NCBI GenBank assembly: GCA_044226015.1
Contig: JBGAHS010000006.1
Coordinates: 224,001-288,000, forward strand
Origin: Candidatus Obscuribacteraceae bacterium
GTDB taxonomy: Bacteria > Cyanobacteriota > Vampirovibrionia > Obscuribacterales > Obscuribacteraceae
Reading direction: 5' to 3'
Length of the DNA: 64,000 bases
Both the position numbers and the translations under genes were made by a program. The notes under the pieces were generated by a model. The model was not told the origin of the DNA and made no database searches. It was given only the letters and a program-made list of their open reading frames with translations. Shown here one piece after another: positions 1-64,000 of the stretch; position 1 is the first letter of the stretch, and each line of letters starts with the position of its first letter.

Positions 1-278
1 CATTTCCGCTAAAAAGGACGAGATTTTATCCTGGCAAACCGTGGTTATGGCAAGAATTTGCCAATTTGGGAGCACACTAATGCAAAGAAGTGGGAACCTT
101 TTGGGCTTCTTTACAAAATGGCCCATAAAATCGCTCCCGAACCCATTAGCCAGACTACTCGTGGATTTTTTGTGGCAGTGGTACAAGAAAGATCGTCACA
201 CAACAGATATCGATTGAATGTCTTTCCATCATCCGAGAACTGTTGTAGAATCTTTCTGCCACCACTTACGGTACCAGC

Positions 279-866
279 ATGAACGAAGCTGAAGTTAAAA
301 AAGCGCTATATAGGTTTGAGCTTTCGAAACTAGTAGGGGAAGACCCAACTACTCGAATAGTTGAAGAATTTTGCATTCTCGGTGGCAAAGTTCGAGTTGA
401 CATAAGTGCTATCAACGGGCAATTGCACGGATACGAGATCAAGAGTTCAGCTGATAATCTGGAACGCTTACCGCGACAGCAAAAATTTTACAACCAGGTT
501 TTTGACAAAATTAGTATTGTGGCTGACGAGAAGCATGTGGTGAAGGCTGTAAAAATTGTCCCACCATGCTGGGGGCTTATTTCTGCAAGCAACACGCCAC
601 ACGGTGTCTATCTAGAGCAGATCTGGCCCGCCCGGCAAAACTTCCAGGTTGAAGCAAATGCGCTTGTTCAGCTTCTCTGGAGAGAAGAAGCTCTTTCAAT
701 TCTCAGAGTTAATGGCAAAGGCAAAGGGCTTTCTGCGAAATCTCGAAAATACCTCTGGAAAACCATCGTCTCAGAACTTGATCTAGCCACCATAAAGAGC
801 AGTGTCCGAAACTGCCTCAAGTACAGAATGGACTGGCGTGACGACCCAGATATGCCCCTGAATTGA
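279..866 (+). CDS. sce7726-family protein (PD-(D/E)XK nuclease-like fold)
   Basis: Pattern EEF...RVDI..ING.LHGYEIKS..D.L.RL..Q...Y..VFD matches the sce7726 family; D...EIK catalytic-like motif. Confidence 0.75.
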   Translation: MNEAEVKKALYRFELSKLVGEDPTTRIVEEFCILGGKVRVDISAINGQLHGYEIKSSADNLERLPRQQKFYNQVFDKISIVADEKHVVKAVKIVPPCWGLISASNTPHGVYLEQIWPARQNFQVEANALVQLLWREEALSILRVNGKGKGLSAKSRKYLWKTIVSELDLATIKSSVRNCLKYRMDWRDDPDMPLN

Positions 867-1001
867 GCATAAAGAATATTTTTCAGGTGGATTTCTGTTG
901 AATACACCTTTGTTACATAAAATCGAACATGACAAGCGAATGCCTTGCTAGTGAATGGGTTAGAATTTTCAGGCTGACCGCAACTTCAAAGGAACAACAG
1001 C

Positions 1002-3680
1002 ATGTCCGTATCGCTTGTAAAAAAGACTGATGGTTCGATGTCATTATTCATTGATGGTGATCTGCAGTTCGATAGCAGAGACGAATACATCTATCACGAG
1101 GCTCTGGTAAATCCCGCGTTGTCAGTCATCGAAACACGGCGCCCTCAGGGTAATCTTCGCGCCCTTATAATTGGAGGCGGAGATGGGCTTGTAGCGAGGG
1201 AATTGCTCCGCTCACCAAAGATAAGCAGCATAGAACTAGTCGACTACGACAACAAGATTATCGAGCTCGCGAAAAACGAGATTAGCTCCTTAAATCAAAA
1301 AAGCCTTCATGACCCCAGAGTAAAAGTTATCTGCCAGGATGCATGGGCTTACCTGGAAGCAGCATGCAGGGTTGAAGAAAAATACGACATCGTAGTGAGT
1401 GATCTCACTGTTGCGCAAAACAGTCACGAGGCTAAGTTCCATAGCACTGACTGGTATCAAATGCTAAAACAAGTGCTCTCGGCAGACGGCGTCCTCGCAT
1501 TGAATGCAGTCTCAACTCAGGCAACGCCGGAGGCATTTTGGTCAATTTTCAATTCAATAACCTATGCAGGTTTAAAAGCACGTCCATTTCACGTAACTCT
1601 CTCATCCTTCCAATCGCAAGGGTACGGGCGTGATTGGGGATTTTTGCTCGCCTCGACACGGGTGATTCAAAGCAATGAACTCAAAATCGAATCCATGGCA
1701 AAACAAGATGAGTTTCGTTTTCTAAAAAGCTCAAAACAGTGTCTTCATCTATTCGAATTCCCAGAAGAATTCGCAAATCAACAGAGCTACTCTCTTCCTT
1801 TTAGAGCTGGTAGCGATCTACTTCTTCATTATTTTTTCAATAGCACTGAACTTCATGCAAACAGCAGCGAACAATGGAGTTCTTTCAGCATAGAATACGA
1901 CAATCTTTCTGTACTAACTCCAGATGAAGCAGAGAGAATCTTACCTCCTGAATTGAGAAGAGAGCTTTCCTCCGATATAGGAGCAAGCCAGCAGGAAGAA
2001 CTCTTTGAACGCGTGGTCAGCCTGGTTCCTGCATTGCGGAAGAATCAAACTAGAGAGATGATTTCGTCCTTCGTCGAGAACCCGATGCGCTTTCTTGAAT
2101 CAATAGATTTGCTTGAGCTGGTTAGCAGATTATTAGACCGTGCCTCGGAATTGCCATCACTGGTAGTAGCAGAGCTTCGCCTCTTGAAGGACAGACTGGT
2201 TGATTGGACAGGAGACTATAGTGATCTGTTCAGACTTGGCACCAGGGTTATGACAGTTCTCACATTAGTCGTGATAATCGGCAATCTGATGCACCCTGAT
2301 GCTGCATATGGCAAAGATGCTGGCGGCGGACATGGCGGCGATCATGGAGGTGCCGGACGAGGTGGAGATCACGCTGGTGATCACGGTGGTGACCGCGGAC
2401 GGGGAGATCGGGGAGATGGTCGCGGCGACCGTGGATTCGGCAATCGCAATTTCGACCATGACAGATTCAATAACTTCAACCACTTCAATAATTATGGTCA
2501 CTGGGGCCACTACGGACACTGGGGTCATTATGGATGGGCTCGTCCATGGCACGCATGGGGATGGGGTGGCTGGGGCTACAATGGCGGCTGGGGCGGCTGG
2601 TCTGTTCCCATTTACGCTGGCAACGGCGGGTTTCTGAACGTTAACTTGGGCTCAAACAACAACACAACAAACAACAATAGGCAGGCAGTCGACGAAGAGG
2701 GCAATACTTATCCTGCAAGAAAGTACAACTATTCTAACCAGGACTACGATGACAGCCAGGTAGCAAACAGCGACAATGGTCAAAGCTCTGTAAATCAAGC
2801 CACAGCAGATTATAGACTCGGACCTGATACAGACATTTTGCCTAATGGTCAGATCAGTATTCAACTTGCAGAACAATCTTATTTGCTAATTTCTCCACAG
2901 AAAACGCTAGTGATGGATCAGAATTCTGGCAAGCCCGTGATGGCACTTCAAAATGACCCTGCTTTGATTTGGAATTTGAACAACGAGATACAACGCCAAC
3001 AAAAGGGGTTGCAGTCAGCCTCAGACAACAGACAGTCGTCGATTTCATGGGGACAAAATGCAGGACTCCAAAATCATGACGCTGATGCAGCAGAGAGCCA
3101 GAACATTCAATCTGCTGTAGGACGCCTAAATCTGGCGAGCCAAAATTTGCCTCAGGTTCCGGCTGAGCGGCCCAACTCAATGAATGAGCCAGTGCCTGGG
3201 GCAATGGAATTGTTTGCCTCAACCTATATGAGCCCTGATGGGCACTTTCTCATCATCAGAAGACCAGATGGTTCACTAGCTTTCATGGATGGCAAAAACT
3301 GGTACAGTGACGCAGGTCAAACACGAATCAATAAGCCCTATCCAGCACAGTTCAAAGCCATTGCTCAAGCTTACTTGAATAACCTTGTGAGCGATTCTTC
3401 CAAAGAAATCGCAAGCATGCAGCAAGACCAACAGGAGGCAACTGACCGACTTCAGTCTTTGCAGCAAGAGCTCAGCTCCTACAATTCCGATCCCAACGCA
3501 AACCCGAACGAAATGGTTAACTTTGGATCAACGCAAATTCCTCGAGACCATGCAATAAAACGAACTCAAATGATGATCGCAAGAACGCAAAGACGTCTCA
3601 CGATGTTGCAAAAACAAATCAATTCCATTCCACAGGAGAATACCTGTGCCAGCAAGTTATTAGCAAGCTTGCAGAGCTAA
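1002..3680 (+). CDS. Spermidine synthase-like aminopropyltransferase fused to a TM segment, a Gly/His/Trp-rich low-complexity region and a C-terminal coiled-coil domain
   Basis: N-terminal LFIDGDLQF..RDEY.YHEALV, LIIGGGDG..ARE, LVDYD, YDIVVSDL motifs of the SpeE family; hydrophobic VMTVLTLVVIIGNL; GHWGHY repeats; RBS AAGGA upstream. Confidence 0.8.
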   Translation: MSVSLVKKTDGSMSLFIDGDLQFDSRDEYIYHEALVNPALSVIETRRPQGNLRALIIGGGDGLVARELLRSPKISSIELVDYDNKIIELAKNEISSLNQKSLHDPRVKVICQDAWAYLEAACRVEEKYDIVVSDLTVAQNSHEAKFHSTDWYQMLKQVLSADGVLALNAVSTQATPEAFWSIFNSITYAGLKARPFHVTLSSFQSQGYGRDWGFLLASTRVIQSNELKIESMAKQDEFRFLKSSKQCLHLFEFPEEFANQQSYSLPFRAGSDLLLHYFFNSTELHANSSEQWSSFSIEYDNLSVLTPDEAERILPPELRRELSSDIGASQQEELFERVVSLVPALRKNQTREMISSFVENPMRFLESIDLLELVSRLLDRASELPSLVVAELRLLKDRLVDWTGDYSDLFRLGTRVMTVLTLVVIIGNLMHPDAAYGKDAGGGHGGDHGGAGRGGDHAGDHGGDRGRGDRGDGRGDRGFGNRNFDHDRFNNFNHFNNYGHWGHYGHWGHYGWARPWHAWGWGGWGYNGGWGGWSVPIYAGNGGFLNVNLGSNNNTTNNNRQAVDEEGNTYPARKYNYSNQDYDDSQVANSDNGQSSVNQATADYRLGPDTDILPNGQISIQLAEQSYLLISPQKTLVMDQNSGKPVMALQNDPALIWNLNNEIQRQQKGLQSASDNRQSSISWGQNAGLQNHDADAAESQNIQSAVGRLNLASQNLPQVPAERPNSMNEPVPGAMELFASTYMSPDGHFLIIRRPDGSLAFMDGKNWYSDAGQTRINKPYPAQFKAIAQAYLNNLVSDSSKEIASMQQDQQEATDRLQSLQQELSSYNSDPNANPNEMVNFGSTQIPRDHAIKRTQMMIARTQRRLTMLQKQINSIPQENTCASKLLASLQS
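2310..2670 (+). repeat. Low-complexity coding repeats (GGDH/GDRG, FNNFNH, GHWGHY, WGWGGW)
   Basis: Visible directly in the translation of 1002..3680. Confidence 0.85.
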
Positions 3681-3685
3681 GGACA

Positions 3686-4735
3686 TTGATAGTGACGACA
3701 GAAATTCTCACTGTGGAGGAATCAGGGCTGCAGAGCCCTGATTCTCCATTTGGAAAAGAATGGGAGAACTTACTGGACTCGTGTGCAGAGACTGGCTTTA
3801 TGCAAAGCCTTCATTGGGCACAATTCAAAGCAGCTTGCGAACAAAGAGTAATTCACATTACGATTAGAGCTAGCGATAAGCTGATAGCTGGAACACTGCT
3901 CTACACAAGCAAAGATGAGAAGCGACCCACAGTTTTAATTTCGCCTTACGGACCTGTATTGCCCTGGCATAATGAAGCACTGGCGAAAGAGTGCTTGAAA
4001 CAAATTATTTTCAAAGCGCAAGAAATCGCAGAAGCACTGAATGCGGTGACTCTGCGTATTGAACCAAGGGTGCCACATCCGCAGCCACCTCTGCTCAGAG
4101 AATTTTCTCAAGCCCCTGTAAATCTAATTCCTGCAGATACCATGATTCTCGACTTGAATAGAAGCAAGAGCTTAATTCTTCAGGAAATGAAGCCAAAATG
4201 CAGGTACAACATAGGGCTTTCACAAAAGAGCGGCGTCGTTGTGGAAGAAGTTCAAGCCTCTGAAAATAGTGCAGAAATTGCTTTTAGCATGCTGCAGGAA
4301 GCCTCAATTCGTGACAAGTTCTTTCTTGAACCATTTGAGTTCTTCGAGAAATTGCTGAGCACTCTGACACCATCAAAGTTTTTGCGCATTCTAATCGCAA
4401 AGCATGATGAAGAAGTCTTAGGAGTTCTTTTGTTGATTTGTTGCGGAAAGCAGGCAACCTATTTGTATGGTGGCATCAGCAACCAAAAACGTAATCTAAT
4501 GGTTGGTTATGCATTGCAGTGGAAAGCAATTGAGATTGCTAGAGCAGCTGGCTGTACTAGCTATGACTTTTACGGTTACGACAAGTTTCAAAATCCGAAC
4601 CATAGCTACGCCAAATTTTCACGATTCAAGAGTGGCTTCGGTGGCGAAGCTAAACGCTTCATTGGTGCCCAAGATTACATGTTTATAGATAAGCTAGTAG
4701 ATAACGTAATTGGCTTTTTCCGAGACATAAAATAA
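3686..4735 (+). CDS. FemAB/FemX-family aminoacyl-tRNA-dependent peptidyltransferase
   Basis: FMQS..WA.FK, PYGPV, LRIEP, MKPK.RYNI..S.K.GV, LQW.AI..A...G...YDF.G, FK.GFGG motifs; starts 5 nt after the upstream stop. Confidence 0.85.
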   Translation: MIVTTEILTVEESGLQSPDSPFGKEWENLLDSCAETGFMQSLHWAQFKAACEQRVIHITIRASDKLIAGTLLYTSKDEKRPTVLISPYGPVLPWHNEALAKECLKQIIFKAQEIAEALNAVTLRIEPRVPHPQPPLLREFSQAPVNLIPADTMILDLNRSKSLILQEMKPKCRYNIGLSQKSGVVVEEVQASENSAEIAFSMLQEASIRDKFFLEPFEFFEKLLSTLTPSKFLRILIAKHDEEVLGVLLLICCGKQATYLYGGISNQKRNLMVGYALQWKAIEIARAAGCTSYDFYGYDKFQNPNHSYAKFSRFKSGFGGEAKRFIGAQDYMFIDKLVDNVIGFFRDIK

Positions 4736-4914
4736 GCAGTTCGTGCATCACAACAATTGATATGCGGCGCTGGCTAACTGGTTTCTTTCGCCCCATAATA
4801 GCCACCTTCTGCTTCTCACATTGCCGCCGTGCAGACTTTTGCCTGCACGGGACTTGGACACAAAGTGTCCATCTCTTTGCTATGATGTCAGCCGTTCCAA
4901 CCAGAGCTTCCATC

Positions 4915-6180
4915 ATGAAATCAATTCTTCAAAGCGTTTGTTTGTCCCTTTTGATTCCCAGTGCCCTCTTGTGCACTTTCGATTCTGCACAGGCACAGTA
5001 TTCAAAATACAAGCCGGGAGATCGTGTTGAAGTCATGTTCTCCGGAAGATGGCAGCCTGGCACAGTAAAGCCTCTGGCTAAGAACGATCTCAATAGAACC
5101 GGAAGCAAGTATCGCGTACAAATTGACAGTATGCCTGATTATCTTCAACCTGAAGGCACCGAGATTATGGTTGATGATATTCGTCCTGGTGGAGCTCCTG
5201 CAGCAGGAAATGACGGAGCCACACCTGTGGCTCCCGCCGCCCAGGGAGCTGCCGGAGCTGGAGCAACATTTCGACCGGGACAACGAGTGGAAGCCATGTT
5301 TGGAGGTAGATGGCAGTCTGGCACTGTTATGCCACTACTAAAGAATGACCTCAATCAGACGGGGAGCAAGTTGCGAATAAAACTTGACAGCATGGCCGAT
5401 TATCTTCAACCTGACGGCACAGAAATAATGGCCGTCGATGTACGAGCTGGAGGAGCGCAGCCTCCTGCGCAGGGCGCTCCAATGGCAAACAATGTAGGTA
5501 ACCCTGCTGGAGTGTCGCAAAATGCACAGCTTCATCCAGGAACTGGCTTTAGACCAGGCGATCGGGTTGAAGCGACCTGGAATGGAAGGCAAGTCACAGG
5601 GACAGTCATCCCGCTTCTGCCTAATGATCTTAATAAGACTGGAAGCAAGATACGAGTAAGAATTGACGGCTTAGCTGACTATCTGCAACCTGAAGGCACA
5701 GAGATAATGGCTGTCGACGCTAAGCACACAAACGCTGGTATAAACCATGACAAATTTGAGAATGGGCTACCCGCGGCGTGGAATCCAGGCAAAGCGCCAA
5801 TTCCGCCGGGCGGAGCGGCACCAGCAAAGCCACCAGGCGGTGCTCAGGCAGGTGAATATGTTGGCAAGTCAAACGCTGGAAGTCCGAAGATGATTGGCAA
5901 TGTTCCCGACATGAATGGAACGGCCTGGAAGATGCTTTTTGACCGAGCCGTGCATGTTGTGCCAGTACTTTATTTCAGACGCACTGGACGATATGAAACC
6001 GTCCAGCTCGCCGCCGGTATGCAAGGCAATTATCAGCAAAACGGCAGCAAATTGCTATTGACTGCTAACGGAAAAACTGACGCATACAACATGACCTTTG
6101 ATCCTGCTACTAACATCTTGCGTCTTGATGCTGACGGTGACAAGCTAAAGTTGCTCTATGATGGTCCCATTCCACGCTAG
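4915..6180 (+). CDS. Secreted protein with three Tudor/Agenet(SH3-like) repeats and a C-terminal small beta domain
   Basis: Signal peptide MKSILQSVCLSLLIPSALLCTFDSAQA; three copies of (K/R)PG(D/Q)RVE...GR...GTV.PL..NDLN.TGSK.R...D...DYLQP.GTEIM; start moved to the in-frame ATG at 4915. Confidence 0.7.
   Translation: MKSILQSVCLSLLIPSALLCTFDSAQAQYSKYKPGDRVEVMFSGRWQPGTVKPLAKNDLNRTGSKYRVQIDSMPDYLQPEGTEIMVDDIRPGGAPAAGNDGATPVAPAAQGAAGAGATFRPGQRVEAMFGGRWQSGTVMPLLKNDLNQTGSKLRIKLDSMADYLQPDGTEIMAVDVRAGGAQPPAQGAPMANNVGNPAGVSQNAQLHPGTGFRPGDRVEATWNGRQVTGTVIPLLPNDLNKTGSKIRVRIDGLADYLQPEGTEIMAVDAKHTNAGINHDKFENGLPAAWNPGKAPIPPGGAAPAKPPGGAQAGEYVGKSNAGSPKMIGNVPDMNGTAWKMLFDRAVHVVPVLYFRRTGRYETVQLAAGMQGNYQQNGSKLLLTANGKTDAYNMTFDPATNILRLDADGDKLKLLYDGPIPR
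5011..5730 (+). repeat. Three ~60-codon intragenic domain repeats (starting at about 5011, 5272 and 5551)
   Basis: Near-identical NDLNxTGSK and DYLQP(E/D)GTEIM segments separated by Gly/Ala/Pro linkers. Confidence 0.9.
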
Positions 6181-6412
6181 CAATTACCCAAGCAGTCTGG
6201 TCGCCACTTACTTAAGTCTTGAATCTTTGTCGCTGTAAGATCTCTCAGCTGTCTTTCTTGCGCCAATTCCAGGGATACAATTCGATCAATAGCAAGTGAC
6301 TGCCCGACAGCCATGGGTTCCATCATTCTTGATCACTTCCAGTCTTTTAAACTTCTTAGAAGCTAGTTCTTTCTATGAATTGATGAGAAAAGCGCAGGAC
6401 TGCTCTTCAATA

Positions 6413-8584
6413 CTAATGCAATTGATTGACGAAGCTCAATTCCTTGCTACGCGACGGGTCAAGAAGATTTGGCCAGGTCAAAAGAGCCATGCTTCGTCCA
6501 ACAAGATTGAATACTTCTCTATTTGCCAGACAAGAGGGCGCAACGATCGAACTGTCTGTGTAAAGCAGCAGCTCAAGTTGATCCTCCTTACTGGCAGCTA
6601 CAGGAAGGCGGAAATCAATATCATCATGATGAGCATTGAGAAGCAGCAAGAAATTGTTATCCATGATGCGCTCACCCTGCTCGTTCATTTCATCAATTTG
6701 TCCATTGAGAACAACACCGAGGCAGCGTACAAAACCGGCATTCCAGTCTTTGTCTTGCATGACATTGCCGTTAGGGTTTAGCCAATAAATGTCTTTGAAC
6801 TCTGTCCCTCTAATTTCTTTTCCATGGAAGAAACGGCGGCGATGGAGAACAGGGTGCGATTGCCGCAGCTTTATCACCGAGCATACAAAGCGGAAGAATT
6901 CCAATTTCTCTTCATTGAATTCCCAATTCAACCAGCTGATGGGATTGTCCTGACAGTAAGCATTGTTATTACCATCCTGCGAATTGCCAAATTCATCGCC
7001 AGAATAGAGCATTGGTACACCCTGCGAGAGCAAAAGTGTGGCAATGAAATTTCGTCTCTGTCGTGCTCTAACTGCGAGAATCCTTTTCTCATCGGTATCA
7101 CCTTCAACACCACAGTTCCAGCTGTAGTTGTCGTTAGCGCCGTCTCGATTGTTTTCGCCATTTGCTTCATTGTGTTTATAGTTGTATGCAACCAGGTCAC
7201 TCAATGTAAATCCGTCATGGCAGGTCACGAAATTGACGCTTGCGTAAGGACGTCTTCCGCTATGCTCATAGAGATCGCTGGAGCCAGTAAGCCTGGTGGC
7301 AAATTCGCTTACCGTTCCACCATCACCTTTCCAGAACGAACGAACATTGTCTCGATATTTTCCGTTCCACTCGGCCCAACCGACAGGAAATTGACCTACC
7401 TGGTAACCGCCGGGTCCCACATCCCAAGGCTCAGCTATGAGTTTCACTTGAGAGAGAATTGGGTCCTGGTGAATAATATCGAAAAATGCCGATAGCTGAT
7501 CGACGTCGTGTAGTTCACGGGCAAGTGCTGAAGCCAGGTCAAATCTGAATCCATCAACATGCATTTCCGTGACCCAGTAACGCAAACTGTCCATAATCAG
7601 CTGAAGCACGCGAGGATGCTGCATATTGAGAGTGTTTCCACACCCGGTGAAGTCAGCATAATAGCGTCGATCTTTTTCTTGGAGGCGGTAATAAGACCTA
7701 TTGTCGATGCCCTTAAGGGAGATCGTAGGACCTAGCTCATTTCCTTCAGCGGTATGGTTGTAAACCACATCTAGTATCACTTCAAGTCCATTTGCGTGCA
7801 AGGTGCGGACCATAGACTTGAATTCTTGAATTGCAAAATAAGGCAACGAATTCGAACTATAGCGCAGCTCAGGAGCGAAATAGGCGATGGTGTTGTAGCC
7901 CCAGAAATTATTGAGTCCTCGCTTGACCAGATTATGTTCATCCAAATGATGGTGAACTGGCATAAGCTCTACTGCAGTAACACCTAGCTTGTGCAGATGA
8001 CTAATTGCAGCTTCGCTTGCAAGACCCGCATAGGTACCGCGTAAATGCTCTGGAACGCCAGGCATCAGCTTGGTGAAGCCTCTAACATGCATCTCGTAAA
8101 TCACAGATTTATGAAACGGTATTTTCAAAAGCTGGTCATTGCCCCAGGTGAAGGCAGTGTCAATTACCTGTGCTCGAGGCGCATAAGGAGCACTGTCACG
8201 GTCATCGAAAGAGAGATCTAACTTGCTGTCCTTGATTTTGTAGCCGTACACAGAATCATGCCATTCCAGATCTTTCCCTATCGCTTTGGCGTAAGGATCG
8301 AGCAAGACTTTATTTGGGTTAAAGCGCAAGCCAGTTTTGGGTTCGTATGGACCATAAATTCTGTACCCATAGAGCTGCCCCGGTTTGATATCAGGAAAAT
8401 ATCCATGCCATACACGGTCAGTTTGCTCGGGCAATGGAATTCGCAATGACTCATAGGGCTCTGTGGGAGAGTCGAAAAGGCAGAGTTCAACTCTGTCTGC
8501 ATTCTCGGAGAATATGGAGAAATTAACTCCACGACCGTCCCAAGTAGCACCTAAAGGATAAGGAAGTCCTGGCCAAACGCGCAT
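6413..8584 (-). CDS. glgX: Glycogen debranching enzyme (isoamylase, GH13)
   Basis: WPG.PYPLGATWDG.GVNF, DVVYNHTAEG, VDGFRFDLAS, KLIAEPWD, VTCHDGFTL motifs. Confidence 0.97.
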   Translation of the reverse strand: MRVWPGLPYPLGATWDGRGVNFSIFSENADRVELCLFDSPTEPYESLRIPLPEQTDRVWHGYFPDIKPGQLYGYRIYGPYEPKTGLRFNPNKVLLDPYAKAIGKDLEWHDSVYGYKIKDSKLDLSFDDRDSAPYAPRAQVIDTAFTWGNDQLLKIPFHKSVIYEMHVRGFTKLMPGVPEHLRGTYAGLASEAAISHLHKLGVTAVELMPVHHHLDEHNLVKRGLNNFWGYNTIAYFAPELRYSSNSLPYFAIQEFKSMVRTLHANGLEVILDVVYNHTAEGNELGPTISLKGIDNRSYYRLQEKDRRYYADFTGCGNTLNMQHPRVLQLIMDSLRYWVTEMHVDGFRFDLASALARELHDVDQLSAFFDIIHQDPILSQVKLIAEPWDVGPGGYQVGQFPVGWAEWNGKYRDNVRSFWKGDGGTVSEFATRLTGSSDLYEHSGRRPYASVNFVTCHDGFTLSDLVAYNYKHNEANGENNRDGANDNYSWNCGVEGDTDEKRILAVRARQRRNFIATLLLSQGVPMLYSGDEFGNSQDGNNNAYCQDNPISWLNWEFNEEKLEFFRFVCSVIKLRQSHPVLHRRRFFHGKEIRGTEFKDIYWLNPNGNVMQDKDWNAGFVRCLGVVLNGQIDEMNEQGERIMDNNFLLLLNAHHDDIDFRLPVAASKEDQLELLLYTDSSIVAPSCLANREVFNLVGRSMALLTWPNLLDPSRSKELSFVNQLH

Positions 8585-8731
8585 AAACAGCTCAATACCT
8601 GGTAAATCAAGTATGGATCATAACACAGCTTCTTGTTGCGATGAATAGATACTTGCGCCCATGCAGAGGCTTTGTGTTATAAGTGATGTTTTGTCTATGC
8701 CAGCAAACTACACTTTGAGTATTTCTATCGA

Positions 8732-9649
8732 ATGTTCATTATCGAGCTATTGATACTACTTCTGTTCCTCCTTTTGGTTGCTGGAACATTTGCAGAAGCA
8801 TTTGCAATACTAGGTCGCCTATATCGAAGTAATTGGAAGCTAAGAACCCTCAGGCGAATAGACTATCTATTGATGATGCTTTCAGGTCTGGGAATCGCAT
8901 GCATAACATATGGCTTTTTCGAGCCATATGAATTAGAACAAACCAGCCTTCACTTGAGTTCAAAGAAACTCTCCAGAGGTAGCAACATACGCATAGCTCT
9001 GATTTCAGATCTTCACTGCGATGGACAATTGCGAACCGAAGAGAAACTCATCAAGGCAATTTCTGAATCGCACCCTGATCTAATTTTCTTCACGGGAGAT
9101 GCCACCAACGGAAGAAAGGGTCTGGAACTTTTTCGAAAGACTATGACCTCGTTAGCAAAGATAGCTCCTGTTTTTGCCTGTGACGGAAATCATGACACCT
9201 ATAGCGACATGTCATCGAATGAGAGATACGAAAACACTGGAGTAAAGTTCTTGAACTGTTCAGCAGCCGTTCTCGCGATAAGAAAGAACCTTATCTGGGT
9301 TGGTGGTGTTTCGGTCGATAATCTCAGCTGCATTGACCGCACACTTGAAACGTCTCCTCCCGATTCATTTCGCGCGTTTCTGTTTCACTACCCAGAAGGT
9401 ATTGAAGTTGCAGCCAAATATGGTGTTGACCTCTGTTGTGCAGGACACACCCATGGAGGTCAAGTCCGACTTCCGTTTTATGGGGCACTGATTACCATGG
9501 CACAGTCAGGCAAGAAGTACGAATGGGGACATTATGTCCTTGAGAAAACAGATGCTTATGTCAACAGAGGCATAGGCATGACGGCGCTTCCGATCAGGTT
9601 TCTGGCGCCACCCGAACTAACGATTATTGATGTAGCGGGTTCAGGCTAA
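8732..9649 (+). CDS. Membrane-anchored calcineurin-like metallophosphoesterase (YkuE/YaeI-like)
   Basis: Two N-terminal TM segments; SDLH, TGD, GNHD, GHTHGGQ, NRGIG...IRF..PPE motifs. Confidence 0.9.
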   Translation: MFIIELLILLLFLLLVAGTFAEAFAILGRLYRSNWKLRTLRRIDYLLMMLSGLGIACITYGFFEPYELEQTSLHLSSKKLSRGSNIRIALISDLHCDGQLRTEEKLIKAISESHPDLIFFTGDATNGRKGLELFRKTMTSLAKIAPVFACDGNHDTYSDMSSNERYENTGVKFLNCSAAVLAIRKNLIWVGGVSVDNLSCIDRTLETSPPDSFRAFLFHYPEGIEVAAKYGVDLCCAGHTHGGQVRLPFYGALITMAQSGKKYEWGHYVLEKTDAYVNRGIGMTALPIRFLAPPELTIIDVAGSG

Positions 9650-9754
9650 GCCATATCTCATGTTACGTTAGCGCCATAAGGCGTAATTCTCCCATTGTTG
9701 CCGAATTCTGTCATTCTTAAGATCCTATTGGAAGTGGCTAAGAAGGTTGTGCAA

Positions 9755-10168
9755 ATGGCAGAAATTATTCTCACACCAAAAGAACGCGAAGCTGTGTCAA
9801 AGGCGACAAATTTCGCCGAAATGGGAAATGGAAGCCGCTTGCGCGACATGGTCGAAGACGAACCAAGCTTCGACAAGCACACGAAGATCATCAACGAAAT
9901 GTTGAGCCTTAACCAACAACATATCAAGTTGGTTGAACTTCAAATCAAGGAAGGCAAGGACCCTAAACCTGAACCCGTGCCAAAGTTGAAACTAGATGTG
10001 GTCAAACGCGATGAAAACGGTCAGGTAGTGATCGAACGCTCACTCTCCTCTGGCAAAGACAAAGTTTTTCGCGAAGTTTACAACGATACCACTAAGCAGT
10101 ATCTTGACCCAGGCAGTTGCCCACGACCAACTGGCATAATTCCGCACTTCATTCCGCACAACAACTAA
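9755..10168 (+). CDS. Hypothetical protein
   Basis: Open frame with protein-like composition that fills the gap and converges on the kinase; start uncertain (9695 or 9755). Confidence 0.6.
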   Translation: MAEIILTPKEREAVSKATNFAEMGNGSRLRDMVEDEPSFDKHTKIINEMLSLNQQHIKLVELQIKEGKDPKPEPVPKLKLDVVKRDENGQVVIERSLSSGKDKVFREVYNDTTKQYLDPGSCPRPTGIIPHFIPHNN

Positions 10169-10170
10169 GC

Positions 10171-12180
10171 CTACGACTTCATTCTTGCCAACTCCGAGTT
10201 GATCAAATCCGCATCAGCTTGTTTGCCTACTTCAGTAAGTGCAACAGCGAGTTTCGAAAGTTCTTCTTTTAACTGGTAATTGTAATCGCTGCCTTTACTA
10301 ATGCTGCGTCTTATGGATGCAATGATCTGCTTCCTCAACGTGATTTCGTCTTCTACTTTTCCAGTTCTGCGTGTGATCTCAATCAACTGCGTGAACGCGG
10401 CGGGAAAGGGCTCGGAACTAGCCTCTTGTTGTAAATGCAACACTGCTGTGAACAATTTGGTAGCTTCTGCAATGTTTCCTTTAGATAACATGATTTCAGC
10501 CAGACGAGTTGTTTTGTATTCATCTACTTGTGCGTCAACATTTCTTTCTTTGAGATAAGCGAGTTCTTCATCTACAAGTCCCAGTTTGTTCGCTAAGATA
10601 AAGAGCTTATCTTTGATTCGTCGCTGGCTGGAAGGTTCTTTTGTTAGGGCTAATGCCTTTTCGAGATAGGGCTTGGCTAGTCCGGCACGGTACTCCTCAT
10701 TGCCATTTTGATTTTCTCTAGCACCAAGAGGCGTCCAAGCCAAATTTCCCACTGACATATTGCAATAAGCGCTGTGGGTTTTGGTAATTTCGTCCGCGGC
10801 ACGCTCATTCAAAAATGCAAGAAAAGCGGTGCTCTCATGTTTCTTTTGAGCAAGCGCAATCGCCTCTTCCCAATCATGCGAGACTTGATCGTAGTTATCA
10901 TGAATTGCTGCTAGTGTTGCATGATCAATATACTCTTGTACGGTATGCTGGGTAAGCGCCTGGAAACCGAGATACATGCCAGTTGCAAGAATCGAAACTG
11001 CGGTTGTAGCACGATACCATCGCTGGTGCTTCTTGTAACCTTTTTTGAAATACCTGGCGGCGGAATTTTTAAACCGAATCGGAGCTTGTCGAATTTTGCT
11101 TAGCAATGTGCTCGTCTTCCTTGCACTTCCAATTTTCCTCAACTCAGCCGATAGTGCTTTGAATGACTGCGGACGAAGGCTGGGGTCTTTTTCCAGACAA
11201 GAAAAGATAAGCGCTTCAAGCTCGGGTGGAATGTTGAAGTCAGGGCGAACTCTTCGCATACTTGGAGCCTGCTCTTGCAAGTGCCCCATCAAGATTTCGA
11301 CAGAATTCAACCCAGTAAACGGAAGTGTTCCTGATAGCGCTTCATACATAATGACGCCAAGTGAGTAAATATCCGAACGTTCATCAAGGCGTTGACTCAA
11401 GCATTGTTCAGGACTCATATAAATAGGACTGCCAATGATTTCGCCCAACTGGGTCATGCGTGTAGTAGCGTCACGGCTTGCACGCTGGAAGACTCGCGCA
11501 ATACCGAAATCAACAACCTTCACCAGTTCAGTCTCACCCGAAGAGGAAAGAATGATATTGCTCGGCTTCAAATCCCTGTGAACTACACGCTTCTCATGCG
11601 CATGCTCAAGAGCATCACATACTTGTGCTGTAATTTCTAGTAAGCGATCTACATCAATGAAACCAACATCCATGAGTAATTCTTCGAGGGTCATTCCGTC
11701 GAGAAACTCCATAACGAAGAACGGACGTTTGTCCTCAGTCAGTCCGGAATCATAAATGGGAACAATGTTTGGATGCGTCAAAAGGCTTGTCGTTTTCAAC
11801 TCTTGTTGAAAGCGCTTCACACTCACCGGGTCGCCCGATAGTTCTTTGCGAAGTACTTTCATTGCGTAAAACTGGTCGCCAGCAACGCGCCTTACCTTAT
11901 AAACAATACCCATGCCCCCCTCTCCAAGGGTTTCTATAACCTCATATGATTCTGCCCTTACACAAACTTGCTGATTCTGTTCGTCATGCGTTGATGCCTT
12001 TGCGCTTTTCTCATCGATTTGCTGAGAAAGATGCTCAGAGCTTGTTTTCAAAACAGTTTTGGTTTCCAAATCAACTGACGAAATCAGCTTGTTTTGTGTC
12101 GGTGCTTCTCCAGTTTCTCTGGCATCACTGAGTCGAGGCTCGGCAACTTTGGTGGAAATCTTGCTAGGCATCGTGCGCAT
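10171..12180 (-). CDS. Hanks-type Ser/Thr protein kinase with TM segment and C-terminal TPR-like region
   Basis: LGEGGMG.VY, AMK, HRDLKPSN, DFG, GSP.YMSPE, SDIYSLG intact. Confidence 0.92.
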   Translation of the reverse strand: MRTMPSKISTKVAEPRLSDARETGEAPTQNKLISSVDLETKTVLKTSSEHLSQQIDEKSAKASTHDEQNQQVCVRAESYEVIETLGEGGMGIVYKVRRVAGDQFYAMKVLRKELSGDPVSVKRFQQELKTTSLLTHPNIVPIYDSGLTEDKRPFFVMEFLDGMTLEELLMDVGFIDVDRLLEITAQVCDALEHAHEKRVVHRDLKPSNIILSSSGETELVKVVDFGIARVFQRASRDATTRMTQLGEIIGSPIYMSPEQCLSQRLDERSDIYSLGVIMYEALSGTLPFTGLNSVEILMGHLQEQAPSMRRVRPDFNIPPELEALIFSCLEKDPSLRPQSFKALSAELRKIGSARKTSTLLSKIRQAPIRFKNSAARYFKKGYKKHQRWYRATTAVSILATGMYLGFQALTQHTVQEYIDHATLAAIHDNYDQVSHDWEEAIALAQKKHESTAFLAFLNERAADEITKTHSAYCNMSVGNLAWTPLGARENQNGNEEYRAGLAKPYLEKALALTKEPSSQRRIKDKLFILANKLGLVDEELAYLKERNVDAQVDEYKTTRLAEIMLSKGNIAEATKLFTAVLHLQQEASSEPFPAAFTQLIEITRRTGKVEDEITLRKQIIASIRRSISKGSDYNYQLKEELSKLAVALTEVGKQADADLINSELARMKS

Positions 12181-12594
12181 CTCCCTCTGGCTATGGGCCG
12201 ATCTTAATGCGCGATAGAAAATACGACATCAAACAAAGGTCATTTTGTATGAATGACATTCCGCACAGATCAGTTATCTCTTCTACTTAGTATCATTCTT
12301 CTCCGCCTCCGCGCAAATTCGCCGACAAAGAGTGATTCCTTTGCTGCCGGCATGTGGGGAGATTCGTGTCTAGGAGTTTTGTCTATCTGTGGCTATTAAC
12401 CCAACATCGGATTCTCACTGAGTAGGGAAGATCTCACCGAGTCCAGAGCTGGAAAGCAGATCGCTGGACGAATGCTTCCGCCCAAGCGCTATCAATTGGA
12501 ACTAACAGCAGCTGATGGAGCGGTTCTGGGTGGATTGATTGCTGTATCCTTCAAAACCAATCAAATAGATTAGCAGCATCTAACAATGGAAGGC

Positions 12595-12650
12595 TTGACG
12601 AAGTAGACCGACCGGTCTATTATTGTCCATCAATAGACGACTGGTCTACT
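12595..12650 (+). promoter_or_regulatory. Sigma70-type promoter with overlapping TetR-family (NemR-box-like) operator palindromes
   Basis: TTGACG (12595-12600), 17 bp spacer, TATTAT (12618-12623); palindrome TAGACCGACCGGTCTA at 12604-12619 and a second imperfect copy TAGACGACTGGTCTA at 12634-12648. Confidence 0.8.
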
Positions 12651-12663
12651 GGAGGTCAAGCAA

Positions 12664-12930
12664 ATGAATTGTTTTCCAATCGCTGTGCAATATGGTCAAT
12701 CAGCAAGCGGCATGCAGGACGATATCGATTTCGCAGTTGAAGCCTTCGGCTCAATCTTTGATTCAGCAAGACAGGTTCTTGCAGCAATAACTGGAGGTTC
12801 TCCAAAAACTGAAGCAACCGCTGAATTATCGATACTGGCAGTAACGCAAAATCACTACATAAATCAGCCCAGCCACCGGCTCACTAAATATAATTCCGGT
12901 AATCAAGTGAAGATCAGAGCAATACACTAA
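12664..12930 (+). CDS. Small hypothetical protein, first gene of the oxidoreductase transcript
   Basis: RBS GGAGG before the ATG; directly downstream of the promoter; ends 15 nt before the next gene. Confidence 0.55.
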   Translation: MNCFPIAVQYGQSASGMQDDIDFAVEAFGSIFDSARQVLAAITGGSPKTEATAELSILAVTQNHYINQPSHRLTKYNSGNQVKIRAIH

Positions 12931-12945
12931 AAAGAGGACAGAAAA

Positions 12946-13938
12946 ATGAAAGCATTGGTTGCTACCAAATTGGGAGATACAGATGTACTTGCTTTGCAGG
13001 ACGTCGACAAACCTACCGTTAAAGCGAACGATATCCTCATAGAGGTTGTCGCTACAGCGATGAATCCTGTTGATACCAAAGCCAGGAAGCATGGACTGGG
13101 TGGTATGTTACTGCCACCATTTGTTCTGGGTTTCGATGTAAGTGGTATCGTCAAGGAAGTTGGCGAGAATGCAAAAGGAAAGTTCTCTGTTGGTGAAGAA
13201 GTTTTTGGATTCTTAAACCTATTCCAAAATGGAGCAAACGCAGAGTTCGTCTCAGCAGACTATAGAACAATTGCGAAGAAACCAAAGTCGATTGAACATG
13301 TTCAAGCAGCAGCATTTCCAATTGCGGTGCTAACAGCTTGGGATGGCATCAACGACCGTCTGAATGTTCAGGCTGGTGAAACCGTTCTTATTCACGCAGG
13401 TGGTGGCGGTGTCGGACACTTCGCAATACAGTTAGCCAAATTGCGCGGTGCGCGGGTCATAACTACGGCAAGCTCAGCAGCCTCAATTGAACTAGTGAAG
13501 TCCCTTGGTGCAGACATTGTTATTAACCACAAAGAGAAAGACTTCGTAGCCGAAATCGAATCAATTACTGGTGGCACTGGTGTGCCAGCAATATTTGATT
13601 GCGTCGGCGGAGAAGTCTTCTACCAGTCATTGAAGGCACTTGAAAGTTGTGGAAGAATTGCCACCATTGTTGAAGGTGGTGAGAAGAATCCCAGCGCAGA
13701 CCTGTTCTTCAAAAACGCAACAGTGCACTATGTCTTCATCGGTGCTCCACTCTTGAATAACAAGAATCCAGAAGCGCAAGGAAAGGTCCTCACTGAGGCT
13801 GCAAAATTAGCCGAGCAAGGCAAACTTAAAGCACATGTCAGCCATGTTCTACCGCTGGAAGAGATTGCTGAAGCTCACAAACTTCAGGAATCAGGGAAAG
13901 TAACTGGAAAAATCGGAATCACAGTCAAACAGAAGTAA
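12946..13938 (+). CDS. MDR-superfamily NAD(P)H quinone oxidoreductase / alcohol dehydrogenase-like protein
   Basis: NPVD.K.R, LGFDVSG.V, VLIHAGGGGVGHFAIQLAK, AH...ESG...GKI. Confidence 0.9.
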   Translation: MKALVATKLGDTDVLALQDVDKPTVKANDILIEVVATAMNPVDTKARKHGLGGMLLPPFVLGFDVSGIVKEVGENAKGKFSVGEEVFGFLNLFQNGANAEFVSADYRTIAKKPKSIEHVQAAAFPIAVLTAWDGINDRLNVQAGETVLIHAGGGGVGHFAIQLAKLRGARVITTASSAASIELVKSLGADIVINHKEKDFVAEIESITGGTGVPAIFDCVGGEVFYQSLKALESCGRIATIVEGGEKNPSADLFFKNATVHYVFIGAPLLNNKNPEAQGKVLTEAAKLAEQGKLKAHVSHVLPLEEIAEAHKLQESGKVTGKIGITVKQK

Positions 13939-13962
13939 AACAGCGTAGTACCAAAATCTAGA

Positions 13963-13994
13963 AGAGGCTTGTACCTGTAAAAGTGCAAGCCTCT
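13963..13994. terminator. Stem-loop downstream of the oxidoreductase (terminator or REP-like)
   Basis: AGAGGCTTGTAC-ctgtaaaa-GTGCAAGCCTCT; no clear U-tract. Confidence 0.55.
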
Positions 13995-14389
13995 GTCCTA
14001 TCTAGAAATAGATTCAAGTTCTCTAGCTAAAGCAAATCTGCATCAATGATGGTGCTCATTTGGAAAACGCCAAAGCCGTTTAATCTGCACCGATATTTTG
14101 GTAAATGCTACCTATTTTGTTTGGACGAAATCGCTTATACCCATTGTCTTTTGGTCGTGCCAAGAATTTTGCACGCTTCTTGCACCTTATCTTTGTTAAC
14201 TTAATTTCAGCCGAAAGAACCGTAATCGACGGAATTCTACCGGAGAATTCAAAAATATTGAGTTACTAATTACCTCCCAAATCAGGATTTCAAAAGAGAC
14301 AACCAGGGGTTGTACCTTTGAGCATTCATCGTGGTGGCACCTAAGGTGGTGCCGCTGCTGCACAGTGTTTTTTAGCGGAGTAGAACGAA

Positions 14390-15862
14390 ATGGCAGACGT
14401 TGCTGATGATAAGAAGAAAGTTGATGCGGCTCCAGAAAAGGAATCTTCCCCTGAGTGCCAGGCTTCTGAACGTGCATCCCGTGAGGCGACTGACGAACGG
14501 TCGAACCCGGCTACAAATTGTCAGCAAAATGTTGAGAACTCTAAAAGCCTAGAGACTCAAGGTGCGTTGCCAAAACTATCCTTGCTCCTTGGTGGCAAAG
14601 ACAGTGCTGACAACAAAGATGCTTCTGGAAAAGACAGGTCTGCACAGGACAAATCATCTGATACCACTGCTGTCGGCGACAGTAAAAAAGTAGATAACAA
14701 AGACAAAGGCGACGCTCAAAAGACAGACAAGCCTGGCTCAGAGAAAAGCGGAGATAAGGCAAGCCTGAAGCCAGAGGAACTCAAACCACTCAGCGCAGAG
14801 AAAAAAGCTGAGTTCGATAAATCCTACGCTGATCTCAATGCGAAGATCAAATCTGGTGAACTCAAGGCCAATCCAAAAGGCGTTGAACAGATTTACAAAA
14901 ACGGTGGAGAAGTATATGACGAAGCAAAACTTCAGTGGGCAATAAACCGCCCAGCTGAGGCCGCAGCGCCGAAAGTTTCACCATCCGAAATGCCATTCAC
15001 AGGACCATCTACAGTAAGTGCAGAAGGCTTCAATTCAGTATTGAAAGAACGCGGCTCAAGCTATGCCAACCAACGACAGGATGTAAACGTTCGCAGAGAA
15101 GACGGTTCCATATCGAAAGTGTCGTTGGACATGGGACAACTTGCCAAACTCTACGAGGTTAAGTGGAGAGAGCAGGGTAACATGCAGTTAAACGCGGGTG
15201 CACTTCTTGCACAAAGCGAACACGAGATCAATCTAGCCAATTTGGATAAGCTTGGTTCATTGCCACAAGGACAAGCAGCAAAGGAAAGAACAGAGCAAAC
15301 AAACCAATGGGCTGGAATTAAAACTGGCAAAGGCACCTTCAAGTGCGAAGCTGCTGACCTGAATTGGGGACAAGTAGCCGACAATAAATGGTCGAAGGTG
15401 CTGAGTTCGTCACAATGGGCGGACAAGAAAGAAACACGAGTTTGGGGGAACGCTGGAAACTCCATGTGCGGCTGGTTTGAGCACATCGGCGAAAAATATG
15501 TAGCAAACGGAAAAGATACTGCAGGTAAGATCATTCCACAATATGTAGGTGCAGCTGGAGGCTCACATTACATTCAGGGATTTGCAGACAAGGTGACTAA
15601 ATTCGCTGATTCTTCACGTCCTTCGTTGAAGCTCGTCAGCGATAACAGTGGTGAAAGCAAAGGTGGAAAGCAAGAACAGAAGCAAGAACAAAAACAGGAG
15701 CCAAAGTCAGAACAGAAACCGGAATTGAAGCAAGGGCAAAAGCCAGTACAGAAACAGGAGCAGAAACAGGAAGACAAGGCAGAACAGAAAATTGAACAGC
15801 CAGCGAAAGCACCCCAGAAGCTGTCTGAACAATCCATCAAGGACCCATACGATTTCCATTGA
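14390..15862 (+). CDS. Lys/Glu-rich protein with a glucosaminidase (GH73/lysozyme-like) domain; probably the N-terminal part of a larger frame
   Basis: GPSTVSAE.F..VL..RGS, ALLAQSEHE, NQWAGIK, KY...G..T..KI.PQY resemble GH73-type enzymes; QEQK repeats near the C-terminus; RBS GGAG. Confidence 0.55.
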   Translation: MADVADDKKKVDAAPEKESSPECQASERASREATDERSNPATNCQQNVENSKSLETQGALPKLSLLLGGKDSADNKDASGKDRSAQDKSSDTTAVGDSKKVDNKDKGDAQKTDKPGSEKSGDKASLKPEELKPLSAEKKAEFDKSYADLNAKIKSGELKANPKGVEQIYKNGGEVYDEAKLQWAINRPAEAAAPKVSPSEMPFTGPSTVSAEGFNSVLKERGSSYANQRQDVNVRREDGSISKVSLDMGQLAKLYEVKWREQGNMQLNAGALLAQSEHEINLANLDKLGSLPQGQAAKERTEQTNQWAGIKTGKGTFKCEAADLNWGQVADNKWSKVLSSSQWADKKETRVWGNAGNSMCGWFEHIGEKYVANGKDTAGKIIPQYVGAAGGSHYIQGFADKVTKFADSSRPSLKLVSDNSGESKGGKQEQKQEQKQEPKSEQKPELKQGQKPVQKQEQKQEDKAEQKIEQPAKAPQKLSEQSIKDPYDFH

Positions 15863-15895
15863 GTTAACAAAACCCCAATCAAAGTAGCTGAAACA

Positions 15896-18800
15896 GTGAC
15901 TGAAAAGACCAAAGAAGGTACAACTCCCGCAGGGACCCAAAAAGAGGAATTGGCAAAGCCTGCAGAACAAAACAAAACAACTGAAGTGACTAAGCCAGCA
16001 GAATTGCCAAGACAAACAGAGGCAAAGGATGCTAGCAAGGAACCGTTTACCGAAGTCAAACCAAGTGACGTAGCAAAATTCCTGAACAACGAAAAAGGAA
16101 AAGACCTGCCGCCAATTGCTGAAATTTATGAAAAACAAGCTCTCGCTGAGCTTGGTCCCGACAAAACCCCCACAATCTTTGTCAGCAAAGACGGCAAAGA
16201 CGTTCCCGAAGGGGCGAAGGTCTACAAGTCTATCAATGAAGCTATGAACAAAGCCACTGCGGGTGATGTCATTCAAGTAATGCCGGGAACCTACTCAGAA
16301 CAGGTTCGATTCGATAAAGAGAAATCAAACATAACTCTCCAAACCAGCAGAGAAAATCCCGCAGTTATCAATGGTGGCAGCATAAAAGTCGGAAGCGGCA
16401 CTCATGATATCGCGATCAAGAACTTCGAAGTGAAGAACTTCTCCGGTCAAGGAGCCGGAATAAGAGTAGATGGAAGCGACATCAAGAACATAACTATCGC
16501 GGGCAATAACGTCCACAGCGCCAGCAACGCTGAGGGTATCGCAGTCTACGGTCGCCCAGGAGTGCCTGTAACTAACGTTAATGTGATAGGAAATCGCGTT
16601 CATGATCTAAAGCTGTCTCAGTTGGAAGCACTTCCAATCAATGGCAACGTTGATGGCTTCAAAGTCAAAGGAAATTCAGGCTACAAACTAGATAATCTAT
16701 TCATTGACGTCATCGGTGGTGAAGGAAATGGCGGAAACAAAGACCAGGCTAAAAATGGTGAAATCGCATACAACTTTGCTGACGGCGTAAGTTCAAAGAA
16801 AAATGGATCTTACGGTGATTACTCTGCCGGCGGAATCTACTCTGATGGTGGAGCTAACCTCAAGATCTATGGAAACTACATCCGCAATTCAGACTATGGT
16901 ATTGAAGTAGCGAGTGAACATCGTGGACTCAATTCCACTGGAATTGAAGTCCATGGAAACATCTTCGAGAACAGCAACCTGAGTTGGTTGAAACTTGGCT
17001 ACAAAGGTGGTGTAGAAAATTCAAAAGTAGAAAACAACCTTGTTTTGAAAAACAATCCAAAGAGTGTTGAGGTAGAAGGTCCGGTTAGGAAGCCATCAGA
17101 GATTATTGGAAATAACATCGGTTCAAAAGATCGTGACTCCATTAATTCAATTCCATCGCTGATATTGAACAAGCTACAAGGTGGCGACACAAAGAGCCTG
17201 CCAACACAGCAAAAATCAACAGAAGCACAGGTCGCCCCGATAAAGAAGGCAAGCGAACAAGCAGCGCCCCCCAAGAGCGACATCGCTGCACCTGCTGTAG
17301 AAAAAGAAGCTAAACCGACAAAGCCAGAAACAGAGAAGACAAGCTCAGGCAGCTTCAGCATGCCAGAGAAGCTCGAAAAGATGGCACACCCGACACATGG
17401 TCAAGGCTATTACCAGCCGATGAAGTCCGCTGCCTCCGAAATTCTCGGCAGAAAAATCAGCGAAGGTGAAAACCGCGCACTGATCGCTGCAGCTAGGGCA
17501 ATGCGAAAAGAAGAAGGTAAGTCAATCAATACGCTCGACAAAAATGACTCAGTTCTTCCAACCAATGAAAAGGAACTGCAAACATTTGCAGAGAACATCG
17601 GCAACAAGCGCTTCGGCAAACAAGAACTATCAAATTCACAAATTGAGAAACTCAAGTCTGAATTCAGTCAGAAGCTGAGCGCTTTCCAGTCTGAGAAAAA
17701 AGAAGCACCAGAAGCGGTGCCAGCTCCGACCAAGAAAGAAGAGGGAGCAAAACCAGAAGCAGTTCCAGCACCAATAAAGAAGGAGGAAACCAAGCCAGAA
17801 GCAGTTCCAGCACCAGTAAAGAAGGAAGAAGAGAGAGCAAAGCCTGAAGCTCCAGTAAAGAAGGAGGAAGTAAAACCAGAAGCGGCTCCAGTTCCAGTTC
17901 AAAAGGAGGAAAACAAGCCAGAGCAATTGCCTAAGCCAATACAGCCGGCAGACGACACAACAAAACTGAAAGATAAGCAACCGGTTCTTTCCGAAGAACA
18001 CGGAGAAAAGCTAGAGGTAGGAACGCAATCACAGAACGTAAACATCCTCAAATTAGCCAAGACCGACAACGATTCCGTAAAGGTGCTGACCGACAGAAAA
18101 GTGTTGCAATCCACCACACTTACAGAACCCAGAGGTCTAGCAAAAGATATGCCAGTTGCTGTTGTTCCAGGAATGAAACCAGGAACTGTTGGTATGCTCT
18201 CCATGCGTGATATCGCTGGAAATGAACATCAGGTAGCTTTCGTGGCTGGTGCACTCAAAAACGGAAAGGGCACCAAAGATGATGTCGTCCTCAACCCGAC
18301 CGCAGCCGCAGAACTGGGTATCAAACCAGGTACTCAAGCCAAAATTGATGTTATGTCTATAAAAGATGCTGGTATCGCACTTCCACAAGATAAAGCTGCA
18401 TTGCAGAACATCGTTAATGAAAGACTCAAAGATATTGCATCAAACCCTGAAGTTCTCAAAGCAGCAGAAAAAGCTCTCGAAGGTACTGAGGTAAAAGACA
18501 AGGCTTACTTCCCACAACGCCCGGAAGACCCTAAGTATGGTTACAGAAGAACAGATCGCTCGGCTGATGAATTGGCATCAATTCGCCAGAAGTTCCAGAA
18601 AGACGGAGACACCGCGAGAGCAACAGCAGATGCTCTAAAACCAGAAAGCACCCAAGCTAAAGAAGTGATTCAGAAGATCATACATACGACGGAAACAGAG
18701 AAATCAATTCTCCAACACGATCGCCACCGTATGCTAGAGCTGCACAAAGAGCTCGCAAAAGGTACCGCAGTCAAAGATCTACCAAAGGAACTCTTGACGA

Positions 18801-19900
18801 ATCTGCCACCCGACCTGAAAAATCAGTTAGACAAGGCTGAATACAATCGCAAAGCGGCAGAAGAGAATAAGAAGCTTGCTGATAGAGTTGTCCCAATTTT
18901 TGATTTGTTCGGAACAGAACGCGAGAAGTTCAACAAGGCTGCTGACCTTGCTACCACTTACGCTAAAAGGCAGGAGAAGACCGCCCTTGCGATGGCGGAG
19001 AAATATGCCACCATCGATCAGGACAAAATCGCACTGAAAGATAGAATTCTTGCGGACGCACATCATGAAAAAGCGCAAGAGTTATTGCGCCACCGATATA
19101 GCATGAAGGCATACGCCGCAGACGTTATCGCAGCGAACCCAGACCTGGCTCCTGGAAAAGGTGAAGCAGGAGCATTGCAAGGAAAGCGCGTAGTTCTGAA
19201 TGGTGGACACGACCCGTTCCACGGCAGTCCGTTCACCGGATTTGGTTCCTACCCCTGGAGCAAAACACCGCAGAATCCTAACGGAATGTCCGAATACGAC
19301 TTCAATAAGCAAAGCACGGCAATTGCTGGTGAAATCACACAAATGATGGGCGGAGTGCCAATATACGTTCATCAAGATGAGCTATACAAGACGAAACCAG
19401 CTACACAAAATATGTCTGGTCTAGCGGCTGCCCTTCAAGCACCGAAAGGAGACATAATAATTTCGAACCACATGGACGACGCCACCAACATCAGACCAGG
19501 TACTTTGACCCTCGTGAATGGCAGCAGTGGAAGGCTGGGCTCGCTCATAGACAATGGCAAGGTTATGTTCGGAAATGTTGAGTCCAAGGGTGTAAGACAG
19601 CAAGCCAGGGGAATTCAACACTACCTCAACGGTCCAGCAGTGCTCAATGAATTGCTCAGCACTGCAGCTGGTGACCGTGCGAAAGCGCTCGACCCACACG
19701 AAGTAGCCAAGCTTCAACTTGGTATGATGATCGGAGTCTCGCGCTTCCTCAACCCACCGAGCGCTTCAAGAGTCAAAGCTGAAATGGCTGCCGATAGAAA
19801 AGCGAAAACAAGCTGGGATTCTTTCTGGGGAAACAATGCTCCAAGGAGTTCAGACAAACCATACAGCCTTGCTTATCCTAGACTCTACGGAAAGAACTAA
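15896..19900 (+). CDS. Large protein with a right-handed beta-helix domain, a PEVK-like linker and a C-terminal N-acetylmuramoyl-L-alanine amidase (Amidase_3-like) domain
   Basis: SI.EA...A.AGD.I.V.PGTYSE beta-helix entry followed by GN/N-ladder repeats; C-terminal KRVVLNGGH...E..FN...ISNH.D...PAVLNE Zn-amidase motifs; same frame as the upstream ORF. Confidence 0.7.
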   Translation: MTEKTKEGTTPAGTQKEELAKPAEQNKTTEVTKPAELPRQTEAKDASKEPFTEVKPSDVAKFLNNEKGKDLPPIAEIYEKQALAELGPDKTPTIFVSKDGKDVPEGAKVYKSINEAMNKATAGDVIQVMPGTYSEQVRFDKEKSNITLQTSRENPAVINGGSIKVGSGTHDIAIKNFEVKNFSGQGAGIRVDGSDIKNITIAGNNVHSASNAEGIAVYGRPGVPVTNVNVIGNRVHDLKLSQLEALPINGNVDGFKVKGNSGYKLDNLFIDVIGGEGNGGNKDQAKNGEIAYNFADGVSSKKNGSYGDYSAGGIYSDGGANLKIYGNYIRNSDYGIEVASEHRGLNSTGIEVHGNIFENSNLSWLKLGYKGGVENSKVENNLVLKNNPKSVEVEGPVRKPSEIIGNNIGSKDRDSINSIPSLILNKLQGGDTKSLPTQQKSTEAQVAPIKKASEQAAPPKSDIAAPAVEKEAKPTKPETEKTSSGSFSMPEKLEKMAHPTHGQGYYQPMKSAASEILGRKISEGENRALIAAARAMRKEEGKSINTLDKNDSVLPTNEKELQTFAENIGNKRFGKQELSNSQIEKLKSEFSQKLSAFQSEKKEAPEAVPAPTKKEEGAKPEAVPAPIKKEETKPEAVPAPVKKEEERAKPEAPVKKEEVKPEAAPVPVQKEENKPEQLPKPIQPADDTTKLKDKQPVLSEEHGEKLEVGTQSQNVNILKLAKTDNDSVKVLTDRKVLQSTTLTEPRGLAKDMPVAVVPGMKPGTVGMLSMRDIAGNEHQVAFVAGALKNGKGTKDDVVLNPTAAAELGIKPGTQAKIDVMSIKDAGIALPQDKAALQNIVNERLKDIASNPEVLKAAEKALEGTEVKDKAYFPQRPEDPKYGYRRTDRSADELASIRQKFQKDGDTARATADALKPESTQAKEVIQKIIHTTETEKSILQHDRHRMLELHKELAKGTAVKDLPKELLTNLPPDLKNQLDKAEYNRKAAEENKKLADRVVPIFDLFGTEREKFNKAADLATTYAKRQEKTALAMAEKYATIDQDKIALKDRILADAHHEKAQELLRHRYSMKAYAADVIAANPDLAPGKGEAGALQGKRVVLNGGHDPFHGSPFTGFGSYPWSKTPQNPNGMSEYDFNKQSTAIAGEITQMMGGVPIYVHQDELYKTKPATQNMSGLAAALQAPKGDIIISNHMDDATNIRPGTLTLVNGSSGRLGSLIDNGKVMFGNVESKGVRQQARGIQHYLNGPAVLNELLSTAAGDRAKALDPHEVAKLQLGMMIGVSRFLNPPSASRVKAEMAADRKAKTSWDSFWGNNAPRSSDKPYSLAYPRLYGKN
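17700..17930 (+). repeat. Tandem KPEAVPAP(V/I/T)KKEE coding repeats
   Basis: About five to six imperfect copies visible in DNA (ccagaagcagttccagcacca) and in protein. Confidence 0.85.
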
Positions 19901-19925
19901 TTTAAAAAACTAAGTCCCACTAAAG

Positions 19926-20447
19926 CTAAGAATCTGAATACCTGCGGTCAATTGAGCATATTTCCTGCCGGTAATTCAAGACCGCAGAGTAGCATGCTTC
20001 GCAAGCACAAGGGGATTCGGCACGATGGTTGATCTGTTTGAGCTTTGCAATACTTTCAAGATAGGATCTCGAAATTCGATGGACCCGACAATCATCACAA
20101 AGGCACATTCCATTTTGCTTAACCATCTCAGCGTGATTTTGCCGCTTCTTAAGTATGTCCTCAACCTCGGCAGGAGAAATCTCATTAACCTCCATCGGAC
20201 CAGCACAGATCTCTTTCCACGGTGCCCCAGCGGCAGCTTGTCTGACAATCACCTCAAGGACCTGTGCCCTTATTCTTGAACTATAGCTTGCCGCCCCCGA
20301 AGCACTTGCGACGCCAACTGCTACCGTGGCACTAGCAAGAGCAGGCGCGACAACAGGCGTTTTAACAGCAGCGAGGCTCCTGTTAAAACCATAACCCACG
20401 GCGGCAGCAAGTCTTCCGAGGAATTTTCGTCGATTTAATTCGTCCAT
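19926..20447 (-). CDS. Hypothetical protein with twin-arginine-like leader and two CxCxxC motifs
   Basis: LNRRKFLG at the N-terminus; CLCDDC and CACEAC; RBS GGAG upstream. Confidence 0.65.
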   Translation of the reverse strand: MDELNRRKFLGRLAAAVGYGFNRSLAAVKTPVVAPALASATVAVGVASASGAASYSSRIRAQVLEVIVRQAAAGAPWKEICAGPMEVNEISPAEVEDILKKRQNHAEMVKQNGMCLCDDCRVHRISRSYLESIAKLKQINHRAESPCACEACYSAVLNYRQEICSIDRRYSDS

Positions 20448-20695
20448 TAGGATTCTCCGAATAACGATAATCAGCTACCAACCCTCTGAATTACATTGAA
20501 TCACAAAACAGGGAAACATATAGTCGCAGAATTGAGCAGAGACGGGTAGGATGCTCAAGCCTTGGTCAAGACATAAACGACGGTGAGATTAAACGCTTGT
20601 CCAACGTAATTATGAAACAGCTTATTTAAACGGGAAAGGACGATGCTAATTCAGCATCGCCCCCGGGATCGAGTCTTTGTTTTTCGCAAAAGCAG

Positions 20696-21457
20696 CTAAT
20701 AGTTTTTGCGAATGCGGAGCATCAAATTTGCCCCTGCTATATCTTTGTACCCAACAATTTCCAGTTCGGCCTTAACTCCTTTTGATTTTAAGTATTCCCA
20801 TACTGCAGAGAGAAGCGGATTTTCTTTTGAGTTGGGTCCTTTAAGCGGATAAATCCTCACCTCATTTTTAGAAACTCGGAGCATTTCGTTGATTGCTTCA
20901 AGGTGAAAGCTCAATGGGAATTTCTCTTCGTCAAGCATTCCGCCACTAGCTTTTGAAGCATAAGTGAATAGAAAATGACCACTGAGCACCAGATCAAAGG
21001 TTTCATTTGCAAACGGCAGATGCGGAAGCGAACCCACCACGTAGCGTCCATCAGCTTTCCCCCGAGAATAGTCACGAGAGAAGGTGAAGAGTGCACGCTG
21101 TTTTTCAGCTACCCAGCGGGTTTGCTTGTCGCTATCTGCAGAATAGGCATCAAACAGTTCCTTCTGCATTCCAGATTTGATTGAACATAATCTCAAATCT
21201 TGTTCAGCCTTGGGTAGTAGTTCCGGCAGGTTGAACATATAGAGTGGATCGCATGAGACGGCATGAATGCCCATTTCGTTGGCTTCTGCATTAAAAGAAG
21301 CCGGTCCTGAAGCACAGTCAAGCACACGATATCCGATCCATTCATCAGGGCGAAAATTGAACATATCCACGTACTCGTCCAATGTTCTTCCGAGAAAGGC
21401 AACACCGTCAAGCAGAAACTGCTTATCGTCATTTACTTTCCTAACTGATGCGACCAT
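20696..21457 (-). CDS. Class I SAM-dependent methyltransferase
   Basis: VLDCASGPASF, LP.LPF....FDLVLS.HFLF, EMLRV..EVRIYP. Confidence 0.85.
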   Translation of the reverse strand: MVASVRKVNDDKQFLLDGVAFLGRTLDEYVDMFNFRPDEWIGYRVLDCASGPASFNAEANEMGIHAVSCDPLYMFNLPELLPKAEQDLRLCSIKSGMQKELFDAYSADSDKQTRWVAEKQRALFTFSRDYSRGKADGRYVVGSLPHLPFANETFDLVLSGHFLFTYASKASGGMLDEEKFPLSFHLEAINEMLRVSKNEVRIYPLKGPNSKENPLLSAVWEYLKSKGVKAELEIVGYKDIAGANLMLRIRKNY

Positions 21458-21543
21458 GATTTCGTGTCCCTCACTGCCATGGTCACTACTTTAGCGATCA
21501 AATATGAGGAACTTGTGTGGATTATGTAAAAAGGTAGCTTTAC

Positions 21544-22569
21544 TTAGTTGGATTTGTAAAGCGAGGAAAGTTTATTGAAATCATTGGCAGTTGGATTAGC
21601 CGCAGCTGTCAAAGTGAAATACATTACGTCATTTGGACGAGGGCTGTGTTCCATCACGCCCAGCGCATGTCCAATTTCATGCAAGCACAGTGCCTTCACT
21701 TCCCGCTCTGATAGGACGGCATTGTTGACCACGCGCTTGGTTAGAAGCGTGATTTTTGCATGCGTAACAACAGGTCCTATGTGTTTCAAAACAGCTTCGC
21801 CGCCTTCACCTATCGATGAAAGTTTGCTTACGTCGTCAGTCCATACGCATTCGATATCAGCTTGTGACAAATCATCGACAAACTGAAAGGACAATGCACC
21901 AGAACCGCTCCACGAGAGGAAGGCATCGCGCAATGAGTCATTGAAAGAAGTCTTGAAGCCACCTACTCCGTCGGCTCCGTGTACATAGACCTTCAGAAGA
22001 CTTTTGTCCCAGCGATAGTTTGAAGTCTTAGACGAGCTAGCCATCTTGTTAGATTCCATTTGCAAATGGCTGACGATATCAGCAATAACAGCGCGGTCTG
22101 GCGCTGAAGGAAATTGCATCATGTATTGGTTATACAATTCGGCAGCGCGATTCAAATTTCCGCTAAGTTGATATGAAGCAGCAAGAGTGACAAGCGGTGC
22201 TGGCTCATTTGGTTGCATCTGATGAGCATATTCTAGATGTGAGATTGCTTCCTGTGCGCGCCCAGTTTTGTTCAAAAGCAAACCGAGATTACAATGAGCA
22301 CTGGCCAGACCAGGCTCAAGGCTCAGCGCTGTCCGTAACTTGGATTCAGCCTCTTCGTACTGAGCCGAATTTAGAAGTGCACATGCTTCGTTAGAAAGTG
22401 ATCGAGAACGACGCATGTCAGCGAAACTCACAGGGGGCAAACCGGCGTTGTAAGCCATCGTGGCCGCAGAGCTGTGGGTTTCGCTAACATATCGTTCAGC
22501 GCAACTTGCCGTCACATTCATTTGTGACAGCAAGCACGACAAAGCCAAGGCTAATACAGAAGCCTTCAT
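21544..22569 (-). CDS. Secreted TPR-repeat + matrixin (M10-like) zinc metalloprotease
   Basis: Signal peptide; TPR repeats (AHCNLGLLL...A...LE.A....P); HEIGHALG..EHS...NDVM zincin motif and Met-turn. Confidence 0.85.
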   Translation of the reverse strand: MKASVLALALSCLLSQMNVTASCAERYVSETHSSAATMAYNAGLPPVSFADMRRSRSLSNEACALLNSAQYEEAESKLRTALSLEPGLASAHCNLGLLLNKTGRAQEAISHLEYAHQMQPNEPAPLVTLAASYQLSGNLNRAAELYNQYMMQFPSAPDRAVIADIVSHLQMESNKMASSSKTSNYRWDKSLLKVYVHGADGVGGFKTSFNDSLRDAFLSWSGSGALSFQFVDDLSQADIECVWTDDVSKLSSIGEGGEAVLKHIGPVVTHAKITLLTKRVVNNAVLSEREVKALCLHEIGHALGVMEHSPRPNDVMYFTLTAAANPTANDFNKLSSLYKSN

Positions 22570-23009
22570 TAACGCTAACCAGAGAGATGAGTGATGAAAA
22601 AATGCCCGCCGAACGAATAATCGTTCGAGCCTGACAACTACTTTATGCCCTTACAACCGCCGCTTTACACCTGTTTTTAAAAGGTCAAGTTAAAACTGCT
22701 ATTTTTCTAGATTAAATCCAAAATAAGCTGGTTAACGGTGCCTCAAAACCAAAACCTGGCGTGGCTTCCAGTCTTCAAACATTAAATCTAGAATCGCTCA
22801 ATTTGGCTTAGCGGCTTTGTGTTTTGTTCAGTTCTGACCATCGTCCAGTCCAAATCAATGCCTATGGAGGACTAAAGACAGTCTTTATACGTTAAATTCA
22901 CGCCCGAACGCCTAGGATTTGAGAGCGTTGCACCTCTACCTACCTGTGTCAGCTCTTTTCGACAGCATAAGTAGCAAGGCACACTCAAGCGAGTGAAACT
23001 GGATATCAA

Positions 23010-24839
23010 ATGGAGACCCCTGATAGCAAATCTGAGAATCTCGACCCAAATCTAGCAAGGGGGTCCCATTTCGACTTGCCCAAGGGAACGCTAATAGACG
23101 GTCGTTTTCAAATAGATGAATTAATCGCTGAGCGCAGTACAACGGGCAGCATTTATTCTGGAAAACACCTGTTGCTGGATAGAAAAATCGCTCTGAAATT
23201 TCTCCACTCAAACAGTAAGGAGTCACATGCAAGGTTTCACCGTGAAGCACAAGCACTAGCTCAGCTTGAACACACGCATATAGCGAAAGTTTTCGGGTTT
23301 GGCTGCTTCGAGACAATGCCCTATGTATCTGTCGAATTTGTGCAAGGTCAGACACTTGCTGAATTGCTAAAACAAAAAACACGATTCACTGCGGCTGAAG
23401 CGTTTCCACTTTTCCATCAACTGCTAGACGCGTTAGAACATGCCCATGAGAATGGAGTGATACATCGTAAGCTCTGTCCGTCAAACATTCTCATAGAATC
23501 ACAAACTGGTTCGGTGAAACTTATTGATTTTGGACTTGGAAAACTGTGTTCCAAGCGAAGTGAGCAAATGAATTCCCAAACAGATGAGTTGGGCGAAGAT
23601 CTGCGCTATTCAAGTCCAGAACAAACGAAGGGACTACCCGCTGATGCGAGTTCAGATCTTTATGCAGCGGCATGTTTGATGTTTCAGGTTTTAGATGGCA
23701 GAATTTACAGTGAAGTTCAAAAAATAAATCAGTCAAATAAGTCGATGAGTAATTCGAGACTGATCAGTCCTTATCTTGATACGGAAAAAGGAGCTGTTAT
23801 TCTTTCTGCACTCAGCCCCTCGCCTGATCAACGCCCACGCTCTGCGCTTGAATTTAGCGAAGCATTGTTGAATCCGCAATGGCATTCATTGAACAAAGAT
23901 TGTTATGCAGATAAAAAATGGAAGCGTCTACTGCTTGCCGTTTGCTCAATCATTCTTCTAGCCGCAATCGCTTTAACACAGAGAGTGACGGGTACTGTTG
24001 CGACCAAACCTGCATCCGACACAAACAACTCTGTGACGGCAACTAAGATCCTTTCATCGAAGACTAATCCAGCACCCATAAATGCTACGATTTCATTGAG
24101 AGAAAGGGTACATCGAAGAGCTCTCACAACTGTCGACCAACTAAAACTAGCCCGTGCACAGTATCATATCGGACTAACACAAGAAAACTACAAAAACGCT
24201 CTTCCTCACTACAAGGCAGCAATAGAGTACTACCAGGATGCACTAAAAGGAACGTATGCAGAAAACAAACCCACGCTGGCAACTTTGCGAGTAAGATCTG
24301 CGATCTCGGAAACAGCAATGGCTTACTTTGGAACCCAAAAGCAGCACTTAGTTGAGCCCGATCCGAAAATTTCTCAACTGGTAAGATCCTCTGCTGAAAT
24401 AGTTTGCTCAATGGACCCAGAACAACTTCCTTTCCTGCCAGACGGTTTGGTGATTCCCGAAGGCTCACTCAACAGCACTATCGACTGCATCTCGGTTTCA
24501 CACACAATCCTCGCATCTCTCTACCTGACTGACCCTACTATCAGTGGACTCGCTGATGATGCTGCGGCATTAGAGCATTGCAACAAGGCTATCGAGATAT
24601 CAGAAAATGGCAATCTGCTTGAACTCGCTTACGCGGAGAGAGCAAAAGCATTTTTGTTAGCAAAACAAGGCAAAATATCCGAAGCAGAGCAGGAAATCCG
24701 AGATGTGCAGCACCGGCTGATTCTTACAGATGCAGACAGATTCACCAGAGAGAAAATAGAAGAAATTATCCTCAGGAGCCGCGAAGAAATAGCACGCGTT
24801 GGAGTTGCTCCTGGTAATTCTCATATCAAGACAAAATAG
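23010..24839 (+). CDS. Ser/Thr kinase-like protein with degenerate catalytic motifs (probable pseudokinase), TM and TPR-like C-terminus
   Basis: IALK and DFG kept; HRKLCPSN replaces HRDLKPSN; Gly-loop replaced by IAERSTTGSIY. Confidence 0.8.
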   Translation: METPDSKSENLDPNLARGSHFDLPKGTLIDGRFQIDELIAERSTTGSIYSGKHLLLDRKIALKFLHSNSKESHARFHREAQALAQLEHTHIAKVFGFGCFETMPYVSVEFVQGQTLAELLKQKTRFTAAEAFPLFHQLLDALEHAHENGVIHRKLCPSNILIESQTGSVKLIDFGLGKLCSKRSEQMNSQTDELGEDLRYSSPEQTKGLPADASSDLYAAACLMFQVLDGRIYSEVQKINQSNKSMSNSRLISPYLDTEKGAVILSALSPSPDQRPRSALEFSEALLNPQWHSLNKDCYADKKWKRLLLAVCSIILLAAIALTQRVTGTVATKPASDTNNSVTATKILSSKTNPAPINATISLRERVHRRALTTVDQLKLARAQYHIGLTQENYKNALPHYKAAIEYYQDALKGTYAENKPTLATLRVRSAISETAMAYFGTQKQHLVEPDPKISQLVRSSAEIVCSMDPEQLPFLPDGLVIPEGSLNSTIDCISVSHTILASLYLTDPTISGLADDAAALEHCNKAIEISENGNLLELAYAERAKAFLLAKQGKISEAEQEIRDVQHRLILTDADRFTREKIEEIILRSREEIARVGVAPGNSHIKTK

Positions 24840-25050
24840 CTGCGCTGGAGATGAGAGGAATGAAAAAGGTCATAGTCCAGCATGAAATACGCTGGCATTA
24901 TTAATGACCCTAGCAGTGACTATGGTTAATTCCACTTCTACTCTAAACAAATTATATTTAGAGACGAAATTATTAATCAAAAGCTCTTTCATCAGGCTGC
25001 GCTTCCGCGTTGCTGTGGATCTGCTTATCTTTAAGTGCTGGAGAATCAAA

Positions 25051-27801
25051 ATGATCGAAATGGAATCATCCACCGACCCTCGCGAACACAAGTGGAAAAG
25101 TTATTGCGAGAAAGCCTCCGAAGGAGAACACGTAAATCAAGAGTCAGAGACCTCCAGTCCTTTTCAGATTGGGGCAGCGTCTGCGTTAATTGTTTGCGGA
25201 GTAATTCTCCCCGTCTTTGCTATCACCTTTGGTGCCATCTATTCCTTCGAGGGCATCTGGCGACTTACTATTTTGCATCCCCTTGAAACACTATTAGAAT
25301 CGGCATTGATTTGCTCCGTGCCATTTTCCAATTTTATGGCATGGCATGCCTACTGCAAGAATGACCTCCGCCGCCCAATCAGAACAGGAATTCTCAATGG
25401 AATAGCAATTGCAGTGCCAGCGTTGACGCTGTCTATTTCAGTAGCAGCACTTGCTCTAAACTATCCCCTAATTGACACCGTAAATCAAACTCGTCACGAT
25501 CTGAGCATTGGTTTGATGGGATTGGTTTCGCTATGTTCAATGCTTAGCGCGATGTACATCACGCATAAATTGCGACAGGCAAAACAAACACGCGATGCAA
25601 AATGGAGAACAATTCTGTATTCCATGTTGGGAATTGGGCTTACCTTAGTTTCATTCCTGGGAGCCGAAGCCCGATCGACCTACATAAGAGTCGCTCAAAA
25701 CCTAGCTCTTTCCGATGACAACACAGAAAGAGAACATGGACTCAAGATGCTTCGAGAATCAGGGCCAGAGAAAGAGCTTAAAATCATTTGTGCAGATCCG
25801 CATGCTGCCGGGCTAGCTGGAATGTTCCTACCTCTCAACACAGATGCGCAAAGAAGGCTGTTTTTCGCTGGAACAGGCAAGCCGTATAGGGACGAAAAAA
25901 GCACGGACATCAGTCTCATGTCGAATGACTATTTGAGAAACCATGTTGTCGGCACAGCTGTTGAAGGACTTTCACTACATCGCTCAGCAATCTTTGGTGT
26001 TGTTCACCCTGAAACGCTAACGTCCTCACTGACATGGACTTTTGTGTTCAAGAATAAAACGTACGTGAATCAGGAAGCACGTGCCGAAATCTCCATTCCC
26101 GAAGGTGCCGTACTTTCAGGACTGACGCTGTGGATAAATGGAAAACCCAGACCGGCAGTTTTTAGCTCAACCGACGCGACAGTCATGAGTTCTGTCAATT
26201 TCGTGAGTCAGCAAGACAAGACACCGGCACTTGTAACCGACCTGGGACGCGGACGCTATTTACTCTCCGCATCGCCTATTCCTGGTCAGCAAGAACTTAA
26301 GGTACAAGTAAAGCTTACGCAGCCTCTCAAGCTTGACGGCGCTAACCATGCTGCTCTCGGCATGCCTCGGTTCATCGATGAAAACTTCGCTTTGCAAGGA
26401 CAGCATAGTCTGACCTTACGCTCAACTGCAAAACTTACAAGCGAATTACAATCGATAAAAACTACACAAACCGCTGATGGTGCGCAAATACTATCGGGCA
26501 CACTTTCTCAAGAAGACATAAGCAAAACAGCTTTTTCAGTAAAACTAGACAAACCAATCACCTTCGCAAATGTTGCAATGCTCGATCCATATAATCGCAA
26601 TATGCGATTTCTTGTCGAACAATTAAAAACACGTTCAGTCAAAGCACCAAAGCATCTCACAGTTGTTGTTGATTCATCAGCAGCAATGGAAAATCGGAAG
26701 AACGAAGTAGTTGAAGCACTCAGTAAGATGCCAGCCCAAATTGATGCAAGATTGATGATTGCTGGTGATAAGGAAAACGAATCCACATACACACTGGATG
26801 AGGGCATCAAGAAACTCAAGTCGAACAATTTTACGGGTGGACAAGACAATCTTTTCGCTCTGGTCAAAGCAGCCGAGAAAGCTGGTGAAAGTAGTGGCGG
26901 AGCGATACTCTGGATTCACGGACCTCAGCCAGGTTTCAACAACGAAATGTATACAATGTCACCATATGCGAGCGCTCCGGCGTTTTTCGAAATAGCACTG
27001 GATGATTGTTTAACGAATACGAATGAATTCTTCAAGAATCACTCAGAGATTGGTCCCTTCGAAGCAGTCTCAAGAAGCGGATCTCTCAAAGATGACCTCA
27101 AATCATTCCTGTCGAAATGGGAGCCAGGCGCAGCCGAAACCTACATTGACGTGGTCGCTGAGTCAACTCCGCCATCGCAAATCAACGTATTAACAGACGC
27201 TGCGATTGCATCGGAAGTAGCAACACTAAACGCCGCAAAGAGAATCAAATCTCTTCTGGCACAAAATAAGAATATGGAAGCAGCTGAGCAAGCAATTCGC
27301 TACCAGATTGTGAGTCCAATTAGTGCGGCAATGGTTTTGAACAACGCCGCCGATTACGGAAGGATTGGTCTAGCACTTAACGGACAAGACAGTCCGAAAG
27401 CTAAACCAACACAAACGCAGACAGACGAAGTCGCTAGCACTGACGCATTCCAAAATGCCGCACCATCGCTCCAAGGAGCAACAAGCGGAACTGTTCTAAA
27501 CAACGACAACACTGTAATTATCTCAGGAGTTAACACAGCCGGAACAGTCAGAGTAAACAATCTTGCAAATCTCGAAGCACTTCTGAACATAGGCTCAAAC
27601 TTGACTGAAATATTCGGTCTGGCTCTGGGCACGGTCAATGTGGTCTTCGGATTCATGAATCGCGCTGTAGTGTTCCCGTTCCGAATGTCGCCTCGCCTGC
27701 GCATCGCATTTGGTATCGCTATAGGTGTTGCAGCAGTCACAGTTCCGGGATGCATGAACTGGCTAGTGTCTTCTGCAAGAGATGCGAATCTGTTTAGCTA
27801 G
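25051..27801 (+). CDS. Multi-pass membrane protein with VIT domain, vWA-like region and C-terminal two-TM tail
   Basis: About six N-terminal TM helices; WT.VFKN....QEARA.I.IPEG.V.S.LTLWING VIT signature; VVVDSS..M vWA-like; RBS GGAG before ATG 25051. Confidence 0.75.
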   Translation: MIEMESSTDPREHKWKSYCEKASEGEHVNQESETSSPFQIGAASALIVCGVILPVFAITFGAIYSFEGIWRLTILHPLETLLESALICSVPFSNFMAWHAYCKNDLRRPIRTGILNGIAIAVPALTLSISVAALALNYPLIDTVNQTRHDLSIGLMGLVSLCSMLSAMYITHKLRQAKQTRDAKWRTILYSMLGIGLTLVSFLGAEARSTYIRVAQNLALSDDNTEREHGLKMLRESGPEKELKIICADPHAAGLAGMFLPLNTDAQRRLFFAGTGKPYRDEKSTDISLMSNDYLRNHVVGTAVEGLSLHRSAIFGVVHPETLTSSLTWTFVFKNKTYVNQEARAEISIPEGAVLSGLTLWINGKPRPAVFSSTDATVMSSVNFVSQQDKTPALVTDLGRGRYLLSASPIPGQQELKVQVKLTQPLKLDGANHAALGMPRFIDENFALQGQHSLTLRSTAKLTSELQSIKTTQTADGAQILSGTLSQEDISKTAFSVKLDKPITFANVAMLDPYNRNMRFLVEQLKTRSVKAPKHLTVVVDSSAAMENRKNEVVEALSKMPAQIDARLMIAGDKENESTYTLDEGIKKLKSNNFTGGQDNLFALVKAAEKAGESSGGAILWIHGPQPGFNNEMYTMSPYASAPAFFEIALDDCLTNTNEFFKNHSEIGPFEAVSRSGSLKDDLKSFLSKWEPGAAETYIDVVAESTPPSQINVLTDAAIASEVATLNAAKRIKSLLAQNKNMEAAEQAIRYQIVSPISAAMVLNNAADYGRIGLALNGQDSPKAKPTQTQTDEVASTDAFQNAAPSLQGATSGTVLNNDNTVIISGVNTAGTVRVNNLANLEALLNIGSNLTEIFGLALGTVNVVFGFMNRAVVFPFRMSPRLRIAFGIAIGVAAVTVPGCMNWLVSSARDANLFS

Positions 27802-27823
27802 TTCATTCAATCGCCCTTTAAAC

Positions 27824-27860
27824 AAAAGAGAGCCTGAGATTTTCGGGCTCTCTTTTCTTT
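27824..27860. terminator. Bidirectional intrinsic terminator
   Basis: AAAAGAGAGCCTGA-gatt-TTCGGGCTCTCTTTT(CTTT) between convergent genes. Confidence 0.8.
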
Positions 27861-27988
27861 TGAAACAAGTATCGCAAAGTTCTTAGTCCTTCAAATTATA
27901 GAAAAGTTCTCCTTCTTTTGTTGACAAACTAAGCGCGAAACCGCCTTGAACAGCAGTTTTATCACGCATAATTTATGGATAATCAAAG

Positions 27989-29272
27989 CTAGGTATCGGT
28001 ACAAAAACTCTCGAACGAATCTAGCCAGTAGGGAGCAGCTGGGTCCAATTGAAATTCGCTTTTTACACCTTCAGCACACAATTGCTCAATAAACGAACTC
28101 AAAAATTCAGGCGAGCATTTCTCACGCACGTATTCGATCGCATTTCTTCCGATGCTAGCAAGCGTTTCTCGATCAGCTAAAAGTCTCAGGATCTCCGTAG
28201 CGAGGACTTCGCTATCCTCGGGAGCAACTAGCCAGCTATTTTCGCGGTGAGTTAAGAACTCGCCTAAACTGCCAATGTTCGATGTGATCACTGTTCCACC
28301 AGCAGCCATTGACTCCAGCACATGATACATACACCCACAATAGCGAAAGGGGTAGACGACGAGATCCGCCTGCCTTGCAAGACGGACACGCGAGCCCTCA
28401 TCGAGTGGCTTTAGTATTTCAACTCTAGACCGAGCATCGTTGTCTAGTTCATTCAACACAGATTCACAGTAAGGATGTTTCTCGCCAAACGAGGGTGGCG
28501 TCTCGCCGGCAAAAACGAAGCGAACTTGCGAATTCTTTTGTAATATCGCAGGAATTGCTCGCATCAAGATGTCGAAACCTTTGTACCTCTCAAGCGTACC
28601 TATGTAGGCAACAATTGGTGAGCCTTCAAGATGCAGGTGATCAAATTGCGATACGGCATGCGTCACATTCTTTTCCACAGACTTCAAATCGATCGGATGC
28701 GGATAAACGGACATTTCCGATTCAATTATTTTTGCGGTTTGTGAAATAGCATTTCTAACATCAGCGCTAGGGCAGCTGATCTTAGCCATAGAGCGCAAGG
28801 CACTGACCTCCATTGCAGTAACCATCGCAACATCGGCAGGACTGAATTGCTGATCGAAATTCAGTCGCATAATCTCAAAATGAGGTGTCACGCTCAGAAG
28901 CACGACAGGTGCCGCGCCTTCCTTTACCCAAACAAGTCCATCGAGAGCCTTCACGCAGATGATAGCATCAGGAGAAAAGGTAGTAATGTCATCTGCAAAC
29001 TGACGCTTTAGTTCTACTGACCTTGAAAGAAGCCATGCTGAGACTGGAAAGGAATTGAGCTGATAAAAGCGTTCATACCGATGGAGCCCATCTGTTCCAG
29101 CACAATGCAGATCATCATCAGATGCGATATCAGCTTCGGTCGCCACCAAAGTGAATACTTTAACAAAATGACCTCTTTGGCGAAGACCTTTAACAATCAG
29201 CTTGAAGAATGAGCTGGTGACTACATCGAGTTCATCACCAGAATAGTAGTTTGTTATAAACGCAAGTTTCAA
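27989..29272 (-). CDS. GT4-family glycosyltransferase
   Basis: YIG.LE..KG.D.L..A, V.P.......VLESMAAG..VI.S..G...E; start overlaps the upstream stop (TTGA). Confidence 0.85.
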   Translation of the reverse strand: MKLAFITNYYSGDELDVVTSSFFKLIVKGLRQRGHFVKVFTLVATEADIASDDDLHCAGTDGLHRYERFYQLNSFPVSAWLLSRSVELKRQFADDITTFSPDAIICVKALDGLVWVKEGAAPVVLLSVTPHFEIMRLNFDQQFSPADVAMVTAMEVSALRSMAKISCPSADVRNAISQTAKIIESEMSVYPHPIDLKSVEKNVTHAVSQFDHLHLEGSPIVAYIGTLERYKGFDILMRAIPAILQKNSQVRFVFAGETPPSFGEKHPYCESVLNELDNDARSRVEILKPLDEGSRVRLARQADLVVYPFRYCGCMYHVLESMAAGGTVITSNIGSLGEFLTHRENSWLVAPEDSEVLATEILRLLADRETLASIGRNAIEYVREKCSPEFLSSFIEQLCAEGVKSEFQLDPAAPYWLDSFESFCTDT

Positions 29273-30141
29273 AACCAGGCTCTCTTCTTTCCGGAGGCAT
29301 TCATCTTGGCTTTCATTTCCTCGTGCACTTTCGTGAGTTCCTCATGGTCGGCGAGCAGCTGGACATAACGGTCTTCAATTTCGTGGTAAGCAGAATAAAT
29401 CTCCTGGTAGAGATCTTGAAGTTGGAAGTATTTGCCCTGCATCGTCTCCAAGATAACTGGCAGATTTTTCGAGTAAGATTCCGCATGATAGCGGGCAAAG
29501 CTTGCTAGTGATTTCTCTCGGTTAGACTTTGATTTGCCTCGCGCATGCTTTCGATATTTGTACATAGGCTTCTCTATGCGCCGAAACCGCACCCCTTGTT
29601 CTAGCAGAGAAAGCCACAACTCATCATCGTCATGGTAAACATCTTCTTTATAGCCACCGACTTTTTGGTGGAGTTCTCGTTTGTACAAGAATGTAGTCGG
29701 TGAGAAAACACCAGACAGAATATTCACGATTGTACAGTCAGGCGTAAACACAAAGCTGTGTTCCCCAAAAACCTGAGTAAGGGTGTAGACGCCTCCCAAA
29801 TCTGGTGCACGCTGCAATTCCTGCAAAGTTTCACTGACATATTCTTTATCGATCAAATCATCGGAGTCGAGCGGAACGATTAATGAACCGTTAGCAATCG
29901 CAATTCCCGCGTTCTTAGCGGCGGCAGAACCGAGATTGCGCTCTTGCTTGACCAGTTTAACCTTTCCTAGCAGCTGACAATCGTTCAAAATCTCAGTGGC
30001 AGGGCGGGGACCAGCGTCGTCAACAACTATAACTTCGCATTTAGGATACGTTTGCTCAAGTGCCGATTTTACAGCCTCCGGCAAGAACTGAGCATGATCA
30101 TAAAACGGTATAACTATCGAAACGACTGGGTCTTCTAGCAT
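29269..30141 (-). CDS. GT2-family glycosyltransferase with C-terminal coiled coil
   Basis: VSIVIP.Y....FL.EAV.S.L.QTY...EVIVVDD, LDSDD; RBS AGAGGA before ATG 30141. Confidence 0.9.
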   Translation of the reverse strand: MLEDPVVSIVIPFYDHAQFLPEAVKSALEQTYPKCEVIVVDDAGPRPATEILNDCQLLGKVKLVKQERNLGSAAAKNAGIAIANGSLIVPLDSDDLIDKEYVSETLQELQRAPDLGGVYTLTQVFGEHSFVFTPDCTIVNILSGVFSPTTFLYKRELHQKVGGYKEDVYHDDDELWLSLLEQGVRFRRIEKPMYKYRKHARGKSKSNREKSLASFARYHAESYSKNLPVILETMQGKYFQLQDLYQEIYSAYHEIEDRYVQLLADHEELTKVHEEMKAKMNASGKKRAWF

Positions 30142-30243
30142 TTCGAGTCCTCTAACGTACTTTCGCACTTTATCAAAGCGAATTCACATGGACATTAGCC
30201 GCTTGTTATTCAATCAAATGATGCAATCTAAGATAATTAGACT

Positions 30244-31710
30244 ATGAAAATCGGCATCATTAGCACAGTTTATCCCCCAGAGGGAACAAGTGGTGGAAAC
30301 GCCGCCTTCTTCTATGAACTTGCCAATGCACTTGTCCAGCAGGGTCACGAGGTTTTGGTGGCGACGCTTACAAGTGGGGAGTCAAGAATTGAGGAAATCA
30401 GGGGAGTTCGCGTTGAGCGAGTCAAATTTGATTCATCTGATTATTTCAATTTCAGCCTCATGCCGTGGCTAGCTGGACTAGCATGGAATCTGCCTCGAGC
30501 TGTTGAACTATACCGCAAGCTAAAAGCTGCGGTAGATGCTTTTGCACCGGATGTCATAGAGTGCGTAGACAATGGCTTTGAGGGACTGTTCTGGTCGATT
30601 GACTCTAGCTACCCACTCGTACTCAGAAGTGTCTGCCCACAGTTTCACACCATAAACCTTGGGTTTCATCAACAAGACCTCGTCGACAAAGAATTGGTTT
30701 GCGCACTGGAAGTCATGGCTTTGCGATGTGCAACGTCAATCACCACGCCGAGTCGCAGTATGGCAAATATCATTGCTACGGAATCTGGCATCGAAATCGA
30801 TTCTATAAAAATCATTCGCAATCCACTATCACTCAACGACATGATTTCGGAAGAGCGTGCCGACTCGGATAACCGCTTAGCTGGCGAACTCAAACTGCTA
30901 TACATTGGCAGGATTGAGAAACTTAAGGGTTGTGACATTCTGGTAGAAGCACTACCCGCAGTACTAAAAGCATTCCCCCTTACAAAGGTTCAATTTGTCG
31001 GTTCTCCAAGTCCGATTCCAGGCACAGACGTGACGTTTGCGGACATTTTGAAGGTTCGCCTGACCGAACTAGGAGTGCTCGACCACTGTTCTTTCACTGG
31101 AGCAGTTCCACGAGAACAACTTGGTCAATTCACTAGAGAAGCCGATATCTGCGTGTTTCCTTCGAGATATGACAGCTCACCATACGCATGCCTGGAAGCA
31201 ATGTCTAGAGGAGCTGCCGTGGTCGCGTCAAACGCGGGCGGTATACCTGAGTACATCGAGGACGGTTTATCGGGTATCTTATTCCAGTCGGAAGACTCGG
31301 AAGATCTCGCAATAAAAATCATTGAGTTGGGAAATAACCAGGCTCAGCTTAAGCGAATTCGCTCATCAGCCTCTGAACATGTTAGAAAATTGTGCGCACC
31401 AGAAGTGGTGGCAAAGCAAAGCGTTGAGCTTTATGAGCAGACAATCAAACGGCATAAAGAAAGGTCGCCACAAAACAAGAATCATACAGACAGTCAGGAC
31501 TTCGTCCTGTCGCATTTGTTCAAAGCATTCGATGACTGGAGAACAGAGCCTTACCTTCGTAAGCTTATAGATGAGAAAATCTCCTATACCTGGCAAGAAG
31601 GCTACAAACAGGGGTTCAATGACGCGCGCAAGCAACTATCGATTCGCAATCGTCTGGTAAATAAGCTCAAACGCACTATCGGGATTAACCAGTCCAAATT
31701 GGACAAGTGA
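30244..31710 (+). CDS. GT4-family glycosyltransferase
   Basis: MKI.IIS..YPP..GG, YIGRIEK.KG, FPSRYD....ACLEAM..G..VVAS.AGGIPE. Confidence 0.9.
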   Translation: MKIGIISTVYPPEGTSGGNAAFFYELANALVQQGHEVLVATLTSGESRIEEIRGVRVERVKFDSSDYFNFSLMPWLAGLAWNLPRAVELYRKLKAAVDAFAPDVIECVDNGFEGLFWSIDSSYPLVLRSVCPQFHTINLGFHQQDLVDKELVCALEVMALRCATSITTPSRSMANIIATESGIEIDSIKIIRNPLSLNDMISEERADSDNRLAGELKLLYIGRIEKLKGCDILVEALPAVLKAFPLTKVQFVGSPSPIPGTDVTFADILKVRLTELGVLDHCSFTGAVPREQLGQFTREADICVFPSRYDSSPYACLEAMSRGAAVVASNAGGIPEYIEDGLSGILFQSEDSEDLAIKIIELGNNQAQLKRIRSSASEHVRKLCAPEVVAKQSVELYEQTIKRHKERSPQNKNHTDSQDFVLSHLFKAFDDWRTEPYLRKLIDEKISYTWQEGYKQGFNDARKQLSIRNRLVNKLKRTIGINQSKLDK

Positions 31711-31851
31711 TATATTGCCCGGTTGTCGCATGCCATTGGAAATATTCTGTGAAACCAAAAACACTAACATACGCACTCAAGAGCTGCTAAAGTATTCAGT
31801 CGAAGCTAGCGCAGCGTAGGCGCAGTGCCTGGACAAAATTGGGGAACTGTT

Positions 31852-32127
31852 GTGTCGAAATTTCTAGTCATCTGGTCACTTAAGTCTAAGTATGCATCTA
31901 AAGAAGGTGTGTCAAGTATTCTGTCCATGCCAGATTATGCAAAGCGACTCATGCAAACTGGAAAACTTGATCAGCGCTATCATATTCCCGGAAGCCATGG
32001 TGGAGCTTGGATATACAATGTTGAGAGCAATGAAGAACTAGACAGACTGCTTGCAATGGCACCAGTCTACAATTACGCAAAATACAAAGTGTATCCGCTG
32101 GCTGAGATGCCACCGACGCAAGACTAA
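31852..32127 (+). CDS. Muconolactone isomerase/DUF3303-like small dimeric alpha-beta barrel protein
   Basis: G......Y...G.......Y.VES.EEL..LL...P.......VYPL pattern. Confidence 0.6.
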   Translation: MSKFLVIWSLKSKYASKEGVSSILSMPDYAKRLMQTGKLDQRYHIPGSHGGAWIYNVESNEELDRLLAMAPVYNYAKYKVYPLAEMPPTQD

Positions 32128-33180
32128 TTAGCAAATTCGCGGAAGCTGTTCACCCGATAACATATCAACAATACGATTTCCACCGATTCTCGTTTTCATA
32201 GTTACCCGCTGTTTATGGGATTCTACAACCTGCCCTATGATTGCGGCAGAGCCTTGAAACTTCTGGAGAATCTCTAAACATTCCTTTGATTTAGCAGGGG
32301 AGACAATTAGCAAAAAACGTCCCTCACAAGCAACATAAAGTGGATCAAGCCCGAGAATTTCACATATGGCAGCAACTTGAGGGTCCACAGGAATAGCCTC
32401 CTCTCGAATCTCGATTCCCACATTTGAACTCACTGAAATTTCGTTCAACACAGTTCCGAGCCCACCGCGCGTTATATCCCGCAGGGTTTTGACAGATTGG
32501 GGTCCAACAGCTGCTAAGAGTGCTTCTACAGTGTGGTTTAACGGAGCACTATCACTGCTGATTGCAGCATCAAGATCGAGTCCTTCACGGCAGCTCATTA
32601 TCGCCATGCCATGACGGCCGATGTCACCGCTAACCAGCAATACATCTCCAGGTTCTGCACGAGAGGCAGAGGGCACAGGATCAACCTCAACAACTCCTAT
32701 TCCACTTGTGCTAATAAAAACCTTATCGCAAGCGTTTCTTTCAACGACTTTTGTGTCGGCAGCCATGAGCTTAACGCCTGCTGAAAGACACGCTCGTCCA
32801 AAAGAAGCAACTATCTTCTCCAATTCCGTTAGTTCAAAACCTTCTTCCAAAATGAAGCTGGCAGAAATGTACATAGGCTTAGCACCGCGCATGGCGAGGT
32901 CATTCACGGTGCCATGTACGGACAAAGAGCCAATGTCACCGCCAGGAAAGAAGATAGGTGATACTACAAACGCATCAGTGCTAAAAGCCAACTTGCCAGA
33001 CTGCATCTGGAATACCGCAGCATCATCGAGTTGAGCTGCAATATCCGCACCAAGTCTTGGCACGAAAAGCTCATTAACAAGCTTGGCTGTCATTCTGCCA
33101 CCACTTCCGTGTCCAAGTCTTATCACACCAGAGTGTCCGCTGTCAGGCAAAGGGCAGTCAAATGCAGGCTTCTCACTCAT
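32128..33180 (-). CDS. hypE: Hydrogenase maturation carbamoyl dehydratase
   Basis: HGSGG, STD.FVVSP.FFPGGDIG.L, GTVNDLAM, C-terminal GEQLPRIC. Confidence 0.97.
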   Translation of the reverse strand: MSEKPAFDCPLPDSGHSGVIRLGHGSGGRMTAKLVNELFVPRLGADIAAQLDDAAVFQMQSGKLAFSTDAFVVSPIFFPGGDIGSLSVHGTVNDLAMRGAKPMYISASFILEEGFELTELEKIVASFGRACLSAGVKLMAADTKVVERNACDKVFISTSGIGVVEVDPVPSASRAEPGDVLLVSGDIGRHGMAIMSCREGLDLDAAISSDSAPLNHTVEALLAAVGPQSVKTLRDITRGGLGTVLNEISVSSNVGIEIREEAIPVDPQVAAICEILGLDPLYVACEGRFLLIVSPAKSKECLEILQKFQGSAAIIGQVVESHKQRVTMKTRIGGNRIVDMLSGEQLPRIC

Positions 33181-33182
33181 GG

Positions 33183-34280
33183 CTAAACCTCAACCTCTAC
33201 CTTGCGAAACTTAAAATAATTCGCACAAGTGCCTTCGGAAGAAACCATTGTTGCTCCTTTCGGATTTTCAGGCGTGCATTGTTTTGCGAAAAGCGGACAA
33301 TCAGTAGGTTTTGAAATTCCTTTGAGAATTGAGCCGCTAATGCAATCGCTGGCATCATCAGTCGATTGCACATCGAGCTGGAAAAATTCCTCAGCATCAA
33401 AATTCCGATACTTCTGCGTCAAACGTAATCCACTTCGACCGATCTTGCCGAGCCCTCTCCATTCACGGTCAGAGACCTCGAATACCTGCTCGAGGACATT
33501 CATTGCCGTGCTGTTACCTTCTTCTTTAACCGCTCGAGAATATTGAATTTCAACTCGATGCTCACCGCTTTCCAGTTGTTTGACACAGCGGTAAATTGCA
33601 TCAAGAATGTCGACTGGTTCGAAACCAGCAATTACAATCGGAACCTTAAAGCGCTCAGCAATAGATTCATAGTCACGCGTTCCCACAATTGAGCACACAT
33701 GCCCAGGTCCAAGAAACGCCTCAATTCGATTGTCATCTTCTTGCAATATTGTTTCAAGAACAGCGGGTACAGTTACATGACTAGAGAAAAGGAAGTAATT
33801 CTTGAGCCCCAATGAACTAGCATGAAGCACAGACATGGCATTCGCTGGTGCTGTGGTCTCGAAGCCAATTGCGAAAAACACCACATTTTTGTTCGGGTTG
33901 TTTTTCGCTAATTCGACAGCTTCAAGTGGCGAATAAATTATTCGAACATCAGCGCCTTTTGCTCTACAAGTCAACAAATCAACGGTGCTACCGGGAACCC
34001 GCAGCATGTCTCCATAAGAGCAAAGGATAACGTTTTCCCTCTCCGCCATCAAAATAGCCTTATCAATTGCTGAGCATGGTGTCACACACACAGGACAACC
34101 TGGTCCATGCAATATGGTCAATTTTTCTGGCAGCAAGTCTTGAATTCCGTACTGAAGAATTGCATGGGTCTGTCCACCGCAAACTTCCATAATTCGCCAG
34201 GGTCGAGTGCAGTCCTCTTTTATTTTTGCCGCCAATTTCTGTGCCAGCTCAAGCTCTCTAAATTCGCTTACAAATTTCAT
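33183..34280 (-). CDS. hypD: Hydrogenase maturation protein HypD
   Basis: MEVCGGQTH, GPGCPVC, GFETTAP, PGHV, MVSSEGTC. Confidence 0.97.
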   Translation of the reverse strand: MKFVSEFRELELAQKLAAKIKEDCTRPWRIMEVCGGQTHAILQYGIQDLLPEKLTILHGPGCPVCVTPCSAIDKAILMAERENVILCSYGDMLRVPGSTVDLLTCRAKGADVRIIYSPLEAVELAKNNPNKNVVFFAIGFETTAPANAMSVLHASSLGLKNYFLFSSHVTVPAVLETILQEDDNRIEAFLGPGHVCSIVGTRDYESIAERFKVPIVIAGFEPVDILDAIYRCVKQLESGEHRVEIQYSRAVKEEGNSTAMNVLEQVFEVSDREWRGLGKIGRSGLRLTQKYRNFDAEEFFQLDVQSTDDASDCISGSILKGISKPTDCPLFAKQCTPENPKGATMVSSEGTCANYFKFRKVEVEV

Positions 34281-34295
34281 TTCTGGCTCCTAAAT

Positions 34296-34532
34296 TCAAG
34301 ACAGTTCAGCAAGCTCTTCGTTAGTCAAAATACTGATGGCTCTCGCTGCCTCATCTGCATCGATTTTGCTAATCGCAAAACCCGCGTGAACAAGAACGAA
34401 GTCACCAGGTACGGCTTCCGGCACGTAAGTGAGACAGACGTTTTTCTTAAGTCCAGCAAAGCTAACTTTGCCCATCCGAAGCCCATCCGATTCAAATGTC
34501 GACATCAACTCACCAGGAATAGCTAAGCACAC
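34296..34532 (-). CDS. hypC: Hydrogenase maturation chaperone HypC
   Basis: GTG start gives MCLAIPG...GDFVLVHAGFAISKID; GAGG RBS. Confidence 0.93.
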   Translation of the reverse strand: MCLAIPGELMSTFESDGLRMGKVSFAGLKKNVCLTYVPEAVPGDFVLVHAGFAISKIDADEAARAISILTNEELAELS

Positions 34533-34542
34533 ACGCGAGCCC

Positions 34543-37167
34543 TCAATTATGCAAGTGACCACATTTTGCCAGAGCGACCATTGCCTGGCCAAGTGCAATT
34601 CCGCCATCGTTACTCGGAACCTTGCTGGAAAAATAAACCGACAACTCAGCTTCCCTGAAAAGGCGGCGCAAAAGTCGAATAAGGATACTGTTTTGACACA
34701 CGCCTCCACCGCAACATATTGTCGTAATTCCAGTTCTCTTTGCCAATTTTCTTACAGCCTTGAAAATTAGCTGAGCAACTGAGGCATGAAATTTTGCGCT
34801 AATTATCCGGACGTCCGTTCCTTTGAGCATATCTGCATTTACAGCCTGAAAAATTGAATATCCTGGTAGCAACAGTACTTCAGCATCACTTATCTCAGAT
34901 GGATAAGAGTCATACAAAAATCGGTCAAGAGAATTTACACCTGAATCAAAACAGAACTCTGCAAGTGCTTCCAATTCCGCAGCGGCCTGCCCTTCGTAGC
35001 TAGCACTATTACACACGTTCAGCAAAGCAGAAACTGCATCGAACAGTCGACCACAGCTTGAGGTCATGGGGCTATTGAACTTAGCGTCAATCTGTCGCCC
35101 CACCAGATCTACATTTTCCTTGCCGAACTCTGTTTGGATTCGCTTAACAAACGCATCAAATTCAGAATATTGCGCTGCCGTTTTGGCATAACTGAGGGCC
35201 ATTCTCCATGGATGGCGAATCGAACTTTCTCCGCCACTCATCGGCGTATTGGCAAAATGCCCCAGGCGCGAGAAATTATCATAGCTGACCTGCAGCAATT
35301 CACCACCCCACACAGTTCCATCAGATCCATAGCCTGTCCCATCAAGAGCTACACCGAGACAAGTTCCGGAGAGTCCATTTTCTGCCATTACGGCGGCTAT
35401 ATGTGCATGGTGGTGTTGAACCTGAATAAATTCAAGATTCATTTCAGCTGCGAAATTACTGGCAAATTGGGTTGATAAATAATCTGGATGAAGGTCAGCT
35501 GCCACTACTTGTGGTGACAGACCAAACAACTTCGAATAAGTTTTGATTGATTCCTTCAGAAAGACCTCAGAGTCAATGCTCTCGAGATCTCCGAGATGCT
35601 GACTGAGATAAGCCTTGTTGCCTCTAACGTAGCAGAATGCACTCTTCAAGAATGCTCCAAAAGCGAGTACCTCCTTGGTCGAGTTTACGCTCAGCGAAAT
35701 CAATTCAGTTGCATTGAACTTTGTGCTTTGTCTAATGTCGTTGACGATTTTCTTGCAGCTCTTACCCTGATCGCTGCATATGTCTATCGCCTTCTTCTCT
35801 TTGGTGCGAACTGCGGATTCATCCAACATTAGAGGCACTGGAGCCATACCGCGAGAGCGCCTTATCACAATAAGGGAATCGTCGATAGCCCTAACAACCG
35901 AGTCGTCATAGCGAGAACAAATAGCTCGGTTGTTGTCTAGGAATGCATCAGCGACATGACGCAATTTTTTGTATGCATCCTCAATACTTATGGTGATTGG
36001 CTCTTCCGAAATATTCGCACTGGTGCAAAGCAAAGGTTCGTTGAGTGCGCAGAGCATAATTTGCTGAACGGGTGTGCTTGGAAGCATAACCCCAATCTGC
36101 CCCAGCCCAGGAGCTATGCTTGGTGGGAAAAGAGTCGTTAAGCGAGGCTTCAACAATACTATTGGAGCGGCTGCAGACAACAACAACTGTCGTTCGGCTT
36201 CAGTTAAGTCAAAATAACTCTCGACCATAGGGAGGTCTTCCATGAGAACTGCAAAGGGTTTTCGAGGTCGCTGCTTCCTCTCCCTCAATAGTCTTATTAC
36301 TGGCTCATAGAGACGACACATCAGATGAAAACCTGCGAGTCCTTTCACGCAAACGATCTTGTTTGCTTTCAAGGCGCAAATGCTTTGCTGCATCGCGAGT
36401 TGATTCGATGAATCACCTATTGCGGGACGAGCCTGGCTAAAACTATCATCGTCAATAGGGCTGCCAGTTCCGTCTTGACCTTTAGCAGAGGCGCAAGCAG
36501 CAAAATCCCCGTTAGCAGATGAGGATCCACCAACTGCACAGGGGACGCCAGGCTCTTTGTCCTCATCACTCTCCCAGTAGGTAAGCGTGGGTCCGCAATT
36601 TGGACACGAGATTGCTTGTGCGTGAAATCTGCGATCGGCGGGGTTTTCGTATTCAGCTCTACACTGCTCACACATGTGAAAGTCTCGCATAGTTGTCCGT
36701 TGCCTGTCATATGGCAATTCTTCAATGATGGAGAAGCGTGGACCACAACTAGCACAGTTAATGAAGGGATACCCAAACCTTCGATTATTGGAGTCTCTAA
36801 GTTCATCCAGGCAATCAGCGCACATTGCAAAATCACCGGCAAATAAGTTTTCGCCAGTCGCTATGAAGTCGCTTTCTAAAATGTGAAATGCTGTCTCATC
36901 AACACAAGCTAACACACTGACTTCAAAACTGATGATTTGCGCCCCGCGAGGTGGCACACGCAACTTCTCTAAAAACTCATGCAAACCGGCGTCAGGACCC
37001 TGCGCTTCAATTTCAACAACGCCTTTTCTATTTCGTACAAATCCAGTAATTTGGCACGCCACGGCTAATCTGTAGACGAAAGGGCGAAATCCTACACCTT
37101 GTACTACACCAGAAATAGTTATGAGCAACCTCTTCAGCTCGACGCTCCTCATATCAACCGAATGCAA
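34543..37167 (-). CDS. hypF: Carbamoyltransferase HypF
   Basis: GVVQGVGFRPFVY acylphosphatase domain; CxxC zinc fingers; QHHHAH; DG.GYG.DG..WGGE; NDGGIALGQ. Confidence 0.97.
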   Translation of the reverse strand: MHSVDMRSVELKRLLITISGVVQGVGFRPFVYRLAVACQITGFVRNRKGVVEIEAQGPDAGLHEFLEKLRVPPRGAQIISFEVSVLACVDETAFHILESDFIATGENLFAGDFAMCADCLDELRDSNNRRFGYPFINCASCGPRFSIIEELPYDRQRTTMRDFHMCEQCRAEYENPADRRFHAQAISCPNCGPTLTYWESDEDKEPGVPCAVGGSSSANGDFAACASAKGQDGTGSPIDDDSFSQARPAIGDSSNQLAMQQSICALKANKIVCVKGLAGFHLMCRLYEPVIRLLRERKQRPRKPFAVLMEDLPMVESYFDLTEAERQLLLSAAAPIVLLKPRLTTLFPPSIAPGLGQIGVMLPSTPVQQIMLCALNEPLLCTSANISEEPITISIEDAYKKLRHVADAFLDNNRAICSRYDDSVVRAIDDSLIVIRRSRGMAPVPLMLDESAVRTKEKKAIDICSDQGKSCKKIVNDIRQSTKFNATELISLSVNSTKEVLAFGAFLKSAFCYVRGNKAYLSQHLGDLESIDSEVFLKESIKTYSKLFGLSPQVVAADLHPDYLSTQFASNFAAEMNLEFIQVQHHHAHIAAVMAENGLSGTCLGVALDGTGYGSDGTVWGGELLQVSYDNFSRLGHFANTPMSGGESSIRHPWRMALSYAKTAAQYSEFDAFVKRIQTEFGKENVDLVGRQIDAKFNSPMTSSCGRLFDAVSALLNVCNSASYEGQAAAELEALAEFCFDSGVNSLDRFLYDSYPSEISDAEVLLLPGYSIFQAVNADMLKGTDVRIISAKFHASVAQLIFKAVRKLAKRTGITTICCGGGVCQNSILIRLLRRLFREAELSVYFSSKVPSNDGGIALGQAMVALAKCGHLHN

Positions 37168-37288
37168 ACCAGTTTACTACGATCGGACTAGCGAAGCATC
37201 CCTATGCTGGTTGAAAGAATTCAGCATAAGGGACGAGGCAAAAGGCAGTGGCTCCTGTCAATATATCAATGAAGACGGAGGTTCCATT

Positions 37289-37765
37289 ATGAAAGTCGTA
37301 GTTGCACTCGATGAGTCGCCATATTCAAAGCATATGCTTGACCTGATATGCAAGAGAAAATGGCATCCGGACACGGAATTCAAACTAGTGCATGTAATCG
37401 AACCGTTTTGCGACGAGGAATGGGCGGTAGATGCATGGACTAACATCAAACATGATGTGGTGCAACGCCGTCATAAAATGGCTGAACACCTGCTTACAGA
37501 AGCTCGCCACAAAATAATGGAACACATTCCAGAATCTATAGTTCACTTCGAAATTCGTGAAGGACGGCCGCATAGAGAAATAGTCCTAGCGGCAGCCGAT
37601 TGGGATGCTCATAAGGTTCTCATCGGTGCACACGGACGAGATGTTTGCCCGCATAACGCACTAGGAAGTGTATCCCGAAATGTCGCTGAACAAGCGCCAT
37701 GCGTTGTAGAGGTTGTGCGTGCGCACCATCACGCCGGCAAAGCGTTGACTCCATCGCAGCGCTAA
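37289..37765 (+). CDS. Universal stress protein
   Basis: MKVVVALDES, G.P..EI...A..W.A..V.IGAHG, GSVS..VA..APC.V.VVR; RBS GGAGG. Confidence 0.88.
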   Translation: MKVVVALDESPYSKHMLDLICKRKWHPDTEFKLVHVIEPFCDEEWAVDAWTNIKHDVVQRRHKMAEHLLTEARHKIMEHIPESIVHFEIREGRPHREIVLAAADWDAHKVLIGAHGRDVCPHNALGSVSRNVAEQAPCVVEVVRAHHHAGKALTPSQR

Positions 37766-37784
37766 TTTGCGGAGGCTGAATTAT

Positions 37785-38276
37785 ATGAAAATACTGATCG
37801 CTATCGAAGACGAGTCTTTCGGCAACACCATTGTTGACTTCGTGATGGCTCATGAATGGCCTGAACAATCAGAGGCAGTTTTGCTACACGCAATCGAGCC
37901 AATCTACGTGCCAGCAATGGGTTGCTATCCTACCGATTATGTTGCCGACTACAATGAAGAATGCTCACGATCTGCAAAAAGCTTACTTTTGACACTGGGC
38001 ACTAAGCTTGCAAAAGCTCTTCCTACAATGAAAGTAAGTGAGGAATTGATGAGTGGCAACCCTCGCGATTGCATTCTTGACAAAGCCAAAGATTGGGATG
38101 CTGATCTCATCGTAGTCGGCTCGCACGGACGCTCCGGAATCGGAAAATTTGTTCTTGGAAGTGTTTCCACTAGTATTTTGTCCAGTGCAAAATGTACAGT
38201 GATGTTAGTAAGACCCGCTCAAGAAACAAAACACAAAGAAGACAAATCAAAGAAAGAGGCTTCAAGTATCGCGTAA
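37785..38276 (+). CDS. Universal stress protein
   Basis: MKILIAIED, ADLIVVGSHGRSG...F.LGSVS; RBS GGAGG. Confidence 0.9.
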   Translation: MKILIAIEDESFGNTIVDFVMAHEWPEQSEAVLLHAIEPIYVPAMGCYPTDYVADYNEECSRSAKSLLLTLGTKLAKALPTMKVSEELMSGNPRDCILDKAKDWDADLIVVGSHGRSGIGKFVLGSVSTSILSSAKCTVMLVRPAQETKHKEDKSKKEASSIA

Positions 38277-38846
38277 ATGACGATCTCTTCTGGAAAAACT
38301 TTACCCCAGATTCAACTCAAGGCGGCTCCATGCAAGCACTTAGCTTCTGAAGCCGCCTCGGGTGTTGCATTAATCGCAATGGGGAACACGCTGCGAGGTG
38401 ATGATGGCATTGCTCAGCTTGTTTGCCGTTCGCTTGATACCAACCTGCTAGATCAAGTTTGCTATTTCGATATTGGTACGGCATCTGTCTATTTGCCGAA
38501 TTGCCTGTTAAAGCACTCAGCAGCGGTAATTGTTGATGCGGTAGCAATCGAGAGCCAGCAGGATGCTGGCGCTTCCCGGCACGGAAGCGTCCTTGTTGAA
38601 CTGCCAGAATTAATACGATCCAAAACACCAGCGGCTCTCAGATCATCACACGGAATCTCCTTTGTTGATGAACTAAAGCTTTTCTTTGAAGGCAAAAAAT
38701 TGCTTAAATCGCTCAACTTTTTCGGAATTTACTGCAAAGCACAAGATTGGCAACATTCTATTAGTCATGAATTAGAAAACAAGATCCCCACTCTGAAGAC
38801 AGAGCTGGAATTGCATTTGAACAAATTACTTGAGGAGCAAGAGTAA
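38277..38846 (+). CDS. Hydrogenase maturation endopeptidase (HybD/HycI family)
   Basis: GNTLRGDDG, IVDAV, SSHG motifs. Confidence 0.85.
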   Translation: MTISSGKTLPQIQLKAAPCKHLASEAASGVALIAMGNTLRGDDGIAQLVCRSLDTNLLDQVCYFDIGTASVYLPNCLLKHSAAVIVDAVAIESQQDAGASRHGSVLVELPELIRSKTPAALRSSHGISFVDELKLFFEGKKLLKSLNFFGIYCKAQDWQHSISHELENKIPTLKTELELHLNKLLEEQE

Positions 38847-38847
38847 T

Positions 38848-39201
38848 ATGCATGAGGCCAGTATTGCAGATTCAATTTTGAAACTCGCCGCCAATAAAAT
38901 GCGAGCAACGCCGAATACGGCATCTGTCAAAAGTGTTTCGGTCATTGTTGGCGAATTTCGAAATGTTGAAACGGAATCACTTCAATTCGCCTTCAATTCT
39001 CTAAAATCAATGTACGATGGTTTGTCTGACTGCGAACTGGAACTGGAATCAATCAGCTCCAGGGCTCTTTGCAGCAAAAACAAGCACTCTTACCACCCCT
39101 CATATGAAAACAAGTATTGCTGTGAAAAATGTGGTAGCGGCATTGGTAAAATCGTCTGCGGAGAAGAGCTGGAAGTTGTAAAAATCTGCTTGCTCTCATA
39201 G
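38848..39201 (+). CDS. hypA: Nickel metallochaperone HypA
   Basis: MHE.SIA, VGE...VE.E.LQFAF, C...H / CxxCGS, GEEL.V. Confidence 0.92.
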   Translation: MHEASIADSILKLAANKMRATPNTASVKSVSVIVGEFRNVETESLQFAFNSLKSMYDGLSDCELELESISSRALCSKNKHSYHPSYENKYCCEKCGSGIGKIVCGEELEVVKICLLS

Positions 39202-39219
39202 CTCATGAGGATTTAAATT

Positions 39220-39924
39220 ATGCACGAAATTATTGACGAACATATGCTAGAACGCGTGATGTCCCAAAACGACGAGTTTGCGCAGCATAACCGCGAGCAT
39301 TTTGATGAGCAAAATACTTACGTTATTAATCTCATGAGCGCACCAGGCGCTGGCAAAACAACATTACTGGAAAACTCAGTGGCAAAGCTTAGCCAGGACT
39401 TCAGCCTTGCAGTAATCGAGGGCGACATGGTTGGCGAACTCGATGCCGAGCGATTAAGACGATACGCAACAAACGTGCATCAGATTTGTACGGGAAAGTC
39501 GTGCCACCTGGATGCTCTGATGGTCGGGAGATTGCTTCACAGTGCAAAAATACAGGCAGAACTACTCTTCATAGAAAACGTTGGAAATCTTGTCTGTCCA
39601 GCCGAGTTCAACTTAGGTGAACATAAAAGAGTGGTCCTTTTGTCAGTGACGGAGGGCGACGACAAGCCACTTAAGTATCCGATAATTTTCAGAAATTGCG
39701 ACGCCGTGATTTTCACAAAAACGGATCTTCTTCCCTACGTAAACTTCAACGTGGAGCATGCCAACAAGTATGTTCGTGATCTCAACGCTAATGCTCAGGT
39801 CTTTTGTGTGAGCGCAAAGACAGGCGAAGGGTTGGAAGATTGGGTCAACTGGGTGAAAAGAAACTATAGCGAGCACCGTAATGTTCTGCCAGCTTGCGAG
39901 CATTCGGGCGCCGGGCACCACTAA
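39220..39924 (+). CDS. hypB: Nickel-insertion GTPase HypB
   Basis: S.PGAGKTTLL, TGK.CHLDA, ENVGNLVCPA, EGDDKPLKYP, TKTD. Confidence 0.96.
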   Translation: MHEIIDEHMLERVMSQNDEFAQHNREHFDEQNTYVINLMSAPGAGKTTLLENSVAKLSQDFSLAVIEGDMVGELDAERLRRYATNVHQICTGKSCHLDALMVGRLLHSAKIQAELLFIENVGNLVCPAEFNLGEHKRVVLLSVTEGDDKPLKYPIIFRNCDAVIFTKTDLLPYVNFNVEHANKYVRDLNANAQVFCVSAKTGEGLEDWVNWVKRNYSEHRNVLPACEHSGAGHH

Positions 39925-40151
39925 TGTGCATTTCGTTTCCTGCCCAAATTCAAAAGATTGATGGCGCATTCGCGGACGTCTTGGTGCTAGGCACCCAAGC
40001 GCGAAAAGTATTCCTTGCATGCGAACCCGTAACTTCGGGTGCTTGGGTTCTGGTTAATGGTCAGCAAGCTATATGCAGTATTGACGAAACTGAGGCCAAG
40101 AATCTTATGAGCATACTGACAGAAGCATCGGACGTATCGCAGCCTAACTGA
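39924..40151 (+). CDS. Second, divergent HypC/HybG/HupF-like protein
   Basis: MCISFPAQI...G.WVLV....AI..IDE.EA; ATG overlaps the hypB stop. Confidence 0.75.
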   Translation: MCISFPAQIQKIDGAFADVLVLGTQARKVFLACEPVTSGAWVLVNGQQAICSIDETEAKNLMSILTEASDVSQPN

Positions 40152-40160
40152 TTTTGCAGA

Positions 40161-40260
40161 CTCCAGGGATCCCAACTCTGCAAGGGATCCCAATACTGCA
40201 TGGTTCCCAACACTCCAAGGATCCCAACAGTGCAGGGATCCCAACACGCCGTGGATATTC
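40161..40260. repeat. Intergenic 17-18 bp tandem repeat, 5-6 copies, core GG(A/T)TCCCAA
   Basis: Cores at 40167, 40185, 40202, 40219, 40236 and a degenerate copy at 40253. Confidence 0.85.
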
Positions 40261-40302
40261 TGTAAGTAGTCCTTCTCTTCATTCGCGCGTTCGCGCGTAC
40301 AC

Positions 40303-41301
40303 TTAGTTGGAGAGCAACTCAGGTATGGACGACGAGCCTGGTTCAAGTTCCAGCATTACGTCTTCAGGTTTTCGCACTACACTGACAGAGCAGAGAGCGC
40401 GATTCACAATAGCCTGAGAAACACTACCCAGGAAGAATCTGTCCAGCCCAGAACGTCCGTGCGATCCCATAATAATCCAATCCACTCCGCGGGACTCTGC
40501 GATGTTCAGTAGCTCAACTTTCGGGTCTCCCGCAACGCGAATCTTTTCAACGTCAAGTGTGGGGAAGTGATCTTTGAGATGGAATTCTGACTCCTCCATC
40601 AGATTCTTGCTGATTTCTTCTTCCTCTTTTTCAAGCTCATCCATGTATTTTTGCGGAATTATAGAGCCGTAGTCATACATGGCAATTGGCGTTTTAACAC
40701 TGGTGAGGATTACTTTACCTGTATTGGCAAGAGAATGATGGTCCAGCATTCTTAGCTGCGCTGAAGAAAATTTCCTTTCATCGATTGCGAGCATAATAGT
40801 TTTCATCGGGATTGCAGTTTTCTCCAAAGCCTCGGCATGAGCTGCATCTAGCTCATCATCTTTTGCGAATCTAACTATTGTCACACTACATGGAGCCCTG
40901 TTAGCGACAGCTTGCGATACACTTCCAAGAAAGTAGCGATCGAGTCCAGACCTACCATGAGAGCCAAGAATTACATTATCAATGTTGTTCTTCTGAACCT
41001 CATGCAGAATTTCTGCAATCGGATTTCCACTACTCATGATTTTTACGATCTTGTTACGAGGCTGATAAAAAGCAATGTATTCGCTCAATTCGTCAAGCAA
41101 TGTTTCTGCTTGTTTGGTGTCAGCTTCAGCAAGGGAAGTCGACAGATGCGGCATCGCAAATCCGTAGTCTTGCAGAGCGAATGGCTTGACGACAGCCAGG
41201 AGATAGATGGTAGCGTCAACAGAGAGCTTATGCGAGGCGATGAATTTCAATTGAGCCTTCCCGAAAGCCTTATCTTCAACTGGTATAAGAATGTTCAACA
41301 T
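40303..41301 (-). CDS. Tandem two-domain universal stress protein
   Basis: Two copies of GSHGRSGLDR.FLGSVSQA..NRA.CSV; RBS GGAGG before ATG 41301. Confidence 0.9.
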   Translation of the reverse strand: MLNILIPVEDKAFGKAQLKFIASHKLSVDATIYLLAVVKPFALQDYGFAMPHLSTSLAEADTKQAETLLDELSEYIAFYQPRNKIVKIMSSGNPIAEILHEVQKNNIDNVILGSHGRSGLDRYFLGSVSQAVANRAPCSVTIVRFAKDDELDAAHAEALEKTAIPMKTIMLAIDERKFSSAQLRMLDHHSLANTGKVILTSVKTPIAMYDYGSIIPQKYMDELEKEEEEISKNLMEESEFHLKDHFPTLDVEKIRVAGDPKVELLNIAESRGVDWIIMGSHGRSGLDRFFLGSVSQAIVNRALCSVSVVRKPEDVMLELEPGSSSIPELLSN

Positions 41302-41533
41302 ATAGACGCCTCCAATCTTCACCGTTAGTATTGCATCGACACAGGGGATGCACATCAGTCGAAGAATGTATCAACAATCGTTCATTCCGGTCGAGACTCA
41401 ACCCTAAGAATGAGTGACCAGGGAAAAGGATTCCAGACACTAGCTTTCGGGCGGTTCAAATTTTAGACCGAGAGGTCGATGTACTAACTGTCCAAATGGT
41501 GTGTAATGAACTAGACAATGAATCGAGAAGCAA

Positions 41534-42583
41534 ATGAGCACATTCAAAGTATTCCTAAAGAGTCAATTCCCCTTATTCTTAGAAGCGTTGAAAACACAGG
41601 GAACGGTCTACGCTCCTGTGAAAGTTTCAAAAGAATCCTATTCATTTAAGGCAGTGCAAAATGCCGACGAAATAGCATTTGAAGCGCTTCGAACAATTTT
41701 GCCGCCCAAGAAATTCTTTTATCCGCAAGAAGAGAAGGTATTCAGTTACAGTGGCGACAAAATCATCGAGCCAGTGGAGAAGACAGAGTACAAGGTAATC
41801 TTCGGCATTCACCCTTGCGACCTCGCAGGCCTAGATGTACTAGATAGCATACTCACCCACGAGCCTGCGGATCCTAAGTACATTGCAAAACGCCAGCAAT
41901 CGCTAATTGTTGGATTCTCTTGCTTGCCGGACAAACATTGTTTCTGCAAATCTATGGGAAACGGCTGCCCCGACAAAGGCTACGACATGTTTCTGACTGA
42001 GCTTTCGGAACACTACTATCTCGAAATCAAGACTTCTAAAGGACTCATCTTCGCTGAAAAAGTCAGTGATATCTTGCAGCCCGTTTCAGATCAAGATAAA
42101 GACGATTACAAACGCTTCTGGCAAGAACGCGATGGTATGTTTACGAACGGCTTTGTTCCAGACAATTTGACTTCTACCTTTGAGATGGAATGGGACAATC
42201 CGATCTGGGATGAATTGGGACAGCGTTGCCTCAGCTGTGGTAATTGCACTCCAGTTTGCCCTACATGCTATTGTTTCGACCTTGTCGATATTGCAAACCT
42301 GAACGGAACCGATGGCGACCGCGTCAGACAATGGGACAGCTGCCAATTTGTCGGTTTCGCGAAGGTGGCTGGCGACTATAATTTCCGACCCACACCAGTT
42401 GATCGTTTGAAATTCTGGTATCGCCACAAACTTCATGGCTTTGAAGATGCCTATGCTTTCCGCACCTGTGTTGGTTGCGGACGGTGCACAGTTTCTTGCC
42501 CATCAGGAATTGATGACATCGTTGGAGTGGTGAAAGCCCTGCAAGAAAGCAAGGAAAAGAAAGGGGTAAAGCATCATGAATAA
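41534..42583 (+). CDS. Group 3b [NiFe]-hydrogenase (sulfhydrogenase) beta subunit, 4Fe-4S dicluster protein
   Basis: PPKKFFYP, HPCDL, CFC, CLSCGNC..VCPTCYCF, WDSC, CVGCGRC..SCP. Confidence 0.9.
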   Translation: MSTFKVFLKSQFPLFLEALKTQGTVYAPVKVSKESYSFKAVQNADEIAFEALRTILPPKKFFYPQEEKVFSYSGDKIIEPVEKTEYKVIFGIHPCDLAGLDVLDSILTHEPADPKYIAKRQQSLIVGFSCLPDKHCFCKSMGNGCPDKGYDMFLTELSEHYYLEIKTSKGLIFAEKVSDILQPVSDQDKDDYKRFWQERDGMFTNGFVPDNLTSTFEMEWDNPIWDELGQRCLSCGNCTPVCPTCYCFDLVDIANLNGTDGDRVRQWDSCQFVGFAKVAGDYNFRPTPVDRLKFWYRHKLHGFEDAYAFRTCVGCGRCTVSCPSGIDDIVGVVKALQESKEKKGVKHHE

Positions 42584-43427
42584 CATCGCAAATCCCTACA
42601 CACCGGTTCGCTGTGTCATACGAAAAATTGTACCGATGTCGCACGATAATTTTCTCTTCGAGTTCAAGATTCCAGAAGAAGCGAACCTAAATAGTCTGCC
42701 AGGTCAATTTTTCGAACTCTGGATTCCAGGGGTTGGAGAATGTCCAATATCTGTATGCTCGGGAAGAAACTCGCATACTATACAACTTACAGTTAGAAAA
42801 GTGGGTAGAGTAACAAGCGCTCTATTCGATATGAGCGAGGGTGATTGGGTTGGACTGAGGGGTCCTTACGGAGTCGGTTTCCCTGTCGAACGCTACAAAG
42901 GACACAATCTCTGCTTAATCGCCGGCGGGTTAGGTATCGCGCCCATTCGTTCGCTACTCGAATATGTGCTCGACAATCGCGAAGACTATGGCAAACTAAC
43001 ATTGATTTATGGCATGCGGCACTCAACCGATTTGTTGTTTCGTCAGGAAATGCTGCAGTTGATGCGACGTCGCGACATCGAAGTCTTCATCGCAGCCGAA
43101 GACGTCGAAGGTCCAGCTCTGCCACCAGTAGCGGTGCAGCTCGGAAGAGTCACGGACATGATCAGACTTTCGCAAGTTGACGAAAGCTACGAAATCGCGG
43201 TGTGTGGACCACCAGTCATGTACAAGTATGTAATTGAAGACCTGAAGAAGAAGAATGTCAGCACTGAAAGAATCTGGCTATCGCTAGAAAGACATATGAA
43301 GTGCGGCATAGGAAAATGCGGTCATTGCTTTATTGGAGGCAAACTCACATGTAAGGCTGGACCGGTGTTTCCTCTGACTGACCTGCAGTTGGCTTGCGAA
43401 GTTGTCGAATGCAAAGGAGAAAGATAA
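42576..43427 (+). CDS. Group 3b hydrogenase gamma subunit (FAD/NAD(P)-binding, 2Fe-2S)
   Basis: PGQF, GE.PIS, RGPYG.GFP, AGGLG.AP, CGPP.M, ERHMKCGIGKCGHC. Confidence 0.92.
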   Translation: MNNIANPYTPVRCVIRKIVPMSHDNFLFEFKIPEEANLNSLPGQFFELWIPGVGECPISVCSGRNSHTIQLTVRKVGRVTSALFDMSEGDWVGLRGPYGVGFPVERYKGHNLCLIAGGLGIAPIRSLLEYVLDNREDYGKLTLIYGMRHSTDLLFRQEMLQLMRRRDIEVFIAAEDVEGPALPPVAVQLGRVTDMIRLSQVDESYEIAVCGPPVMYKYVIEDLKKKNVSTERIWLSLERHMKCGIGKCGHCFIGGKLTCKAGPVFPLTDLQLACEVVECKGER

Positions 43428-44197
43428 TGCCTTGCAATCCACAAGTACTCCCATGTATTGCGGTAGAAAGTCTCACAGGATGCGCTGGCGAGTTGCTAGT
43501 GATTCTTGAGAATATGGACAAGCTCTTGCCCTTTGTACGTGTAGTTAGCTTTCCATTTGCCCAAAGTCATAATGAAAACCGTCCAGTAGACATCTCGTTC
43601 GTCGAAGGCAGCGTCAGCCAACCGCATGACCTTGAGAAGTTGAAGCGAATAAGAGCCAACTCTCGCTGGTTGGTTGCCGTGGGCAACTGCGCCGTCTGGG
43701 GATGCGTCCAGAAAGGAGCCTGCACCCATTGCAAAGCAGAGACCTTGATGCATTCTGTTTATGGTGAAGATTCGAAGATTGCCGTGATGGAAGCAACGCC
43801 GCTCGAAGAACACGTGCGGGTCGACGTCAAATTATCAGGCTGTCCGATTAACGCCACTCAGTTCCTTGCAATTACAGCAAACTTGTTGCGAGATCATCTG
43901 CCACTTATCACGCACAAACCAGTTTGCCTGGAATGCAAACTAAAAGAGAATCCATGTGTTTTAATTGAAGACAATCTTCCTTGCCTGGGTCCGGTGACTT
44001 CAGCTGGATGCGGTGCCTTGTGTCCGAGCGTGGGCGCGGCGTGCTATGGTTGCTGGGGTCCCTGCGAATCTCCACAAATGGATGCCATGGCGACAGTCTT
44101 AGAGGAAAAAGGCTATCATCTCGCCGAAGTAATGAGTCGATTGCACACATTTGGTGCACCAGAAGACATGTTCACACGAATGGTCAGGAAAAACTAA
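43427..44197 (+). CDS. Group 3b hydrogenase delta (small) subunit
   Basis: TGCAGE, VEGSV, AVGNCA..G, GCP, VC.EC, CLGPVT..GC.A.CP...C.GC.GP. Confidence 0.9.
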   Translation: MPCNPQVLPCIAVESLTGCAGELLVILENMDKLLPFVRVVSFPFAQSHNENRPVDISFVEGSVSQPHDLEKLKRIRANSRWLVAVGNCAVWGCVQKGACTHCKAETLMHSVYGEDSKIAVMEATPLEEHVRVDVKLSGCPINATQFLAITANLLRDHLPLITHKPVCLECKLKENPCVLIEDNLPCLGPVTSAGCGALCPSVGAACYGCWGPCESPQMDAMATVLEEKGYHLAEVMSRLHTFGAPEDMFTRMVRKN

Positions 44198-45510
44198 TGA
44201 GCGAGCAAGAGAAAAAAGTAATCGAAATTCCCGAGATTTCCCGAGTCGAAGGGCACTCCGCTGTGACTATTGACCTGGTTGATGGCAAAGTTTCAGAGGT
44301 GAAACTTGATGTCTTTGAAGGCACACGTTTTTTCGAAAAGATAGTGCTCGGGCACAAATATAGTGAGGTTATTCACATTACATCTCGCGTCTGCGCGATA
44401 TGTTCGACAGGGCATGTTATTGCGGCAGCGAACGCGGTCGAGAATGCTTTCGGAATAAAGCTATCAGAAAGAGCGTTGCTGCTCCGCGAATTAATGCATC
44501 TAGGCATGATCATCGAGTCCCACGCCACGCACATCTGCGCACTGGCTCTGCCAGACTTTGTGGGTGCTGGAACCCTATATGAATTAGCCTCTAAGCATGA
44601 AGCAGAATTCCAGATATGGACACAACTTCGTGCATTAGGAGCCGAGGTTCAAACTGTAGTTGGTGGGCGTCCATTCCATCCGGTCAATATTAAGGTCGGC
44701 GGATTCTCACGTTTTCCCGATGCAGCTGAGCTGAATGCACTTCTGCCAAAACTCGAAGAGGGCTTGCCTCTGGCAGAATCACTGGCTCACCTGCTTCTGA
44801 CCTTCAAGTTGCCCGTTGAGAAGACCGCGCCTGCAACTTTCGTAGCGCTGAAACCGCCTGGAGATATTTACGGTTATTTCGGAACCGAGGTTCAATCTAG
44901 CGATGATTGGAGCGCACCAATTAGCGAGTACAAGAAATACTTAAATGAAAAAGTGGTATCACATAGCCACGCCAAGCGTTCAATGATCAAAGACAAACCA
45001 ATAATGGTCGGTTCGCTTGCACGTCTTAGATTTTATGCCGATAGGTTGAAACCACGAGCGCGCGCAATTTATGTAAACACAGAAATTGCAAAAGGCAATT
45101 TCAACACCTTGCTCAACAATATTGCACAATCGATTGAGGTTGTCGAAGCCATTGAGCGAGCAAAAGAAGTTATTCAACTCATCGCGCAATCAAATGAGCA
45201 CGAGCATTCAGCGGAAGTAAAGATTCGCAGCACAGAAGGCGTGGGCGCCGTCGAGTGCCCGAGAGGAACGCTCTACCATTGCTACTCGTTTGATGAATCG
45301 GGAGCAGTCGTTGCAGCGGATATGATTACTCCTTCAGCACAAAATACGGCACGAATTGAACAAGACATAGCTTTCGTGGTCGACAACATTGGTCAACCAG
45401 AGGATGCGGTTCTTCAAGCAAGGTTAGAGACACTCGTTCGCGCCTACGACCCATGCAATACCTGCGCCACTCATATGGTCACAGTAAATCACAAAAGAAC
45501 ACAAGGATAA
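44197..45510 (+). CDS. Group 3b [NiFe]-hydrogenase alpha (large) subunit
   Basis: RVEGH, L1 SRVCAICSTGH, ECPRGTLYH, L2 RAYDPCNTCATH followed by a cleavable C-terminal extension. Confidence 0.95.
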   Translation: MSEQEKKVIEIPEISRVEGHSAVTIDLVDGKVSEVKLDVFEGTRFFEKIVLGHKYSEVIHITSRVCAICSTGHVIAAANAVENAFGIKLSERALLLRELMHLGMIIESHATHICALALPDFVGAGTLYELASKHEAEFQIWTQLRALGAEVQTVVGGRPFHPVNIKVGGFSRFPDAAELNALLPKLEEGLPLAESLAHLLLTFKLPVEKTAPATFVALKPPGDIYGYFGTEVQSSDDWSAPISEYKKYLNEKVVSHSHAKRSMIKDKPIMVGSLARLRFYADRLKPRARAIYVNTEIAKGNFNTLLNNIAQSIEVVEAIERAKEVIQLIAQSNEHEHSAEVKIRSTEGVGAVECPRGTLYHCYSFDESGAVVAADMITPSAQNTARIEQDIAFVVDNIGQPEDAVLQARLETLVRAYDPCNTCATHMVTVNHKRTQG

Positions 45511-45515
45511 GAGAG

Positions 45516-46832
45516 ATGAACACGCTTATGCGTTCCGATTGGTTGCAAGACTACAAATCTAAATTGTGTACAGCTGAAGAAGCTGTGCGCGTAATCAAAT
45601 CGGGAGATACCGTTTACATTCATTCGCACGCTGCATCTCCTGAACTACTCAAAGATGCGATGGTTAAGCGCGCTTCTGAATTGCGCGACGTGAAGATTCT
45701 TCATTTGATGACTCTGGGCAAGGCAGATTATGCAAAGCCTGAGTATCACGACAATTTTCGCATCAAGGCACTATTTATCGGTTCAAACATACGTAAAGCA
45801 GTCAACGAAGGACGAGCTGAATACATCCCAATATTCTTAAGCGAAATTCCTTATCTTATTGAATCAGGTGAGATGCCTGTTGATGTTTGCATGCTTCAGG
45901 TATCGCCACCAGATGCGCATGGGTATTGCAGCTATGGAGTCTCCGTAGATTGCTCAATTGCAGCACGAAAACGGGCGAAGATTGTAATTGCTCAGGTGAA
46001 TAAGAGGATGCCGCGCACTCTGGGACGCTCATTTGTCCATGTCAGCCGTCTGAATCACATTGTAGAAATGGACCAACCGTTGTTCGAGTTGCAAGCAGAA
46101 ATGCCTAGTGAAGACGAGTCTATCCTCGGTAAGTATGTTGCAGACCTCGTTGAGGATGAAGCCACAATTCAATTAGGAATTGGCACCATACCAAATGCAA
46201 TTCTGAAAGAACTCAAAAATAAAAAACGGTTAGGCGTTCACAGTGAAATGTTATCCGACGGCATTGTCGACCTCATTGATGCTGGAGTAATCACGAACGA
46301 GGCAAAGACGGTTTATCCAGGTAAAGTAGCGGTGAGCTTTGTTCTAGGCACGCAGAGGCTTTACGATTTCGTTGACAACAACCCACTCTTCGAATTTCAG
46401 CCATCTGACTTCATTAATGACCCTTTCACCATTTCTAGAAACCATAAGATGACTGCCATTAACTCAGCGCTTCAAGTGGACGTCACCGGACAGGTGGAAG
46501 CAGCGTCGATTGGCTCGTATTTGTACAGTGGTTTTGGAGGACAGGTCGACTTCATCAGAGGAGCAAGTCGGGCACGGCAGGGAAAAGCAATCATAGCGCT
46601 TCCTTCCACTGCCAAGAACGGCACTGTCTCACGAATTAAAGCCAGCCTTGTTCCTGGTGCAGGAGTAATCACAACAAGGGCTGATGTTCATTATGTTGTC
46701 ACCGAATATGGTGTCGCTCAGCTCTTCGGCAGAACACTTAAAGAGAGAGCCCGAGCAATGGTGGAAATAGCCCACCCTAAATTCAGAGAAAGTCTCGAAA
46801 AGGAAATCGCAGCATTCAAGTGGCTTCTTTAG
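45516..46832 (+). CDS. Acetyl-CoA hydrolase/transferase family protein (4-hydroxybutyrate/acetate CoA-transferase-like)
   Basis: QLGIG.IP, LGVHSEM, INSA.QVD.TGQ, SG.GGQVDF.RGA, VVTEYG, IAHP.FR. Confidence 0.92.
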   Translation: MNTLMRSDWLQDYKSKLCTAEEAVRVIKSGDTVYIHSHAASPELLKDAMVKRASELRDVKILHLMTLGKADYAKPEYHDNFRIKALFIGSNIRKAVNEGRAEYIPIFLSEIPYLIESGEMPVDVCMLQVSPPDAHGYCSYGVSVDCSIAARKRAKIVIAQVNKRMPRTLGRSFVHVSRLNHIVEMDQPLFELQAEMPSEDESILGKYVADLVEDEATIQLGIGTIPNAILKELKNKKRLGVHSEMLSDGIVDLIDAGVITNEAKTVYPGKVAVSFVLGTQRLYDFVDNNPLFEFQPSDFINDPFTISRNHKMTAINSALQVDVTGQVEAASIGSYLYSGFGGQVDFIRGASRARQGKAIIALPSTAKNGTVSRIKASLVPGAGVITTRADVHYVVTEYGVAQLFGRTLKERARAMVEIAHPKFRESLEKEIAAFKWLL

Positions 46833-46864
46833 CTGACAAGTAAATTTACTCTTGGCAAAATGGG

Positions 46865-46896
46865 ACCATGATCTTACAAAAATGTGAGATCATGGT
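46865..46896 (+). terminator. Stem-loop ending the hydrogenase/CoA-transferase transcript
   Basis: ACCATGATCTTACA-aaaa-TGTGAGATCATGGT followed by a T-rich stretch. Confidence 0.65.
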
Positions 46897-46996
46897 TCGG
46901 CTTTGTTTCATCTATTCGAGGCGAAGTAAGAGTTGGCGGCAGCTTAGCCGTCTCCTGCTTTCGCCACGTCGATCTAATGTTTGAAAGGCTTCACCA

Positions 46997-48622
46997 ATGT
47001 CACCATCAAAGAATTCCAGTTTACTACTGGCAATTTCCACAGTAATTGCACTAAGTTCCATCGTGCTATCAGCATCAGGGGCTGACAAGGAAGAAAGCGC
47101 AAGCTCAAGAAATAAGAAAGATGCAATAACTGAATTAGTGCTATCTGACGCAAAATCAATTCCACGCACACCTCTACAATTTTTGAAAAAGATCAAAGAT
47201 GCAGGGCTGAAGGTGAAATACCACATTGTTTCAAATGGTGGCATCCAAAACACTGAACGCGGTAGTTTCTCCTGCTTTGGCACAGTAAGCGGAAAACTGG
47301 GGAGCATCGAACTGGAAGATCAAGACTTCTCGTTTGGTATTTTTATAGAACCAGACAAAACCAAAGTACTCGAAGTACAAAACGACTTCGGCACCAAACT
47401 ATTGGTAGAGGTCATAGTTAAAGATTTCAATTCTGGTCAAAAGGACTTCTGGGAATTAATTGGCGAACCCGAAAAGAAAACGGCTAACTGGCATTTCAGA
47501 ACTAATACTGATGGTATATTCGCAGACACGGCTCGCTTGAATATGTGCGTTGAACCAAAGATGCCGGCGTCTCAGCTCTTCGGCAATGTATCTCGCTGCT
47601 CAGGCTGCCACACAAGCGGCGATATGGTCATGAAAGAATTAAATGGAGACCATAACGACTGGATGAAACCCGGTAAAGACAATGTCCAGGCAGCCATCGG
47701 AAATTTCAAGCTTGAAAGTGGAAGCGACGAAAATAGCACCAAGCAAGTCGCAAACATGATGTTTCATCAAGCACTTGAGCCTGAAGATTTAGCTGCAACT
47801 GTGCGAAAGAGTCTCAAATCAGCAGTAAGAGATGTTGCCTTCGCAAAAGCATCGCAGCTTTCAGACAAGCAGCGCCTTCGGAGCCTGCTTGCACCAATGG
47901 AAATGAATCTGGAGTCAGATAGTATTCCTTTTGCAACTCGAATACAGAAGGATGAAGCCATTGAAATACCATCAAAGTTTTTCGTGGACGAGAGAATCAC
48001 GGGGCATCAAGACCCAATTAAAGTTCCAGTAAAACTATATGCAAAGGTTCTAAATGAGTTAGGCTCAAGCTTTGCAGCTGATGAGACTAAAGGACTTTTG
48101 GAAACACAACATGCATTTCTCTTTCCTACGAGATCTGCAGCTGACGAAAACGCAATTGATGAGCTAATCAAGCAAGGAAAACTTGATCACGAAACGGAGA
48201 TTGCTTTATTGTCTGTCGATTGGACAACACCAATGTATTCGCGAAAGAGACAGGCTCTTATAGAGAAATTGCCAGACAAGATTGCAAATGCGACGACGCT
48301 TAAGCAAGCGCTCAAATCGGATTTAGCAAAATCAAGTCCTGCTGAAAAACAAAAGAGCGCTGCGATTCAATTCCTAAATCTCTGTCGTTCTAAGGCGTCT
48401 TCGCCTGAACACATCACAGCATGGGTTAAACTTGCAGCTCAGCGCAGGGTAGAGATTCAAGCGGCGCAAACATCCCAGAACAAGCGTGGCACTATCCTCG
48501 AAGGTGGACTAGGTCCTGGCGGATTCCGCAGAATTTTCCCGCAGTATAAGACACTCAATCCCAAACCTTACGAATTCACGCTTGACCCCAAAACCGCCCT
48601 GCTAAGCGCATCAGCAAAGTAA
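46997..48622 (+). CDS. Secreted protein with a single CxxCH haem-binding motif
   Basis: Hydrophobic signal peptide; SRCSGCHTSG...MKEL..DHNDW. Confidence 0.6.
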   Translation: MSPSKNSSLLLAISTVIALSSIVLSASGADKEESASSRNKKDAITELVLSDAKSIPRTPLQFLKKIKDAGLKVKYHIVSNGGIQNTERGSFSCFGTVSGKLGSIELEDQDFSFGIFIEPDKTKVLEVQNDFGTKLLVEVIVKDFNSGQKDFWELIGEPEKKTANWHFRTNTDGIFADTARLNMCVEPKMPASQLFGNVSRCSGCHTSGDMVMKELNGDHNDWMKPGKDNVQAAIGNFKLESGSDENSTKQVANMMFHQALEPEDLAATVRKSLKSAVRDVAFAKASQLSDKQRLRSLLAPMEMNLESDSIPFATRIQKDEAIEIPSKFFVDERITGHQDPIKVPVKLYAKVLNELGSSFAADETKGLLETQHAFLFPTRSAADENAIDELIKQGKLDHETEIALLSVDWTTPMYSRKRQALIEKLPDKIANATTLKQALKSDLAKSSPAEKQKSAAIQFLNLCRSKASSPEHITAWVKLAAQRRVEIQAAQTSQNKRGTILEGGLGPGGFRRIFPQYKTLNPKPYEFTLDPKTALLSASAK

Positions 48623-48768
48623 GGTACCTGGACAAGATTGCACTGGAAGCAACTTACCGACCAGTTGCCTGGTGAAATCTACAGCAAAAACCATCTATTT
48701 AACAAAAACGTCCCGATTTTGAGGTATGTTGGAGTAATAGGAGCTAATTGGTCACTCTGGGGTTGCTT

Positions 48769-49419
48769 ATGAATCGTCCTCATCTTCGCAAAATCCTGAT
48801 TGCTGGAACAGCACTACTGCTGAGCGGAATGGCAGCGTCAAGCTGCTTTGCCCAGGAAGGGGAATCGGATTCCGACCGCGCCGCCAGAGAGGAAGAGGCT
48901 CGCAAGCTCATGGAACAGAGCCAGATGTCACTTCCAGAGCTGATGAAAGCTGGTATTGCGCCCGATATGCCGTTGCCAGAAAGCCCATCAGAAGAGGAGA
49001 AACAACGACAAATCGGTGATTCTCAGGGTGGAAGACCTAGTTTTGGACCAGGCAATTATCCTGAAAGACAACAATATCGCCCGCCTACGAGATTCGATGC
49101 AATGCAGCCACAACAGCGCCCACCAGCAGGAGCAGCCTCGCCAGCACCGGGAGAGAGCACGCCTGAAGCATTTGCAGGGAGACAGCAGCAGAATGGTCAA
49201 CAAAATGCGCAGAAAGCAGCCACCCCTCCGCCGGTAGTACCGCAAGAACAGCGTTCTGCATTTTCAGCAGTTCCTCCAGATGAAAACTCAGATGGAATTG
49301 TGCAATTTCCAATTCTTCCGCCAAAGTTCCGCGGAGCCTACTTAAAAGAAGAGGAGCCAGCGGCACCAGCACCATCTGCCCCGGCTGAACCGCAGCAGTC
49401 CGTTACTGAAGGCTTCTAA
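48769..49419 (+). CDS. Secreted Pro/Gln-rich hypothetical protein
   Basis: Signal peptide ending SCFA; low-complexity body; start uncertain (48748 or 48769). Confidence 0.65.
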   Translation: MNRPHLRKILIAGTALLLSGMAASSCFAQEGESDSDRAAREEEARKLMEQSQMSLPELMKAGIAPDMPLPESPSEEEKQRQIGDSQGGRPSFGPGNYPERQQYRPPTRFDAMQPQQRPPAGAASPAPGESTPEAFAGRQQQNGQQNAQKAATPPPVVPQEQRSAFSAVPPDENSDGIVQFPILPPKFRGAYLKEEEPAAPAPSAPAEPQQSVTEGF

Positions 49420-49461
49420 ATTCGCAAGAAAAATAGCAGCGAAAAGAGGCAATCTAGAAAA

Positions 49462-49629
49462 ATGCTAGTGAAACTGAGAAAGCACAATCCAGTTGCGTGC
49501 CTATTACTGCTCGTACTTGCTATTATTTCCTGCGCTATATTCCTGAATTCCAAGGAAGCCTTCCTTGCTGGATACACAAACCGATGGATTAACGATGGAA
49601 GTATGGACGGCTTCAAATCCTCGAATTGA
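49462..49629 (+). CDS. Possible 55-aa single-TM small protein (below ORF-track cutoff)
   Basis: MLVKLRKHNPVACLLLLVLAIISCAIFLNSKEAFLAGYTNRWINDGSMDGFKSSN; basic N-terminus plus hydrophobic helix. Confidence 0.4.
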   Translation: MLVKLRKHNPVACLLLLVLAIISCAIFLNSKEAFLAGYTNRWINDGSMDGFKSSN

Positions 49630-49661
49630 GATAAGTATTTGAAACGTGTAAGGGAATGCCT

Positions 49662-49696
49662 AAAAAAAGAGAGCACTCCCTTAGGAATGCTCTCTT
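49662..49696 (-). terminator. Intrinsic terminator of the esterase gene
   Basis: AAGAGAGCA.TCC-ctta-GGA.TGCTCTCTT with an A7 run on + (U-tract on -). Confidence 0.75.
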
Positions 49697-49715
49697 GATT
49701 GATGATTCTGAAAAA

Positions 49716-50447
49716 CTAGTTCCAGTCTTGCGAATCTGGTCCACCAATGTACATCAGAACTTGTTGATGCCACCATGGCCAATCATGCGCAAAACCGTCC
49801 CACTCACGATATGCGTGCCAAACACCTTTGTTCCAGAGTGATTGCGAGAACTGACGGTTCTCTTCGATAGCTGGGTCTTCCTTGCCTATCGAAATAATCA
49901 AATCCATATTCTTGATTTGATCGAGCTTGCCGTTGTCTTGCCCGCGAATAAATTCAAAAGGATTTCCCTGATAAATGGCTTCATCATCGTAACCGCCAGT
50001 CCACTGGCGAATGTCATAGATGCCGCTCATTGAAATGACGCGGTTGAAATGTTCAGGAAAGCGCAAGCCGATGCTAGCTGCATGGTAAGCACCCATACTG
50101 GCTCCCATAGCCATTGCAAAGCCATTATCATTCTTCGATTTCGAGAATGGAATCACTTCATTGATAACATAATCATGGTATTGCAAGTGTCGAACAGCCT
50201 TATCGTGTGGCGAAGCCCAACCGTTGTCCCAGCTCTCAGGGTCTACGCTATCGATACTGTAAATCTGAATCCAACCGTTGTTGATGTGACGCGAGAGTGT
50301 GTCGAACATGCCACGGTTTTCCCAGTCAAAATATCGTCCTGACTGTGTAGGAAACACAAATACTCTTGCACCAGCGTGCCCGAAAACCAGTAACTCCATA
50401 TCGCGATTGAGGTGGTTGCTATGCCACTTGTGGTATTCCCTATGCAT
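49716..50447 (-). CDS. Putative esterase (alpha/beta hydrolase)
   Basis: GASMG nucleophile elbow; FGHAG..V..FPT..GR..DWE; HDWPWW. Confidence 0.85.
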   Translation of the reverse strand: MHREYHKWHSNHLNRDMELLVFGHAGARVFVFPTQSGRYFDWENRGMFDTLSRHINNGWIQIYSIDSVDPESWDNGWASPHDKAVRHLQYHDYVINEVIPFSKSKNDNGFAMAMGASMGAYHAASIGLRFPEHFNRVISMSGIYDIRQWTGGYDDEAIYQGNPFEFIRGQDNGKLDQIKNMDLIISIGKEDPAIEENRQFSQSLWNKGVWHAYREWDGFAHDWPWWHQQVLMYIGGPDSQDWN

Positions 50448-50813
50448 TATCTGTTCCTTTGTAGCCTACTTGGGACGAGTTGGAGATTGTACCATGCATG
50501 ATCAGAGCCCAATCCTAGTCAATAAGCCTGTATTGCAAACTTTTACGTTTAATCTCTGCCAAGCGACATCCACAAAGGGTCGACTGCTCGAAGTTTTGAC
50601 GCATCCTGGCTAAGCTTGCAGGATGTGTTTTAGAAGCAGGTTCCGCTTGGAATCACAGCCAACGGAGAAGATTTGCTGTAGAAAACTTCTAGGAGCATCG
50701 TCTTACAAACAAGGACAAGAGTATGAGTCTGCAATACGGAAAAAAGCGAGGTGGAAAGCTGCCAGGGAGTGCTCCTATCGCCGCAGGCAACTAAGAATAG
50801 TGAATGAGAATCG

Positions 50814-51974
50814 CTAATTTATGGAGTAATCAACCCACTGCGCTTCCGAAGCTTCTGGCACTTCAAGTTTGCTAAGCAACTTACCCAACACTCTCTCCGG
50901 CACCGTGCTTTCACGCTCGGCGTTTCGCCGAAACAATTCGCTAAAGGATTCTGGTTCAACATACACAATGCGAAATCGCGCTTTGTATGGTGCCATGAAT
51001 GAAATCAAAGTAGAGCGCAGAGAACTCGTGACGTTCGTTGCATTCCAAACGAAGTCGCTTCCGTTGCGCAAGTACTCCAGAGCCTTCTGTCGAGCTCTTG
51101 CGACGACAGCACCCTGCGAGTCTTCGGGGTCGATGTCTAATTCATCTCTGATTTCGTCGAGTGACACCACCGGTAATCCATGGCAGTTATCCTCGACCCA
51201 CGAGTCTTTTCCAGCCCCTGGCAGTCCAGACATTATTGTCACAATCAATCGCGAATCATCAAAAACATCGCGATCAGGAAGATTTGAATTGCTGTGAAAG
51301 TAATGAAATTTACTGTGCTCACTAGCAAACTCATAGGGCGATGAAGAGCATTTGTTCTCAGTACAAAATTCCTTGAACAGCTGCAATCGAGAATACAGAT
51401 CTTGCTTATCAGAACAATCACGTCCACCAATATCAGCTTCTGCAAGGACAGAGAGCCAATCTAAGCGAACAGACATACTTGCACGAATCACAGCTTTGAC
51501 GGGATCTTCCTTTTCGTAGAACCACATCGGAAGTCCGGAAAATCGGACTAATTTAGAAATTTGTTCTCTCAAACTGAACGGTGGGAAACTAAATTCATCT
51601 GATGTCCAAAGAATCTCACGCGCCATAGAAGTACCTATGCGTGTGTGCTTGAGAGATGTTATTTTGCCTTCGTGATCAATTTTCGTTGTGGCTGGCTTTG
51701 CAACATCGTGCAATAGCGCGGCAGCAAACACAACATTTCTAGGAGTTTCATCCAGCGATTGCCAGCTTTCAGAAGCAACAAGCGACTCGCATACGAGTTG
51801 CGTATGCTGAAACACATCACCTTCTGCATGGTGATGGGGATCTTGCAAGCAGCCTTTCATGGGCTTCATCCAAGAGCACTTTTCCAGCTTTTGCCACTGA
51901 ATTTTCTCGCCAGGTTTCGGACACAGACTAAAAGACCATTTATTTTGCATGGAACTATTATTCGAAGCGTTCAT
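50814..51974 (-). CDS. HD-domain phosphoesterase + P-loop polynucleotide kinase (HD-Pnk-like end-healing enzyme)
   Basis: Q...HH.EGDV..HT, LLHDVAK, AD..GR; C-terminal GLPGAGKDS P-loop, LDEIR, VWNATN, RRN..R lid. Confidence 0.82.
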   Translation of the reverse strand: MNASNNSSMQNKWSFSLCPKPGEKIQWQKLEKCSWMKPMKGCLQDPHHHAEGDVFQHTQLVCESLVASESWQSLDETPRNVVFAAALLHDVAKPATTKIDHEGKITSLKHTRIGTSMAREILWTSDEFSFPPFSLREQISKLVRFSGLPMWFYEKEDPVKAVIRASMSVRLDWLSVLAEADIGGRDCSDKQDLYSRLQLFKEFCTENKCSSSPYEFASEHSKFHYFHSNSNLPDRDVFDDSRLIVTIMSGLPGAGKDSWVEDNCHGLPVVSLDEIRDELDIDPEDSQGAVVARARQKALEYLRNGSDFVWNATNVTSSLRSTLISFMAPYKARFRIVYVEPESFSELFRRNAERESTVPERVLGKLLSKLEVPEASEAQWVDYSIN

Positions 51975-51975
51975 C

Positions 51976-52755
51976 TCAAAATATGCTTGTCTCCGCGCTT
52001 AACTTATTGGGAATTATCGGTCTATCTAACCAATGAGATTCGGACTCGACAACAGTGCTTAAGAAGCTTTTTCGAACGAGTTTATAGCGCTCAATTACCG
52101 AACCATTTTCTTCAACCTTGATGTAGAGCCCTTCCATATCGAGGGAAGAATCAGTCTCTCTCAAAGCTATTTCCGACGACAATGAATGACTTTTGCAATA
52201 ACTCAGAAGATCATCCACGTGATTTGCCGAAATGAAACGAGACTTTCCCAGCAAGCTCAACAATGATTTGTGATCACTAAAAGCGCCTGTTGAAAGCACT
52301 TTCACAGAACGAACGCAGCTTCCTGCAAAAATCTTCTCTCTTCTTTCAGTAGATAGAAAGGTTCGGGTTTCGCGATCATAAACATCAAATTCTAGCCAAT
52401 AGTGCGGCAATTCATTGTAATAAACAGTGTGTTTAGCATACAGCCACTCACCGTATGCGATGAATCGACTACCAAGCAATTCCCTCAATTCATTCGCATG
52501 AGTGTTCGCCCACTGCTTGAACAGGTTGAAATGCTTCTCTCTCTCCCCTCCTGTAAGGAAGTGCCCACGACTCTGCAAGAAGAGAGTTCCATCTTGGTCA
52601 AAGCTTAGCGCAGAATTCGCACCATCCATTTTTTCCTCAACCACCAAATGGCGTCCCCTAATCTGTGAAAAAGGAACGCTATCGAGGTCTTCGTCGCCAG
52701 GCTGAAATCGCGAGCCCTGAATATGGTGAGTACGAGGGTACTTGATCAGCTGCAT
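51976..52755 (-). CDS. ATP-dependent RNA ligase-family nucleotidyltransferase
   Basis: KYPRT.H, motif I EEKMDGAN, QSRG, YGEW, FDVYD, EGLYIK, RYK; adenylation domain only, no OB-fold. Confidence 0.85.
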   Translation of the reverse strand: MQLIKYPRTHHIQGSRFQPGDEDLDSVPFSQIRGRHLVVEEKMDGANSALSFDQDGTLFLQSRGHFLTGGEREKHFNLFKQWANTHANELRELLGSRFIAYGEWLYAKHTVYYNELPHYWLEFDVYDRETRTFLSTERREKIFAGSCVRSVKVLSTGAFSDHKSLLSLLGKSRFISANHVDDLLSYCKSHSLSSEIALRETDSSLDMEGLYIKVEENGSVIERYKLVRKSFLSTVVESESHWLDRPIIPNKLSAETSIF

Positions 52756-52757
52756 AA

Positions 52758-53456
52758 CTATGGTGAGACGTACTTTGTTGCCACTGCAATGAGGTGGTTC
52801 AAAACGCCTTGAAATCGGGGCTTAGCGCCAGCGTCAGAAATCATCGTCTGCAGAGCTTTCTTATCTAACAAATGAATATGCTCAGGGTTATCATCTTCAG
52901 ATGATGGAACCGAAATAATGATGTTGCGGCGACTCACCCGCACGGCCTCTTTGATTGCTTTGGCTGGGTCTTTCATGTGCTCGAGAACTTCAAGCAACGT
53001 CACCACGTCGAAGGATTTATCAGGGAACGGAAGAGACCGGGCATCACCCTTGATGGCATCAAGTCTAACGATGCCGCCTTTATGAACAGCCAACATGTCG
53101 TCAACACGGTCTTCTCTCAAATCCATGCACGTTACATCTAACCTTTGAAATTCGGTCAAAAGCGGCCAGACGAAGACGCCTCTGCCGGAACCGATGTCCA
53201 ACAAATTGCTGGGAGCTAAGCCTTTCAAGACTCCAAGCACGCGTTGTACACGAGCTAACTCCATCGTACGCTTGAATTTGTGGAGTTTTAGCCCAGACTG
53301 AGTGCCCAAATTGAAGAGTGTATTGCGTTCAGCCGAACTGAGCATTGCTAACGGTTTGGAGAAGATTTCGGGATCTGCCTCATTAGTGCCGAGCTTGCCG
53401 CGAACAAATGCTGCCGCAAGTTCCATGTGATAACGATCTTCAAGTTGTGTTTCCAC
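52758..53456 (-). CDS. Class I SAM-dependent methyltransferase, first gene of the ligase/HD-Pnk operon
   Basis: LDIGSGRG, GDA..LPF.D.SFDVVT.LEVLEH, ISVP....NPEH.H; 2 nt from the ligase start. Confidence 0.85.
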   Translation of the reverse strand: METQLEDRYHMELAAAFVRGKLGTNEADPEIFSKPLAMLSSAERNTLFNLGTQSGLKLHKFKRTMELARVQRVLGVLKGLAPSNLLDIGSGRGVFVWPLLTEFQRLDVTCMDLREDRVDDMLAVHKGGIVRLDAIKGDARSLPFPDKSFDVVTLLEVLEHMKDPAKAIKEAVRVSRRNIIISVPSSEDDNPEHIHLLDKKALQTMISDAGAKPRFQGVLNHLIAVATKYVSP

Positions 53457-53634
53457 GTAACAAAATCCCTAGATGCCAACTGCTGCTTAAATGAATTGAA
53501 CACATTATCGGGCGCTTTGTGCTGCATACGGTCCCGAAATCATATATTATCTTTAATCTCCTTCGGCAGGCGCAGCCATGCATGAGTCCCAGGTTTCAAG
53601 ATAAATTGATGAAAGTTGATGAGAGGTATGCCCA

Positions 53635-55851
53635 GTGACTAGCCCAAGACCGCATCGAATTCGAGTCAGAAAACGAACACGACAGGTGGCACCTGGGGCT
53701 GAGGCGAATAGTGAGATCACTCCTTTGAGGTTGAATGATCCCGCTTTGTACATCAACAGAGAGTTGAGCCTTCTTGCATTTCAAAAAAGAGTCTTGGAAG
53801 AAGCACAGGATGAGACTAATCCGCTGCTTGAGCGCTTCAAATTTTTGTCAATTCTTGGCTCTAATCTCGACGAATTTTTCATGGTTCGCGTTGCTGGACT
53901 GAAGCGACAACTAGAATCTGGAGCGGTCCCAGCACTGCCAGATGGCATGACTCCCGCAGCGCAGCTCGCGTCCATCCGAACTGACGTTACAAATCTCTTG
54001 CATACATCTTATGCTTGCTTGTCGCAACAGTTGTGGCCGGCGTTAAAAGAAGAAGGCATACAAATACTACAGTACTCTGAGTTGAATGCTCGACAGAAAG
54101 CCAAAGCCAGAGAGTATTTCATCCACACTGTTTTTCCTGTGTTGACGCCACTTGCGTTCGACCCGGGCAGACCGTTTCCGCATATTTCGAACCTCAGTTT
54201 GAACCTGGCAGTATTAATCAAAGACCAGAGTGAGAATGAACGTTTTGCGCGAATCAAAATTCCTGATACTCTGCCGCAGTTAATTCCTCTGGACAAACTG
54301 ACTGCCGTTCCAAGTGGTGGCAAGCGTAATGATGCTGACAAAAAAGCGCGCTGTTTTGTTTGGCTGGAAGATTTGATTGCAGCCAATCTGCAAGACCTGT
54401 TTCCAGGTATGGAAATCATTGATGCACATCCTTTCCACATAACAAGAAACGCTGAACTCGCAATTCAAGAACTTGAGGCAGGCGACTTACTCGAAACAAC
54501 GGAAGAAGGACTCAGACAGCGAAGATTTGGTGACGTAGTTAGACTTAAGGTCAACTGCTCGATGCCAGTCAACATTCTGCAAATCCTAGTCAATAATCTG
54601 GAAATTGATCTCGACGATGTCTATCACGTCGAGGGAATGCTCAGCCTCAACAGATTGAGATACATCGGCAGCCTTGATCGCCCTGACCTGAAGTACACGC
54701 CATTTACGCCGCTTGTTCCAGGCAGCTTGTACTCGGAGAATCGCGAATTCGACATTTTCGCCTCAATTCGCCAACGCGATATTCTTTTGCATCATCCGTA
54801 CGATTCGTTCCAGCCGGTCATCGACTTTCTGCGCGCAGCGGCCCGTGACCCTGACGTGCTCGCAATAAAAATGACTCTGTATCGAGCTGGAAGAAACTCG
54901 CCAGTGGTAGAAGCTTTGCTCGACGCAATGGAAAATGAAAAGCAAGTTGCAGTACTGGTTGAGCTCAAAGCTCGGTTTGACGAAGAAAGTAATATTGAAT
55001 GGGCCAGAGCACTTGAAGCTGAAGGCGTCCACGTTGTTTATGGATTGCTGGGGCTGAAGGTACACTCGAAGATTGCACTTGTAGTACGAAGAGAGGGTGA
55101 TACCATTCGGCGTTATGTACATTTGGGCACAGGCAACTACAATCCGCTGACGTCGCACTTCTACACAGACATTGGCTTGTTTACTTGTGATGAAGAAATT
55201 GGTGCCGATGCAACAGACCTCTTCAATTATCTAACTGGCTATTCTGCAAAAACAGATTATCAAAAGTTGGCAATTGCACCAATCAATCTGCGCCAGCGCT
55301 TGGAAGCAATAATAAAGCGCGAAATAAGACATCAGCAACATGGTGAGCGAGGTCATCTCATCTTCAAGATGAATGCTCTGGTCGATCAAGAAATGATTGA
55401 AATGCTCTATGAAGCATCACGAGAAGGCGTGCAAATCGACTTGCTGGTTCGCGGAATATGTTGTTTGCGCCCCGGTATTCCAGGTGTCAGCGAGAACATC
55501 AGAGTTATTAGTGTTCTTGGAAGATTCCTCGAACACAGCCGCATCTATTACTGCCGAAATGGTGGCAAGGAAGAAATATACATGGGTAGTGCGGATATAA
55601 TGCCTCGAAATCTCAACAGAAGAGTCGAAGTCATTTATCCTCTGGAAGATCAGAAGCTTATCAGACAAGTTCGCGACGACATTCTACATACCTACCTTTC
55701 GGATCGCGTCAAAGCACGCGAAATGAAAGCAGATGGAAGCTATATTCGTATGGCAGCAAAACCATCCGAAAAGCGCATCAACGCACAGGCAGACTTTATT
55801 GCCCGGCGTTTAGCTGAGCAAGATAGTCGTCCAGAAAGAGCTGAGGATTAG
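53635..55851 (+). CDS. ppk1: Polyphosphate kinase 1
   Basis: NRELS.L.F..RVL, SNLDEFFMVRVAG, LHHPYDSF, ELKARFDE, KVHSK, HLGTGNYN, RFLEHSR. Confidence 0.97.
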   Translation: MTSPRPHRIRVRKRTRQVAPGAEANSEITPLRLNDPALYINRELSLLAFQKRVLEEAQDETNPLLERFKFLSILGSNLDEFFMVRVAGLKRQLESGAVPALPDGMTPAAQLASIRTDVTNLLHTSYACLSQQLWPALKEEGIQILQYSELNARQKAKAREYFIHTVFPVLTPLAFDPGRPFPHISNLSLNLAVLIKDQSENERFARIKIPDTLPQLIPLDKLTAVPSGGKRNDADKKARCFVWLEDLIAANLQDLFPGMEIIDAHPFHITRNAELAIQELEAGDLLETTEEGLRQRRFGDVVRLKVNCSMPVNILQILVNNLEIDLDDVYHVEGMLSLNRLRYIGSLDRPDLKYTPFTPLVPGSLYSENREFDIFASIRQRDILLHHPYDSFQPVIDFLRAAARDPDVLAIKMTLYRAGRNSPVVEALLDAMENEKQVAVLVELKARFDEESNIEWARALEAEGVHVVYGLLGLKVHSKIALVVRREGDTIRRYVHLGTGNYNPLTSHFYTDIGLFTCDEEIGADATDLFNYLTGYSAKTDYQKLAIAPINLRQRLEAIIKREIRHQQHGERGHLIFKMNALVDQEMIEMLYEASREGVQIDLLVRGICCLRPGIPGVSENIRVISVLGRFLEHSRIYYCRNGGKEEIYMGSADIMPRNLNRRVEVIYPLEDQKLIRQVRDDILHTYLSDRVKAREMKADGSYIRMAAKPSEKRINAQADFIARRLAEQDSRPERAED

Positions 55852-55890
55852 TCAACTTTGCTCTAGTAATCAGAGTCCATACATTCACCA

Positions 55891-55923
55891 TAGAGGCTTG
55901 TTTCATTCTGAAGCAAGCCTCTA
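55891..55923. terminator. Stem-loop between convergent ppk1 and the immunity-like gene
   Basis: TAGAGGCTTGTTTCA-ttc-TGAAGCAAGCCTCTA. Confidence 0.6.
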
Positions 55924-55963
55924 GGAATTTGCATCCAAACCAATTGAGCTTACCTGACTCAGC

Positions 55964-56545
55964 TTATAATGTTTCAGATCGGAGAAATTCCTCATACGCT
56001 GGCGTCTTTTCTGTTTTGCAACCGCTCAAAGACTCAAGCGACTCTGTTCCTTGTGCGTTTTCGGCTTTGAGAAGTCCAGACCTCACACCAATTAATGTAT
56101 GCACATCGTTGAACAACGAACCATCCGATTTGGATAGTAGAAGCTCCTGCCGCAATTTGTCATAGCCTGACTTGTCTAAAACAAAGTTACTCTCGACGTC
56201 ACTCCACGCCTCTGCAGGTGGTGGCTCAAGTCCATTTTTGTGTTTCAGCAAACCGATTCTGTACAATGCAAAATTTCTTGTTTCGGAGATGATCTTCTTG
56301 CAAGCGTCATCCTTCACATATCCAAGTACATAGTCTGCCAGGGCTACTGTCACCCGGTCATTGGTAAGTGATTCAGCCATTCCAACTAACAGCTTTGCTG
56401 CACGATCATTTTTTGAATCCATCACTAGCGAATGGTACAGCAGTCTCAAGCAGCTACTTTCCATATCAGCTTGGGTCCATATTTCATTGGCAATTGTTGC
56501 TGCTTCATCGGCGTTCAAATCACCGATTGATTTGGTTTTGTTCAT
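55964..56545 (-). CDS. Hypothetical protein, candidate immunity protein
   Basis: RBS GGGAG; starts 22 nt after the large toxin-like gene; no motif recognised. Confidence 0.55.
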   Translation of the reverse strand: MNKTKSIGDLNADEAATIANEIWTQADMESSCLRLLYHSLVMDSKNDRAAKLLVGMAESLTNDRVTVALADYVLGYVKDDACKKIISETRNFALYRIGLLKHKNGLEPPPAEAWSDVESNFVLDKSGYDKLRQELLLSKSDGSLFNDVHTLIGVRSGLLKAENAQGTESLESLSGCKTEKTPAYEEFLRSETL

Positions 56546-56567
56546 CTCGTCTCCCGCTTAAAACAGT

Positions 56568-58964
56568 CTATCGCCCCTGATAATTTGGAATACCTTGCCC
56601 ATGAAACTTTGTTCTTAGAGATCTAATTGAGCTATCAATCACACGCTTCCAATTATCATAACCAAGTTTTTCAAGTTCTTTGCCAAAACGCCATAACTCA
56701 TACGCCATTACAGTAGGATCATGGTGTGTATCAGACGACGGCAAAGGCGTCTCTAGTATATTCAGTTTTGACTTAGTACTTATGGTTTTTCCGATAATTT
56801 CAGCGAGTTCATTTTCTCTTTGCAAATCAAGTATTTTGGCAGCCTCCAGCCTGGTAAGAGAGGGATTTGCCGCTCTAAGGCGCGAATTCAAGTTGTCACG
56901 TGTCACGTCATCGGCAACGCCTATAACCAGATGCTTGCGCTCAATTGGCACATTCTTATCAGGAAACTCTAAGCTTGAATTTGACACGCGTGAATCTACA
57001 AGTTTTCCGTTTCGCAAGCCCAATGTTTTTTCGGTTACATCTATGGGATACATTTCACCCGTACTCTTATTAACGAGCAGTACGTCGCAACCTGCCATAT
57101 CGGCAGCATTTTCACCAGGCATTGGAAGGGCAATCCAGTCTTTAGCTCGCTCAGGACTTACTCCATTAGCCTTCAAGGCTGCCTGGAAGTGGGGATTTTT
57201 GTCGAGTCCCTTATCGAAGAGGGACTTCAATGAATTGCTCACCTCTCGCTGTGTACCGCTGCCTGAACGAGTTTCGATTGAACGATCTAGCCCCCCACTG
57301 CTGCGTCCATCCCAGCCATACTGTTTTACCAGTTTCTCTTTCACAACATCGTATAACGTGTCTTCTGCAGCGTAGTACTTTTCCAGAAGCTTTTCTTCTT
57401 CAGTAGCGCGATGTGCGTCTGGCTTTAGCTCAATATTCTTAGCTTCAGACCTGAGTTTTTCCACTTCATTTCTCAAATCGCCCAGTTGTTTTTCGAACTT
57501 TTTCTCAACTCGTGCCAATGCCTCAGCCTGCTCGAAGTTTTTGACTTGCAGGTTCTTCCGCATGTCCAAAAGTTCTTTGTTCATCTGACTGAGACCTTCT
57601 AAATTCTCAAGTACAGGTGTTTTCGCAAGATTATCAACGTCTCCAGCGAGCTTCGAGAACGATATCTCAGGAACCCGTCCTCTAGCGGCACCACCTGTTG
57701 TCTTCAAAATCTTTGACTCAGCACCTTCCTTGGCCGACATGGCTAGGAAACCATCATTCGGAATTCCAGCAAACGCAAGCTTCCTTTGACCGCCTCCATT
57801 TGCAAGCACAGCTAAGGCGTCCCAACATTCATCTCCCAGGGTTTTGAGTGATTTTGCGACGGACGAGAAATTGATCTGCTTCAAACATGCTTCTGTTTCC
57901 TCTCGGATTGCTGTTCCAAGTGTTGAACCTTCAGGAAGTCCAACACCTCCAGTAGCCAGGGTAAACGCAGCTTTATAGCAATCGGGACCCAATATTGATT
58001 TGCTCTTGTCGGCAAAATTTAGGAGTTCCTCATTGCTGCAATTTTTTAGCTTATCGTTCATATAGGCTAATTTTGCATTTCTCTCTCTGTGCTCAGGCGA
58101 ATTGAGCTGATCGTTCGTTAAAAGAGTTATGCCCCCGACCAGCGCTGAAGCCAATATGGCAGGATGAGCCTTCTCCAAGATAGCACCAATTGCGGTGCCT
58201 GCAAGAAAATTGCTGCTACCTTCATGAACAGTTTGTGCCGTGTTCTTCGTAACTTGCTTGTGCGCTTCATCAGCAGCTCCAAACATAGGAGCGATTCCGA
58301 ATACAATTAGCTGTTTGCCAACTAGCCTGGCGTTGTCAGCGCCAATGAATTTACAAAGATCGGGACCAAGCAAGAGAGCCGAGGTTGCGGTCCCCATGTC
58401 TCCTTTGGCTATCTTGAGTGCTGCTATATTCTCTTTGCCAAACCTTTTTTCAGCACCGTCTATCAACGTGTTAGTGGCGGTATCGATTTTCGCCAGACGC
58501 TCTGCCTTCGAATTTTTCTGAGCAGCATCTTCAATTTGTCCGGTCTTCATATCGCCAGACTTATGTCCATCATGATTTATCAGTTCAGCTTTGACGTTTA
58601 GACTTACTTGGGGCAAAGTGCCACGCTCAGAAGACTGTTGCTTTGCCAGAGCTTGTGGTGAAACTTCCTTTTGCCGCTCAATCTTGATATTTGAATGCTT
58701 GTTATCAGAGTGAACTTGCGAATCAGCGCCTTTAGAGAAGAGTTCAGCCGCAGAAACGAACTTACCATGCTTATCACCAGCACCTGTGATGCCACTCTTT
58801 CCGCTTTCACGCTGATGCTTTCGTTGTTGCTTTACTTGTTCACTCAGATCTTTGAACCCAACCGTAGCTTCGGAACGCTCTTTCGACTCTAAGTTCACTC
58901 TATTGTGACTCTCAGCTTTAACTGACTGATGTTCTGCACACTTGTGATTGCCTTCGTTTAACAT
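56568..58964 (-). CDS. Large protein with hydrophobic Gly/Ala region, coiled coil and a C-terminal PD-(D/E)XK-like domain (candidate polymorphic toxin)
   Basis: C-terminal AD.AG.DVLLVN..TGE.YPIDVT resembles a restriction-endonuclease-fold active site; start uncertain (58964 or 59021). Confidence 0.55.
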   Translation of the reverse strand: MLNEGNHKCAEHQSVKAESHNRVNLESKERSEATVGFKDLSEQVKQQRKHQRESGKSGITGAGDKHGKFVSAAELFSKGADSQVHSDNKHSNIKIERQKEVSPQALAKQQSSERGTLPQVSLNVKAELINHDGHKSGDMKTGQIEDAAQKNSKAERLAKIDTATNTLIDGAEKRFGKENIAALKIAKGDMGTATSALLLGPDLCKFIGADNARLVGKQLIVFGIAPMFGAADEAHKQVTKNTAQTVHEGSSNFLAGTAIGAILEKAHPAILASALVGGITLLTNDQLNSPEHRERNAKLAYMNDKLKNCSNEELLNFADKSKSILGPDCYKAAFTLATGGVGLPEGSTLGTAIREETEACLKQINFSSVAKSLKTLGDECWDALAVLANGGGQRKLAFAGIPNDGFLAMSAKEGAESKILKTTGGAARGRVPEISFSKLAGDVDNLAKTPVLENLEGLSQMNKELLDMRKNLQVKNFEQAEALARVEKKFEKQLGDLRNEVEKLRSEAKNIELKPDAHRATEEEKLLEKYYAAEDTLYDVVKEKLVKQYGWDGRSSGGLDRSIETRSGSGTQREVSNSLKSLFDKGLDKNPHFQAALKANGVSPERAKDWIALPMPGENAADMAGCDVLLVNKSTGEMYPIDVTEKTLGLRNGKLVDSRVSNSSLEFPDKNVPIERKHLVIGVADDVTRDNLNSRLRAANPSLTRLEAAKILDLQRENELAEIIGKTISTKSKLNILETPLPSSDTHHDPTVMAYELWRFGKELEKLGYDNWKRVIDSSIRSLRTKFHGQGIPNYQGR

Positions 58965-59159
58965 GGGTTCGTTACCACACTTGAGTAGACGCGAGATGCT
59001 CGAGCCAGGTGGAAGGAACAAATAAATGAACAGCGTCGCTGATCATCGTAACTGCAATCAATACTAGTAAGTCTTTGACCAGTAAATTGCTTCCACCAGT
59101 AAACGAATTATCGCGACCGAGTCTGAAATTTCCTTGAAAGTTAGAAAAAGGACGAAAAT

Positions 59160-59942
59160 TTAGTTCATCCAATCCATATCAGCGATGCGATCAGCCCTCT
59201 CCAGTGCTTGAGAAGCCTTTTCCTTAAACCCTTCGTCCACCAATCTCAGTCCCCGCACGGCAAGGGCACGAACAAAGGAATTGCCACTGCCTGCATCTTT
59301 GACATAAACCAAGTCTGCTTTGGACTCCTGTGGATACGGAGAAAATACACGCCAGAAGCCACAAAACGCACGCGTCTCGAGTTGTTTTGGTTTAGAAAAC
59401 GCAAGATCCATAAGGGTGGTCATAGGCAAATTTCCGCGCAAAAATTGCAACACGGGGTAAGGCCAATCTTTGTTTTTTATCTTGTTGTCGACCGCGTTTG
59501 CTAGAAATGCGTTCGCCTCTTCAAGGCTGCTCTGCTTCACTTTGAGCGCATACATGAAGTAAACACTGACGCAATCCCACTCATTAGAGTCGAGTGACTT
59601 TTGAAGGTCTTTCAGCGCTGCATCAAAATTACCATCTATCATGTATGCCAGTGCGCGGGTGCGCAGGATGATTCTGTCTTTTGGTCCAATCCCAATAGCT
59701 TTGTGCAAATCTTTGAAAGCCCGTTCGTCCTGTGACTGAAGCAGGTAAATTGTGGCTCTCGCGACAAGAGCAGATGCGCATTTCGGATTGCGCTTCAAAA
59801 TATTGTTGTAGACGCCCAAAGCAGCATCGATTTTGCCAGACTGTTCGTACAAATTTCCGAGAGCCAGAAGGACATTGTCGACGGGGTTTTCTTTGACTTT
59901 GTTTTTCTGGGCAATCGGCTCGGTAATAGTTTTTGGACTCAT
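59160..59942 (-). CDS. TPR-repeat protein (NlpI-like C-terminal part)
   Basis: TPR repeats (LG.LY...GK.D.A...Y...L..NP); DWPYPV..FL.G motif. Confidence 0.75.
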   Translation of the reverse strand: MSPKTITEPIAQKNKVKENPVDNVLLALGNLYEQSGKIDAALGVYNNILKRNPKCASALVARATIYLLQSQDERAFKDLHKAIGIGPKDRIILRTRALAYMIDGNFDAALKDLQKSLDSNEWDCVSVYFMYALKVKQSSLEEANAFLANAVDNKIKNKDWPYPVLQFLRGNLPMTTLMDLAFSKPKQLETRAFCGFWRVFSPYPQESKADLVYVKDAGSGNSFVRALAVRGLRLVDEGFKEKASQALERADRIADMDWMN

Positions 59943-60361
59943 GACCCATACCTCGACGCGCCACTTCACATCCCTAATTTCATTATAGGTTCGAGTCCTG
60001 AATTCGTACAGAGAGGGTCCAGGGGGTCCAAATCGATGGAACAGTTACAACACAAGCACAAATGGCAAGATGGAGTGAAATCGCGGAATTTTCCCAAGTT
60101 GAATTTACAATCAAAAAAAATGCCCATGCACCTAAATAATTGAGCACAGGCTGTCGGCGAGCTATTTGTGAGCTAAGGGAATCTGACACTGCAGAGACCC
60201 ATTGCAAAATTTGAATTCTAGAACTTTGTTGGCTTAAGAGCCTATCTAGTAATACGGACGGGCATACAGAGCCGCAATCCGTTATTGAATTTTTCTGTGA
60301 CAGTAGAACAAGTTTGACTCTCAATCCAGAAACAGTAGTACCGCATCAGGACCAAGTAGAA

Positions 60362-60433
60362 CTAAACCAACTCGCGAACTACCAAACCGGTTGCCGCTGC
60401 TGCTGCCATTGCTGCCATCGCTAAAAGTAACAT
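60362..60433 (-). CDS. 23-aa hydrophobic small peptide MLLLAMAAMAAAAATGLVVRELV
   Basis: Strong RBS AGAGGAG upstream of the ATG; isolated in a long intergenic region. Confidence 0.5.
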   Translation of the reverse strand: MLLLAMAAMAAAAATGLVVRELV

Positions 60434-60619
60434 CGAAAACTCTCCTCTCTACGTCTATGAAAAACTAGACGAAGAAGTTTCGGTTTTTATCCTGCAATTT
60501 CAGAAATTTAATGATACCGCCAGTGGTTGCCAAGTGATTCCGTACTTTTCAATCAGTTAGCAAGTCACCATCTGTGGTGCACATGTTGCGCAACGAAGTA
60601 TGCTTCGAAAGTGAGGGAT

Positions 60620-61840
60620 CTAACCGGAGAGTGCCTCACTTACTCTGGCAGCTCCCGAAAAGACGTCGCTCACTGAGGTTGAATCATCGAGCATCAGATC
60701 AACACGTTCCAAAATCTTCCCAAAAACTTCGCGTAAATTCCTCTGATTCTGTCCTGCAATTTGTGCCCACATCTCGGGCTGGCTCTTCATCAAGCGACTA
60801 AGCCCCATCAAGGCTCCGCCAGAAAGGCATAACAAGTCCCGATCACCTTGTTCAATCATTTCCTGCTCAATCAATTCTCCAAGCGCACTTGCAAAAAGTT
60901 GAATTGAATGACTGGTAAGTGCGACGGTGCGATCGTGCGCGGCAGCACTGGTAATGAATACTCTTAGATCAAGCTTGCCAAACCAGCTTTTCAATCTTGC
61001 AATTGAAATTTCAGATGACTTGCTTGTTGGAACCAGACAAATCGTCTTGCCGGCAACCGTAACTTCGTCAGAATTTTCAAATCCACGTTTTTCGGTTCCA
61101 AAGAATGGATGCGCGCCAATGAATTCAGCTCCGTTGAGCTCAAGATTCTCGGCTAGATTACAAATCTCAGTTTTTGTTGAACAGAGATCAATAACTAGTT
61201 GACCTGGGCTCAAGTGAGGTGCAAGCTGCTTCAACATACTAATACTCACATCCGGAGGGCATGCAAGCACTATGAGAGATGAATTAGCAATCGAGTGTTC
61301 TGTGATTTCGGCGGCACACTCATCAAATATTTTGCTTTCAATCAATCGCGAAAGAGTTTCTTTTTGATCAATAGCCGATATCGAAGTTCCAGGAAGAATA
61401 GACTTAACCTGGCGAGCAAAAGCCCCGCCAATCAGCCCTGTTCCGACAACACAAATACTAGGAAACAATCGTTCAGATCGCGTCTTGTTTTCCTCGCATG
61501 CATTTGCTAGCTGTTGGAAATCAGCACTCTCTTTCATGATCGATTTGAAAATCCTAAGAACAAATTCCTTGCTGCTTCTTTGCGAAAGAGCACGGGAAAC
61601 ATTTTCAAGCACTATTTGTTCTCTAGTTCCATCATGAACCTGCCGCCCCATCGCGGCTTTGGTCCTTCCTATCTCAAGGCTGAGATCAAAGCGTTTTGCA
61701 AGAAGCGCAATAATCTGTTCATCGAGCGTATCGATGCCCTCACGGAGAGCATCAATTCTATTCTGGTCAATATTTGCTGCAGAATTGCAGCCGTCTTCAA
61801 TTAATTGCCCCTGGCGGGGCCAGTTCTTCGACAAAGACAT
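60620..61840 (-). CDS. tyrA: Chorismate mutase - prephenate dehydrogenase fusion
   Basis: LRE.ID.LD.QI..LL.KR....IG..K CM domain; VVGTGLIGG, D..STK, GAHP.FG.E..G, HD..VA.TSH. Confidence 0.88.
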   Translation of the reverse strand: MSLSKNWPRQGQLIEDGCNSAANIDQNRIDALREGIDTLDEQIIALLAKRFDLSLEIGRTKAAMGRQVHDGTREQIVLENVSRALSQRSSKEFVLRIFKSIMKESADFQQLANACEENKTRSERLFPSICVVGTGLIGGAFARQVKSILPGTSISAIDQKETLSRLIESKIFDECAAEITEHSIANSSLIVLACPPDVSISMLKQLAPHLSPGQLVIDLCSTKTEICNLAENLELNGAEFIGAHPFFGTEKRGFENSDEVTVAGKTICLVPTSKSSEISIARLKSWFGKLDLRVFITSAAAHDRTVALTSHSIQLFASALGELIEQEMIEQGDRDLLCLSGGALMGLSRLMKSQPEMWAQIAGQNQRNLREVFGKILERVDLMLDDSTSVSDVFSGAARVSEALSG

Positions 61841-61857
61841 TTCAAATTTCCCCTTCT

Positions 61858-62751
61858 TTATACGCAGGCTGCGCGATGATTGCGATCGATTCCAGGTGCG
61901 AAGCTTGTCTCGCGAACAACATGCACAGGAGCTTGCACTCTGCGTCCAACTGCGGCTGCGACCGGACGTAGGCTTTCAATGAGTTGAACCATTGCTTCAA
62001 GTGAAAGAGCTTGACGTGCATCAGATACTGATTTCTCTGGCTCGGGATGGCATTCGATCATCAGTCCATCAGCACCACACGCGACAGCGGCTCTGGAGAG
62101 GTCTGCAATCAATTCATGTTTTCCAGCGGCGTGGCTGGGGTCAACAATCACTGGAAGATGCGTTAGCTGCTTCAAAGCTACAACAGCGCCGAGGTCAAGA
62201 ACATTTCTAGTGAACGTATCGAAGCTTCTGATTCCGCGCTCACACAGAATAACCTGATGATTTCCGTGTGCCATAATGTATTCAGCAGCCATGATGAATT
62301 CTTCAATCGTCGCTGAAAGCCCACGCTTCAGTACAACAGGCTTGTTGCATTTGCCGACAGCCTTAAGGAGATCGAAATTCTGCATATTGCGGCTGCCTAT
62401 CTGCAGGACATCAGAATGATTGCAAACGTCTTCAATTTGTGACTCTGTCATCACTTCGGTAATTGTGGGAATCGCGAAGCGCTCAGTAATATCGGCGAGA
62501 ATCTTCAGTCCATCAAGACCCATTCCCTGGAAGGAGTATGGGGAAGTGCGAGGTTTGAAAGCGCCACCACGAATTGCTTGAACCGGACCATGCTTTAGAG
62601 TCTGGGCGACGAGGTCCATTTGTTCTTTGCTTTCGATTGTGCAAGGACCACCAACGATGAAGATATCAGTGCCTCCCACTTCGAAATTGCCGACCTTAAC
62701 GGTGCTCTTGACCATGCCTTCGTTCTTCAAAACTAATTTAGCGTCTTTCAT
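61858..62751 (-). CDS. aroF: 3-deoxy-7-phosphoheptulonate (DAHP) synthase, type I-beta
   Basis: GPCTIES, RGGAFKPRTSPYSFQG, QIGSRNMQNF, LKRG, CERGIR, DPSH; RBS GGAGG. Confidence 0.93.
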   Translation of the reverse strand: MKDAKLVLKNEGMVKSTVKVGNFEVGGTDIFIVGGPCTIESKEQMDLVAQTLKHGPVQAIRGGAFKPRTSPYSFQGMGLDGLKILADITERFAIPTITEVMTESQIEDVCNHSDVLQIGSRNMQNFDLLKAVGKCNKPVVLKRGLSATIEEFIMAAEYIMAHGNHQVILCERGIRSFDTFTRNVLDLGAVVALKQLTHLPVIVDPSHAAGKHELIADLSRAAVACGADGLMIECHPEPEKSVSDARQALSLEAMVQLIESLRPVAAAVGRRVQAPVHVVRETSFAPGIDRNHRAACV

Positions 62752-62769
62752 TGTTCCTCCAGATGTATT

Positions 62770-62816
62770 AAAAGAAAAATCCCGAACCCTTCCATTTCTT
62801 GGGGGAGTTCGGGACT
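62770..62816 (-). terminator. Attenuator terminator 2 (proximal to aroF)
   Basis: Minus strand TCCCGAACTCCCCC...GAAGGGTTCGGGA followed by TTTTTCTTTT. Confidence 0.85.
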
Positions 62817-62844
62817 TTGTAGTGGTGATTTGGACACGACTATG

Positions 62845-62898
62845 TCACCCGGGGCTCCCCCTGGTTGCGTAAACATAGCTGTAATACCAATTTCTCAC
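62845..62898 (-). CDS. Attenuator leader peptide 2: MRNWYYSYVYATRGSPG
   Basis: GTG AGA AAT TGG TAT TAC AGC TAT GTT TAC ... TGA; 4 Tyr + 1 Trp; AAGG upstream; its 3' end GGGGGAG is complementary to CTCCCCC in terminator 2. Confidence 0.8.
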   Translation of the reverse strand: MRNWYYSYVYATRGSPG

Positions 62899-62927
62899 TT
62901 TGCTCGACCTTTGATGAATTTGCCCTC

Positions 62928-62960
62928 AAAACGAAAAGACCGCAGAAACTATCTGCGGTC
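62928..62960 (-). terminator. Attenuator terminator 1
   Basis: Minus strand GACCGCAGA-tagtt-TCTGCGGTC-TTTTCGTTTT. Confidence 0.88.
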
Positions 62961-62995
62961 CACCTTTGCTAATCTCGCTCGCGTCACTACGCGGC

Positions 62996-63046
62996 TCAGC
63001 TAAGGTGAACCTCCATTTGCCAGTAATAGTAGTACGCGCGTTTCAA
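62996..63046 (-). CDS. Attenuator leader peptide 1: MKRAYYYYWQMEVHLS
   Basis: RBS AGGAG, TTG AAA CGC GCG TAC TAC TAT TAC TGG ... TGA; GGTTCACCTT pairs with AAGGTGGACC, which overlaps the 5' arm of terminator 1. Confidence 0.85.
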   Translation of the reverse strand: MKRAYYYYWQMEVHLS

Positions 63047-63071
63047 GGGAAAACTCCTAACAACTCCAGTC

Positions 63072-63100
63072 ATCCTATACCTAACTCCCTATGCCGTCAA
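63072..63100 (-). promoter_or_regulatory. Sigma70-type promoter of the leader-aroF-tyrA transcript
   Basis: Minus strand TTGACG (63100-63095), 17 bp spacer, TAGGAT (63077-63072). Confidence 0.75.
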
Positions 63101-63502
63101 CCCATTTGTTAACCTTACCTCAGTAATTGGGCTTTATGAGTGGTGGAACCACCATAAAGATAGGCATTCGCAGACTTCACATCAAATCAGTGCCGAGAAT
63201 CTTAGTTCTATATATTATTGAAGGGGTAGTCCTCGCCTTCAGTATCGCGCTCTCAGCCGATTGACTGATGCGCATAGGAGATTCGCGCGATCTCTGTGCT
63301 CCACTGGTGATCGAATACTGCACCAAATCAGCAGTACCAAAGAAATTTGAAAAAAAATGGAATTTTGCTGGAACATAGACTGGCACCGGGCGTCTCAGGT
63401 TACATGTTCTCCTAAAGTTCAATTATTTATTGTGTGTGGAACAGCAGGCTAACGCTTTGGTCCTGTTGCATATTTTTGGCAGCCTACGTCGGAGTTGACT
63501 CA

Positions 63503-64000
63503 ATGAAAAAACTATTTGGTGGCGCACTAGCTCTTTTATCAGCATTCGTAATGATCTCATCTGCAACACCAGCTCAAGCACAAGGGCTAGTGAACACTTT
63601 AAGAGGAATCGCAAGCGATCCATCTGTAGACAACTACTTGCGCACAAAATTCTCTGGCTATTCTAATTTAGCGCCTATCAATGGATACGTTGGCTACAAC
63701 AACGGATACTATCCTCCAGTAAATGGCTACAACAACGGTGGTCTTCTGAATTCCTTAGGCAATGGACTGCTCGGAAATAACTATTACAACAATGGCAATG
63801 TTCCATACAACGGTTATGGATACAACGGAAATTTGGACCCAACTCTGTATCCGACTTCGTACGGTAACACACTGAATGGCGCAGCGAATTGGAATGCTGG
63901 AAACAATTGGTCAGGTTCAAACGGAAATGGAAGGCACCACAAGCGCCACCATCATAGTTGCGGTGGACCAAACAACGGATTCTACTCCATGCAAAATGGA
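63503..64000 (+). CDS. Secreted Asn/Gly/Tyr-rich protein, 3' end beyond the window
   Basis: RBS GGAG; MKKLFGGALALLSAFVMISSATPAQA signal peptide, then NGYVGYNNGYYPPVNGYNNGG... open to the window end; absent from the ORF track because it has no stop. Confidence 0.75.
   Translation, partial: MKKLFGGALALLSAFVMISSATPAQAQGLVNTLRGIASDPSVDNYLRTKFSGYSNLAPINGYVGYNNGYYPPVNGYNNGGLLNSLGNGLLGNNYYNNGNVPYNGYGYNGNLDPTLYPTSYGNTLNGAANWNAGNNWSGSNGNGRHHKRHHHSCGGPNNGFYSMQNG

Follow-up and report, generated by a model that had tools for sequence, protein, structure and literature searches.

A conserved bacterial operon encoding a methyltransferase, a small RNA-ligase-like protein and an HD-Pnk as a candidate RNA-repair system

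Operon structure and genomic context

Three adjacent genes in a 64,000-nucleotide stretch of DNA from a Candidatus Obscuribacteraceae bacterium (the window) raise the question of whether broken RNA can be healed, sealed and protected by methylation with a set of enzymes other than those of the known Hen1 systems. The genes are as follows.

52758..53456, minus strand: class I SAM methyltransferase (MTase), GTG start, 232 aa; Pfam Methyltransf_11, E 9.7e-18
51976..52755, minus strand: stand-alone ATP-dependent ligase adenylation domain, 259 aa; Pfam RNA_ligase PF09414, E 1e-33
50814..51974, minus strand: HD-Pnk, 386 aa; Pfam HD, E 1e-4, and AAA_33, E 1.6e-18

An earlier note, made from the sequence alone, had described three genes 2 and 1 nt apart, and the ORF coordinates agree: all three are co-oriented on the minus strand, with 2 nt between the first two and 1 nt between the ligase gene and the HD-Pnk gene immediately downstream. 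Its domain calls (a class I MTase, a lone ligase with a KMDG motif, and an HD domain with a P-loop kinase) were upheld by Pfam, and both motifs it had pointed out are present, KMDG at K42 of the ligase and EVLEH...P...N..H in the MTase (E156, E159, H160, P184, N190, H193). The operon is flanked by an esterase gene and a polyphosphate kinase gene. Recent transfer was rejected because the GC content of the operon (0.461) matches that of the window (0.462). The same genome already encodes a Hen1-Pnkp besides the three-gene operon, and its Tpt1 lies on a separate contig. Among relatives the ligase is patchy, being found in 5 of 60, one of these a weak, broken match. No Rfam RNAs were found in positions 44000-64000 of the window, and a promoter/terminator scan gave a signal no higher than chance.

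Conservation of the trio and fusions to RNA ligases

Gene neighbourhoods were surveyed in the best 80 of 450 GTDB loci with an MTase candidate. The MTase, ligase and HD-Pnk genes occur in the same order in 64 of these 80 loci, and a ligase lies within 250 nt downstream of the MTase in 70, so the arrangement is not due to chance. Of the 68 loci whose downstream DNA extended for 2.1 kb or more, 60 contained the complete ordered trio, and by record title the trio is spread over about ten phyla. The association of the MTase with the ligase/HD-Pnk pair, on which the earlier note had let its reading depend, is therefore conserved. No fourth conserved gene was seen in the 80 loci, whose neighbours were clustered rather than scanned with Tpt1 or HIT models.

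The MTase does not follow the ligase everywhere. It was found within 1.5 kb of 10 of 14 close ligases and 0 of 30 distant ones, and it accompanies one ligase clade only, being dispensable for the wider ligase family. Because none of the 30 distant ligases has the MTase nearby, nor do the ligase/HD-Pnk pairs of Deinococcus and Pseudomonas/Variovorax, a role as universal activator of these ligases was rejected.

Longer MTase homologues (448-2000 aa, E<=1e-20; n = 48) all contain a PF09414 RNA-ligase domain. In 44 an Rnl2-type ligase is fused to the MTase, whereas the other 4 are MTase-ligase joins, 1 of which seems clean and 3 frameshifted. The Rnl2-type partners retain recognisable ligase motifs, and at one locus such a fusion lies directly upstream of the ligase and HD-Pnk genes. 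The fusion partners and the operon ligase belong to unrelated ligase families. No HIT fusion was present in the 48 longer homologues or in 12 longer family representatives.

The ligase and HD-Pnk

Residues K42 (KMDG), E103, E208 and K225 of the ligase are invariant in the alignment, and no domain follows or precedes the adenylation domain. This architecture, the KxDG lysine and homology to DR_B0100 of Deinococcus radiodurans (25% identity, E 1e-9) mark it as DR_B0100-type. Pfam and NCBIfam gave no match to TIGR02307 (the Rnl2 family) or PF18043, and pairwise comparison with DraRnl was not significant (E 0.2). The ligase model was matched by VIA to NgrRnl (Z 16.7, rmsd 3.0, 191 aligned) and T4 Rnl2 (Z 15.4), as against Z 11.5 for the best clear DNA ligase, and Foldseek ranks 1-24, as shown, are all RNA ligases. 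The modelled fold is RNA-ligase-like, nearer to RNA ligases than to DNA ligases. According to the excerpts of the two reports, DR_B0100 self-adenylates yet ligates neither DNA nor RNA (PMC1997131), and the ligase of Runella slithyformis likewise self-adenylates with no sealing in vitro (PMC6097658). The Deinococcus operon is described as radiation-induced and tied to radiation resistance, and DNA ligase activity has been reported for its ligase together with DR_B0098 and PprA (PMC6300522).

In the HD-Pnk an N-terminal HD phosphoesterase domain is fused to a C-terminal P-loop kinase (Pfam, NCBIfam), and the protein is 27% identical to DR_B0098 (E 7e-19). Aligned with 59 homologues, this copy keeps the HD-site residues H57, H89, D90, K93, H110, D181 and R185 and the kinase residues G250-K256, D273, R276 and R354. 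At position 146, on which the earlier note had not remarked, its HD domain has Ser where 46 of the 59 homologues have His, the change to Ser recurring in 13 of 59 HD domains. This His is essential in the Runella HD-Pnk; the phosphoesterase of the present copy may be weakened by its loss, and such domains perhaps do not always make a clean diol.

The methyltransferase and its relation to Hen1

The MTase begins with a family-specific helical extension (about residues 1-60) and carries the SAM motif D87-x-G89-x-G91-x-G93, a metal site predicted from sequence positions only (E156/E159/H160/H193) and the conserved basic residues K62, R69 and R92. Scoring over 149 family representatives showed high conservation of the SAM residues and of the predicted metal ligands, and all four of the latter are kept in 110 of 133 scorable, diverse representatives. 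The AF2 model (pLDDT 94) returned a class I fold in Foldseek and VIA searches, with top matches tied among many generic MTases. These top matches are small-molecule MTases; Hen1 is absent among those listed, an absence that excludes nothing. The best NCBIfam match was the oligosaccharide methyltransferase MftM, membership of which was rejected at 80 bits, far under the cut-off of 200; no true MftM with which to compare it turned up among Chloroflexota. A phage origin was rejected, since IMG/VR contained no family member (16 loci at 25-36% identity, the best with E 4e-12) and plasmids gave no match to the MTase at E<=1e-15. The literature searched listed no paper on this family, although Burroughs and Aravind's 2016 RNA-repair survey may already describe the neighbourhood.

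The resemblance to Hen1 seen in the earlier note does not amount to family membership. Against the Hen1 family TIGR04074 the MTase scored 25.2 bits (cut-off 340), with profile positions 259-397 of 462 aligned. Within the genome Hen1 ranks third for the MTase family profile and the MTase fourth for the Hen1 profile, level with unrelated MTases, and a quick tree places the MTase family in a clade separate from Hen1, with deep branches unresolved. Hen1's N-terminal ligase-activating domain is absent, about 60 residues preceding the Rossmann core in the 232-aa protein. Judged by sequence, the MTase is not a Hen1 member.

In the profile alignment E156, E159, H160 and H193 fall on the ExxEH and DH positions of Hen1, which in plant HEN1 bind metal and the 2',3'-diol (PMC10781085). 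R69 stands 18 residues before D87, the register of bacterial and human Hen1, in 87 of 95 MTase representatives; the spacing of F61/K62/R69/P82/D87 (F-K-x6-R-x12-P-x4-D) is identical to that of human HENMT1, and relative to the eukaryotic Hen1 motif FXPP the MTase has F-K in register, without PP. Of 19 ORFs of the genome with class I motif I, 5 share an Arg at the R69 register, and only the MTase and Hen1 have both that Arg and ExxEH. The Arg-His that precedes DH by two to four residues is invariant in 9 of 9 Hen1 rows; the MTase family has D189-N190 at this site and lacks a 12-residue Hen1 insert. One UbiG and three phage MTases likewise combine ExxEH with a distal His, as the earlier note's caveat about class I MTases had anticipated, so the motif does not specify RNA. 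The proposed Hen1-like protecting step stays an inference: the alignment of four metal-ligand positions favours it, and the lack of Hen1 membership, the shared motif and the generic folds weigh against it.

Comparison with known repair systems

The closest published arrangement is the Runella cluster, described as Tpt1, MTase-HIT, ligase and HD-Pnk (PMC6097658), so that an MTase-HIT gene beside a ligase/HD-Pnk pair is already known. Both loci have a ligase directly upstream of HD-Pnk and a predicted SAM MTase just upstream of the ligase. In Runella, however, the MTase is fused to HIT, follows Tpt1 and lies 152 nt from the ligase, whereas here a single 232-aa MTase lies 2 nt from the ligase, and neither Tpt1 nor MTase-HIT stands beside the ligase/HD-Pnk pair; the comparison of the two MTases is one of published description. 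With the Deinococcus DR_B0100/DR_B0099/DR_B0098 operon the locus shares the small ligase domain and HD-Pnk, at the identities given above. Like Pnkp-Hen1 and Pnkp1-Rnl-Hen1, as these are described (PMC4411300), it has a predicted 5' kinase, 2',3' phosphoesterase, ligase and MTase with ExxEH...H. It differs from them in its phosphoesterase (HD instead of calcineurin-like or HAD) and in its ligase branch, for which VIA gave Z 16.7 with NgrRnl but only 8.7 with Pnkp-C and 7.9 with Rnl. The MTase, too, is distinct, having no equivalent of the N-terminal half of Hen1 and falling in a clade of its own. The adenylation-domain fold is nearest to NgrRnl and T4 Rnl2, but the 259-aa ligase has neither the C-terminal domain of Rnl2 nor the N-terminal domain of Rnl5.

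Discussion

The heal-and-seal reading of the earlier note is favoured by the conserved trio, the ligase fusions in 48 of 48 longer homologues and the RNA-ligase-like model, which together point to RNA ends as the probable substrate. The operon likely repairs broken RNA, and we put at about even the chances that it does so with 2'-O-methylation of the healed end by the MTase, followed by sealing. As judged from DR_B0098 homology and the Runella enzyme, the kinase half of HD-Pnk would phosphorylate the 5'-OH and the HD half would remove the 2',3'-phosphate to leave a 2',3'-diol, a step that the separate genomic Pnkp could also supply. The MTase would bind this diol in Hen1 fashion, through a metal on E156/E159/H160/H193, and before sealing would likely transfer a methyl group from SAM to the 2'-OH of this 3'-terminal ribose. 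The ligase would then adenylate K42 and join the ends, probably requiring its operon partners for substrate binding. In Hen1 systems a 2'-O-methyl joint resists transesterifying RNases, and by analogy the joint made here would resist re-cutting; the balance for and against such protection is close to equal.

A more specific form of this reading, which we hold tentatively and think somewhat less probable, is that the MTase is a mini-Hen1: a second RNA 2'-O-MTase family, independently recruited without the ligase-activation half and joined to two unrelated RNA ligases (DR_B0100-type and Rnl2), with the small ligase sealing RNA only inside a three-protein machine.

The strongest alternative, itself rather unlikely, is RNA end-processing with the methyl placed elsewhere, as a 3'-O or phosphate cap, on a base near the break, or with an AppRNA cap as the ligase product. 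Linkage and fusion to RNA ligases indicate RNA ends, not which atom is methylated; in vitro, nothing beyond self-adenylation has been seen with related small ligases, Hen1's Arg-His before DH is missing, and the Ser146 HD domains perhaps do not always yield a clean diol. The four conserved Hen1-type metal positions nevertheless suit a vicinal diol, and the Rnl2-type fusion partners have kept their ligase motifs.

Less likely again is repair of DNA or RNA:DNA nicks under genotoxic or oxidative stress, as proposed for DR_B0098-DR_B0100, with the MTase as an accessory. The homology to DR_B0100 and DR_B0098, the radiation phenotype and PprA-dependent DNA ligation reported for Deinococcus (PMC6300522), and a nearest fold, NgrRnl, titled a nick-sealing RNA ligase all fit, but the two Deinococcus proteins are no more than 25-27% identical to those here, both fold searches put RNA ligases above DNA ligases, the MTase is found fused to an RNA ligase of Rnl2 type, and a Hen1-type site needs a 2'-OH, which DNA lacks. 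The least probable alternative is that the MTase mainly targets a partner protein or small molecule (activation or regulation of the ligase, or O-methylation of a sugar or catechol in the manner of UbiG or MftM) and that the linkage is regulatory. The MftM match, the small-molecule fold matches and the non-catalytic precedent of Hen1's N-terminal half activating the Pnkp ligase (PMC4411300) speak for it. Against it stand the MTase fusions with a second, unrelated ligase family, which better fit a shared substrate than one protein partner, the lack of conserved biosynthetic genes near the trio in the 80 loci surveyed, and the strongly conserved SAM and predicted metal residues.

The role against ribotoxins or anti-phage RNases suggested in the earlier note gained no direct support: PADLOC matched no model to the ligase or HD-Pnk, no conserved toxin neighbour appeared in the 80 loci, and the Deinococcus relative is radiation-linked. 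An anti-phage system was rejected, the only PADLOC match being a generic MTase one (mad2).

Should methyl-protected repair by the trio prove true, such repair would have arisen in a third architecture, across many bacterial phyla, from an MTase family so far labelled only generic or UbiE-like. The locus also offers an entry to an old puzzle, that DR_B0100- and Runella-type ligases self-adenylate and alone sealed no tested substrate, which the coupled three-gene version and the natural ligase-MTase fusions are well suited to test. An Rnl2-MTase fusion, or a compact 2'-O-MTase acting on 3' ends, could serve as an RNA tool. Occasional neighbours in the survey are themselves of RNA-repair type: stand-alone Rnl2 (L043, L050), an HNH-RNA ligase (L077) and an RlaP nucleotidyltransferase (L008), RNA-repair roles of RlaP and HNH-Rnl2 being described in PMC7824862.

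Operon organization and conservation

Three ORFs packed on one strand had been reported in the earlier note. This layout was confirmed: all lie on the minus strand, with intergenic gaps of 2 and 1 nt.

52758-53456, minus strand, class I methyltransferase, 232 aa
51976-52755, minus strand, PF09414 ligase domain, 259 aa
50814-51974, minus strand, HD plus P-loop kinase protein (HD-Pnk), 386 aa

The operon has the GC content of the window and is flanked by esterase and polyphosphate kinase genes unrelated to the trio. The nearest named homologues in a GTDB scan are from Candidatus Obscuribacterales.

A methyltransferase alignment run against GTDB genomes picked out 450 candidate relatives; only the best 80 were used for counting, so the counts are biased to close homologues. 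Among these 80 loci, 74 had a ligase match (73 of the same family, plus a distant HNH-ligase at L077), 65 encoded HD-Pnk and 64 encoded both; the co-occurrence check proposed earlier thus came out in favour. The methyltransferase lay no more than 250 nt from the ligase start in 70 of the 80, the trio was contiguous in 55, and all three genes were present in 60 of the 68 loci where the downstream DNA extended 2.1 kb or more; 4-nt overlaps between neighbouring cassette genes were common. By record title (some possibly misassigned), these loci span about 10 phyla, including Chloroflexota, Planctomycetota, Acidobacteriota, Bacteroidota, Myxococcota and Cyanobacteriota. For five loci lacking an adjacent family ligase, one was found elsewhere in the genome in three cases, only a distant ligase in one and none in one. 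No fourth conserved gene family was found around the trio in the best 80 of 450 loci. Occasional neighbours include an RlaP nucleotidyltransferase (L008:7580-8311), a nucleoside 2-deoxyribosyltransferase-like gene (L016:7904-8512; L018 has an ORF resembling it) and, at five Chloroflexota loci (L043, L049, L050, L023 and L032), a nearby DSP/PTP phosphatase family.

A reverse survey was carried out from the ligase, using ligases from relatives and from evenly drawn phylum samples, two of which overlap, with the centre genomes, one weak broken match and one contig-split fragment set aside. The methyltransferase was found within 1.5 kb of 10 of the 14 ligases with at least 50% identity and of none of the 30 below 50%. 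Plasmid pairs of Sphaerospermopsis, Pseudomonas and Variovorax contain ligase and HD-Pnk without the methyltransferase, as do the Deinococcus operons. In the Myxococcota sample (200 genomes), two non-centre genomes encoded the methyltransferase, both with a close ligase. The ligase/HD-Pnk pair is therefore the more widespread unit, with the methyltransferase joined to it in one clade and rarely present without a close-clade ligase. The pair itself is already published, and the Runella slithyformis cluster also includes a methyltransferase gene, fused there to HIT, that may be related to this family. No description of the methyltransferase family or of its Rnl2 fusion (below) was found in the literature searched; a 2016 RNA-repair survey may list the neighbourhood.

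Predicted activities of the trio

RNA end repair of some kind is the probable role of the trio. In the specific model, for which the case is evenly balanced, HD-Pnk would heal the ends, the methyltransferase would 2'-O-methylate and the ligase would then seal; the trio would work like Pnkp-Hen1, yet is not a member of that system.

HD-Pnk, a homologue of Deinococcus radiodurans DR_B0098, retains the kinase residues together with seven residues of the HD site. Of 59 homologues, 46 have His at position 146 and 13 have Ser, as does the window copy. The equivalent His is reported to be required in the Runella enzyme. Phosphoesterase activity in the window copy may be weakened or changed.

The nucleotidyltransferase motif residues of the ligase are all invariant in a 52-row alignment. 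Its model (pLDDT 93.8) aligned with NgrRnl (Z 16.7, rmsd 3.0, 191 aligned), T4 Rnl2 (Z 15.4) and REL1 (Z 14.2), all ranking ahead of the top clear DNA ligase (Z 11.5), and Foldseek agreed; ligases of Hen1 systems scored lower than these three RNA ligases (Z 8.7 for Pnkp ligase, 7.9 for Rnl). Its distant homologue DR_B0100 formed a ligase-AMP adduct and joined no DNA or RNA substrate (PMC1997131), and the Runella ligase showed the same behaviour, adenylation with no sealing (PMC6097658). Some other RNA-end chemistry, with which such behaviour would be compatible, is rather unlikely. DNA or nick repair is improbable; in its favour, a review reports that DR_B0100 ligates DNA with DR_B0098 and PprA and that mutants are radiation-sensitive (PMC6300522), and against it the structural ranking points to RNA ligases.

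Methyltransferase and Hen1

The methyltransferase family comprises 247 representatives (E<=1e-30, 50%-identity library), and the model shows a class I fold preceded by a helical extension at the N terminus. The Hen1 likeness suggested earlier held for the predicted metal-ligand positions. When profiles were aligned with bacterial Hen1 (probability 98%), R69, E156, E159, H160, P184 and E192-H193 paired with the conserved Arg, ExxEH, Pro and DH of Hen1; all four predicted metal ligands are kept in 110 of 133 scorable representatives, and the F61-K62/R69/P82/D87 spacing equals that of human HENMT1. By profile scores there was no special closeness to Hen1, and a quick tree including 15 of 24 chosen family rows separated the family (support 90) from Hen1 (100), with deep branches open. 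Controls pointed in both directions. Of 19 motif-I ORFs in the genome, only the window methyltransferase and Hen1 carry both Arg and ExxEH, yet ExxEH with a distal His is seen in one UbiG-like protein of the three compared, and Arg and ExxEH occur together in three phage enzymes.

In plant HEN1, the four ligands bind Mg along with the 2'- and 3'-hydroxyls (PMC10781085). Fairly read, the sequence points to an O-methyltransferase that depends on a metal and would suit a vicinal diol; from gene context, the likely diol would be the healed 3' end of RNA. Protein or small-molecule methylation is the least probable reading.

A phage methyltransferase family with a DVGTGRGE motif (IMG/VR loci L157-L172) is a distant relative, groups weakly with the cassette family in the quick tree and has ExxEH in three members. 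P0306, a divergent 328-aa member of the cassette family, comes from a single 1.7-kb contig and has a Cys-rich tail and an insert of low complexity.

Ligase fusions and other predicted repair systems

Proteins of 448-2000 aa were searched with the methyltransferase profile at E<=1e-20; scoring covered the 7991 best candidates by shared words. All 48 matching proteins contained PF09414: in 44 (P0127-P0170) an Rnl2-type ligase, a second, unrelated ligase family, precedes the methyltransferase, and in four the methyltransferase precedes a small ligase (one clean, three probably frameshift artefacts). The 44 may stem from a single ancestral fusion and so count as one line of evidence. At L075 such a fusion (4996-6633) lies upstream of ligase and HD-Pnk, and at L043 and L050 a free Rnl2-type gene sits between these two. 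The fusions are the strongest sign that the methyltransferase acts on RNA ends, and the Rnl2-type form is a one-chain seal-and-methylate candidate. At L077:6001-8342, a family methyltransferase lies upstream of an HNH-RNA ligase fusion from a different ligase branch; HD-Pnk is absent from this locus.

A separate Hen1-Pnkp operon was found on contig C11 of the source genome (locus L096), with a canonical Hen1 gene (C11:169060-170436; 696 bits, above the family cut-off) and, downstream, an 861-codon Pnkp-type ORF with kinase and calcineurin-like domains in the part scanned. The genome thus carries two predicted RNA-repair systems, and also Tpt1 (C10:317103-317600). Hen1 was detected in two of 10 other cassette-bearing genomes searched, so most bear the cassette without detected Hen1.

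Other features of the window

On the minus strand, an 817-aa ORF (56568-59021) is directly followed downstream by a 193-aa ORF (55964-56545), neither with a Pfam match; the large/small-gene layout and a C-terminal D...E.Y.IDVT.K stretch are reminiscent of nuclease toxin-immunity pairs, making the two ORFs a possible candidate. A NiFe hydrogenase operon occupies 41534-46832 (large subunit by Pfam, other subunits by eye), with a CoA-transferase-like gene after the subunits, also by eye. At 60620-62751, a chorismate mutase-prephenate dehydrogenase fusion adjoins a divergent DAHP-synthase-like gene, the latter identified by eye.

Follow-up and report, generated by a model that had tools for sequence, protein, structure and literature searches.

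The window, i.e., the whole stretch of 64,000 nucleotides analysed here, carries on its minus strand the genes aroF and tyrA, preceded by two short leader open reading frames (ORFs) that are each followed by a predicted intrinsic terminator. aroF (61858..62751, SD GGAGG at 62756-62760) codes for a class I-beta DAHP synthase of 297 amino acids, and tyrA (60620..61840), located 17 nt 3′ of aroF, codes for a chorismate mutase-prephenate dehydrogenase fusion of 406 amino acids. Because AroF matches its family profile (PRK08673, 338 positions long) only from position 68, up to position 337, the enzyme lacks the N-terminal regulatory domain. DAHP synthases devoid of this domain generally escape feedback.

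All the parts listed in a preliminary description of this DNA, from the promoter to aroF, are present on the minus strand and in the order given there, and each leader does contain four Tyr codons and one Trp codon. The most upstream of them is a sigma-70-type promoter-like site, TTGACG-17-TAGGAT (63072..63100). Taken alone, this match is not above chance (one found versus 2.5 expected); in relatives, promoter-like patterns are found 5′ of leader 1 at 79/83 loci, compared with 3/83 for the interval between terminator 1 and aroF and 4/83 for a shorter control of 100 nt. An SD-like AGGAG (63054..63058) lies 7 nt 5′ of the TTG start of leader ORF 1 (62996..63046; hereafter type A), which comprises 16 codons with a sensor run of four Tyr codons and one Trp codon at codons 5-9, and whose frame and start are kept in relatives. 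According to folding and alignment, the 3′ half of leader 1 harbors the 5′ arm of antiterminator 1 (63002..63011), the 3′ arm of which (62957..62966) shares its last 5 nt with the base of terminator 1 (62927..62961), a predicted hairpin with a U tract also recovered by a terminator scan. Leader ORF 2 (62845..62898; type B) has 17 codons, a GTG start and one Trp and four Tyr codons at codons 4-10. In correction of the earlier description, neither leader starts with ATG, and leader 2 has only a weak SD. Its 3′ end contains the 5′ arm of antiterminator 2 (62848..62861), and the 3′ arm (62801..62813) is at the same time the 5′ arm of the predicted terminator 2 (62768..62818), again a hairpin with a U tract. 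The pairing GGGGGAG/CTCCCCC initially reported for antiterminator 2 is present and longer than stated, the additional CGGG/CCCG being the portion that is conserved in relatives.

Folding of both modules, a check that had been suggested, indicated that terminators and antiterminators fold well relative to shuffled sequences: −17.9 kcal/mol (z −4.4) for terminator 1, −23.3 kcal/mol (z −3.8) for terminator 2, which a simple terminator scan missed, −31.1 kcal/mol (z −4.7) for antiterminator 1 and −26.7 kcal/mol (z −2.2) for antiterminator 2. In the 8.2-Mb genome, 3448 U-tailed hairpins were counted, and at only eight distinct sites is such a hairpin preceded at a distance of at most 75 nt by a short ORF with at least five aromatic codons in eight. 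The leader pair of aroF-tyrA is the only such pair within 300 nt in the whole genome. A genome scan for other single-amino-acid leaders returned mostly noise. Searches against Rfam gave no relevant match, neither a riboswitch nor a T-box model, and a single chance match (E 0.8) elsewhere in the region.

The closest named relatives belong to Candidatus Obscuribacterales and to oxygenic cyanobacteria such as Laspinema and Leptolyngbyaceae. A covariance model built on module 1, i.e., type A, was searched in three genome sets. It found matches in 61 of 85 Obscuribacterales genomes, in 51 of the 141 genomes related to the cyanobacterium Laspinema and in 26 of 151 genomes from a phylum-wide sample, where the matches extend to nine families besides that of the window; no match was obtained in a small-genome family belonging to the same class (57 genomes). 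Across all loci, training rows included, 97 distinct type-A modules were collected, 91 of which precede a short aroF. A second aromatic leader accompanies 86 of these 91 modules, and a second U-tailed hairpin is found as well in 71. In the cyanobacterial loci, for which the best 30 of the 51 matches were inspected (28 of them new), a type-B module is present in all 27 with aroF in view. The twin arrangement is not obligatory, since five of the 91 aroF-linked modules lack a second leader (one of these is itself the second member of an A+A pair), and several Phe-type copies have a degenerate-looking terminator 2. Among 32 genomes covered by both searches, short aroF and the module occur together in 23, both are missing in seven, and each is found alone once; the long aroF encoded elsewhere in the source genome has no aromatic leader. 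In a quick AroF tree with many open forks, the short AroFs associated with the element cluster, and all 29 rows from cyanobacteria fall into a single clade (SH-aLRT 99), from which no donor or direction is claimed.

Several loci depart from the common layout. Two type-A modules stand in tandem in L026 (G008), the cyanobacterial record L039 has type B alone, and in L144 (G078) single type-A modules precede both aroF and trpE-trpG within 7.5 kb. Listed jointly were two divergent short-aroF copies with Trp-bearing leaders (L115 in G012 and L116 in G009) and one leaderless short aroF located directly 3′ of trpA (L022 in G030). A further type-A module (L139/L209, G033:C175:536-650) has no aroF behind it and lies in a region where both strands carry shikimate-pathway-like ORFs.

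Comparison of the regions 5′ of aroF in relatives, likewise proposed beforehand, revealed conserved aromatic codons and covarying stems in both modules. In the type-A alignment (44 sequences), 95.7% of the antiterminator cells are paired, and 8 of 11 pairs show two-sided changes; for the terminator, 94.3% of the cells are paired, and 6 of 10 pairs show such changes. The covariation score was reached by none of 500 shuffles, and slid controls gave 27-60%. In the type-B alignment (70 distinct rows), which was fitted to the terminator only, the corresponding values are 82.0% and 8 of 10 pairs for the antiterminator, and 92.8% and 4 of 6 pairs for the terminator. As kin are not independent, the covariation figures, like the correlations given below, overstate significance. 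In most cases, the pairing of a leader with the terminator arm of the same module is stronger than that with the arms of other modules (39/44 for type A; 21/27 for type B, a count that leaves out two rows without a detected terminator), and parts of A and B do not cross-pair (about −10 versus −17 kcal/mol). No match to module 2 was obtained with the type-A model, in keeping with the earlier claim that a recent duplication does not account for the two modules. That module 2 is homologous to module 1 was also considered and rejected: the model misses the type-B leader, and an ancient duplication is not supported. A and B appear to be separate designs that share their geometry: in both types, the aromatic run mostly ends seven codons before the stop. 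The presence of two serial leader-peptide attenuators is supported, inasmuch as frame, codon class, spacing and compensatory pairing are conserved in both putative modules.

A coding signal is apparent in the 94 anchored type-A modules (three others, the window's own among them, are unanchored). The eight codons before the arm include on average 5.4 aromatic codons in the leader frame versus 1.9 and 1.8 in the other frames, and an open start codon is found in the leader frame in 89 of 94 modules versus 21 and 6; rows L020, L028, L148, L186 and L188, for which the automatic ORF pick is wrong, were kept in the counts. Most relatives use ATG as the start codon (81/89 A and 67/86 B leaders), Phe, Tyr and Trp interchange freely, and synonymous codons are mixed (TAT 98, TAC 78, TTT 224, TTC 40). 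The SDs of the leaders are weak, the median anti-SD pairing being −2.2 and −4.0 kcal/mol, whereas that of aroF is about −7.7 kcal/mol. These weak SDs and the U-rich aromatic stretch are what one would expect if the element were a switch made of RNA only, either riboswitch-like or bound by a protein as with TRAP or PyrR. The stretch would then act as an RNA motif, and the ORFs would have no role of their own. Such a switch is extremely improbable, given that start and aromatic codons are confined to one frame, third positions vary synonymously, the distance of seven codons to the stop recurs in two unrelated module types, and no Rfam family matches. The motif TTNTTT is a NusG-type pause motif. 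It was also considered and set aside: it occurs in 62 of 94 aromatic stretches, but this follows from the Phe and Tyr codons, and it is absent from the Tyr-rich locus in the window. In relatives, assembled contigs from three RNA runs cover leader and aroF, one of them spanning both leaders into aroF; for the Laspinema locus, only assembled RNA contigs with small word shares were found. Since these contigs show no ends, strand or level, they are not used as support.

Taken together, the region is best read, with good confidence, as two structurally unrelated leader-peptide modules in series that likely act as ribosome-mediated transcription attenuators before aroF-tyrA. Each module combines an ORF rich in cognate codons, a predicted intrinsic terminator and a mutually exclusive antiterminator that overlaps the leader, and we infer that the mechanism is classical ribosome-mediated attenuation. 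A ribosome that has moved past the aromatic run would cover the 5′ arm of the antiterminator, allowing the terminator to form. A ribosome stalled by a lack of charged tRNA-Tyr or tRNA-Trp would leave this arm free, and the antiterminator could then capture the base of the terminator before the terminator 3′ arm is made, so that RNA polymerase would read through. The spacing fits this scheme if a footprint of 12-15 nt is assumed, as a stall at the sensor codons frees the arm and a ribosome at the stop codon covers it; with a 12-nt footprint, a stall at the last aromatic position (−2) of type A does not free the arm.

At equilibrium, the terminator is favored wherever the ribosome is placed (about 0.78 for module 1 and 0.99 for module 2). 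Hence, equilibrium folding of whole modules, which was tried and discarded, shows no switching; only nascent snapshots do. The greater stability of the terminator implies that the switch has to be kinetic. In nascent-RNA folding of 94 type-A modules, the antiterminator is kept as long as the ribosome has not moved beyond the aromatic run and then drops from 0.98 to at most 0.07, and in 25 type-B modules it drops from 0.88 to 0.05 once the run is passed. In nascent transcripts still lacking the terminator 3′ arm, it is lost within one to three codons after the run. The models thus predict a kinetic switch adjusted to the point where the sensor run ends. In nascent folding, the antiterminator also forms when no ribosome is present (mean 0.97 for 94 A and 0.88 for 25 B modules). 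The classical leaders trpL, pheL and hisL are single modules that have a 1:2 anti-antiterminator or pause hairpin and terminate when untranslated. In contrast with the four-segment layout of trpL, no 1:2 anti-antiterminator or pause hairpin is predicted in either A or B modules, and two modules are stacked. Since the folding predicts no conserved anti-antiterminator, read-through would be the default of an untranslated leader; the second module may plug this leak and square the response.

The preliminary description assigned Tyr/Trp sensing to the element. This holds for the paralog in the window and not for the family as a whole, in which leaders read Phe, Tyr and Trp. The second short aroF of the source genome (L118, G000:C10:282000-287000, minus strand) has twin leaders with 11 Phe, no Tyr and no Trp codons and a degenerate second terminator, and is followed by a stand-alone chorismate mutase gene and a P-II gene. 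Two copies were compared in 14 genomes. In 12 of these, one copy is richer in Tyr and the other is dominated by Phe, a split that corresponds to about three lineages, includes one mixed Tyr copy and is based on automatic picks, some of them incomplete; the remaining two pair a Trp-less with a Trp-bearing copy. Where one copy was examined, all three amino acids occur in 35 of 41 loci, again by automatic and partly incomplete picks. Duplicated aroF copies would in this way divide Tyr, Phe and Trp by recoding both leaders. The idea that a Tyr leader implies tyrA was discarded, as leader composition and tyrA presence follow only a loose trend (Tyr share of 0.41 with chorismate mutase and prephenate dehydrogenase, 0.45 with chorismate mutase only, 0.17 with neither and 0.27 in cyanobacteria).

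When the module moves, its codons follow the target, with Trp before trpE and Phe, Gln, Glu and His before a tRNA-Phe/Gln/Glu/His array. The array is preceded directly by a single type-A module with promoter, antiterminator and terminator in two genomes (L141:245-1006, G064:C4; and L143, G065:C4, minus strand). It consists of Phe-GAA, Gln-TTG, Gln-CTG, Glu-TTC, His-GTG and Glu-CTC, Gln-TTG not being called in L143, and the leaders of both genomes contain the run QEQQFH, i.e., codons read by the tRNAs of the array. This copy offers strong circumstantial support for sensing through translation. Before the trpE gene of the source genome (L133, G000:C7 near 767145-767223, minus strand) lie one short ORF rich in Trp codons and a terminator whose stem base is that of type A (model E 0.3); here, the antiterminator is not the best predicted fold. 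At another locus (L159, G022:C20, minus strand), a complete Tyr-rich twin module stands directly before genes for a PvcA/DIT1-type isonitrile synthase, a TauD dioxygenase and an FAD monooxygenase; this pathway would consume Tyr.

The same observations bear on the idea that the leaders are arrest peptides or general sensors of translation speed, through TnaC-like sensing of a free aromatic amino acid within the exit tunnel or through any slow decoding, rather than sensors of uncharged tRNA. Some positions are indeed biased, e.g., Trp at position −3 in 63 of the 94 type-A modules, and the C-terminal residues look conserved. However, the bases concerned are read in another frame in L028, L141 and L143, which is why the C-terminal conservation appears to reflect RNA pairing. 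Moreover, the free interchange of Phe, Tyr and Trp, and a composition that tracks the downstream target down to non-aromatic codons before the tRNA array, speak against this explanation and make it very unlikely, although a tunnel effect of the aromatic residues may still contribute.

If the two modules gate in series, transcription would reach aroF-tyrA only if ribosomes slow down at the Tyr/Trp codons in each of the two leaders, and overall read-through would be the product of two escape probabilities. Serial gating requires that both leaders contain an amino acid for this amino acid to induce. Trp is found in both (56) or neither (16) of the leaders in 72 of 73 distinct pairs, the only exception being a mis-anchored row, and the Trp-less pairs fall in several separate branches of the AroF tree. 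The Tyr fractions of leaders 1 and 2 are correlated (Spearman 0.76), as are their Phe fractions (0.72), with p values overstated by kinship. Leader composition thus seems to change jointly, as serial gating requires. Both modules might also attenuate without multiplying, with one of them dominating, the first timing or pausing the polymerase, or the second serving an internal promoter. Loci with a single module (L023/L037, L024, L043, L144; type B only in L039) and the degenerate terminator 2 of several Phe-type copies point in that direction. Nevertheless, we regard non-multiplying control as unlikely: sensor codons, spacing and covarying folds are kept in both modules, their compositions change together, the spacer varies from 27 to 223 nt, as fits independent units, and a promoter-like pattern between terminator 1 and aroF at only 3/83 loci speaks against a second promoter. 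Serial gating remains the preferred reading, and the multiplied or sharpened repression initially proposed may be its outcome.

The attenuator of aroR-aroF in Corynebacterium glutamicum was reportedly studied by Neshat et al. in 2014. Like the element described here, it combines a Phe/Tyr leader peptide, a DAHP synthase operon and ribosome stalling; unlike it, and as far as the available portion of the source goes, it is a single module with the codons Phe-Tyr-Phe and responds to Phe and not to Tyr (PMC11802643). Compared by description, the present element has two unrelated serial modules with 4-7 aromatic codons each and belongs to Cyanobacteriota. With E. coli trpL, pheL and hisL it shares a short ORF of cognate codons and an antiterminator exclusive with an intrinsic terminator, according to the accessible text of two sources (PMC11802643, PMC2659441). 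Single attenuators are also predicted before aroF or aroF-tyrA in Shewanella and Vibrio, in the available parts of PMC2659441 and PMC1173090. In Acholeplasma, the motif uORFC-13-1 precedes aroF and comprises a terminator and a predicted uORF containing Phe codons; it appears in the available text as a single module in another phylum, with no tandem (PMC8632094). Aromatic-rich short ORFs before DAHP synthase genes were also noticed in unrelated taxa (L045, L048, L054, L063, L072, L083, L097 and L103), by record name archaea, Acholeplasmataceae, Desulfomonilaceae, Gemmatimonadota and Acidaminococcaceae, some of them with a terminator.

Tandem T-boxes consist of two sensor-terminator units in series. 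Serial units and compounded control are likewise known from tandem riboswitches such as B. clausii metE (cited in the accessible part of PMC3641672); in riboswitches and T-boxes the RNA senses the ligand or the tRNA directly, whereas here the ribosome is the inferred sensor. The earlier view that leader attenuators are single modules, and tandems mainly a feature of riboswitches and T-boxes, needs to be amended for the mgtCBR leader of Salmonella, whose tandem attenuators are termed a singular example by the authors in the available portion of their paper (PMC3641672). There, two short ORFs (mgtM and mgtP) each lie in an attenuator of the same leader; ATP and proline are sensed additively and, according to that portion, the leader differs from tandem riboswitches in not having two intrinsic terminators (PMC3641672). 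In the element described here, by comparison, a separate terminator belongs to each module, and the codons of both specify the same amino acids. In a survey of premature terminators, tandem terminators are reported only for the rimP leader, and cyanobacteria are never mentioned in its accessible text (PMC2965389); nothing relevant appears in that of PMC7997468. Our literature search found no description of the twin aroF element and no such control by amino acid leaders for Cyanobacteriota; subscription papers and supplements were outside its scope, and a listing elsewhere is possible.

Lastly, as AroF has no regulatory domain, codon sensing likely stands in for allosteric feedback. The broader interpretation, held tentatively and with slightly less than even confidence, is that of an undescribed, programmable two-stage ribosome gate in Cyanobacteriota. 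Its unrelated serial scaffolds would be recoded in concert, would replace allosteric feedback on a regulator-less DAHP synthase, and would split Tyr, Phe and Trp among paralogs like the isozymes of E. coli. Retargeting to trpE, the isonitrile cluster and the tRNA array would occur through the codons, and, where transcription and translation are loosely coupled, stacking would offset the read-through expected by default. Leader peptides that sense amino acids normally occur singly, and a conserved serial pair with two intrinsic terminators and the same signal would amount to a natural AND gate based on ribosome stalling; concerted recoding in paralogs and the codon match to the tRNA array suggest a re-programmable module. 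The element is testable, as named Laspinema strain records carry it, and it bears on cyanobacterial control of entry into the shikimate pathway, which is relevant to Phe and Tyr production strains. The primary study of runaway transcription reportedly lists Cyanobacteria. In B. subtilis, an uncoupling of transcription and translation has been reported, a condition predicted to be widespread, according to the available portions of two sources (PMC7858274, PMC10931766). If the proposed gate is real, its leaders would provide a direct test of transcription-translation coupling in cyanobacteria and would bear on whether cyanobacterial ribosomes keep pace with RNA polymerase.
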